Positions 1 to 50,706 of a stretch of DNA of 50,706 bases are shown here, piece by piece (positions within the stretch are counted from its first letter, which is position 1; every line of letters starts with the position of its first letter). Source of the DNA: Chiloscyllium plagiosum (lineage: Eukaryota); assembly GCF_004010195.1 (NCBI RefSeq), contig NC_057719.1:44753110-44803815 (forward strand), read 5' to 3'. The translations under genes and the position numbers were made by a program. The notes beneath the pieces are model-generated. The model made no database searches and was not told where the DNA came from. It saw nothing but the letters and a program-made list of their open reading frames with translations.

Positions 1-507
1 ATGGTCTGGGAGATGATGGTTTGGTGGTGGGGGTGGGGGTCATGGTCGAGGGGGCAGTAGGAAGAGGTGTCCTCGAGTTGGCGTTTGGCTTCAGCGGTGT
101 AGAGGTCAGTGCACCAGACTACCACTGCGCCCCCTTTATCTGCTGGCTTGATGGTGAGGTCGGGATTGGAGCAGAGGGATTGGAGGGCTGCGCATTGTGA
201 CGGTGAGAGGTTGGAGTGGGGGAGGGTAGACAGTTTGAGGCGGTTAATGTCCCGGCAGCAGTTGGAAATGAAGAGGTCGAGGGCAGGTAATAGGCCAGCA
301 CGGGGTGTCCAGGTGGATGCAGTGTGTTGGAGGTGGGCGAAGGGGTCCTTGGAAGGTTGGTGGGAGTCCTGATTGTGAAAGTAAGCTCGGAGGCGGAGGC
401 GGCGGTAGAAGTGTTCGACGTCACGGCGTGCATTAAATTCATTGATGCGTGGGCGGAGGGGGATGAAGGTGAGTCCTTTGCTGAGGACTGATCATTCGTC
501 CTCACTG
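1..507 (-). mobile_element. Penelope-like element ORF fragment (N-terminal region into RT), continues beyond the left edge
   Basis: Manual minus-strand translation: E*SVLSKGLTFIPLRPRINEFNARRDVEHFYRRLRLRAYFHNQDS...PDLTIKPADKGGAVVVWCTDLYTAEAKRQLEDTSSY. LSKGL and IKPADKGG are Penelope hallmarks. One TGA near 490. Confidence 0.9.
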
Positions 508-540
508 CCAGTCATACACATTGGGCAGACACAGTAGGGT

Positions 541-1928
541 CTGCCTACTGAAAGGCAGATCATGCTTAACTAGTTTACTGGAATTCTTTGAGGATATTAT
601 GAGCGCGGTGGACAATGGGGAACCAGTAGATGTGATGTATTTGGATTTCCAGAAGGCAGTTGACAAAGTGCTTCACAAAAGGTTGCTGCATAAGATAAGG
701 TGCACAGCATTCAGAGCAATGTATTAGTATGGATAGAAGATTGGTTACTCACAGAAAACAAAGAGTGGGGATAAAGGGTGTTATTTTTTCTGATTGGTGA
801 TCAACGGTTTGCCTCAGAGATCAGTGTTGGGACCACAACTGTTTAGGGGGCGGCTCAGTGGTTAGCACTGCTGCCTCACAGCACCAGAGACCCAGGTTCA
901 ATTCCCATCTCGGGCAACTGCCTGTGTGGAGTTTGCACATTCTCCCCTTGTCTGCGTGGGTTTCCTCCGGGTGCTCCGGTTTCCTCCCACAGTCTAAAGA
1001 TGTGCAGGTTTAGGTGAATTGGCCATGCTAAATTGCCTGTAGTGTTATGTGCATTAGTCAGGGGTAAATGTAGGGGAATGGGTCTGAGTGGGTTGCTCTT
1101 CGGATGGTCGGTGTGGACTTGTTAGGCTGAAGGACCTGTTTCCACACTGTAGGGAATCTAATCTAATCTACAAATATTGCAGCATGCTGCTGTGCAGAGG
1201 GATCTGGGTATCCTTGTGCATGAATCACAAGAAGTTGGTTTGTAGGTGCAGCAGGTAATTAAGAAGGGAAACGAAATACTGTCCCGAATTGCTCAAGGAA
1301 TTGAGTTTAAAAACAGGCAGGTTATGCTGCAGCTGTATCGGATGCTGGAGAGGCCATACCTGGAGCACTATGCACAGTTTTGGTCTCCTTACTTGAGAAA
1401 GGATGTACTGGCACTGGAGAGGGTGCAGAGGGGGTTCACGAGGTTGATTCCAAAATTGAGAGGGTTGGCTTATGAGGAGAGATTGAGTAGACTGGCACTA
1501 TGCTCATTGGAATTTAGAAGAATGAGCTGAGGATCTTACTGAAAAAAACAGAATTATGAAGGGAATAGATTAGATCGAAGCAGGGAGGATGTTTTCACTG
1601 GCAGGTGAAACTAGAATTAGTGAGCACAGTCACAAGATAAGGGGGAGCAGATTCAGGACTGAATTGAGGAGGAATTTCTTTTCCCAAAAGGTTGTGAATC
1701 TATGGAATTCCCTGCCCAATGACGCAGTTGAGGCTACCTCGTTAAATGTTTATAAGACAAAGATCGATGGAACGTTGAACTATAAATGAATTAAAGGTTC
1801 TGGTGAATAAACGGGTAAGTGGAGCTGAGTCCATGAAAAGATCAGCCATGATCTTATTGAACGGTGGAGCAGGCTCGAAGGGCCAGATGACCAAATCCTG
1901 CTCCTAGTTCTTTTGTTCTTATGATTCT
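541..1928 (+). mobile_element. Degenerate CR1-clade LINE (RT, 3' part and tail), interrupted by an HE1 SINE
   Basis: ORFs 521-727 (KGRSCLTSLLEFFE..YLDFQKAVDKV), 1246-1530 (RPYLEHYAQFWSPYLRKD) and 1589-1789 (RRNFFSQKVVNLWNSLP); tail ...ttgttcttatgattct. Confidence 0.9.
846..1170 (+). mobile_element. HE1 V-SINE (tRNA-derived)
   Basis: A-box-like cagtggttagc, B-box-like ggttcaattcc, V-domain tggagtttgcacattctccc..gtgggtttcctccggg, (AATCT)n tail. Confidence 0.9.
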
Positions 1929-1931
1929 ATT

Positions 1932-4490
1932 CACAGCCTTCTGCCTGGGCCTGTTACTGACCACCTGGGCCAGGCTAAGAAACAGAGCTACGGGAGGTCA
2001 TCTCATCTTCCTGTCTGTCCCCACACCAGGTATTGAAAGATCAAGAGCACCTGGCTGAACTGCAACCAAATGTTAACTAAAGATCTCTTAGAAAATAAAA
2101 CAAGGAGTTATAGCCAGCTGCAGTTTAAATATACATGGGGGTTAATCTGCTTAATTCATGATTGCACTGGACTACAGCAAGCAACGTCTTGGTTCCCGGG
2201 TCTCCATTGGTAATGAATGGGACTCCTATATTGACAGCTTTCCACAGTGGGCCTCTGCCAGTGCTGGATGATAAAATGGAAGGCCAGCTTGTATCCAGCT
2301 GGTGGACAAAGGAAAGGAAGGGAGGCGTGTGCAGCAGGAAACTTCTCTGCATCAAGCAAAAGGACATGGAAGGAATTTCCTCAAGTAATTCTGAACTGTG
2401 GCTCCTTGAAGGAGGTTTCAGGGCATGGGGTCAATGTGAAATTCCATCTAAACTGCCATCAGCTCACTTGACTTCCAGCTTTATCTTCTGTCCTGGGAAA
2501 CTGTCCTGGGTGTTGTGACTCCCTAATAATAGTCATTACCCTAAACAGTGAGAGGGTTAGTCTTCTAAGTAATGTGACCATGCCCTCACAACTCCTGTAC
2601 AGACTTAGGAAGATTGGATTGATCTACAAACAAGAGCTACATGTTATAATCTCCACGGCACACCATTAGATGGGGACTCAATGTAAAAGGTATGACTGCA
2701 GAACCTGAAGACAATAAGCCACCCAACCTGGTGTGAAGGCATTCCAATGCCTGACTTCCCTCCTTAAGTGGAGGACTCAGAAGCTCAGCAGTGATCCTTT
2801 AGTCCGAGGAAACCTCTGTGAGTATCCGCTGTGTCCAATTCCGGGGAGGCATCAAAGTGACCAACTGATAGCACACCATGTCGTTGACTTGTTGGTTTAT
2901 GACCAACACTCAGCTGTGGCTGGATAGTTCAGTCCAGTACCTGTGGTGAGTGGGGATATTGACCTCCAGCTCTTTCCAGATCACTGTTCAACTCTTGTCA
3001 GTAGGGCTAAGATAGTCTCCCAAGCAGAAGAAATGGGGCAAAAGGCCTAAGCACCTCTGGCAGAGTCCACCTGCCACTGACCAACCAGCAATCTGGAACA
3101 TTTTCCCCAGTTGATCTTTGCAGAGGAAGCTGCAGTGTTTATTTCTCGACATTTGGGTTTCTTCTGCAGTTCAGCTGGCTCTGTGAACATGGGAAACGTG
3201 TGCTCAATGTAAGTGAAAGGGCAACCTCTGTGCCCAGCCATGTACAGAGCCAAGCCCCTAAACATCCTCCAAAAGAGGCTCAGGCCAGACAAGTGGCAGT
3301 CTTGACATAGTCCTCTCCCAAAGACATGGCAACATTAATTAGACACTTTCTGCAGTGGTGTATAGAAATGAGCTCCAGACCACAAACTGAATTCCGAGCC
3401 CCAAATAAATATATGTGATTCATCCTGTCAAACATTTTCTCCTGCTCAAAGGACAGGCAGGCGGCTGACAGACCTGACCTCTGGAATAGAAGTGTCGTGA
3501 CCTGGATCTAATGGATGTTATCATAAATGGTTCAGCCTGGGAACATGTAGGAATAGTCAGAGTGGACTATGTGGTTAATACTGTGCCAAGGCAGGAATAT
3601 ATGGCCGTGGCAAAGATTTTATAATCTATGAGAGGATGGCAACTGAACACTAGTCTTTAAAAAGGTAGAAATGCCCCTCTTTGGCTGCAGAGAGAAGGGA
3701 CAATTCTTCGTTGGCTAAATATTTTTCCAGGACCTACATGTAGTCATTCCCTGGGATGTCTGAAAGCACAATGTGGAACCTGATAGTCAGTCCATCCTGC
3801 CTTGTGGGATATGGCCCTGGAGTGCTGATCATGGGTGCCAGTCAGTGTCTAGCTTTCTGGTGCCCCTGGGCCAACCTAAGGAAAGTCCTCCCAGATCTGG
3901 AGAGTACAAAGCGATGTAATAGGGTCACGTTTGAGTCGTGATACTTTTGGAATCTGAGTTAAGAGAACTGTCATCAGTCAGCAGTATATGCAGCTGCTGA
4001 CAGACTATTGCCTCTTTTTTCCAGCAAATAGAAGAAAAGGGAGCCACGGTTCAGAAACCAGATTCACAGTTTCATGTACACATGTCAGGTTCTGGCAAAT
4101 TGCAGCATGGCCTCCTTCTCTTTGTACACTTGCTGCAGAGCCAGGTGTTCAGTGAACTGATTAAGACTCCAGGTCAAGCACTTCCTTGTCTTTCTCCAAT
4201 TTATTGACCTTGGGTTTCCCATTCACATACTGGTATGGAAGATGGGGCTATGTGCCATGCTCACATCCCACAACAATCTCCAGGAGGGGAAGCCTCCTTG
4301 CTTCCTTCTCTGGTCAGCTCAGAGCCCTGGAACTATTCATTTACCCACTATATGTTAAAATGTCAGCATGCGGACCACATCTGAGCATTGGACAGAGTGA
4401 GAAGATAGCCAGCCTATCAGACTTTGAGGCACACCACTCCACCATCCACGAGGAATTAACTCCTGGACTGGTGCTTGTTTCCTGTCAGAA
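1932..4490 (-). mobile_element. Decayed Tx1-type (L1 clade) retrotransposon ORF2: APE end, RT and C-terminal zinc-binding region
   Basis: Collinear minus-strand peptide remnants: SAC*HFN (~4360), PSWRLLWDV (~4270), HIVHSDYSYMFPG*TIYDNIH (~3530), LSFEQEKMFDRMNHIYL (~3430), TAASSAKINWGKCSRLLVGQW (ORF 3047-3292), VLVINQQVNDMVCYQLVTLMPP (~2880), WKAVNIGVPFITNGDPG..VQCNHELSRLT (ORF 2125-2367), LFLSLAQVVSNRPRQKAV (~1960). Confidence 0.8.
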
Positions 4491-5422
4491 GTGAGCATAA
4501 GAGGTATAGTTAGTAAGTTTGCAGATGACACCAAAATTGGAGGTGTAGTGGACAACAAAGAAGGTTACCTCAGATTACAACGGGATCTTGATCAGATAAG
4601 CCAATGGGCTGAGGAGTGGCAGATGGAGGTTAATTTCGATAAATGTGAAGTGCTGCATTTTGGGAAAGCAAATCTTAGCAGGACTTATACACTTAATGGT
4701 AAGGTCCTCGGGAGTGTTGCTGAACAAAAAGACCTTGGAGTACAGGTTCATAGCTCCTTGAAAGTGGAGTCGCAGGTAGATACGATAGTGAAGAAGGTGT
4801 TTGGTATGCTTTCCTTTATTGGTCAGAGTATTGAGTACAGGAGTTGAAAGGTCATGTTATGGCTGTACAGGACATTGGTAAGGCCACTTTGGAATATTGC
4901 ATGTAGTTCTGATCTCCATCGGGAAGATGTTGTGAAACTTGAAAGGGTTCAGAAAAGATTTACAAGGATGTTCTCAGGGTTGGAGCATTTGAGCTATAGG
5001 AAGAGGTTGAATAGGCTTGGGCTGTCTTCCCTGAGTGTTGGAGGCTGAGGGGTGACCTTATAGAGGTTTATAAAATCATGAGGGGCATGGATAGGATAAA
5101 TAGACCAAGTCTCTTCCCTGTGGTGGGGGAGTCCAGAACTAAAGGGCATAGGGATAGGGTGAGAGGGGAAAGATATAAAAGAGACCTAAAGGGCAACCTT
5201 TTCACACAGAGGGTGGTACATGTATGGAATGAGCTGCCAGAGGAAGTGGTGGAGGCATTTAAAAAGGCATCTGGATGGGTATCTGAATAGGAAGGGTTTG
5301 AAGGGATATGGGCCGGGTGCTGGTAGGTGGGGCTAGACTGGGTTGGGATATCTGTCTGTATGGACAAGTTGGACTGAAGGATCTGTTTCCATGCTGTACA
5401 TCTCTATCATTCTCTGACTCTA
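4491..5422 (+). mobile_element. Young 5'-truncated CR1/HER1-like LINE
   Basis: ORF 4491-4847 has SKFADDTKIGG..WQME.N.DKCEVLHFG; FTQRVVHVWNELP; tail catctctatcattctctgactct. Near-identical to 27775-28852 and 19005-19754. Confidence 0.95.
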
Positions 5423-5465
5423 AGTACACCACACACTTGACAGATCCTTTACTCAACAGGGCATA

Positions 5466-6220
5466 AGCAAGATGGCAGCTGATTAGGGCTCCTGACCAGA
5501 GCTTGTACGCTCTGACTGCTCTTTTTTCTTTCTTCTCTCACATTTTTCTTTCCTTCCTTTAGTTCTTTAGGTTTTTTTTCCTTTCTCTACTTACCTTCTG
5601 GAGGGAGATCAGTCATGGGGACAGGGGCGGTGACTGTAGCTGCTGGGAGACTTTGACTGTCGGCCAAGAGGCGGCTGGTGTGCCGAGGCGGAACTCTGGC
5701 ACTTGGCGGCATCATGGCTTCATGATGTCCAGAGGGGTACCAAAGCGGGACTCTGCAGCAAGGCAGCTAACGCAGCAGTAGAGTGTGGCAGCGGCTGGGA
5801 CCCAGCATGGGCCCGGGTGGCGGAGGCGGTGAGGCAGTGGCTGGCAGTGAAGGATGTCAGCAGCAGTCAGGGCCAAAGTCTTACAAGTGGCGGTAAAGCC
5901 CTGTGAACCCAAGGATATCAGCAGCAGCAGTCGGTGATGAAAGTGGCTGGCGAGCACGGGTTTAGACCAGTGCAGGGGAGCACGAGGGAGAGCGAGCTCT
6001 CTTGGGGAAAGCCCAACTTAGAGCATCTGCCAGCCGTGGCTTAAGAAAGGTCTGTAATGTTTGACTTCTTTAATTTTTTTTCTTTATGTTTCTACTTCTG
6101 TAAGTAAGATTTTGTACTTCGGTACTTTGTACCTAAGATGGCGTCATGTGTGGCAACATTGTACACTTTCCACTGTACTCTTGTATCCTGTACTTGACAA
6201 TTAAACCTAAATCTAAGTCT
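5466..6220 (+). repeat. Unclassified non-coding retroposon-like repeat
   Basis: Starts caagatggcagc, has a pyrimidine tract and GC-rich core, and ends in a Rex1-like tail (ctttccactgtactc...tgacaattaaacctaaatctaag). No recognisable protein. Confidence 0.4.
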
Positions 6221-6309
6221 CCATCTACTTCTCTCCTTATAAGAAGTGAGATGTTCCTAAACTTACATTGTGCTCCTCTGCTGCTATTGATGTTGAGGCT
6301 TAACACTTG

Positions 6310-7500
6310 AGAGTTCCATTCAAAAGCAGGGAAGAAGCTGTTCCTAATCCTGATTTTGTACGCGATTTTCAAACATTTGTATCTTCTGCCCGACTGAAGA
6401 GGGTGGAAGAGAGTATAACCAGGGTGTTGCCTGCTTTTCTGAGGCAGGGGGAAGTGTGGATGGAGTCAGTGGAAAGAAGACTTGATTGCGTGATGGATGG
6501 GCTGTGTTCACGACATTCTGCAGTTTCTTGTGGTCTAGGGAAGAGCAGTTGCCATGCCAAGCTGTGATGTTTCCAGATGGGATGCTTTCTATGATACATC
6601 TATAAAAATTGGTCAGAGGTTTTGTGGACATGCTGAATTTCCTTAGCCTCCTGAGGAAGTAGAGACATTGTTGTGCTTTCTTGACTGTCATGTGGGTGGA
6701 CCAGGACAGATTGTTGATGATTGTCACTCCCAGGAACTTGACGCTCTTGACCATCTCTACCTCAGCACCATTGATGCAGAGAGGGGTGTGCCCTCCACTC
6801 TGCTTCCTGAAGTCGATAACCAGCTCCTTCTTCTTGCTAACATTGATGGAGAGGTTGTTGTCTTTACACTGTGCTGCTAAGCATTCAATCTCTTTCCTGT
6901 ATTCTGTCTTGTTGTTTGAGATCCAATCTACATTGGTGGTGTTATCAACAAACTTGTAAATGGAGTTGAGATGGAATTGGCCACATAGTCATGTGTTTAC
7001 AAGGAATACAGTCGGGGACTGAGTGAGCAGCCTTGCGGCGTACCGGTGTTAGGGATTATTGTGGAAGAGGTTTTGTCGCCTAATCTTACTTACTGCGGTC
7101 AGCAAGTTAAGAATCTAATTACAGAGGAAGGAGCACACACCTAGGTCTTGGAGTTTAGAGGTGAGTTTGTTTGGAATTATGGTGTTGAAAACAGAGCTCT
7201 AGTCAATAAGTAGGAGCCTGATGTAGGTAACCTTGTTGTCCAGGTGTTCCAGGGATGAATGTAGGGTCAGGGACATGGCATCTGCCATGGACCTGTTGTG
7301 CCATTAAGTGAATTGCAAAAGATCAAGGCAGCCTGGGAGCCTGGAGTTGATGTGAGCCATGACTAACCTCTTGAAGCACTTCATAACTATGGAGATTAGA
7401 GCCATCGGGGAGTAGAGATTGAGGTGTGCTGCATGATTTTCCTTTGGCATCAGATGATGGTGGTCTTTTTGAAGTGGATGGGACCTGATTGAGGAGCAAG
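6310..7500 (-). mobile_element. Rex1/Babar LINE RT fragment
   Basis: ORF 6344-6754 KFLGVTIINNLSWSTH..KKAQQCLYFLRRLRKF..LTNFYRCIIESI; ORF 7304-7783 YSPMALISIVMKCFKRLVMAHI..LDLLQF. Confidence 0.9.
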
Positions 7501-9462
7501 GGCCTTTGGTGATTTCAGTCCTGGCTGTAATCATTAGTCCCCTGGTAGTGCTATTGAACAATGCACAAGTGCTGACCTCGGGTTTGCTGGCAGCTGGTTG
7601 TGGTATGATTTCCGCCCCTGGGCTGTGGCATCTGACTGGCAGTTTATTTGGTGGTCCTTCCCAAAGGTGGGTGATGCCAGGCTCTTGCTGGTGGGTGAGA
7701 ACCTTATCTACTTTTGACAGAAAAGCATTTAAAATATGAACAAGATGAACCACTGATTTTATACAATGCCAAAGATATCTCAAAAATGAACAGATTGTAT
7801 AAAACTAATGTTGTCACACTTCAAATTACTTTTGGCTACTGTATAGATGTTGTTAAAATCTGTAGGGAGGCTTGAGAATTGATAATTTAGTTAAGTCTTA
7901 AGTTAAAACAGACAAACTTTATTTATTAACCTATTATCTATGCATTGGTTATACCAATGTTGTTAGTCTGATGTCTGGCCGGTTAAACTGTTTCTATACC
8001 TGGCGCAAATGGACAGCCCATACTCAGAATGGCACTAAGATCCCCGGCACAAAGCTGAATCTGGTGGCTGTTCTCACTGTCTGTCTGAGGATCTTTCACA
8101 CCCAGAATTTCACTGTTTTCATTCCACTACCACTTTGTTAACACAAAATTAAAATAAGCCTGGCTACTCCTGATGTGGAAAGCACATGCATGAACCCTCA
8201 GAGCTCAGAACCGTGGAATATCAATTTATCTTGAGTTATTTTACAATTGATGTATTATTTACCTTCTTCTGACATGCAAGGTAAAACTCTTTAGGCAGAA
8301 CACGTATGACTGGCAAAATAATTCCAATACATCTCCAACTCTCCCCACCCCCTCCATAATTACCTTCACATCAGGGCATCTGCTTTCCTACTCAACAGGC
8401 AGCTAACTTGTCAATCAGGCTGCCTGTCAATCAAGATGCCTATCAATCAAACTGTCTGTTGAGCGGGGATGGTTCTTAAAAAAACATATAAAGACGTCCT
8501 GTAGTTAAATTCATTCGGAAGTCTGGGAAATTCATCCTTCTGGTTTTCCCGTCTCAACCATCCCCTTCCTATTCCCTGCAGGGATACCAGTAAATATTGG
8601 CAGGTCAGTGTGTACACAAAGATAGGCCAAAACCGTAGGAAAATTTGAGTCATTTACTTAAATTTAGTTGCTTATTTTCCAAGGTAATACCACATCCATA
8701 TTTATAATAAAACACCAAATGCTCCAAGACAATAAACTGTCCTTTTAAGATGTGAAAGTTCTTTAAATTATATGGCACATGATGGGTTACACTGTATTTA
8801 CATAAATGCCAGAGGATTATCCAAACTAATGTACCAAGCTTGAAAGTCTAGCCATTACAACCTGCGCAAGAACACAAGCAGCAAACATAAGATTCCATAT
8901 CAGAAGGAGACAGGAATAGGGATAGCACGGTTTTGTGGTCAGATACAATCCAAGGAATACTGTTCCTGACAACCTTTCCTAGATTCTGTTTCCTGACTGC
9001 AGCCAGGGAGTGGATTGAATAGAGGGAGGCTTGATGGGGTGCTTGAATGACATCACTGTGAAGGGATGGCGATATTACAATTCAGAAGCCTGGGGGCAAC
9101 ATTTTTACTTCTGCCCAGATTCAAACCCACCAGTTTTCATGAGTTTAAGTTACTCCTCCACTGTCCCTATCAACTATCAATCAAACTGCTTGTCAAGGGA
9201 AGTCAATATTTACACACATTCTGCCACTCTAATCTCAATTCCTGTTAAATATTACTTCCAAGACAAATGTTTCCATAAAGAGAAAGTACTGATGTGATCC
9301 CAAGAATTTAGTAATGATCAAATTAGTGATAAATCCTAACTTTTGCTAAAGTTTGTATTGTACACAAAAATGGTTCACCGTTACAAATACATCCCTATTT
9401 GTGTGTTACGTATCCCAATACCTGTTCTTTACAATTTAAATCACCTGTATTTTTTTCTTCAG

Positions 9463-9514
9463 TGCCTATAGTTGATTCTGTGACTTGTTATGTCCACCAG
9501 TACTCCCAAGCAAA
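9463..9514 (+). other. Candidate internal exon (52 nt, phase 1 to 2)
   Basis: Acceptor ttttttttcttcag, donor AA|gtaatt; open as (V)PIVDSVTCYVHQYSQA(K). Confidence 0.3.
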
Positions 9515-10747
9515 GTAATTTCCCTTACTGATGGAATTTGACACCAGAGAGACACGTTTCTCATTGATATTTGAAATGTGCCTGTCCAGTAGGCAAGATA
9601 AGAAAAGTCACAAAACCTTAATCCTAATACCCCAGCAATCAATATTTTAAAACAAGCAGGTATTTGCTTAGCTGTAAGATTCCAACCATGTTCAAAATTG
9701 ACGTTCAGGAATCACAAGATGCCCAGTTAAAACAGACCCCTTCACTTTATAGAGATGTAACCTGGGGCCCAAGCAGTGAGCCCCAGGTGTAGTGACATTC
9801 CCTCCATGCAGGCAGCAAGTCTAAAATATTCCTCACCATATGGAAGATGTTGGCCTCCCTTTCCCTGAATCCCAGTTTCAAAACATCTCCTTCTAGTTTT
9901 CTGGAATCCAGTGGGTGGCCCATGGCTGCTCTTATTTAAGCTGCCAGCAGATGCCCTATAATCCCTTCAAGGCCAGACTTCAGGCAACTAGGCAGATAAA
10001 AGCAGATGTAAAGAGATCATTTCATTACTGATGGTGCCTGTCGACCAGGAACTTTTTTTGTTGATAAAGATTTTGGAAAATTCCTCCAGTTTGGAGAAGC
10101 TAAGAACATTCAACGTGTCAGAATTTGGTAAAAACGTCTTGATTCCCCTACTGGAAATAAACTGAGGAATACTGAAAGATTGCACACTCTGTACTCGTAT
10201 TGAATTTTGGATGGAGTTGCTATACTCAGTTTTTCCAAATTTTCCTCCCAATCCCTTGAGTATTTCCTAATATTAGGAGCAGGTCAGGGTACACTTTTGA
10301 CTCTGTTGATCTTATAGCTTTGTTACTGATTTAAAAGAATATAGAAGTTACTTTCAAGCAAATCGATCATTTGCACACAAAATTGTTGCTGAAAATCGTG
10401 TATGTCAGAATAACAATTGTGACAATAGACCTCTGGACATTTAATTTTATGATAAATCTTATAAAATTGCTTGTAGTCAAGTTTTCATGACAATTACTTA
10501 ACACAAGTGGATCAAACCCTTGAAATTTGAGCTTAGTGTGAATTGCAGATGAACAGATTTTTGTTTAGCAACATTTCATTCTCAATTAAATAAAACCCAT
10601 CTGAATATTTTTATTGCCTTGGTCATAATAATTGAGTAACAATCCTTCTATTCTCTGGCCAATTTTTTTCAACTAGGGCCTTTGAAAACATATGAGTAAG
10701 GTACTTGATGTTGTTCTCATTTTCTAATTCTCCTCTGGGCATTCCAG

Positions 10748-10901
10748 GCTGCAGAATTTAACATTTAATGAGAATTTTTTATATATGTGTGAAGAAATGA
10801 TTAAAACTAGGCTTGTTTACAGTGTACTGAAATACCAGCCATATTTGAAAGACTTAGCTTCTAATGAATGCAGAGACTTCAATCAATGTTATCTCCCTGT
10901 G
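10748..10901 (+). other. Candidate exon encoding a SEA-domain-like N-terminal segment
   Basis: Branch-like ttctaat plus pyrimidine tract ..cattccag; open frame LQNLTFNENFLYMCEEMIKTRLVYSVLKYQPYLKDLASNECRDFNQCYLPV; donor GTG|gtttcg is weak. Confidence 0.3.
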
Positions 10902-11748
10902 GTTTCGGCATGCTCTTGTTCAGTTTATATTAGCTGGCTTTTGTTGACAAAGTCCTTTGCAATTCTACCACATGAGAGAAGCAACTAACAGTCAACCTGG
11001 CAGTATATACTATGCATGTATTCACACTGCTACTGTAAATAAAACCAAGCATTTCAGCAAAATGATTATTTTAACCTCCTTTGTTTCTGCTTGGTTTTGA
11101 TAGATTGCATTCATCATCATTGCTGGAGCTCCTGTTGAAATGCTGTGGCCAGTTTTGCTATATTTTTCCTCTGTGAATGTTTCCAGGGAACAGCATGTAC
11201 ACTAGTAGGGGGTCTCAGCTTTTAAAACAGTGTTTCATTTTCATGCAGCAGCTCATCAGCCTCAGTTAAACTAATACAGGTGTTTATGATTTGCAATCCT
11301 GTTCAATCAAGTGATCCATCAGTTACTTCAAGTACTAACTACCCCACTTGAGTTTAGCTACTTTATTGTTTCTCTATTGATGTCAGTGATAATTTATTGA
11401 TCAGGAAAAGTGTTATTGTGCAAGAGGTGAGTGGAATGATGTACATACTTTTGTATTTAATTGTCCTCATTTGAATGATTTCTCACCAGAATATGTTCTC
11501 TCTTCACATAGGTGTAGTGACTCATCACACTTTAAAATAAACTGTGAATAGGCACCTAAATTCTCAATTTCACAACTGCTACTTTTTCTGTCATAGCTGG
11601 TAAGATACTGGAGATTCTTTCTCATAACAACATAGCTCATCCTATAGGTATCCCTATTTTTTAAAATGAAATCACAATTATAACTTAGCCAACTACAGGA
11701 CATTGTAACTACAAGGTTCCCAGAACAGCAAATCCCATTACTGAGAAG

Positions 11749-12099
11749 ATTAGATTAGATTAGATTAGATTACTTACAGTGTGGAAACAGGCCCTTCGGC
11801 CCAACAAGTCCACACCGACCCACCAAAGCGTATACCACCCAGACCCATACTCCTACAGTTACCCCTTCACCTAACACTACGGGCAATTTAGCATGGCCAA
11901 TTCACCTAACCTGCACATTTTTGGATTGTGGGAGGAAACCGGAACACCCGGAGGAAACCCACGCAGACACAGGGAGAATGTGCAAACTCCACACAGAGAG
12001 TCGCCTGAGGCAGGAATTGAACCCGGGTCTCTGGCGCTGTGAGGCAGCAGTGCTAACCACTCTGCCACCGTGTCGCTCACAAAGCCTGTGGGCGGCACC
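11749..12099 (-). mobile_element. HE1 V-SINE with 8-bp TSD
   Basis: (AGATT)n tail, V-domain and tRNA head on the minus strand; CTGAGAAG at 11741-11748 and 12100-12107. Confidence 0.92.
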
Positions 12100-12129
12100 C
12101 TGAGAAGCTAACCCTGTGCTTGAAAGCAT

Positions 12130-12330
12130 TGTTGGATGAAGAAATATAGTTCAAGACACAGAGGAATTCTCTGCTATTGTTAAGTAACGTTATGAGACTT
12201 TGTTTTTACATCCACCTAACCTGTCAGACCATTTGTCATCTGATCTAAGGCATCTCCAACACAGCACCATTTCCTCAGTACTACACCAAGGGGTGTCTGT
12301 CTGGATCATTCACTGAGACCCAACCCCCAC
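12130..12330 (-). repeat. Old Deu-domain-type SINE remnant
   Basis: gaattctct..atgagact..tttacatccacct..cctcagtactacac resembles the recalled DeuSINE/SacSINE core. Confidence 0.4.
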
Positions 12331-13315
12331 CAACTGTCATCAGAAGGCAACCACCTGGAAATATTGCATGAACCAGGTGCAAGGGCACTCCCTTCATTTG
12401 GATGGGAACGTTCAGTGTTCACCAGGGATTTGAACTCTGGCCTTGTTTAAATGAGATGTTGACCAGGGATGTGTCCTGGGTAACACTGGGAAATTGTTGG
12501 GAAAAGAAGTTTGGAATTTCTGTCTGCTGAATCTTTGGCAACAAGGTAAAAGGGAGGGGAAATCTTGAACAGGGATCTCTTTATAAACAGATACCCACTT
12601 CCTCGAAGTGCATAAAACCCCGTTACCATTCTCATGAAATGATAGATAAACCTTGCATAAGGCATTATTGTTCCAGCTTAAGTAGCTCTCCTTAAAGGGA
12701 TCCCTAGGGAAACCTGGCTGCCATTTTGGTGAAAGTTCCATGTGGTTTGGGGAGGCTGATATATTCTGTTTCCAAGCTACAGAGGCCATGTATGGCCTGT
12801 TTTTACTTCCCAACATGCCTGACCTGTTGGCTGGTTCTTGTCAAACCATATGAGCTCCAAATCAGCATCCAAATGTTAGCTTGCCTGTGAAATTTCAATG
12901 ACTCCTGTAGCTGATATAGTTTGGGTCTCCAAAAGGTGACTTTGAGATGGGCACTACTAACTTTAGGCCTGTTTGATATTAGTGACACACTTATATTGAT
13001 AGTCAAATAAATTTCATTTCCATTACTATATCTGATATAAAATCTGAGAGTTGTCAGGGTGATCAGACATTAGTCATTTTTAGTCATTGAAAATTAATCT
13101 CAAACAAGAAATAGAAAGGGTAATTTTTTGGAGAAGGGAATGACATTTTTATATTATTAGAATTTTTGAAAGTTAACTAACATGAAGTCAACTTGTGTTT
13201 AATCTATAGATCAACAGTACAAACAGTTAATACAAAATGGGGATTTAACACTTAGTTGTGCATTCTTACCAATAAAAGATCTTTTTAAAATTTAATTTTC
13301 TTTTGCCACTCTTAG

Positions 13316-13436
13316 AACCTGGATTACCGACTGAAGGACTCTCATAGAGGATGCCTGTTGTAGTGTTACTAAATTCACCAAGTTACACTGCAACAGGAGG
13401 ACTGATCATGACTGACAGCTTCGTGAGCAGGTCAAG
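13316..13436 (+). other. Candidate exon, stops in all three frames
   Basis: Strong acceptor ttttcttttgccactcttag, donor AAG|gtaaat. Confidence 0.25.
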
Positions 13437-13580
13437 GTAAATGCCACTGCACTTATCTATTGAATAACTTCCCTTGGGTTGACAGAATTGTGCTTTACTT
13501 AGAGTTACTGGATTGCACTGTGCCTTGTCTTGGTTTGAACTCTTTACTGATTCATATATCTCCTAATCCTTCTGTGACAG

Positions 13581-13678
13581 TGATGTTCAATCAACCAAGG
13601 CAGTTAGTGCCAGCAGGAGAAAGAAACACACAGATTGACTGGGACTGTTTCAGCAGTAGCAGATTGGTGACCTCCAAG
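13581..13678 (+). other. Candidate exon (98 nt)
   Basis: cctaat branch-like motif plus ccttctgtgacag acceptor, donor AAG|gtaata; open in phase 1 as (V)MFNQPRQLVPAGERNTQIDWDCFSSSRLVTSK. Confidence 0.25.
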
Positions 13679-14544
13679 GTAATATTATTCTTTGATTACA
13701 CACTTAAATGCAGTCATTTACTGAAATGAATGAAGAATTATATTATTGATATGTAACACATGGCGAAACATTGCCTGCATTTTATCATTTCAGTGTTATT
13801 TAGCGAACAATAACTCAGAATTACAGAAGTATAGAACCAAGATTAAGACAGTATTTTTCTGTCTTTTGCTATGATGGTTTTAAGTATAATACCTAGTTTA
13901 AAAAGTGAAAGCTAGAAAATGGAAATGCTTGACTCTGAAAATGTATATTTTGTAGAAGTCAGTTTTCAATGGATGGATAATCCAGCTCAAGGAAAATGAG
14001 AATATTTTTTCTGGGATTTTTTTAGTTCTGTCACCTCTTCACACTATGTTAGCCTGGTTATAAGATCACAACTGCTTCTCTGCTCAGTCACAAGATCCCC
14101 AATGGTCTCCTCATGTTCATAGAAGGACTCCACTTGTTTCTGGTGGATGTCCTTGCTAGTTGAAAACAGCAAGTTTAAGTAGAAACCTGTTGGTGCAGAG
14201 CAGGATATCAGCATGTCAGGTAAGTCCCATTGGTGATTTTAATCGAATATTCCAGTAGTATTGAAGTGATGTGGATAGGGCCTCAGTCCCATATTGCATG
14301 TGGAAGTTAGAATGGAGGACCTTAGGCTCCAGGCTGGTGGGATTTATCAGGGGTCCAGACTAAAAGCAGCTGAGAGAGAGTCTGAGGCAAACAGAGTCCA
14401 GAACGGGCAGTTTCAAAGGCCTGCCTCCATTCCCAAAAAGCTTTGGCATCGTGCATTAAACCGACTATCTCGCATCTATTCACTCTCGCAACAAAATACC
14501 TGTACTCTCTCAACCTCTTGAATTATCAGCTTGTGGACTAGAAA

Positions 14545-14830
14545 CCTTCCCTAGACGGAGGTATCAATGACCAGGGGCCATAGATTTAAGGTAACAGGCA
14601 GAGGGTCTAGAGGACATATAAAGAAACCTTTTTCACCCAGAGGCTGGTAGGAATCTGAAACTCACTGCCTGTAAGGGCATAGAGTAGAAACCTTCATAAC
14701 ATTTTAATATGTATGTAGAAGTGCACTTGTGATGCTAAGGCAGACAAGGCAATGGGCCAAGAGCTGGAAATGGGATTAGAATAGCTAGTTTTTGGTGAGC
14801 ACAGACATGATGGTCTGATGGGCCTTTTTC
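14545..14830 (+). mobile_element. Old CR1 3' fragment
   Basis: accaggggccatagatttaaggt..ttttcacccagagg..gagctggaaatgggattag matches CR1 3' ends elsewhere in the window. Confidence 0.75.
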
Positions 14831-15152
14831 ATAGAATCTCTGCAGTGAAGAAATAGGCCCTTCAGCCCAAGAAGTCCACACTGATCTTCCAAAGAGTAAC
14901 CCACCAGACCAATTCCCCTTACCCTATTATCCCACACTAATGCACCTAACCTACACATTGTTAAACACTACGTGTAACGTAGCATGGCCAATTCACCTAA
15001 CTTGCACATCTTTGGATTGTGGGAGGAGATGGCAGCACCTGGAGGAAACCCAAGCAGACACGGAGAGAATGTGCAAACTCCACACAGACAGTCACCCAGG
15101 CCCCTGGCGCTGTGAGGCAGCAGTGCTAACCACTGAGCCACTGTGCCACCCT
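14831..15152 (-). mobile_element. HE1 V-SINE (older)
   Basis: gtgcaaactccacacagac, gctgtgaggcagcagtgctaaccactgagcc. Confidence 0.88.
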
Positions 15153-15356
15153 TTTTCTCTGCTGTAGCCCTATAAGACTTTACAATAAGATGGTATCTCC
15201 AGCAGAACTACTATAATATTTCATTTGTCTGATATCATTTTCTACTTGAAGTTCAGCTTAGCCCATAGAAATTATTGTTCAGATTTTGCAACATAACTGG
15301 GAAAATAGTCAACATTTCTCATGCCATGTGCATAGTAAAATTAGTTGTTGTTTTCT

Positions 15357-16280
15357 TTAATTCATTCATGGGATGTGGGTATTTCTGGCGTGGCCAGCAT
15401 TTATTGTCCATAGTTGTCCTTAACAAGGTGGTAGTGAGCTACTTTCTACAATCAATGCAGTCCATTTGGTGTAGCTAAATCCACAGTGCTGTTTAGGGAA
15501 GAGATCCAAGATTTTTTTTAAATTAGATTAGATTAGATTACTTACAGTGTGGAAACAGGCCCTTCGGCCCAACAAGTCCACACCGACCCGCCGAAGCACA
15601 ACCCCCCCATTCCCCTATATTTACCCCTTTACCTAACATTACGGGCAATTTAGCATGGCCAATTCACCTAACCTGCACATTTTTGGACTGTGGGAGGAAA
15701 CCGGAGCACCCAGAGGAAACCCACGCAGACACCGGGAGAATGTGCAAACTCCACACAGTCAACCGCCTGAGTTGGGAATTGAACCCGAGTCTCTGGCGCT
15801 GTGAGGCAGCAGTGCTAACCACTGTGCCACCGTGCCACCGTGGTTGACCCAGTGACAGTGAAAGAACAGTGATCTATTTCCAAGTCAGAATGGTGACTGG
15901 CTTGGAAGGGAAGGTGCAGGTGGTGGTGTTCCTATGTTCTGTTGTCCTGGCCCTTCTAGATGGCAGTGGTTGTGGGTTTGGAAGGTGTTGTCTAAAGATC
16001 TTTGTTGAATTTCTGCAGTACATCTTGTATCTAGTACATGCTGCTGCTACTGAGCATCAGTGGTAGACTGTTTGAATGCTTGTGGATGTGGTGACTTAGA
16101 TGGTGTAAAGCTTTTTGAATGTTGTTGGAACTGCATTCATGTAGTCAAGTGGTGAATATTGTATCACATTTCTGACTTCTGCTTTTAGAAGGTGGGCATG
16201 GTTTATGGAGGCAGGAGGTGAAATTACTCACTGCAAGATTCCTACCTCTGACCTCCCCTTGTAGCGGCAGTATTTATGTG
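15357..16280 (-). mobile_element. L2/Crack-like LINE 3' fragment, interrupted by HE1
   Basis: ttcattcatgggatgtggg..ggccagcatttatt..aaggtggtagtgagct shared with 24945-25370 and 43408-45300. Confidence 0.7.
15522..15841 (-). mobile_element. HE1 V-SINE (young)
   Basis: (AGATT)n tail, intact V-domain and head; very similar to 11749-12099. Confidence 0.93.
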
Positions 16281-19004
16281 TATACTTTATCTCTTTAGTA
16301 ATTGGTTCTCATCTATTAGAGTGAAGCGTTCAGCTTTTCCTAAAGGGAAAATGTTATTAGTCATTTATTTCTAAAATGAAGTCAAAACTTCCCACAAAGG
16401 CTCCTCTTCATTCCTTTCTGTGATGCCTGTGCTGTGGAATTCCTGTGTTCACAAGGTTGTTCTGCTTTAAATCCAGGGTTGGCAGTATCACTGTACTTGG
16501 AGAAAGTGAGCTCTGCCATTGCATCATAAAGTGCCCATACAGGAGAACATCCCAGAACCCACTCCGAGGCTGTCAGGATTTACCTGTGGTCTCTCCTATC
16601 ATGGTAGCATATCCTACCATTGCAGGAAAATGTCGGTAAGGTGGGAGGTGGCATTTTATTGGGCATTGAACTGGACCGAGTGGAGACCTAGTATTTGGCC
16701 CTGCATTGGGGTTCACACACCAATGGTAATATACCAACTAGTTGGTGGGTCCCCCTCCTGATCCCTTTCCTGCCATATTTACAGCTGTCTCACCACCCAA
16801 ATCATTGGCAAAAGACTGGGAAAATTCAGACCTCTCTGAAATTGTACACTGGTGTACACGGAGAATCTTAGTAACAAATGACATTCTTTGTGACTGTGAC
16901 CATGGTACATTCTCCCTCTTTAAGTTTACTGATATCTTTAATGCCATTGATCAGATTTCGCTTCCATTAGCCAGTTCTGTAGAACTGCCCTGACCTAAGA
17001 CCTCACTTGGCTATCATAGTGACAGCATTTCTAGCAAAGCTTCTTTTCATATCTAAGCCATCCTTTCTGGAGTCCCACACAAGGATCTACCTATCTATGT
17101 ACTTATCCTTTGCTTTCTTCTTTTTTGTATTTACATATTACCTCTTGGTAGCATCCTGCATGGACTTGGGGATCAGTACTTATGCCAGTTCTGTTTGGGC
17201 AAGTTGTTAAAAAAGTGGTGAGGAAGGTTGTAAAAAGAAGCATAATTTATGTGAATTGAATGACCAACCTCAGCACAATCAAGTTAATGATTATTCACAC
17301 AGTAATTTGTTTACGGTTCAAGATTGTTCATTCACTGCTGGGTGGCCAGCATGTGGCTAATGGATGCAAAAATGACAAATGTTGCATTAGGGTACAACAT
17401 CAAGGGTTGCGAACTGTTGTACTGAAAGCTGCTGTTCAACTTACATAAACAACTCTATTTTCATTGATGACTGTGTTTACATAAGAGACACTGACAGAAT
17501 TCCAAGGCAGATCCCAGCTGCTGGGTAATTCTAAAATGGCCAGTTATATTTTGAGCAGAAATGCTAATATTCTATCCTCCTATTCATGTATGAGAAATAA
17601 ACCTTGAGTTTGGATTTAAGATCACAAACACAGGTAATGAGCAAATGCTATGTTATAGCTGCTGTTTTCCAGTGTCACACATCAATATTGTCTGAGAATT
17701 CATTGTTACTGTGGTTACCAAGCAGATAAGAAGCCTTCCTCCCACAGGCCCAACACAATAGATTCTGTTGTTTTAGGAGTCTAGTTTTCCCATTTTGATA
17801 AAATAGTTGGTATCCTTAGCTAGGCTTTATTAATTACCTAAAAATAGAACCACACAACATCGCCTTCAGTGTGGTCTGCTGAGTCAGCTTTTTAATTTCT
17901 TCATGCAAGACCTACCAATTAGATGGAAACTTATCTTTCCTTTTAAAAGAAATTATTTTTTCATTCGTCTGTGTGACGAGTTTACAAACCTAACACATGA
18001 AAATATGGAACTGTGATCTGTTTGAAATATTCAGTTGGTACTTCGTCTCAAATGGAAGTTAGATGCAGATGTGGAATGCTACTCAACCTAATATGATTTA
18101 TTCAACCAGATAAAATTGTGTCTTCCCTTTACAGTAGATAGCTGTTTCTTGAACTAAACAATTTAGGAAAAGTGCAAACAGCATAGTCACACTTGCCACT
18201 GATGCCTATAGAATTCCCTTCCAGACTCTATTGTTTTCTGGGATTTTGACCACTTCACACAGCCTGTCAAATGGTGAAATATTTTTGGTCTAGCATATAT
18301 TGGCTCATGGAAAATCCTTGGACTTAAGTACTGTGTCCTAGTATAAACTCCTCAAGTCTTCCTGTGCTTAACAAGTTCCAGACTTCAATTCATAACACAT
18401 CTCTCTGAGTTACACAAAGTTTTTGAGTTTGCATGAAGTTATAAAATACAGCCATTCCATGACTGAGTGGCAACAGTCTATTTTAGAAAATTAATCAGTT
18501 CTGTACACATGATGTTTTGCATCACTGCTTCATGCTGTTTTTGTTTATATGCAATTGCTGAATGATTAAATAGGATGAAGAATAATGATTCCATTGTTAT
18601 AGAAGGAACAATGCAGCATGGACTTAATTTAAATCATTGTACTTCATTTCATAGTCTGTGAAAATAATTTAAAATCTGTATCCCTTGTATATGATGCTCA
18701 AGAAACATTATTTTTAGAGTTTTCTATATATTGTTTATGAAGTCATTATATTGTATATACTCATGTACAGGTCAGATTTTATGAAGAATTTTTTAAGCTG
18801 AAATTACGGGGTTGACTAATACACAAAGTATGTTTTCAAGGGGATGAAATTCATGCTTGATATGAGTCAAAAAATGGACAAACAAGAGCCAGATCTCAGT
18901 ATAAAATAATAAACAGCAGAAGGAAAAAGAATTATGGCCATTATTGAATATTTATCTACAAAATAATTGTCTCTATTCTGCCTGCTACGATAGAATGGTA
19001 CACA

Positions 19005-19754
19005 AGTCATAGAGTCATAGAGATGTACAGCATGGAAACAGACCCTTCAGTCCAATCCATCCATGCCGACCAGATATCCCAACCCAATCTAGTCCCACCT
19101 GCCAGCACCCGGCCCATATCTCTCCAAACCCTTCCTATTCATATACCCATCCAAATGCCTCTTAAATGTTGCAATTGTACCAGCCTCCACCACATCCTCT
19201 GGCAGCTCATTCCATCCATGTACCACTCTCTGCGTGAAAAAGTTGCCCCTTAGGTCTCTTTTATATCTTTCCCCTCTCACTGTAAACCTATGCCCTCTAG
19301 TTCTGGACTCCCCGACCCCAGGGAAAAGACTTTGTCTATTCATCCTATCCATGCCACTCATAATTTTGTAAACCTCTATAAGATCTTCCCTCAGCCACCA
19401 ATGCTCTAGGGAAAACAGCCCCAGCCTGTTCAGCCTCTCCCTGTAGCTCAGATCCTCCAACCCTGGCAACATCCTTGTAAATCTTTTCTGAACCCTTTCA
19501 AGTTTCACAACATCTTTCCGATAGGAAGGAGACCAGAATTACACACAATATTCTAAATGTGGCCTAACTAATGTCCTGTACAGCCGCATCATGATCTCCA
19601 TACTACTATGCTCAATGCTTTGACCAATAAAGGAAAGCAAACACCTTCTTCACTATCCTATCTATCTGTGACTCCACTTTCAAGGAGCTATAAACCTGCA
19701 CCCCAAGGTCTCTTTGTTCAGCAAGACTCCCCAGGACCTTACCATTAAGTGTAA
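19005..19754 (-). mobile_element. Young CR1/HER1-like LINE 3' end
   Basis: ORF 19089-19508 KLERVQKRFTRMLPGL..NFFTQRVVHGWNELP; (AGTCATAG)n tail. Confidence 0.95.
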
Positions 19755-20144
19755 GGATTGCATGTTTTCATTGCATATTGCTCATGGAGGACTAATTCAT
19801 AGGTCTGTTATTGAAAATCCTTGCGGAAATAACACATTTTATTAATATTTTCATGTTTAACCACAATGGGGCACTACATATTTGTACAATGCTTTCTCTC
19901 TGAAGTGAAGCACAGATTAGTGGAACATTTACTCAATAAGCTCTAGAAATGAAGAGAGATTATTGGTGAACAAACCAATCTTGAGTTGAGTGATTTAAAC
20001 CATTGGCAGTGAGATCATTCCCCAGTAATACAAAAATTACAATTAATACATTAGAAATGCATTCAGGAAGAGATTATTTATCTTTGTGTTGTTATAATTG
20101 TTAACTATCTTTCCACATAGACATGTACACAAATTGATATCTGT

Positions 20145-20397
20145 TGATTAGATTAGATTCCCTACAGAGTGGAAACAGGCCCTTTGGCCCAACTAGTCCG
20201 CACTGACCCTCCGAAGAGCAACCCACCCAGACCCACTCCTCCTGACTAATGCACTTAACTCTATGGGCATTTTAGCATGACCAATTCACCTAACCTGCAC
20301 ATCTTTGGACTGTGGGAGGAAACCGGAGCACCTGGAGGAAACCCACGCAGACACGGGGAGAATGTGCAAACTCCACACAAACAGTTGCCCGAGGCTG
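20145..20397 (-). mobile_element. 5'-truncated HE1 V-SINE
   Basis: Tail and V-domain present; breaks off at cccgaggctg before the tRNA head. Confidence 0.9.
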
Positions 20398-20743
20398 TGT
20401 TATGAAACAATTATCAAACTTATTTATTGAATCTCTGTGGACAATGTAATTTCTTACTTAACACTGCATAATTCTGAAATCACTAGTAAATGTGAATAGT
20501 ATTGCACTGAGTATGACAGATCTATAGATCATTGGTTTGGGACATATCTCAGTTGCTGGGATTAATGGTAATTCAAATGCCTTCAGTATCTTATGATTTA
20601 TTCACCATATTAGAAATCTGTTTATCTTTGAGTGATACTCTGGGCCGTGACATAGAGAAGCTGTTGCATTAACTCCTCCTCTTGACAATAAAGAATGGAA
20701 ACTGACCAGAAATACATTATGGATTCTGATCAACAGATAACAT

Positions 20744-21941
20744 TGTGACAATACAAGGATAGCAAGCCAAACCAAAACAGCCTCACTATCATTGGCTGGA
20801 TTCACAACACAATGAAATGAAAACATTCAATAACTCTCAAAATTGTTCAATTGTTCCTTACACTTCTTTATGAATAACAGATCTTGAACACTAAATTTAT
20901 AACTTAAACAAAAATTAACATTTTATTAATAATGTAACTTGAGTGGAACAAAGATAAACAACATGGCAGTCAAATTAATATCTATAGTTTATAGTCCAAC
21001 CTTCTCTGATCACAGTCCCGGTACACATAGACAGACAGATACAGTTAAGGGATAAATTAAAGTGAAAATAAATTAATTGGAAATTATAAGTTCAAAGCAC
21101 AGTTTCAAATGATGGCCTTCAGAAATCCTTAGGCAATAAGTCATTCATAAGCCAGTAGAACTGTATAATTCTGAAATCACCAGTTAATGCAAATAGTTCC
21201 AGAAGAATTCTAGAAATATTTACTTAAGCTTACAGACTGAGATTCTTTTCTCAGAATATTCAACAATTCAATGTCTGGAGAGAAACTGGATAACGAGCAA
21301 AACAAAACAGCCCAGTTTTCGGACCTTTTCAAAATAAATCACATCTCCATCTGCCAAACCCTGTTAGAAATAGTTTTCTTTTTGTTTTTGCTTTTCAATC
21401 AGCATTTCCTGTGGTTGACAAAAATAGAAATTGCTGGAAAAACTCAGCAGGTGTGGCAGCATATATGGAGAGAAGTCAGAATTAACATTCTGAAACATTA
21501 ACTCTGACTTCTCTCCACAGATGCTGGCAGACCTGTTGAACTTTTCCAATCAATTCTATTTTTGTCTCTGATGTACGACATCCACAGTTCCTTTGGATTT
21601 TATTCTCTGTGGTTGGCTGGTTAGCACCGGTCCTCCCTTGATTAACCAATTCAATATCCAGCCAGCTGCCAGCCCTGACCATGGTAACATCTTAGTATCA
21701 ATCCGTCCACAATGTTCTTAGATCAATACTTAAGTTGCATTATTTTCCAGGCCAGTTCCCAATAGAAAACATCTGTCTTGGTTCTCTTCCCTTTTAAAAC
21801 AAGCTGCTGTTCAAAATTTAATTCTTAACTTGAACTCTCAGTTCCAAACCAAAAGAAAATGAGAAAAATAAAAGAAAATAAATAGAAGAAAAATATAGAT
21901 GGTTTCAAAAACACAAGCAATGAGTTCAAACTCAAAGATCA
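20744..21941 (-). mobile_element. Possible old solo LTR
   Basis: TGTGAC start, possible ..CA end with ACAT on both flanks, LTR-like composition (reverse AATAAA near 20922, ccatggtaac). Terminal inverted repeat is poor. Confidence 0.25.
21415..21600. repeat. Palindromic Penelope terminal-repeat-derived element
   Basis: gacaaaaatagaaattgctggaaaaactcagcagg..agaagtcagaattaac versus ttaactctgacttctct..cctgttgaacttttcc..tctatttttgtc form inverted arms of about 75 bp. Confidence 0.75.
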
Positions 21942-22147
21942 ACATTGACTGTGTCAACTATCAGCATCTGATGGGAGCTTTGTTTACAATCATATGAATG
22001 ATGACTCCTTTGCCTCACACTTCAGCTTGAAAATTGGCAACAAATTGGCAACTCTCATCTGATGATGGCGACTATGATGAATGCCAGTACAGTTTGGTGT
22101 CTGTGTTGAGTCTTTTCTGTATTGGCTTTCTTATATTTTACTGCCAG

Positions 22148-22207
22148 AGCTGCCAGACCGGAGTTCAAGCTCTTGACTCACTCACGACTAAGTTTATAAA
22201 GTTGTGG
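22148..22207 (+). other. Candidate exon (60 nt, phase 0)
   Basis: Acceptor ctttcttatattttactgccag, consensus donor TGG|gtaagt; open as SCQTGVQALDSLTTKFIKLW. Confidence 0.25.
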
Positions 22208-22899
22208 GTAAGTAGTGGAGTGGAAAAGGGTGTGCCACTGGAAACACCCACAGAAAGACTCATGCTTTTCAGCAGAAAGGCCAGAAAAGGTGCAACTCAA
22301 GAAACACCGAAGTTCATGTTTCAACAGGTGCTGTAGTTTTTAATATTGCTCAGAAGATTGAGTAACAGCATGGAACTTGGATCATGAGCTCAGCAGTTAT
22401 TAGTCACCAAATGACTAACTACAGTGGAAATATTTTCAACAGAGTTGGGATTGAGAATACAATTGAATTGGTCCTTTAAAACTATTGAAGTGTATCTAGC
22501 CTTTGCTGACGTAGGAATTATGAGGTTTGGGGTGGAGTGTGGTAAAGGTGTAAATAATCACAATATCCCCTGACTTGGGGGAGGGAGTAAATATTTTTCT
22601 GTTAGAAGTATATACATTGGATGAAGGCATGATTGATTTCCATTCTCCACCCCACCTCCCTCACACATTTCAGTAGTTCACTGATTCATATTATCTGCTT
22701 TTATATTTGAAGAATTGTCATTTGAGAATCTTACTGAATTGTTTCCAACATCCATTGGATTGTAATCAAAGAGGGTTGACGGGGAGATTAAATTAGACGA
22801 ATATTCCTCCTTCCCCAGACATTAGAGGGAGCATTCACTGGGAGTGGGATCCCAACCTGGATATTACTTTCTCTCCAGTCTAAGATGGTATAGTACCCC

Positions 22900-23480
22900 A
22901 AAGGAGAAAAGGTGTAATAGCAGACATATATCAAATGTCTGAAACTTTTATGGAGTTATTTTCAGCTCCCCACTGAATGAAGCTGATGTCCACACTTCGA
23001 AGGTCACACAACTGACAACACTCCCACCCACTTTGTGTCTCCTCCCCGCAGCTTCCAAACAATCACAAATTGAAGTAGATGCCATCCACTGGATTTTGTT
23101 GTCTTTCCCAGAGGTAAAAACCTAAATGTGCCACAAGTGTCTAAAATGTCCATCCAATGTATTCAAGCAAGCTGACTTCTCAGCCCCTTGATCTGATATA
23201 GGGTCAAAACCTGAGATCACCAGCAGTCACCCGACATCTGTACTGGGATGTTGCGTCTTGGCTTGAGATACAAAGTTCGAAAATTCCAAGGATATCTGGA
23301 TCCAATGTCGAGTGTATTGTCCACTCAGCGCTGCTTCTAGTAGATTTATTTTAATTTGCCAGCAGCTAGGTAGCTCTGTGGGTTGCTACCCCATGTGGTG
23401 TTATTTATAGATTTCCAGGACAGATGTTATGCGGATCACTGAGTTAATAATCCCAGGTTCTGGCTGCCCAGGAGAATGAA
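22900..23480 (-). pseudogene. Highly decayed PIF/Harbinger transposase relic
   Basis: Collinear remnants TLDIGSRYPWNFRTLYLKPRRNIP, G*LLVISG, LRSVDIS, SGELKITP*K..ICLLLH resemble HARBI1-type ARYPGS.HD, GWLLGD.GY, FRCLD.SGG.L..CC.LHN. Confidence 0.35.
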
Positions 23481-24944
23481 GTAAGTTTGAATGCTGCATT
23501 GTGCAAATATGTTTCATTCCCAAAAATTTTTTAAAAGTTTTTATGAACTCTATTGTCTCCAATTTAATAGGTTAATGGACAAAAGCTCCAGCTACTGAAG
23601 CACAAGGTTACACTGATGACCCCAGGTTCAAAGCTAGATCTATGCTAAATTCGTTGATACAGCTGAGGGAGTAATTAAAGTATGAGAGTTAACAACGGTG
23701 ACCTTGGTTGTGTGGGTGATGAAAGATCAGCCAGATTTTCTTCTCAATATTCGGTATTTGACTCTTGCTGTAAAATGGGCATGTATGGATGTAACATGAA
23801 GGCAACATTATGCTGGACTTTAAGGTTCTCAATGGTTAAACACCCCACGGATGTTAGATAAATAATTAAAACCAACCATTTGGATGAAATCTTTAAAAGT
23901 TCTTGCGGAACTGCACCTGGGCAAACAGCATAAAGAAAGGAAGATAAAAACCGAGTAACATTTGAGGGAAAAAAAACTAGAAACACAAAATAAATTCTTT
24001 CTGTTCTACAAATGCTGCTCCCTATTTATTGGAAGTGACTGGAATGAGGTAGGGCAAAAACAGAGAGAAATAAGATCCTTACATCTCCACTTAACCCTTT
24101 GATATTACTGAATGACTGCAGTCAAGTGACTTCAATCTTTATTTCTATTTGTACTCTTCATTAGTTTTGGATTACAATTAAGACTTCCAACTGTTTGGTG
24201 TTGTATGAAGAACTAACACACAATTTAATTAGAATTTTATCAAGAAATGAAAAGAGGACATTCAGAGATAATTTTATGTTAACTGTAACTTTGTGTTTTG
24301 ACACTATTGGTTTGAACAGCAGCAACAGCAGGATCCACCCTGACAGTGTACTGGACATTTAAATGTCCACTAGTGCTGCATCCCTTTCAAAATGTAGTTC
24401 ATTGTAAATTCACAAACCTGAATCAGCATTTTTCCCAAAAGGTTGGGCTTCCTTTTATTTATGAACTATAATATTAAATAGTGTGAACTAAATGTATAAT
24501 AGGCAGATTATAGCTGAGTTTCAAACCGATGGAATCAAACGTTGTGGAAACATACATTAAATGAAATGTAAAATGTATGCTTGTGATTGAAACTTGTAAT
24601 AATGGTAATAACTCCATTATTTTTTAAAAGTTCGACCTTATCCTGAAGACGTTGTATCTTTGCTGATATACATTTTCATGAAGCCAATTATCCTCTGGGG
24701 CATTCAAGTAGTCTTGGGTTTTGGCAGATATTCAACTATCAGGGTCATTATAGTTAGGGCTGATCCAGCTTTAAGCCTATGTCCACATGTTTACAGTGGA
24801 GGGAATTGGAATTATGACCAATTTTTCCATGATTAACTAAACACTCACTGAGATAAACTGTAGCATTGATATTGCCACATTGGCCCTAATCATCTATGTG
24901 AAAGGATCAGATTTAGCCTTTTCTGACTTATAAAGTTTGTTTTG

Positions 24945-25370
24945 TATTCACTCAGGGGATGTGGGTGTCGCTAGCTGGACCAGCATTTATTGCTCATTCC
25001 TAGTTGCACTTGAGAAGGTGGTGGTGAGCTGCCTTCTTGAATTGCTGCGGTCCATTTGCTGTAAGCAGGCCCACAATGCCATTAGGGAGGGAGTTTCAGG
25101 AATTTGAAGCAGTGACACTAACGAAATGGTGATATATTTTCAAGTCATGATGGTGAGTGGCTTGCAAGAAAACTTGGTGGTGTTTCTATGTATCTGCTGC
25201 CCTTATCCTTCAAGATGGTAGTGGTCGTGGATTTGGAAGGTGCTGTCTTATCAGCCTTGGTGAATTTTTGCACTGCATCTTGTAGATGGTACATTCTTCT
25301 ACACCTGAGCATTGGTGGTGAGGGAACGGATGTTTATGGATATGGTGCCAATCAGGTGGTTTGGATACTC
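24945..25370 (-). mobile_element. L2/Crack-like LINE 3' fragment
   Basis: ORF 25210-25461 CTIYKMQCKNSPRLIRQHLPNPRPLPS; shared 3' end. Confidence 0.75.
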
Positions 25371-25739
25371 TATGGACAAACTCATATACACAATTGGGAG
25401 AACAAAAATAAGAATTAAATGAAACATTATATGCGTGAGAAGAATAGTTGTCATTTTTCAAAAGTGTAATTTACCTATTTACAAAGAGATATTTTAACCT
25501 CTCTTCATGAGACAGCAGCCAACTATAAGCTTGTGAAACTGAATTTTTCTATTCAAATGAAACTTTGATTTCTTGGCAAATATAGATTTTCCTAAGTGGC
25601 TTTTTCACCAGTGTTGGCTTCTGAGACTGAGAGGTAGAGAAAAGAGCTTTCAGTCTCCTCAATATTTTCAATCCAAATTGTGTCTCTCTTCTGTTGCTCA
25701 AAGCAAGCAATTGAGTGCAGAGTGTCTTAAGTCTGTGAG

Positions 25740-25947
25740 GGGGTGCATGTGTGGGAGTCTGTGTGTCTATAAGGGTGTGTGTGGGTGTCTGTGTGCGCGT
25801 CTGTGTGTATCTGTGTCCGTGTGCATGTGAGAGTGTGTGTGTAGGAATATCTGTGTGTGTGTGTGTGTGTAGTGCAATGGTGATCACCTGTAATGTGACA
25901 TGAACCCAAGGTCCCGGTTGAGGCCCTCCCTATGGGTACCGAACTCC
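25740..25947 (-). mobile_element. Penelope ORF C-terminus and (CA)n-rich 3' region fragment
   Basis: Reverse complement of 32000-32150 (GTHREGLNRDL.FMSHYR* followed by a CA-rich tract). Confidence 0.88.
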
Positions 25948-25979
25948 CGGTTGGGGAGTCCAAATCAATTGTAGTATTG

Positions 25980-26585
25980 TTTGTTTTAATATTTTGAATC
26001 TACCTCCATTGTCTTTTACAAACTGAACACTAAGCAGATAACTTGATATATTGGAATTGAAGAGTTATCTTGCAAGTGTGAGTAAAACAAGAAATGGGAG
26101 GTTCTTGATGCCTCAGAGAGTCACAGAGCATCTTGATTAAGCAGAATTCTGATGCAGCCGATTTCACATATTCCTTGTGAGTTGTCAGGTGAACTGATGG
26201 TTAGTGATTAACTATGCAAACATGAATACCTCAGCCCTTAAGTCTGAGTTAGCTATGATTACCTCACCAGAGCTGCTTGTAATCTCCCTTCTCAGCTCAA
26301 GCTGTCTTAGTTGAAATTACTTTTCTCTTTCATTCCTCTTTCTTGGAATTCCCTTTCTTTTCTCCATTCCCGTCTCTTTTTCAGTTTCACTTTCCTGTCA
26401 CTCTTTCTTTTTCCTAGAATTCTCTTTCCACTTTTTATTTTGCTGAAAGTCCAGTTCTAATCTTAGATGTTCCAGTTTTCTAATTTCTGTTTTCCTTGCT
26501 TTTGGGCAGAAGTCAACCTCTGAATGCTTATCTATTCCTGATAATTCCTCAAAGGATAAGACTTTTAGTTTTCTGTGAATCAGTT
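25980..26585 (-). mobile_element. Possible Gypsy gag N-terminal relic
   Basis: LKVLSFEELSGIDKHSEVDFCPKARKTEIRKLEHL followed by a purine-rich E/R/K tract and FQLRQLELRRE. Confidence 0.3.
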
Positions 26586-27774
26586 CATAGCTTTGAATAT
26601 ACAAAATAGAAGAGAGAGGCCAAAGTGAACATAGACCCCTTAGAGAATTATGTGGGGCAAATAATAACGATGAACCAGGAAATGGCAGAGCAGTTGAATA
26701 AATACTTTGCATCCATCTTCATCGCAGATGACACTGAAAACACTCCTGAAATATTAAACAATCAAGGGGATAAAGGTGGGGAGTAAGGGAGGAAATAGCT
26801 ATCACCAGAGAAAAAATACGAGGGCAACTAATGGGATTTGAGAATGATTTCTCCCATGGACCAGATTGTTTGCATTCTAGGATATTAAAGGGAGTAGCTG
26901 CAGAGATAAAGAATACACTGGGAGTAATCTCCTTTGGAGTATTGACTAATGGACTAATGATTCTGGAAAAGACCAAGACGATTGAAAAACTGCCAATTTA
27001 ATACCCTCATGGAAAAATGGGAGGAGCCAAAAAAAACCAGACAACTATAGACTAGCTAGCTTAACACATCCGTCTTTGGGAAAATATTATAGTCTTTTAT
27101 AAAGGATGTAATATTAGAGCATTCAGAAACACTTAATTTGATCAAGCAGAGTCAGCATGACTTCATGAAGAGGAAATTATGCCTGACAAATGTATTAGTT
27201 TTTTGAGGAAGCAACAAACAGGGTAAATAAAGGGGAAACAGTGGATGTAACATATTATATCCAAAAGATGTTTGTAAAAATACCACACTTAGGACTACAT
27301 AATAAGTGCCCATGGTGTTGGAGGTAGTACATTAGCATTTAGAGGATTGGCTAATTAAGAGAAGGTAGAAAGTTGCAATAAAGGGTGCATGCAACAGAGT
27401 ATAGTGCTGGGACTACCGTTGTTTGCAATATACATTAATGATTTGGATGAGGCAAGTTGAATACACTATCACCAGGCTTATGGAAGACACAAAAAAAGTG
27501 GAAGGCAATAAGTATGGATAACACAGAAGGAGTCTACAGAGTGTTATAGACAGGTTTAATGATTGGAGAAACTTATCCCCTAGTATATAATACAGGAAAA
27601 TCTAAGATTATGCACTTTAGCAGGATGATTAGAAGAGTGGACTATTATTAATCAAATGGGGAAAGACTGAAGAAAGCTGCAGCTCAGAGAGATTTTGGGG
27701 GTCCTCATGTATGAATCACAAAAAGCTATCATCTATGTTCAGAGGGTAAAAGGAAAGGCACATGGAATGTTGGC

Positions 27775-28852
27775 TCAAAGGTAGAAGACAGAGGGTGGCG
27801 GTGAAGGGTTGTTTTTCAGACTAGAGGCCTGTGACCAGTGGAGTGCCACAAGGATCGGTGCTGGGCCCTCTACCTTTTGTCATTTACATAAATGATTTGG
27901 ATGCGAGCATAAAAGGTGCAGCTAGTAAGTTTGCAGATGACACCAAAATTGGAGGTGTAGTGGACAGTGAAGAGGGTTACCTCAGATTACAACAGGATCT
28001 GGACCAGATGGGCCAATGGGCTGAGAAGTGGCAGATGGAGCTTAATTCAGATAAATGCGAGGTGCTGCATTTTGGGAAAGCAAATCTTAGCAGGACTTAT
28101 ACACTTAATGGTAAGGTCCTAGGGAGTGTTGCTGAACAAAGAGACCTTGGAGTGCAGGTTCATAGCTCCTTGTAAGTGGAGTCACAGGTAGATAGGATAG
28201 TGAAGAAGGCATTTGGTATGCTTTACTTTATTGGTCAGAGAATTGAGTACAGGAGTTGGGAGGTCATGTTGCGGCTGTACAGGACATTGGTTAGGCCACT
28301 GTTGGAATATTGCGTGCAATTCTGGTCTCCTTCCTATTGGAAAGATGTTGTGAAACTTGAAAGGGTTCAGAAAAGATTTACAAGGATGTAGCCAGGGTTG
28401 GAGGATCTGAGCTGCAGGGTGAGGCTGAACAGGCTGGGGCTGTTTTCCCTGGAGCGTCGGAGACTGAGGGGAGATCTTATAGAGGTTTACAAAATTATGA
28501 GGGGCATGGATAGGATAAAGAGACAAAGTCTTTTCCCTGGGGTTAGGGAGTCCTGAACTAGAGGGTATAGGTTTAGGGTGAGAGGAAAAAGATATAAAAG
28601 AGACCTAAGGGGCAACTTTTTCACGCAGAGGGTGGTACGTGGATGGAATGAACTGCCAGAGGATGTGGTGGAGGCTGGTACAATTGCAACATTTAAGAGG
28701 CATTTGGATGGGTATATGAATAGGAAGGGTTTGGAGGGATATGGGCCGGGTGCTGGCAGGTGGGACTAGATTGGGTTGGGATATCTGGTCGGCATGGACG
28801 GGTTTGACCGAAGGGTCTGTTTCCATGTTGTACATCTCTATGACTCTATGAC
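27775..28852 (+). mobile_element. Young CR1/HER1-like LINE RT 3' part
   Basis: ORFs 27831-28175 (SGVPQGSVLGPL..YINDL..KFADDTK), 28176-28391 and 28578-28769; (CTATGACT)n tail. Confidence 0.95.
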
Positions 28853-28955
28853 TAAATACAGAGAATGCTGGAGAAACTCAACAAGTCAGCAGCATCTATG
28901 AAACTCCAAAGTAACAAAGTCAATGTTTTGAAGCTGGTATGATTCTTCTTCAGAA
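28853..28955 (-). repeat. Penelope terminal-repeat-derived fragment
   Basis: gaatgctggagaaactcaacaagtcagcagcatct..ttcttcttcag; same motif set as 21415 and 45375. Confidence 0.6.
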
Positions 28956-29772
28956 ATGGTATGTTGGCCTTTATTCCAAAGGAAACAGAGTAGAAATATA
29001 GGGAAGTTTTACTAAAACTTGATAAGGCACTACTTAGACCACAGCTACAACACTGTGAACAGGTTTGTCTCTTTATTGAGGTAAATGTGTTCTGGCATTG
29101 AAGGTAGTTCAAAGAAGATGCACTCAGATAATTCCAGAGATAGAGGGATTTTCTTATGAGGAGAGGTAGAGTAGGTTGGAGTTTAGGAAAATGATTAAAA
29201 CGTAAGATTATTAGGGGACTTGACAGGGTAGATATGAATAAGTTGTTTACTTTACTGGTTGAGTCTAAGAGAAAGGGAATCATGTCAGAGTAAGGTGTTG
29301 CCCATTTAAGACTGAGTTGAGAAGGATCCTTTCTCTCATAAGGTAGTGAATCCATGAAATTCTTTACCACAGAGAGCTGTCAAAGTTGGGTTGTTAAGTA
29401 TATTCAAGGCTGAAATAGATTTTTAATCAGTAAGGGGATCAAGGGTTATGTGAATAGGGCATGCAGATTATCAGATTAGATTTATTTAAGATATCTGGTT
29501 GGCCTAGATGAATTGGAGCAAAGGGTCTGTTTCCGTGCTGTCCATCTCTATGACTCCATCTGCCATGATCTCATTGAATGGTAGAGCAGACTCAATAGAC
29601 TTAATGGCCTATTTCTGCTTCTACTTCTGGCTTCGTAGTCCTGATCAATGAAAGCATTAATATTGAATGTGGAGATTTTAGCACTTCTAAACATTGAAGA
29701 CTCAAGAAAAGCTTTTCACAGGATTTTCAACAGAATGCAACCAACTCTCTCTGTGAGAATGTTCCTCAAATT

Positions 29773-30637
29773 TGTTATGACCAGGTGAAGTAGGTTAATC
29801 AACTCTCTTTTTAACTCATCTAAGACGTTTACAACAAATATTTTTATTTATTGGTTTTATCCCATTATCGCACTTTAATCAAACGTAGCTAAGCACATAA
29901 AAAGTGAAGAATTCCAAGGCTTTCCTGAGTGAAAGGAAATGGAATTTCATTAACTATTAAGTCTACAAAAAAGTAAGAAATTTAACATCAAATACAAAGA
30001 CAAACATAACTTCAAAAGGTGGGAGAGGTGTGTTGAGAACAGCCAGGAAGGTAAAGGCAGTTGCAGTTAAAGCTTTTAGGGCCCTTGAATTGCAAGAGTG
30101 AAACCTCAGTGAAGTTCCAGTTATTAGCCTTTTACCTGCTTCCTCAGGAGTGTTCAAACTTGCAGGACATCTGATTTCTCAGTGAATGTGTTTTTTTAAA
30201 AAAATGTTTCACTTTCTGAGTTTGAAAGAGTGAGGGACAGAAGAGCATTTGGTATCCTTGCAGCAATCAGTCCATGATGCTGCCTCCCTCCTATCGCTCA
30301 CGGCAAGCTACTGAACTATGGTTTGTTTGTTTATTCCACGTTTAGCTCAAATGTTCTTTTCAAGCTGAATGCAGCACAGGTAGCCCTTCATTTCTAATAC
30401 GTGAAATTATCATGCAAGTGTCAGTAAAATGAGAGGTACAAACTTCTTGATACCTCACTGAGATCCAGTGCCATTGATTAAAATGGTAATTCTCATGCAG
30501 CTAGTTTTGTATATTCCATATGGGTTGCCTGTCTTATTGTCACTTTAAAACTATTTTTAGTTCATGGAAGTCTGAGATATTAAAGTCAAATGATGAAACT
30601 TGAAAACTGATAATCTATTTTCACAATGATCATAACA
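29773..30637. mobile_element. Solo LTR (865 bp)
   Basis: Perfect 8-bp terminal inverted repeats TGTTATGA..TCATAACA; flanks AATT/AACT (4-bp TSD, one mismatch). Confidence 0.75.
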
Positions 30638-30924
30638 AACTAAAAACTACCTGCTCGTCCATACAATGGCAGAATTAGACACATAAAAGTGTCTATTACT
30701 ATTTTAGTAAAGGAAGGCATCAGACATCCCTGGTGATTACTTGAAATGAATGGTAGCCTCTCCAAAATGAATGTATCTCCTCCTGCATTGGAAGTAAGAC
30801 TTCATTACAAAATTATTGTCTGTGAGTCTTTTATTTGTGCAATCTTGTACCTACCAATAAAAACATGGTCCCAAAATTCATGAAGCTATCTGAAGCAATG
30901 GTATTTATAGGGGGGAAATCCCCA

Positions 30925-31020
30925 AAGAACTGCAGATGTAGGAAATCTAAAACAAAACCAGACATTGTTGGAGAAACTCAGCTAATCTGGCAGCATCTAT
31001 TCTTTGTCTCTAGCAATTTA
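30925..31020. repeat. Short Penelope terminal-repeat-derived fragment
   Basis: aagaactgcagatgtagg..gttggagaaactcagctaatctggcagcatct. Confidence 0.55.
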
Positions 31021-31064
31021 CTTTTATAGGGAACTTTGCTATTATTAAAGTATGTCACAAAATA

Positions 31065-32660
31065 TCATGATTTGGAGATGCTGGACTGGGGTGTATAAAG
31101 TTACTAATCACACAACACCAGGGTAAAGTCCAACAGGTTTGATTGGACGCACTTGCTTTCGGAGCGCTGCTCCATCGTCAGGTGGTTATGGAGGACACAA
31201 TTGTAAGACACAGATTTTATAGCAAAAGTTTACAGTGTTATGTAATTGAAATTATACATTGGAAAATACCTTGATTGTTTGTTAAGACTCTCATCTGTTA
31301 GAATGACCATGATATTTTCATTTCTTTCATATGTAATTCACAAAACTTTTTTTAAAAGTTACATTCTCAGGTTAACTGTAACAGCGCAGATAAGATGTTG
31401 AGATGTTGAAGATGTTAGCCTCCTGCTCAACTCATCGACCGCCAGTTCCGACGTGCCACAGCAAGGAACCGTAACGACCTCCTCAGGAGTCAGACACGTG
31501 CTCCAACCGACAGGGTACCCTTTATTGTCCAGTACTTCCCAGGAACTGAAAAACTACGCCATGTTCTTCGTGACCTGCAACACATTATCAATGAGGATGA
31601 ACACCTCACCAAGATCTTCCCCTCACCTCCACTGCTCACCTTTAAACAACCACCAAACCTCAAACAGATCATTGTTCATACAAACTGCCCGACTTTCAGG
31701 ACAACTCCATACAACCTTGTCATGGTAGGCGCTGCAAGATGTGTCAGAGTGTGGACATAGATACCACCATTGCGCGTGGGGACACCTCCCATCTTGTACA
31801 TGGCAGGTACTCATGCGACTCAGCCAATGTTGTCTATCTTATACGCTGCAGGCAAGGATGCCTGCAGTGTTCCCTCCCAGTTGGGGAACACTTCAGTAGT
31901 CCAGAACATTCGACCTCGGACCTTCGGGTGACCATCCTCCAAGGTGGACTTCAGGACAGGCAGCAGCGAAAAGTGGCCGAGCAGAGGCTGATAGCTAAGT
32001 TGGGTACCCATAGGGAGGGCCTCAACCGGGACCTTGAGTTCATGTCACATTACAGGTGACCACCATTGCACTATACACATACATAGACACTCCTACGCGT
32101 GCGCACACACACACTCCTATACACAGACACTCACACACACTCCTAACTCACAACCCCCCCATCCCAGACAGACAGACACACACACGTTTGTGGGGTGAAT
32201 CTGTACTTGCAGAGTTACATCGTACTTTGCTCAAAAACTGCATGAATTCATGTAAGACTCTGTTAACTCATTTTTTTTAGATTAGAATCAGAATCAGTCT
32301 AAACATTATGGCACAGATAGGGAACACAGGGGCTAACACCTTCAACATCTCAACATCTTATCTGGCTGTCAGCAATTATTGCAGTCAACCTGAGAATGTA
32401 ACTTGTAAAAAAGATTTTGTGAATTACATATGAAAGAAGTTAAACTATCATGGTCATTCTAACAGATGAGAGACTTAACAAACAATCAAGATATTTTTCA
32501 ATGTATAATTTCAGTTACATCACACTGTAAACTTTTGCTATAAATTCTGTGTCTTACAATTGTGTTCTCCACAACCACCTGATGAAGGAGCAGCGCTCCG
32601 AAAGCTAGTGTTTCCAATTAAACCTATTGGACTTTAACCTGGTGCTGTGTGATTTGTAAC
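31065..32660 (+). mobile_element. Penelope-like element 3' part: truncated GIY-YIG region flanked by ~330-bp inverted terminal repeats
   Basis: ORF 31739-32059 YSCDSANVVYLIRCRQGC..VGEHFS..AEQRLIAKLGTHREGLNRD; arms ~31096-31428 and ~32327-32660 are reverse complements. Confidence 0.9.
32576..32610 (+). ncRNA. Minimal type I hammerhead ribozyme motif (Penelope-associated)
   Basis: CAC-CUGAUGA-A-GGAGC(AGC)GCUCC-GAAA-GC-UA-GUG: intact core, 5-bp stem II, CAC/GUG stem I, palindromic AGCU in place of stem III. Confidence 0.75.
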
Positions 32661-32887
32661 AGAGAATAATGTTTGGCTCCTGAAGATGTTTCAAGCTATT
32701 CTGTGTTATTTTATCAATGGTCCACAATATAGAAGTGTTGGATTGCTGGTTTGTAGCTAGACTTCATTAACTTCAAGAATAACAGAAAATATAGTAATAT
32801 CTCATTCCTTGAATCTTCTGCATGTGTGTAACAACAGACACTGAATAGTGCAAATCTATGTCCTTATCTTGGCTGTAGTTAAGACTC

Positions 32888-33081
32888 GAAACTGAAAAAT
32901 GTGTTGCTGGAAAAGCGCAGCAGGAGAAGGAGAATTGACATTTTGGGCATAAGCCCTTCTTCAGGGCTTATGCCCGAAACGTCGATTCTCCTGCTCCTTG
33001 GATGCTGCCTGACCTGCTGCGCTTTTCCAGCAACACATTTTTCAGCTCTGATCTCCAGCATCTGCAGTCCTCACTTTCTCC
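32888..33081. mobile_element. 194-bp palindromic Penelope-derived mini-element with 15-bp TSD
   Basis: CTGTAGTTAAGACTC at 32873-32887 and 33082-33096; perfect 33-bp inverted repeat 32892-32924/33013-33045. Confidence 0.88.
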
Positions 33082-35331
33082 CTGTAGTTAAGACTCCTAC
33101 ATATAGTGCCAGTTCTCAATTTATCCTGTCTCTGACTGACACCAGCAGGTCTTAGGTAGGCCTATGGAGTTGGGGATATTCCCTCTACAACAGGTTCAGG
33201 AATCATGTACAGTTGTGGAGCACTGATATAATAAGAATCACACAAGAAAATGAAGAAAACCATAAAAATCTTCAGGCCAAGGTTCTAGTGCTTGGACTAA
33301 TCTGATGGAATTCTACAGTTTAGCACCAAGTGACTCCTCAGATCTACATGATGATTTGCTATGTGCTGCACAAATATAGCCTTTATATTGGTAAAAGCGG
33401 TTCACAGTCACTACATAAGGAAGAAACAATGATGAAAAAGATGATGGGGAAGGTCTAGGTTGTGCTGTGTGGCCAGCTGCCAAAATTGTAAAGCAAACAA
33501 TAACTGAGAGATTCTTCTTTGGAGAGCCTTCCTCTGCCCATCATTTGACATAATTCTTCACTAAACATCTGTATGTTTTTGACTATTACTTCCTCATTTG
33601 TCTTTGTCCTATATACCTTTGATTATGAAGAGCAACTGCAAAACCAAGCTAAAAAACGTGTTTTATTGTGCACATTGTAAAACTTCTCCATCTTCGTCAT
33701 GGCAAAATGAAAATATTTTACTGCAATTCCCTTGTAGAGGACCACTGCAGTACATTCATGCCTCTGTACTAATGAACACATATAATGCACTGACAGTTGT
33801 AGGAGCCTTAGAGATGGGAAGTTACTGATCATCCACAGAGAGCACTAGAGCTGACGACAGATGACAACAGTGGGTGATTTTGAGCAGTTCTGTGCCTGGA
33901 GAAGCCTTGCTAATTTTAACGTTGGTATTTGGCCTAATTCCATTTCAATTATTTTATCATTGTGTTCTCAGGGCTGTGCAAACTTTACTTGCATCTCCAT
34001 CATTGCTATTTATTATACTTCTCCAGAGTCTTCCCGGTTTCTAACTCTCCAAATTTATTTTGAATGCTTATGTACTCGCATGCTTGCCACCCAAATCTGT
34101 CTCCAATTGTTTGGAATGGTGAGCTTTATTTCCATAGTTTACTCAATAATTTTTCAGAAATTTATGGTTGTTTCTCCAATAGTGCTTTAATTTCAGCCAA
34201 ATTATTTGTTTCCATTCCAACAGTTTCATTAATGTTGTGTTCTCTAGATTCAAACCTGGAATTTCACCACTTGCCAACATGGATGTAATTAAACCCTTCT
34301 CCACTGCTCAATTTAAGCTCTGCATAAGGAAACAGATGCTATTTTGGATTAGATGAGGCCTATTTGCTTGCAATATCATTTCCTTGGTCCAGGAATGACT
34401 TGGGTATTAATAATACAAACCATTTCCTCTGGACTAACTCTGCAACCAATCATCCAGAAAATTGCTGAAGAAGAAGATGCCGATACATTTCCACTCTGGA
34501 GGTCTTCTTTTCAAGTTCTTCTCCTCCTCTATGTTCCCAGCACTACAGCTCATTCTCTCGTCTGGAAAAAACCCTGCTTCTAGCCCGAGCCGTGGTTGAA
34601 CCACTTCTATTTACTCATTGTATTGTAAGAAAACAATTATAATCCACTTAGAGCTTCCCACAAACTATAATGAGCAAAAATGGACCCTCACTGAGAGGGG
34701 AAATACATTCAACTGTTCATAATTTACCAGTTCATTGTGTACTACTTTGATACAAATATGCACCATATCATTGTTGGAGTCAAATTATCGATTCTTGGGG
34801 CTGTGGGCATCAAGATGATTCAGATTCCCTTGGCACACCCTTTTGAGATATATTTAAGTTTACCACAATAGTGAAAGCTGAGGTAATGCTCTCTGAAGTC
34901 AGGATTAATTAGGTTCGATTGCTCCAATTGGATCAGTGCAGCATACTCTGACGTTCTTGGGATGTAACAGATAAACATCATGTTGTAGAGGCATCAGTTC
35001 CCTAATTGGGGATATTTCACAGGGGCCCCTGGGTATAGATCCCCTGACTATTATTATCATGGTTGACTTAACGCAGTTGACATTATGACTGAAGAGAACA
35101 TCTGTCTTCAATTATAATTGGTTTTAAATTGCAAAGACAAAGAATACCTATCAAACATCTGCCCTCTCCAACTACATTACATTTAGCTGAAAGTCTACCT
35201 GGAACCAGGTGTACCCAACTCTGTAAATAAAATCTATTGATATTCTAGTTCATCCTTCTTTCAGATTTCCTGGCTTCAGAATGTTGTTGAATCTGAACAA
35301 AACATCAGTAAAATTATCTGACAATCATAAT

Positions 35332-35633
35332 GGGTGGCACAGTGGTTAGCACTACTGCCTCACAGCGCCAGAGACCCGGGTTCAATTCCCGCCTCAGGCA
35401 ACTGTCTGTGTGGAGTTTGCACATTCTCCCCGTGTCTGCGTGGGTTTCCTCCGGTTGCTCTGGTTTCCTCCCACAGTCCAAAAATGTGCAGGTCAGGCGA
35501 ATTGGCCATGCTAAATTGCCTGTAGTGTTAGGTAAATGTAGAGAAATGGGACTGGGTGGGTTGCTCTTCGGAGGGTCAGTGTGGACTTTTTGGGCTGAAG
35601 GGCTTGTTTCCACACTGTAAGTAATCTAATCTG
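35332..35633 (+). mobile_element. HE1 V-SINE with 8-bp TSD
   Basis: Full head, V-domain and tail; ATCATAAT at 35324-35331 and 35634-35641. Confidence 0.93.
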
Positions 35634-36889
35634 ATCATAATCTGGTCTGAGGTTGAGTTTGACGATGTCATGAGGACCAGCGCTCTGAATATTTCAAAAA
35701 ACAGATGTTCTGTGGAAAAATGAAAGATGTAAATCTGTTTCTCAACAGGAAACCTCTGTGTGATACACGTTTTCTGTAAAGCATATGAACAGGACTAGAC
35801 TTATAGAAAATGTTTCCTGTGCTCAGAATGCAGCATCATGTTATGTGGTGTTTGAACAGATTGATAAGAATTTATCTACATTGCGAAAGCTTTAATTCGT
35901 CAGTGTGTAGACTGATTTATGTTATTAGCCTGAAGTGTTCATATGTTCTTCAATATTCTGATGCTCCTCTTCCCTGACTGTCAAATCTTTTTACTTTCAT
36001 TGAGATGGTATGGGATGAAATATTTAGGTTGTGCACTTTCTGTTGCCTTGCAGGTATGAAGCAAAATGCACTTAAGGCAAGTTAGTTTTAAATTCACCAA
36101 CAGGCTGTATTTCAGACTTGAGAAAATATGATTTTAGACATATTACTGATAAAAACAACATTTCATTTCAGATCTGTGTGAGTCTGGTGAGTCATCTAAC
36201 TCAACTTAAGTGATCTTGAAGGGGAAAACAGGCAAACAGTGTGAAATAGTGCTACAATGCTGACAGGCAGTCACGTGAAATGATGCCTATTTCCTTTTCC
36301 CTAGTGAGATTTCAATTTAATGTAAGCGGATGGTTCAGCATATCTTAAATTCCTGTTGGAGCCTAATGGCTGACTGCCATCCTTCCAGCAGCCATAGTTG
36401 CCGCAGAGAACTATCATCACCAGCTAAGGCTTTGAATGTGTCCAAGCAAATAATTTCTGTCAGCAAACTTTCAAGTCAACAAAGGCTTTTTGCCCAACAC
36501 AAACTAAATTGCCTTTCAGTGGCTTAAAACTTGTAAGCTTTAACCTTAGAAAAAAAACTTTTAAAATAATACATTTGGATTAACTTAATCTTTAACTTTA
36601 AAATTTTGAAATCGAATTTTCAAATCCAAAATCCACTGGATTACTATCTGACATTAGTGAAGTCCAGCAGAATCCTCTGAATTTGAAGACATACATGAGC
36701 GAAAGATCACTTGGAAACTTCAAGTTAACTTCTTAGTTAACCAACAGGAAACAACCAGGAATTTTAAAACGGACTCTTCGGTAGACAAAAAAACTCACGT
36801 TGCCATGGCAAACGTGGAAAAGACTCTTGGCCAAATTAAAAGCCAAGTGCTTTACTTTTTTTAATTGGATGGACCTCTGTTTAACATTG

Positions 36890-37701
36890 GCAGAGCTGGG
36901 CTGAGAGGTGGCAAATGGAGTTTAATGCGGACAAGTGTGAGGTGATTCACTTTGGTCAGAGTAACTGGAATGCAAAGTACTGGGCTAATGGTAAGATTCT
37001 TGGTAGTGTAGATGAGCAGAGAGATCTTGGTGTCCATGTACACAGATCCTTGAAAGTTGCCACCCAGGTTGACAGGGTTGTTAAGAAGGCATACAAGTTT
37101 TAGCTTTTATTAATAGAGGGATCGAGTTCCGGAACCAGGAGGTTATGCTACAGCTGTACAAAACTCTGGTGCGGCCGCACTTGGAGAATTGTGTACGGTT
37201 CTGGTCACCGTATTATAAGAAGGATGTGGAAGCTTTGGAAAGGGTGCAGAGGAGATTTACTAGGATGTCGCCTGATATGGAGGGAAGATCTTACGAGGAA
37301 AGGCTGAGGGACTTGAGGCTGTTTTCGTTACAAAGAAGAAGGTTGAGAGGTGACTTAATAGAAACATATAAGGTAATCAGAGGGTTAGATAGGGTGGACA
37401 GGGAGAGCCTTTTTCCAAGTATGGTGACGGTGAGCATAGCTTTAAATTGAGAGGTGATAGATATAGGACAGATGTCAGAGGTAGTTTCTTTACTCAGAGA
37501 GTAGTAAGGGTATGGAATGCTTTGCCTGCAATGGTAGTAGATTCACCAACTTTAAGTACATTTAAGTCGTCATTGGACAAGCATATTGACGTACATGGAA
37601 TAGTGTAGGTTAGATGGGCTTCAGATTGGTATGACAGGTCGGCCCAACATCGAGGGCCGAAGGGCCTGTACTGCGCTGTAATGTTCTATGTTCTATGTTC
37701 T
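36890..37701 (+). mobile_element. CR1 LINE 3' part, (GTTCTAT)n-tail family
   Basis: ORFs 36915-37103 (MEFNADKCEVIHFG) and 37145-37450 (LYKTLVRPHLENCVRFWSP). Confidence 0.95.
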
Positions 37702-38681
37702 CCTGCCCAATACTTACAACAAAAGCATGACAGTTTTCAGGAGGGCTTTATTTGCTTATTATTAGTGAAAACATAAATATCAAAATGAACAAGTACTGAC
37801 TGGGCCCTCTCCACAGCTACAATCAATAGCTTTCACCTTTTCTGTAGTGAAGCTCACCCCCCCAATCAATACAAATACAATCCTTCCAGTTCTTCAGTGT
37901 ACACACCCATACTTGTTTTCCATGTCTTTGAGTAAAGCCACACAAGTGAATAAAATCAATTTCTAACAGTGATTCATCAAAAACAACTGTGGGCATGTCG
38001 GTGTTTACTTTTTATTATCGTGGTGCTTCCCTAACTTTTTAATTCTGTTGCTGATTTTCTGGTATAAATATCTATTGCAGTTCCTTTAATTATCATTGAG
38101 AAGCAGTAAGCTATGCTGCATAATATGATACAGCAAAAGAGAGAGCCCTTTTCTCCTTGTGTGTGGATTTCAGATAGTCTTGCTGCAACTGTGAAACCCA
38201 AACAGATGTGAGGATTGCCTGTTCCAACCTGCTCTCAGGTCTTGGCCAGTTATGAGTTGGTTCTGGATAAACAGTGTTGAAGTGCTGCGATCCCAACTGA
38301 GAATCTTACCTTCAACAGCTACATCTCTCTTGAACCTACTTCACTCCATGTCATGTTGGCCTCTGAACTGCAGGTTCGCACACTTGATGAATTTAGTAAC
38401 AAGCTCATTCACAGCTAATCCTTCATTTGGGTAAGGTTAGCAATAATATAGCCTAAGTCTTGGATGACATCTACTTGAGCTGCGCTGATGCATAATGTGC
38501 TGCATATAACATTGGAATTACTACTCCATCCCAGGACATCAGTCAGTTTTGTACTGCATTCTTAGAATGTCATTCATGCAACTACTGGAGCTCCACATGT
38601 TATTTGATGGAAGCTTCCCGGTAATTCCATTATATTTCCTGCCAGATAAGTGTGGTCAGAATGCATTCCTCCCTAAAAAGA

Positions 38682-38820
38682 TTAAGTTCAAAATCAGATA
38701 ACACCAGGTTATAGTTCAACAGGTTTATTTGGGAGCACTAGCTTTCGAGGCACTGCTCCTTCATCAGGTGGTTGTGGAGCAGGACCATGAGAATTTATAG
38801 CAAAAGGTTGGCAGTGTCAC
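38682..38820 (-). mobile_element. Penelope terminal-repeat fragment containing a hammerhead motif (38736-38770)
   Basis: Same sequence family as the arms of 31065-32660; minus strand reads CAC-CUGAUGA-A-GGAGC(AGU)GCCUC-GAAA-GC-UA-GUG. Confidence 0.8.
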
Positions 38821-39021
38821 TCCAAATCAAAAGATTAAATAACAGAGATCTATCTGTCTGATTTTAATGTCTGGGGGTAGAACTAACCTCAATCTCCTAC
38901 AAGGTTTTACCCTTCTTGTATCTCTTCCTATTCCTGTCCACTTTGTGAGTTATCTTTGGCAGTATCCTCTTGTCACTCTAAACTTTATGGAGTAGATTTT
39001 TAAGCCACTGGAAAAATATAA

Positions 39022-39200
39022 CAGCATAAAAAACAAGAGCAGGAGTAGACCATTCAGCCATTCAAACTCACTCTGCCATTTAATTAGATCATGGCTGATT
39101 GTCCACTTCAACAACATTTCTACACTATTCCTGTATCCCTCGATGTTTTTAATATGTAGAAATCTAATAATTTCAGTCATAAACAGAGTAAACAACTTCA
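39022..39200 (-). mobile_element. Old CR1 3' end
   Basis: gagcaggagtagaccattcagcc..gatcatggctgat is the reverse of the tail at 1830-1925. Confidence 0.75.
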
Positions 39201-40019
39201 GCCCAAAAAAGAGTAAGGTAAGTGCAGTGACAGCGTATAAAATACATTGTTCTTCTACCAGAGACCATGAATTGGCTGGTTCTGAAAGCCTGATGGGATC
39301 TTGAAAGTAGAAAGAAAATCACACAGGGCTGAATTTTACCAGCTATTGGCTAAGTGGCAATTTTGGTGAGTTTCATTGAGGGTTTCTTTCCGTGAGGTCT
39401 AGTGAGTTCTCTTGCGGTTTCTTTCCAGGTTCCCCACTTGCTGTTAGCAAAGGTACTTGAAACTGGTGGGATATCCTGCAACCTGTTGAGCCGATGCCAT
39501 ATTTGAAGCCTAGCTGTGTACCCAGTCAAGTGCTGGCAGTGTGGAGCTGTCCTCCACTGTGCACACTGTAACCACAAAACAGCACCTTTCAGAGCAAACA
39601 AGTGACACAGCCGACATCTCATTCACCTAGAAGAGCACATACTTACATCTGGTACTACTTAAGAAACAAGCCACCCATCTTATGCATTCTCAACCACATC
39701 CCATCTCATAATCATCTCACAACCTTTTTTCCCAATGCCCAGTGTAGCCCAGCACCTTCTTATTGTTTGATGTGGGACCATTACATATGGGGAAGCCTTC
39801 GAATGGTTCAAAGGTTTCATTTTTATTCAGCAACAGCTGAAATGAACAAAAAGCAAACAAAACACATTTATCTCTGGGAACAGAAACAGATTGCTTGCCT
39901 TTTGAGTGCCAACTAATTTACAGTCAGTGAGTGATCACTGCATCCAGCTCTCATCTACTGTCAAAGAAGCCTTGATCCTTTTTACTTGATGCTGCCATGG
40001 TCTGTCATGCAGAAGATAT

Positions 40020-40160
40020 ATTACATAGGAGCAGAAGTAGGCATTCAGTCTATCGAGTCTTTTCTGCCATTCAATCAGACCATGGCTAATCAGATGACTC
40101 CACTTTCCTTCCTCTTCCCTATAATCCTTGGTTCCCTAATTGATTTTAAATATTGTCTCT
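40020..40160 (-). mobile_element. Old CR1 3' end
   Basis: ataggagcagaagtaggcattcagtc..ccattcaatcagaccatggct. Confidence 0.7.
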
Positions 40161-40842
40161 AAGATCTGGAGGAGGGGAAAAGCACAAAAAGACAAGGATG
40201 GAATCAGCATCAAATTAGGCACAAAATAAGTAAGTGCTAAGAGAGCAAAGGGGCGGCCTTGAGATGCAGCTGGTTGAATCTGTGAGTTGGGTGCCTGTCT
40301 TCATACACAATCAGTCCTGACAGCAGAGTTCCAATGATAGGTGCTACAAAGTGCAGCAGTGATGTGCAGAAGTGTGTAAGTGTGCCATGAAGGTGCGGTG
40401 AAGCTGGTATGTGACAGATTCCAAGGTCCATGGATAGGGTTAGGAGGTCCATGCAATTTCTGCCCATGCAGTGTGTTTGCAATGTTGCCACCCTGTGTCC
40501 AAAGTGGTGGACTGTAGTAGCAAGCGATGAGCTGAAGCTCCTAGGTAACAGATCTGACTTTCATGTTAGGAACTGTTGCCATTTAGTTTCTATCCAACAG
40601 TTGAGAGAATGGGAAATTAATGAGGTATGACTAGGTCACAACGCAATATTAATTCGTGCAAATAGACCACTTGCTGCTCAATAGTGAAAATCTCATCTCA
40701 CCATTCAAAACTTATTGGAAAATGGGACCTCTTTGTCTTAACGTCAAGAAGTTCCTAGCTGTCTATCTTATGGTATTTTCACAATCTTCTCATCAATGCC
40801 CACATTGTTCAGTGTCTGGGAAAACTCCATCCCCAGTAACTA

Positions 40843-41154
40843 CAGTCAGTTCTGCTATAACACTGTAGTTCTCGTGCAATTCCATGTTATAAGAAAACCA
40901 TGTAATAGCACATCATTTCCTGATGAAGGGTTTATGCACGAAACATTGATTCTCTGCTGCCTGACCTGCTGTGCTTTTCCAGCACCACACTCTCGACATG
41001 TAATAGCACAACACCATTTAAACTAAAGGGGCTGGAATCACATTATAACCAACACATGTGTTAAAAATTCGAGCTTTAGAAAGTGTCCCCAATTTGTCAA
41101 TCGTGTTATAGTGAATTTGTGTTAATGAAATGTGCGTTATAGCAGAATGACCTG
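40843..41154. mobile_element. Tc1/mariner (Tigger/pogo-like) MITE
   Basis: TIRs CAGTCAGTTCTGCTATAAC / GTTATAGCAGAATGACCTG flanked by TA on both sides; second copy at 43519-43721. Confidence 0.85.
40913..40996 (+). mobile_element. 84-bp hammerhead-containing Penelope-derived insertion with 14-bp TSD
   Basis: CATGTAATAGCACA at 40899-40912 and 40997-41010; insert contains CTGATGA-A-GGGT TTAT GCAC-GAAA. Confidence 0.85.
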
Positions 41155-41735
41155 TACCAAGAACTTAGAATGACAATATCAACATGGCAATGGAAAAGCA
41201 ACTACCCAGAAAAATCAATTACCTAGTTTCAAGTTGCCTTATTTTATCTAATCAAAGTGCCATGATTATCTGGTGCATTTGGTATCTATTTGGATGCAGT
41301 CAGTAAACATTTTGATAGAACATATTTTGTAGGGGTTATAACAGTGCCTGAAACGTTGCATACATAGATCTTTGTTGCCAGAATGTAAGTAATACTGTGA
41401 TGTGTTGTTTTTATATTTTTGTGACAACTAACCATAAGCAGATATTTCTCATAAATTCTGATGCCACAACTCACCAAATGACGGGTGTGTAGTGCTCTGT
41501 TAGTTATTTTCTTCAGAAAAATGATGTAAAGGCACCTCCCTTAAAAAGATGGTTAAAAACTATGCTAAAACAAATTAAAAGTGCAGTAGTAAAAATCTTG
41601 TTAAAGAACCACTTGTTTAAAAAAATCCAGCAAAAAAATCAATAAAACTGAAGAAACTTTTATGAATAGTTAACATTGTCACTTGGGAATACTAGGATCA
41701 TCACAGTGTGGTGAAACCTGCAAATAAATCCTTGA

Positions 41736-41998
41736 GCTGAAAAATGTGTTGCTGGAAAAGCGCAGCAGGTCAGGCAGCATCCAAGGAGCAGGAGAATCGA
41801 CGTTTCGGGCATAAGCCCTTCTTCAGGAATGAGGAAGGTGTGCCAAGCAGGCTAAGATAAAAGGTAGGGAGGAGGGACTTGGGGGAGGGGCATTGGGAAT
41901 GCGATAGGTGGAAGGAGGTTAAGGTGAGGGTGATAGGCTGGAGAGGGGCTGGGGCGGAGAGGTCGGGAAGAAGATTGCAGGTCAAAATCCTTTTCTTT
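41736..41998 (-). mobile_element. Penelope 3' terminal fragment with intact hammerhead motif (41794-41830) and 14-bp TSD
   Basis: AAATAAATCCTTGA at 41722-41735 and 41999-42012; minus strand AUUC-CUGAAGA-A-GGGC(UUAU)GCCC-GAAA-CG-UC-GAUU. Confidence 0.85.
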
Positions 41999-42994
41999 AA
42001 ATAAATCCTTGATCCTGTTTTCAATAGTACAACATATGATGGCTTCTGCAAACACATATTAATATGGGACAGCACATGTTCCACTGAATGTTAACAGAAT
42101 TCTTTAAACTGTAACTTTCTTTTCATAATAAACATCCTTTTACCTTTGCTACAAGTCACTTTCAAATATTTGTTAGCTGTCCTTTCTCTTAAGCTTTCTC
42201 AAGTGAATTGTTTAATTTTTTCGAGTATTTAGATTTTTCAGGTTCTCTAAGAATCTGTGAATAAACTAACATTGTAATTTTGTGCATAGTGTTTATTAAA
42301 TGTTAGAAATACATAAAAAGAAAATTGTTGTTGTAGCTATTACATTGAAAATTTATCTTTAAAGCTATAAGTATCTTTCAATGATAGGAAGATGACTGCT
42401 CTTAACTGAACGTTTTTATAAGGTCCAATTGTGTTCAAAACAAATGCTGTCCATAAATAAGAATATTTATACTCATTGGCACTTCTAAATCCTAATTTTT
42501 TTTCCCAGTCTTTATGTTCTAAAACTGTTCTGGTCAGCAGCTATTTGGCATCCATTTTGTGTACAATTCTCCTTCAATGATATCATACACATAAGGATGG
42601 CTGGAGCAGCTCCACACGTTCCTATTATAATCGTGGTATTTACTAATAAATTGAAATTCCTTAAAAGAATCCTTATTGAAGTAAGTGTGATTTAAAGAAA
42701 ATAACTTTGTCAGAAATTAAACCTGGAATCCATATTTTTTCAAATATTAATGATGAAGCTTTATTGTGATTTGTTGTTGTTGGCTTTGCTGTGATTTGTT
42801 ATTATTGCAGGTTTAACGTCACTCTGGACAGCCAATTATGTCTGTGTTCTGAGGTAAAGACTAAAGTTTATATTGAAGTAGAAGCGATATATAGCAGGCA
42901 GTTTTCTTGACTTTTCTTTGTGGACATGACCAGACAAAAGTACAGTAGACCTCATGGAATCCACCCCAGGAAGGAAATAAATTCTATTTCAACT

Positions 42995-43212
42995 GGGTTG
43001 GCTCATTCAGTTGGCTGAATGGCTGGCTTGCCATGCAGAGTGACTCCAAAAGCGTGTCCAAATTCCTGTCCCAAATAAGGAAACTTTGAAGACTCCACCT
43101 TCTGAACTTCACTTGTTGCCTAAAGCCTGGTCATCCTCTGGTTAAACTCATCTCCAGTCATCTCCCTGTCCAATAAAAGAGCAGCCTCTGGGACTATGGT
43201 AACTTTCACTTT
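42995..43212 (+). repeat. Old tRNA-derived SINE
   Basis: Head ggttggctc..cagttggctgaatggctgg, degenerate B-box region aattcctg, tail gggactatggtaactttcacttt. Confidence 0.5.
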
Positions 43213-43407
43213 CTAAAATTGTTCTGAAAACATTGAAAGGGCAATTTCAGTCGAGGACAATGATTTGGTTAATGACATGACAATGGTTAGGAACAGCATC
43301 ACAGAGAACAAAATAATGGCAATAAAGTAGAATACCGAAATGTCATTGTTCTCCCCAATGTCTTGTTGAAATTGTTTCTACTTTCCTCCATACGGAACCT
43401 TTGACTA

Positions 43408-45300
43408 TTCTTTGGGAGTCACTGGTAAGGGCCAGAATTTCTTACCTATCCATAATTGCTTTTGAGACTGTGATGGTTTGCTGCCTTCTTAATCTCTGCA
43501 GTCCATGCAGTGTCAGTACAAGAAGTTCTTCTGTAACGCGATGGTTTTGTTCTTGTGCAACCCTGCATTATAGAAAATTCAGGCTTTAGAAACACTGCTT
43601 AAAGTGTTGGTGATGCAATCATGTTTTTAAAGTTTGTGCTTTAGAAACAATGTCCCCAATTCATCAATCGTGTTACAGCAAATTTGTGTCAATGAAATGC
43701 ACACTATAGCAGAATGATCTGTACACTCAGAGTGCTGTTAGGGAGGGAGCTCCAGCATTTTCCTTCAGCAGCAGTAAAAAGATGGCAATCTTGGAATCTT
43801 GGCTGACAGAGTGAGGAATCTTGTCCACCAGCTGGACAGCTGGTAAGAGACCCACACTCCCCTCACATTGAAGTCCTAATGATTCTAACATTTAGCCCTC
43901 CCTGTGCACGAATGTTCCCATGCATCTGTTGCTCTTGTCATTAGGTAATTAAAGTCATGAGTTTCAAAGATGCTATCAATGGAGCATTGGTGAATTGCTG
44001 CAGTACATCTTATAAATGATATACACTGCTTTCACAGTATGGTGGTGGTGGAGGAAGTGAAAATTGAGGTGCTAGATTGAGTACTAATGAAAAGGGCTGT
44101 TTTGTCCTGGATGCTGATAAGTTTCTTAAATGTTGGTGGACCTGTACTCATGCAGGCTGCTGGACAGCATTCCATTACACTCCTGACTTGTGCCTTGTAG
44201 ATGCTGGACAGACATTGGCGATGGGAGGTGAGTTACCCACTGCAGAATTCCCAGTCTTGGGCTTGCTCTTATAGTTGTAGTGTTTATATGGCAGATCCAG
44301 TTCAGTCAATGGTAATCCCCAGCTGCATGATAGTGGCAATTTCAATCATGGTAAATGTCATTGAATGTGTTGAGGAGATGCACACATTCTCTCATTGGAG
44401 ATGATAAATGCCTGGCACTTGTATGGTATGCATGTCACTTGCCACATATCAGTACAGTTCTAAATTTTGTTCAGAACTTGCTGCATATGGACACAGGCTG
44501 CTTCAGTATCTCAGGAGTTGGGAATAGTGCTGAGCATCGTACAATCATCAATGAGCACACTTTTGATGATAGAGGGAAGGTACTTGATGAAGATGGTTGT
44601 GTCTAGGACATTACCCTGAGGAAATCCTGCAGAGGTGTCCCAAGGATGAGACAACTGACCTCTAACAATCACAACCATCTTCCTTTGTGCTAAATATGAC
44701 ACCAACCCGCAAAGAGTTACCAGTTTCGTCTCCTCTCTCAAATTCATCTGTTTCTTCCATGTTTGGCCAAAGTTGTGAAGGGATCAAAAGCTGAGTGAAC
44801 CTGACAGAACCCAAAAAGAGCCGCAGTGAGCAGTTTCTATGAGTAGATGTCATAAAATAGCACTGTTGATGACACTTTTGATCACTGTTCTTTTGATCAA
44901 GGGGAGACTGACACGACAATAATTAGCTGGGTGGATCTCTCCCACATTTTGTGGACATCTCACACTAGGGGTAGATGCAAATACCGTAGCTGTACTGGAA
45001 GAGCATGGTTAAGGATACAGTTATTGTTGGGGCACATTTTCAATGCTGTTGCTGGGCTTTTTGTATGACACTTAGCTTTAGCAGAATCTGGTGCTTCATT
45101 GACATTATATGAAGTGAATTGAATTGGCTGAAGACCAATATCTGTGCTTCTCCAGACCTCAGAAGATGGTGAATCCATCATTTCCTTGGCACTCTGTTTA
45201 AAGATGATTGCAATGCTTCATCCTTGTCTTTTGTTGGGCTTCCTCATGATTAAGGGTGGGAATATTTTTGAAGATTTCTCATGCTAATTGTTTAATTGTC
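43408..45300 (-). mobile_element. Long decayed L2/Crack-like LINE
   Basis: ORF 44511-44747 SAGFPQGNVLDTTIF..DDCTMLSTI (RT PQGS and xADD remnants); 3' end shared with 15357 and 24945. Confidence 0.75.
43519..43721. mobile_element. Second Tigger-like MITE, inserted at a TA in the Crack-like LINE
   Basis: TA|CAAGAAGTTCTTCTGTAAC..CTATAGCAGAATGATCTG|TA; internal gtgtccccaatt..caatcgtgtta shared with 41083-41110. Confidence 0.8.
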
Positions 45301-45374
45301 AAACTAAAAACCACATGGTTATGCATTTACTTGATTCTAGATTCATATTCATGAAACACAACTTATTTGGAATG

Positions 45375-45522
45375 AGAAGCGAAAGATCTGCGGATGCTGT
45401 AAATCAGAAACAAAAACAGAAGTTGCTAGAAAAGCTCAGCAGGTCTGGCAGCATCTGTGAAGAGAAATCAGTGTTAACCAAAAGGGTTAAATCAAAGGGT
45501 CCAGTGACCCTTCCTCAGTTCT
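45375..45522 (-). repeat. Penelope terminal-repeat-derived fragment with a broken hammerhead
   Basis: ctcagcaggtctggcagcatct; minus strand CUGAGGA-A-GGGUC(ACUG)GACCC with GAAA missing. Confidence 0.7.
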
Positions 45523-47464
45523 TGTTTTGGTTCCTTGGAATGAGAGGAGGCACCACTTTGTATGAAGTGCTGATGTACTTCATACCATGAACCATGGTAC
45601 CATGTACCATGAGCTTTGGCTTTAGATTTTGTTTTATATGCCCTTACCTGTTTTACTGGAAATTTCACTTTAAATTACAGTTATTCTTTCTCTTTATTAA
45701 AATTGTCTGTTGCTGTGATGCTTCTTGGCCACAAGTAATGCTACTTACTTCAGTCCTTTACTCTTTACAATATTCATTCCTACAAATCTCAGAAAAAGAA
45801 GTTAAGGATCTCATTGGTGACCCCCAATCCAACTCCATCTTCACTGTCTTTCTATCTTTACTGAAAATCAAAGGGGCTCCAGGGTAAAGTGCTTAAGCCA
45901 GATGTACTTTCTCCATTTACCCTAGCACCTGGCTTCAACTCTGTTGAAAATTCTGTGAATTGTTTTGGAGCAGTCTACCACTGAGCAATGTGACAAGACA
46001 ATCAATGTAAATGGATTACAAGGACAATTTCACTTTGTTATCTAAAATGTGGTAGTAAACAGATGAATCATTTTTAAATGAGTCTACTTTTGCCTGAGCT
46101 CTACCCTCCTTGACTTTTGAACAGCCCTTGGATTGGTCTGATTCCAAATCAGGTGGGAGTCTTGTTAAAATGTTTAAATTGGAGGCTTTGCATAGGACAT
46201 TGCACAAAGGTCTTTAAGGGGTTTAAATACAGAATTGCCAGAAACATTGCACTAAATTTTCTGACTCAACAAAAATTTCTCCATATTCTGCCAACCATAC
46301 ACTGCCATTCCCTCCACCCACACTTCTAGGAGGAAGAAACCAACCAATATGAGTTGCCCAGCCACTCCATCATGGCATTTTCTCTGTGGTACACAAGATT
46401 CATAGAATGCCTGCAGCACTGAATAGTATAATTAAACTTGTGCTCACTCCAAATCTCTGCAAGACCTACCCAGCTAGTTCTATTCCACTGCCTTTGTCTG
46501 TAGCCTTTCATTTTCTTTCTCCTTAGATAATTACCCAATTTTCCTTTGAACTCCATGATTGAATTTGCCTTCACAACATTCTCAGTGTCCATATTTGAAT
46601 CAGTCCTTGTGTATAAAGATTTTTCTTTTTATTACTCCAGCTCTTTAGTGAGTCAATTTAATTTTTTTTTGTTTCTAGACCCTTCCCTCTTTAGGATCAG
46701 TAACACCTCCACCCATCCTAGCTACTTTGTCAGATTCCTCAGGATTTTGAAAACCTCAAAAGCTCTTTGAAAAGCTCTTTTCAATCTGCTCAATCACTCC
46801 AGCTTTGCTAATCTACCCACATAGCTGAAGTTTCTCAATTCTGGAAATGTTCTCATAAAACTTTTCTTCATCATCTTGAATGCCTTCACATTCTTCCTAA
46901 AGTGCAGTGCTCAGAATTAGACACAGCTCCATTTGAAACTGAACATAAAGTATCTCATAAAGATTCAAAATAATTTCCTTTCTTTCACATATCATGCCTC
47001 TGCTAGGTGTTTAATTCACTGTTTTCTCAACGTGTCCTACCATTGTGAATGACTTGTTCATAAACTTCTCCCCACTTCTGCTCCAAACACCTCACATTTT
47101 CTTGAGAACTATACACTTTATTTTTTATGGAATTCTCTTGTTTTTTTTAACCAAAATGAATCATTTGACACTTTTTGCTCTAAATGTTATCTGCTGAGTG
47201 TCTGCATTAGCCTATATTATCTTGGATTCTACGACAATTTGTCTCACAGTTCACCGTGCCTTAAAGTTTGTGTCATATGCAACTTTTGAAATTGTGCCCT
47301 ACTTACTCAAGTTATTGTTATTAGTGAAGAAAAACCGGGATCCTAATAATGACCCATGGGAATCCCCACTATATACCATCCTTCAATCAAAATACAACTA
47401 TTCATCATTGTTTTCTGTTTCCAGTCATTCACTGAACTTCATGCTGCCACAGTCCCCTTTATGC

Positions 47465-48184
47465 TGTTGTGGGGAACATCACCAGCCTTCGAGTCAGAGT
47501 GGGGGTTCATCAACAGAGCTTATTGTACAAGGAAATATCGGAGCTCCAGGGAGGGAAAGATACCAACAGCACAGTGGTCAGCTGTGAGTCTTCTCTCAAC
47601 GTTGAACATATGTCAAGATACTTTCATACATTTTGTGATATAATAGGTCAGTAATGAGGTTACTGTCTTTGTAACATAGTTTTTTTGTTGTAAACATTGC
47701 AGAATCATTGATAGTTTCGATGCAGTCATTGTCAGTTTCAGTGCAGCCTTTGTTAATTTCAGCACGATCGTTGTCAGTTTCAGTGCAGACATTGTTAGTT
47801 TCAATGTCTGCATGGAAGTCCATTGCTGTAGTAGTGGATGATAATCGCTCTTCCTAAGAAGGACAACAACTGCAGCCCTGGCTGCTAGCACTTTATATTG
47901 AGTCCATATCAAATTGTTGGCTGGACCCAGACACTTCGGCAGGCAGTATACGCTACTCATGTGTATTCTCTCCCCCACCCGCCTTAAGATAATCAACTAG
48001 GTTGTGAGTGCAGTGTACTGGCGTTCTGGTGGGCTGAGGCCTTATCTGTGTTTGCTCTGCTGTCTCTCTCCATATTGTGGTCTGGCGGCCATTTTTTGTG
48101 TCAAGTGGCCAACTTAGGGCCCAGCAGCCATCTTGTGTGTCTGTATGCCGAGTGTCACCCTACCCCGTGCCATGTCCCACTTCA
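47465..48184 (-). mobile_element. Solo LTR (720 bp) with 4-bp TSD
   Basis: ATGC|TGTTGTGGG...CCCACTTCA|ATGC; removing it restores the flanking CR1; minus-strand TATA (47891-47900) and AATAAG (47519-47524). Confidence 0.8.
47710..47814. repeat. Five 21-bp tandem repeats
   Basis: gatagtttcgatgcagtcatt/gtcagtttcagtgcagccttt/gttaatttcagcacgatcgtt/gtcagtttcagtgcagacatt/gttagtttcaatgtctgcatg. Confidence 0.85.
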
Positions 48185-48857
48185 ATGCCATGGTCATTGG
48201 ATTTGCTGACAAGGCTGTTAATTAAATGCCTTTGGAATTCCAAGGACACAAGATCAAGTGCATTATTCTCATAACTCTCTCTGTTACTTCATTAAAAACC
48301 TCAGTCAATTAATTAAACACTATCTGTCCTCAACAAGTAGTATTGGCTTTCTTTATTTAAACTGCATTTAAGTGGCTGTCAATTTTGTCTCGGATTTGCA
48401 AATTTACCTACTTTAGGTATAGTCAGACGTTTTAATACCTTGCCTTTGTCAATTTTAGCATATTAAATGTTTCACCTCCTGTTTCATTGCAAAGTTATCA
48501 GTATTATTTTGCTTATTAAAGACAGTTGCAAAATATTCATTTAGTACCTCTCTAATGCAGTCTGTATTCATGCATATATACCCTTTTGATCTCAGATTCT
48601 TTTGACCTTCTGTTACCACCCTTTTACTCTTTCTATGCCCATAGAAGACTTTTGAATTCCTTTTTAATGATGGCTGCTACTCTCAAACATTCTTCTTATT
48701 GCTCTTATTTCTTTGTTTTCCTTCCCTATGTAATGTCAACTTGATGTCTGTCATGGACACTTTTTCTGCTTCATCTTACTCTCTACCTCTTTCATCTTCA
48801 GCACAGAGATTACCACTCAAGAGAATTTAGATGGTCAGATTTTCTGTGCTGTATGAC

Positions 48858-49168
48858 AGTGGCACAGTGGTTAGCACTGCTGCCTCACAGCACCAGAGAT
48901 CCAGGTTCAATTCCTGCCTCAGGTGACTGTATGTGTGGAGTTTGCGCATTCTCCCTGTCTGCGTGGGTTTCCTCCGGGTGCTCTGGTTTCCTCCCATAGT
49001 CCAAAAATGTGCAGGTTATGTGAATTGGCCAAGTTAAATTGCCCATAGTGTTAGATGAAGGGGTAAATGTAGGGGAATGGGTCTGGGTGAGTTGCGCTTC
49101 GGCAGGTCGGTGTGGACTTGTTGGGCTGAAGGACGTATTTCCACACTGTAAGTAATCTAATCTAATCA
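48858..49168 (+). mobile_element. HE1 V-SINE
   Basis: gtggcacagtggttagcactgctgcctcacagc head, V-domain, (AATCT)n tail. Confidence 0.92.
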
Positions 49169-50189
49169 AAGAAAGAGATGGCCACTCTGTCAGGAGATGT
49201 TAGAAAAAAACTATCTTTGGCTGAAGCACTTAGGAGTTAAGACCTCAGGTGCCAAAACCACAATTATTTGCAAACATTGCTATTTTGTGGAAGCAATTAG
49301 ACATGACTTCCATATATGTATATATGACTGAGAAGATGAATAACTCAGAGGAATTTAATAGCCACTTCTAAAATACATTACAGGATGTTTCTGACAATAT
49401 ACAAAACACCTCAGAGACGATAACATCTTAAGAGATACCCATAGCATAAAGAAGGACTTTAATGGACAGCGGTGGCTTTTAAGAACAGTTATGGTGCATT
49501 GAACAGAACATTTTCACTGCCTTTCCAAGAACAGATGAGAATTATTCATCTGTGATGAGAATACTCGCAACTACCCTGAGTATGTCCAAAATACTGGTGT
49601 GTAATCAAGAATAGGCAGAAATTGTCTCTTTGAAGAGTGTCTGCAACATTAAGACCCCTTTCGATGCCATCACAGGCAGAAACAGATGAGGTAGCTATCT
49701 GCCAGGTTTCCATGGAGAACACATAGATTTGTGATGGAAACCATCTTCTCTGTCTCCTGGGCAGTGATCTGGATGTTCTAGCAGCTGCTTTCACCACACT
49801 GAGTGATGGGATGCCTTACTAGTCCCATACACTTTCTACTGCAGAGTGAGGGGGGTTAATAAATGCTGCATTAGTCTGAGAAACAGTAGTGACATTCTTG
49901 TCACAATGATCTCCTGTTGTTGAGGGTTCCCTCAGTTTGTTCAACAATCTGCACAGGAGCAACACCCATGCACCATACAGTGTTAGAGACAGTGATGTCC
50001 TGAAGAATTGTGTCTTTGCATCTGTTCCTTCAACAATTTGAAATCATTCAAGATAATCTTCCGCAGATCAAATCCCAGGATCTCTATAATAGGAAATTCA
50101 GCTTTCATGTCAGATGCTCCAAATGTGCACTGGTATTGACAGCCTTGCAGTTGCTATGTGCCACATGTTGAACAATTGCCTCTTTTAGT

Positions 50190-50305
50190 AATTATGCATG
50201 ACGAAGCTTCTTCTTTGCAAAGAAGAGCAGCAGAGTTCTCTCGGTGTCCTTGCTAACACTTGTCCCGAGAAAAGGTAAAAATCTGTCCAGGTATTTCATT
50301 ACTAT
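50190..50305 (+). repeat. Old Deu-domain-type SINE remnant
   Basis: aagaagagcagcagagttctctcggtgtccttgctaacact resembles the recalled DeuSINE core. Confidence 0.4.
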
Positions 50306-50307
50306 TT

Positions 50308-50706
50308 AGAACATAGAACATAGATAGAACATAGAACAATACAGCACAGAACAGGCCCTTCGGCCCACGATGTTGTGCCGAACATTTGTCTTAGCTTAAG
50401 TACTATCCATGTACCTATCTAACTGCCGCTTAAAGGTCACCAATGTTCTGACTCTGCCACTCCCACTGGCAGCGCATTCCATGCCCCACCACTCTCTGGG
50501 TAAAGAACCTACCCCTGACATCCCCCCTATACCTTTCACCCTTCACCTTTTTTATGTCCCCTTGTAACACTCTGTTGTACCCGGGGAAAAAGTCTCTGAC
50601 TGTCTACTCTATCTATTCCCATCATCTTATTATAAACCTCAATCAAGTCACCCCTCATCCTTCGCCGTTCCAATGCGAAAAGGCCTAGCACTCTCAACCT
50701 ATCCTC
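50308..50706 (-). mobile_element. CR1 3' end, continues beyond the right edge
   Basis: (AGAACAT)n tail, acaggcccttcggcccacgatgttgtgcc, gcattccatgcccccaccactctctgggtaaag. Confidence 0.92.

Follow-up and report, generated by a model that had tools for sequence, protein, structure and literature searches.

An 84-nt insert that carries little more than a hammerhead motif and lies between two copies of a short perfect repeat raises the question of whether so small a sequence is a mobile unit in its own right or a piece of a larger element. We addressed this question in a 50,706-nt stretch of Chiloscyllium plagiosum DNA (contig NC_057719.1, positions 44,753,110 to 44,803,815 of the forward strand), hereafter the window, which contains the insert (copy A) and two sister copies (copies B and C; Table 1). 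Public runs, i.e., two sets of DNA contigs (X2 and X12) and one RNA run (X21), were mapped on positions 40780–42080 at 80% likeness.

Table 1. Positions in the window of copy A, its host, its sister copies, and a second Penelope-like element (PLE) family.
Feature	Position	Strand	Basis or remark
Host MITE, TA-flanked, with CAG-starting terminal inverted repeats	40843..41154	.	214 bp once the insert and one TSD copy are subtracted
Left TSD, 14 bp	40899..40912	+	Exact repeat and chance test
Copy A, 84-bp PLE end-module retrocopy (most probable reading), tail-less	40913..40996	+	Alignment to copies B and C
Helix I 5′ strand, overlapping initiator-like YYANWYY (A at 40915)	40913..40919	+	Motif scan
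Decayed minimal type I hammerhead	40920..40947	+	Manual mapping on minimal hammerhead features of PMC4209133
12-nt internal deletion junction	40954..40955	+	Comparison with family; adjoins repeated TGCT
Right TSD, 14 bp	40997..41010	+	Exact repeat
Copy B, 263 bp, tail-less, intact minimal hammerhead (C3 at 41826)	41736..41998	-	172 nt upstream of core
Copy B TSD, 14 bp	41722–41735 and 41999–42012		
Copy C, inverted pair joined inside hammerhead	32888..33081	.	TSD of 14–15 bp at 32873 and 33082
Sister MITE without insert, diverged middle	43519..43721	.	Sequence comparison
Second PLE family, with a terminal repeat in inverted orientation, a truncated body, and a terminal repeat bearing a minimal hammerhead at 32579	31100..32662	+	

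Insert, Duplication, and Host MITE

The exact 14-mer CATGTAATAGCACA occurs only twice in the window, on either side of the 84 nt of copy A, and is non-extendable. Exact repeats of at least 13 nt at a spacing of 40–400 nt number four in the window, three of them flanking members of the copy A/B/C family and one belonging to a minisatellite, while repeats of at least 14 nt averaged 0.14 across 100 Markov simulations; the perfect 14-bp TSD that an earlier note on this DNA had described around an 84-bp insert is thus an exact repeat beyond chance expectation. The terminal inverted repeats of the host MITE are ~21 nt long with TA dinucleotides outside, as in Tc1/mariner-pogo elements; its assignment as Tigger-like, over other Tc1/mariner groups, is our assumption. 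The MITE host and the insert-free sister reported in the same note are both present. Alignment of the sister MITE to the 14-mer target, however, needs a gap and gives no more than 7 matching positions out of 14; the sister, being so weak a control, was rejected as proof of an empty site. The host MITE shows high depth in the public runs, where the insert is bridged in contigs from other MITE copies, 41012 being linked to 40897 (three in X2 and six in X12) or to 40871 (eight in X2 and six in X12). From these joints, a single target copy in the other MITE copies is likely.

The resemblance of the 14-mer to a MITE sub-terminal motif (9–10 of 14 matches elsewhere in the MITE), together with joints for which the intervening letters are not given, might suggest that the duplication is part of the MITE consensus, or that it arose by chance. 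We give this reading practically no weight, since the repeat is perfect, yet other MITE copies differ at 19–28 of ~145 letters, since their contig joints span the insert site, and since copies B and C carry TSDs of similar size.

Relative to the hammerhead-core C3, copy A spans −7 to +76 (+88 with 12 deleted nt counted). The 12 nt absent from copy A at 40954/40955 are present in copy B and in the direct arm of copy C, and loose ends carrying these missing letters stop before 40955 in all three public runs (at least 1211 contigs in X2, at least 1211 in X12, and at least 306 reads in X21), with an agreement among the loose letters at 40955 of 0.64–0.66. Depth in the bin to the left of the deletion was, as an upper bound, 2.5% and 2.7% of that in the bin to its right in the DNA runs and 8% in the RNA run, which makes the deleted 84-nt version a rarity within the family. 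The insert is 84 nt long because copy A lost 12 nt that the majority of the family keeps, and the family unit measures about 96 nt, or about 130 nt with a tail. By itself, the insert carries little weight, since the repeat is abundant and this is a single, decayed member of it.

Hammerhead Motif of Copy A

Minimal hammerheads of PLEs have been described to have a base between positions 9 and 10.1, a G10.1-C11.1 pair, and a palindromic 15.2–16.2 segment (PMC4209133). Free folding of copies A and B did not yield a hammerhead fold, and the structure was therefore mapped by hand; an Rfam search matched no hammerhead, whether across the window (E ≤ 1) or within 40880–41900 (E ≤ 10). In copy A, CTGATGA (40920–40926) lies 7 nt from the insert start and is followed by an extra A, by stem II (40928–40939), and by GAAA (40940–40943), in agreement with the positions and the 7-nt offset claimed previously. 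Stem II pairs as G-C, G·A, G-C, and U-G, so that the one stem II mismatch noted previously, together with the change of CGTCG to CATTG, is accompanied by one wobble. The family helix III palindrome ACGU reads ACAU in copy A, which would leave two C·A mismatches in a homodimer; helix I offers C-G, U-A, U·U, and U·U (2–3 pairs), and loop 3 is absent. In copy B, by contrast, four pairs of stem II are retained, as is the palindrome. As mapped, the copy A ribozyme is probably dead. With U at N17, its cut is predicted after 40947, 35 nt inside the insert, and self-cleavage therefore did not set the ends of copy A; given type I topology, a monomer released by cleavage would run from one cut to the next.

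Sister Copies B and C

All three family copies in the window are flanked by TSDs of 14–15 bp (64–79% AT); copies A and B are single, copy C is an inverted pair, and no copy is permuted (0/3). The direct arm of copy C is identical to copy B at 86 of 86 positions and is the only arm with a tail, of 35–36 nt (33047–33082). The 3′ ends fall at two sites relative to C3, i.e., about +88 to +90 (copy B, and copy A with its deletion counted) and +125 (direct arm of copy C); loose ends with the tail as consensus were found behind 40997 in both DNA runs (at least 1332 and at least 1318). The earlier note, which had overlooked the 12-nt deletion and the two sister copies with different ends, had placed a Penelope-type tail in the insert; the optional tail sits on copy C and is absent from copy A. 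Its discrete 84-bp unit does not hold up either, as the length results from a deletion, the short arm of copy C is identical to the long copy B, and the ends lie away from the cut site. No coding sequence linked to the family was seen in the window, and pattern scans for family copies in viral contigs, metagenome contigs, and prokaryote genomes returned 0 loci.

The inverted arm of copy C differs from copy B by four substitutions and a 17-nt deletion, which falls in the same segment as the 12-nt deletion of copy A. This arm ends at −1 and meets the direct arm via AGG/CCT around a 5-nt loop, as would a self-priming fold-back. At the 5′ tip of copy B (41983–41998, minus strand), a purine-rich run of ~15 nt is unlike the pyrimidine-rich repeat behind it and is possibly filler added at integration. 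A contig of a second organism (run X12) covers 41130–41760 with 10 differences and reaches 25 nt into copy B, which suggests that copy B is common to both organisms, although this reach is below the 31-letter bridging standard.

Preferred 5′ Boundary at the Hammerhead Front Edge

Depth on copy B drops 4.65-fold (X2), 9.28-fold (X12), and 7.87-fold (X21) from bin 41792–41835 to bin 41836–41879, i.e., from the core (to −9) to −10 to −53, and only 1.0- to 2.1-fold per step in the following bins upstream; summed contig depth does not equal copy number, and ends were read from pooled contigs rather than copy by copy. Among the loose ends listed, at least 632 (X2), at least 644 (X12), and at least 237 (X21) fall at 41830, which represents ~3 of every 100 partly aligned contigs (at least 632 of 20,166 and at least 644 of 20,908). 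Loose letters on the 5′ side agree at 0.31–0.33 in the DNA runs (0.31 at 41830 in both), as would unrelated, AT-rich flanks. A further peak inside the core, at 41821 (at least 601 in X2 and at least 202 in X21, among those listed), adjoins a position where copies differ and may be a clipping artefact. Rather than being random, the 5′ ends of the family favour the hammerhead front edge; the earlier note had named ends scattered at random as the finding that would speak against its proposal, and the ends instead cluster. Purely random truncation was rejected on the depth step and the pile-up of loose ends, and a splice acceptor was rejected as the cause of the 5′ edge because the nearest AG lies ~25 nt upstream of the copy B core. 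Five TSD-bounded copies that keep the core, three of the A/B/C family and two of other families, have 5′ ends at −1, −7, −16, −61, and −172, three of the five within 20 nt.

Position 41830 (−4) is the A of the only YYANWYY, which we take to be an initiator consensus, in the 177 nt of copy B scanned, against a window background of 1.2 per 100 nt. The match was made post hoc with a low-information motif, and four of the seven window hammerheads scanned lack it. In both DNA runs, the first loose letter at 41830 is G on the element strand, where copy B has C; in the RNA run, this letter differs, and the loose letters, which agree at 0.39, are partly element-like. In copy A, the start lies 2 nt upstream of the initiator-like A, and an extra G is absent. 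An untemplated G has been reported to mark capped templates in L1 and SVA (PMC4859970), and the Penelope start site has been placed in the pLTR (PMC2377424); in D. virilis, this site precedes helix I by ~120 nt, and the interval contains an intron (PMC2377424, PMC4209133).

In the RNA run, a polyA single-cell library of which ~2% was covered, 3823 reads mapped to both strands and 97% of them ran into unlike sequence, which fits copies carried within host transcripts. No site with many molecule starts or ends was found in these reads; a polyA library is blind to small or circular RNAs.

Other PLE Families and Repeats in the Window

The second PLE family (Table 1) shows the parent architecture within the same genome. 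Its body contains a GIY-YIG-type reading frame (31646–32059) with a C-X4-C-X2-C motif that resembles the Neptune linker; Atlas look-alikes of this frame carry PF01541 in 18–22% of members, and a direct Pfam scan gave no GIY-YIG match. Hammerheads of this family were mapped at 31181 (−), 32579 (+), and 38767 (−), and a family copy at 38686–38828 has a 10-bp TSD. Older PLE-end stubs of a further family are located at 45378–45534, 21418–21606 (element E), and 30913–31022, with TSD candidates of 11, 9, and 9 bp, respectively; no TSD candidate was found for another older stub at 28850–28960. Weak Rfam matches were dismissed as chance, the match to mir-7094 corresponding to the palindrome of element E. 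A frame at 1–507 (−) resembles the part of the PLE protein just before the RT, contains IKPADKGG, and has no Pfam match; it is presumably PLE-derived. The DKG motif, which is named for the PLE protein (PMC8557442), is one basis for this label. Neither of the two PLE coding remnants in the window was recognised in the Pfam scan.

The window also contains a 21-bp minisatellite of about five units (47708–47812), three LINE RT-like fragments (4428–5415, 19005–19753, and 27900–28853), which are presumably CR1/L2-like, and five members of a SINE-like dispersed family with (TTAGA)n tails (848–1170, 11750–12072, 15518–15834, 35332–35636, and 48856–49170).

Origin of the Insert

We conclude, with a probability of about 0.95, that the insert is a retrocopy of a PLE end module. 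A minimal hammerhead (intact in copy B and decayed in copy A), an optional tail and an inverted, 5′-truncated arm (both in copy C), and TSDs in 3/3 copies are the features of endonuclease-bearing PLEs. A one-sided tail of 30–40 bp and an inverted arm have been described as PLE hallmarks (PMC8557442, PMC3846280), which the one-sided 35–36-nt tail and the inverted arm of copy C match. The RT has been reported to start internally at two sites, with uncleaved RNA as its main template (PMC11167929); the two 3′ ends found here fit such starts at two sites bracketing the tail, and copy A is therefore tail-less. Solo minimal hammerheads of truncated PLEs, tails, and inverted arms are already described.

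The source would be the terminal module (the 3′ end of the pLTR) of an endonuclease-bearing PLE. By analogy with established PLE biochemistry, the GIY-YIG domain would nick AT-rich DNA, and the RT would start internally on uncleaved RNA, at one of the two sites that bracket the tail. In most copies, the RT would then extend over ~95 nt until it reached the 5′ end of an RNA with its first base at the initiator-like A, four bases ahead of the core, after which the short cDNA would be joined to the target with a 14-bp duplication. The hammerhead would be a passenger that defines neither end, its decay and the 12-nt deletion having come later. Taken as a whole, with the run-off at the RNA start, this account has somewhat better than even odds in our view. 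The run-off step is weakened by the possibility that the same clip and part of the depth step come from a sister subfamily with a different base at −5 or with less than 80% likeness upstream; the start of copy A, the peak at 41821, the loose letters of the RNA run at 41830, and the upstream start site in D. virilis also count against it. Of the retrozyme-like unit mobilised by Penelope RT/GIY-YIG that had been proposed in the earlier note, the part that stands is a non-coding PLE end with a TSD, for which these enzymes are most likely responsible.

The same element and enzymes could also have produced the 5′ boundary by a stall or fold-back of the RT at the hammerhead structure or at a bound protein, i.e., at a hot spot of premature termination during copying of the 3′ terminal repeat of a long transcript. 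Heavy 5′ truncation of PLE insertions is known (PMC8557442), and solo minimal hammerheads have been ascribed to truncated PLEs (PMC4209133); in the window, the cDNA of copy C stops at −1 with a fold-back on AGG/CCT next to stem II, and the fold-back of element E likewise falls in the hammerhead region. One of the loose-end peaks, at 41821, is internal to the core, and the 5′ ends are spread from −1 to −172. An RT moving 3′ to 5′, however, would meet the stems from downstream and should lose the core rather than keep it, and the main depth step lies upstream of the core, with one peak on the initiator-like A; we consider a stall rather unlikely as the origin of the boundary. A SINE-like lineage, in which copies of 95–130 nt need no long elements, being transcribed from an initiator of their own within the copy and mobilised again in trans, seems improbable to a further degree. 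The bulk of mapped depth ends at the hammerhead edge, as such a lineage would have it, the short unit bears both RT start regions as well as the initiator-like motif, there are known non-autonomous derivatives of PLEs that resemble autonomous families at the 3′ end (PMC8557442), and PLE protein is able to act in trans (PMC3846280). On the other side, the identity of the short C arm to the long copy B implies a shared master in this three-copy sample, the 84-nt deleted form is rare, and nearly all RNA reads continue into unlike sequence. The ends seen in the mapped runs are preferred and not fixed, and three copies were compared.

A true non-LTR retrozyme, of which the monomer would be freed by self-cleavage, circularised, and reinserted, is very improbable. 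A type I hammerhead motif, a coding capacity of nil, and a TSD of >4 bp are shared with retrozymes (PMC7229834), and pLTR-derived retrozymes with consensus lengths down to 51 bp have been reported (bioRxiv 10.64898/2026.07.22.740005). Against this, the window contains no tandem copies and no permuted copy of the three, the cut falls after the first 35 nt of the insert, the 3′ end is not a cut site, and the hammerhead is minimal rather than canonical; for copy A, the retrozyme reading is largely refuted.

Retrocopying of a PLE end module, if generally completed by run-off, suggests a broader proposal, which we put forward tentatively and with the odds against it: most PLE insertions here may be complete run-off products, like integrated retroviral strong-stop cDNA, in which the RT travels from the internal tail sites of the leader to a capped start overlapping helix I. 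If this were true, each stub would record a transcription start (through a cap-derived G) and would carry an initiator, a ribozyme, and RT start sites, and stubs could be the seed for SINE-like units and tandem retrozymes. What role the hammerhead plays in PLEs, and where cDNA synthesis begins and ends, are questions on which the family pattern bears; the uncut ribozyme that copies retain at their 5′ tip is consistent with uncleaved RNA being the template, as found in vitro.

Comparison with Known Systems

Like solo minimal hammerheads as described in PMC4209133, the family has a CUGANGA core, an extra base between 9 and 10.1, a G10.1-C11.1 pair, a palindromic 15.2–16.2 segment in the intact sisters, a short helix I, and dispersed single motifs; unlike them, its stem II has only 4 bp, and copy A is decayed. 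The pile-up of 5′ ends at the front edge was found here and does not figure in the available portion of the account of Cervera and de la Pena 2014 (PMC4209133), and a literature search of mainly open-access sources found no report of 5′ ends clustering at this edge. Copy A differs from a canonical type I hammerhead, which has a helix I of ~6 bp and a helix III with stem and loop.

Non-LTR retrozymes, which are defined by tandem units and circular RNAs in the portions of PMC7229834 and bioRxiv 10.64898/2026.07.22.740005 drawn on here, are likewise non-coding and pLTR-related, with a type I hammerhead and a TSD of >4 bp, and also occur as solo monomers; in contrast to retrozymes, the family has no tandem array in the window, a minimal hammerhead, and ends that are not set by cleavage. 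Poseidon of Anolis, as reported in PMC11167929, shares two discrete 3′ ends downstream of the hammerhead and an uncleaved template. The family resembles canonical insertions of endonuclease-bearing PLEs (PMC8557442, PMC3846280) in its one-sided tail, its inverted pair, and its TSDs; it differs from them in that the copies are 84–263 bp long and no coding parent was seen in the window, and its TSDs measure 14–15 bp, compared to 8–10 bp in the rotifer PLE examples described.
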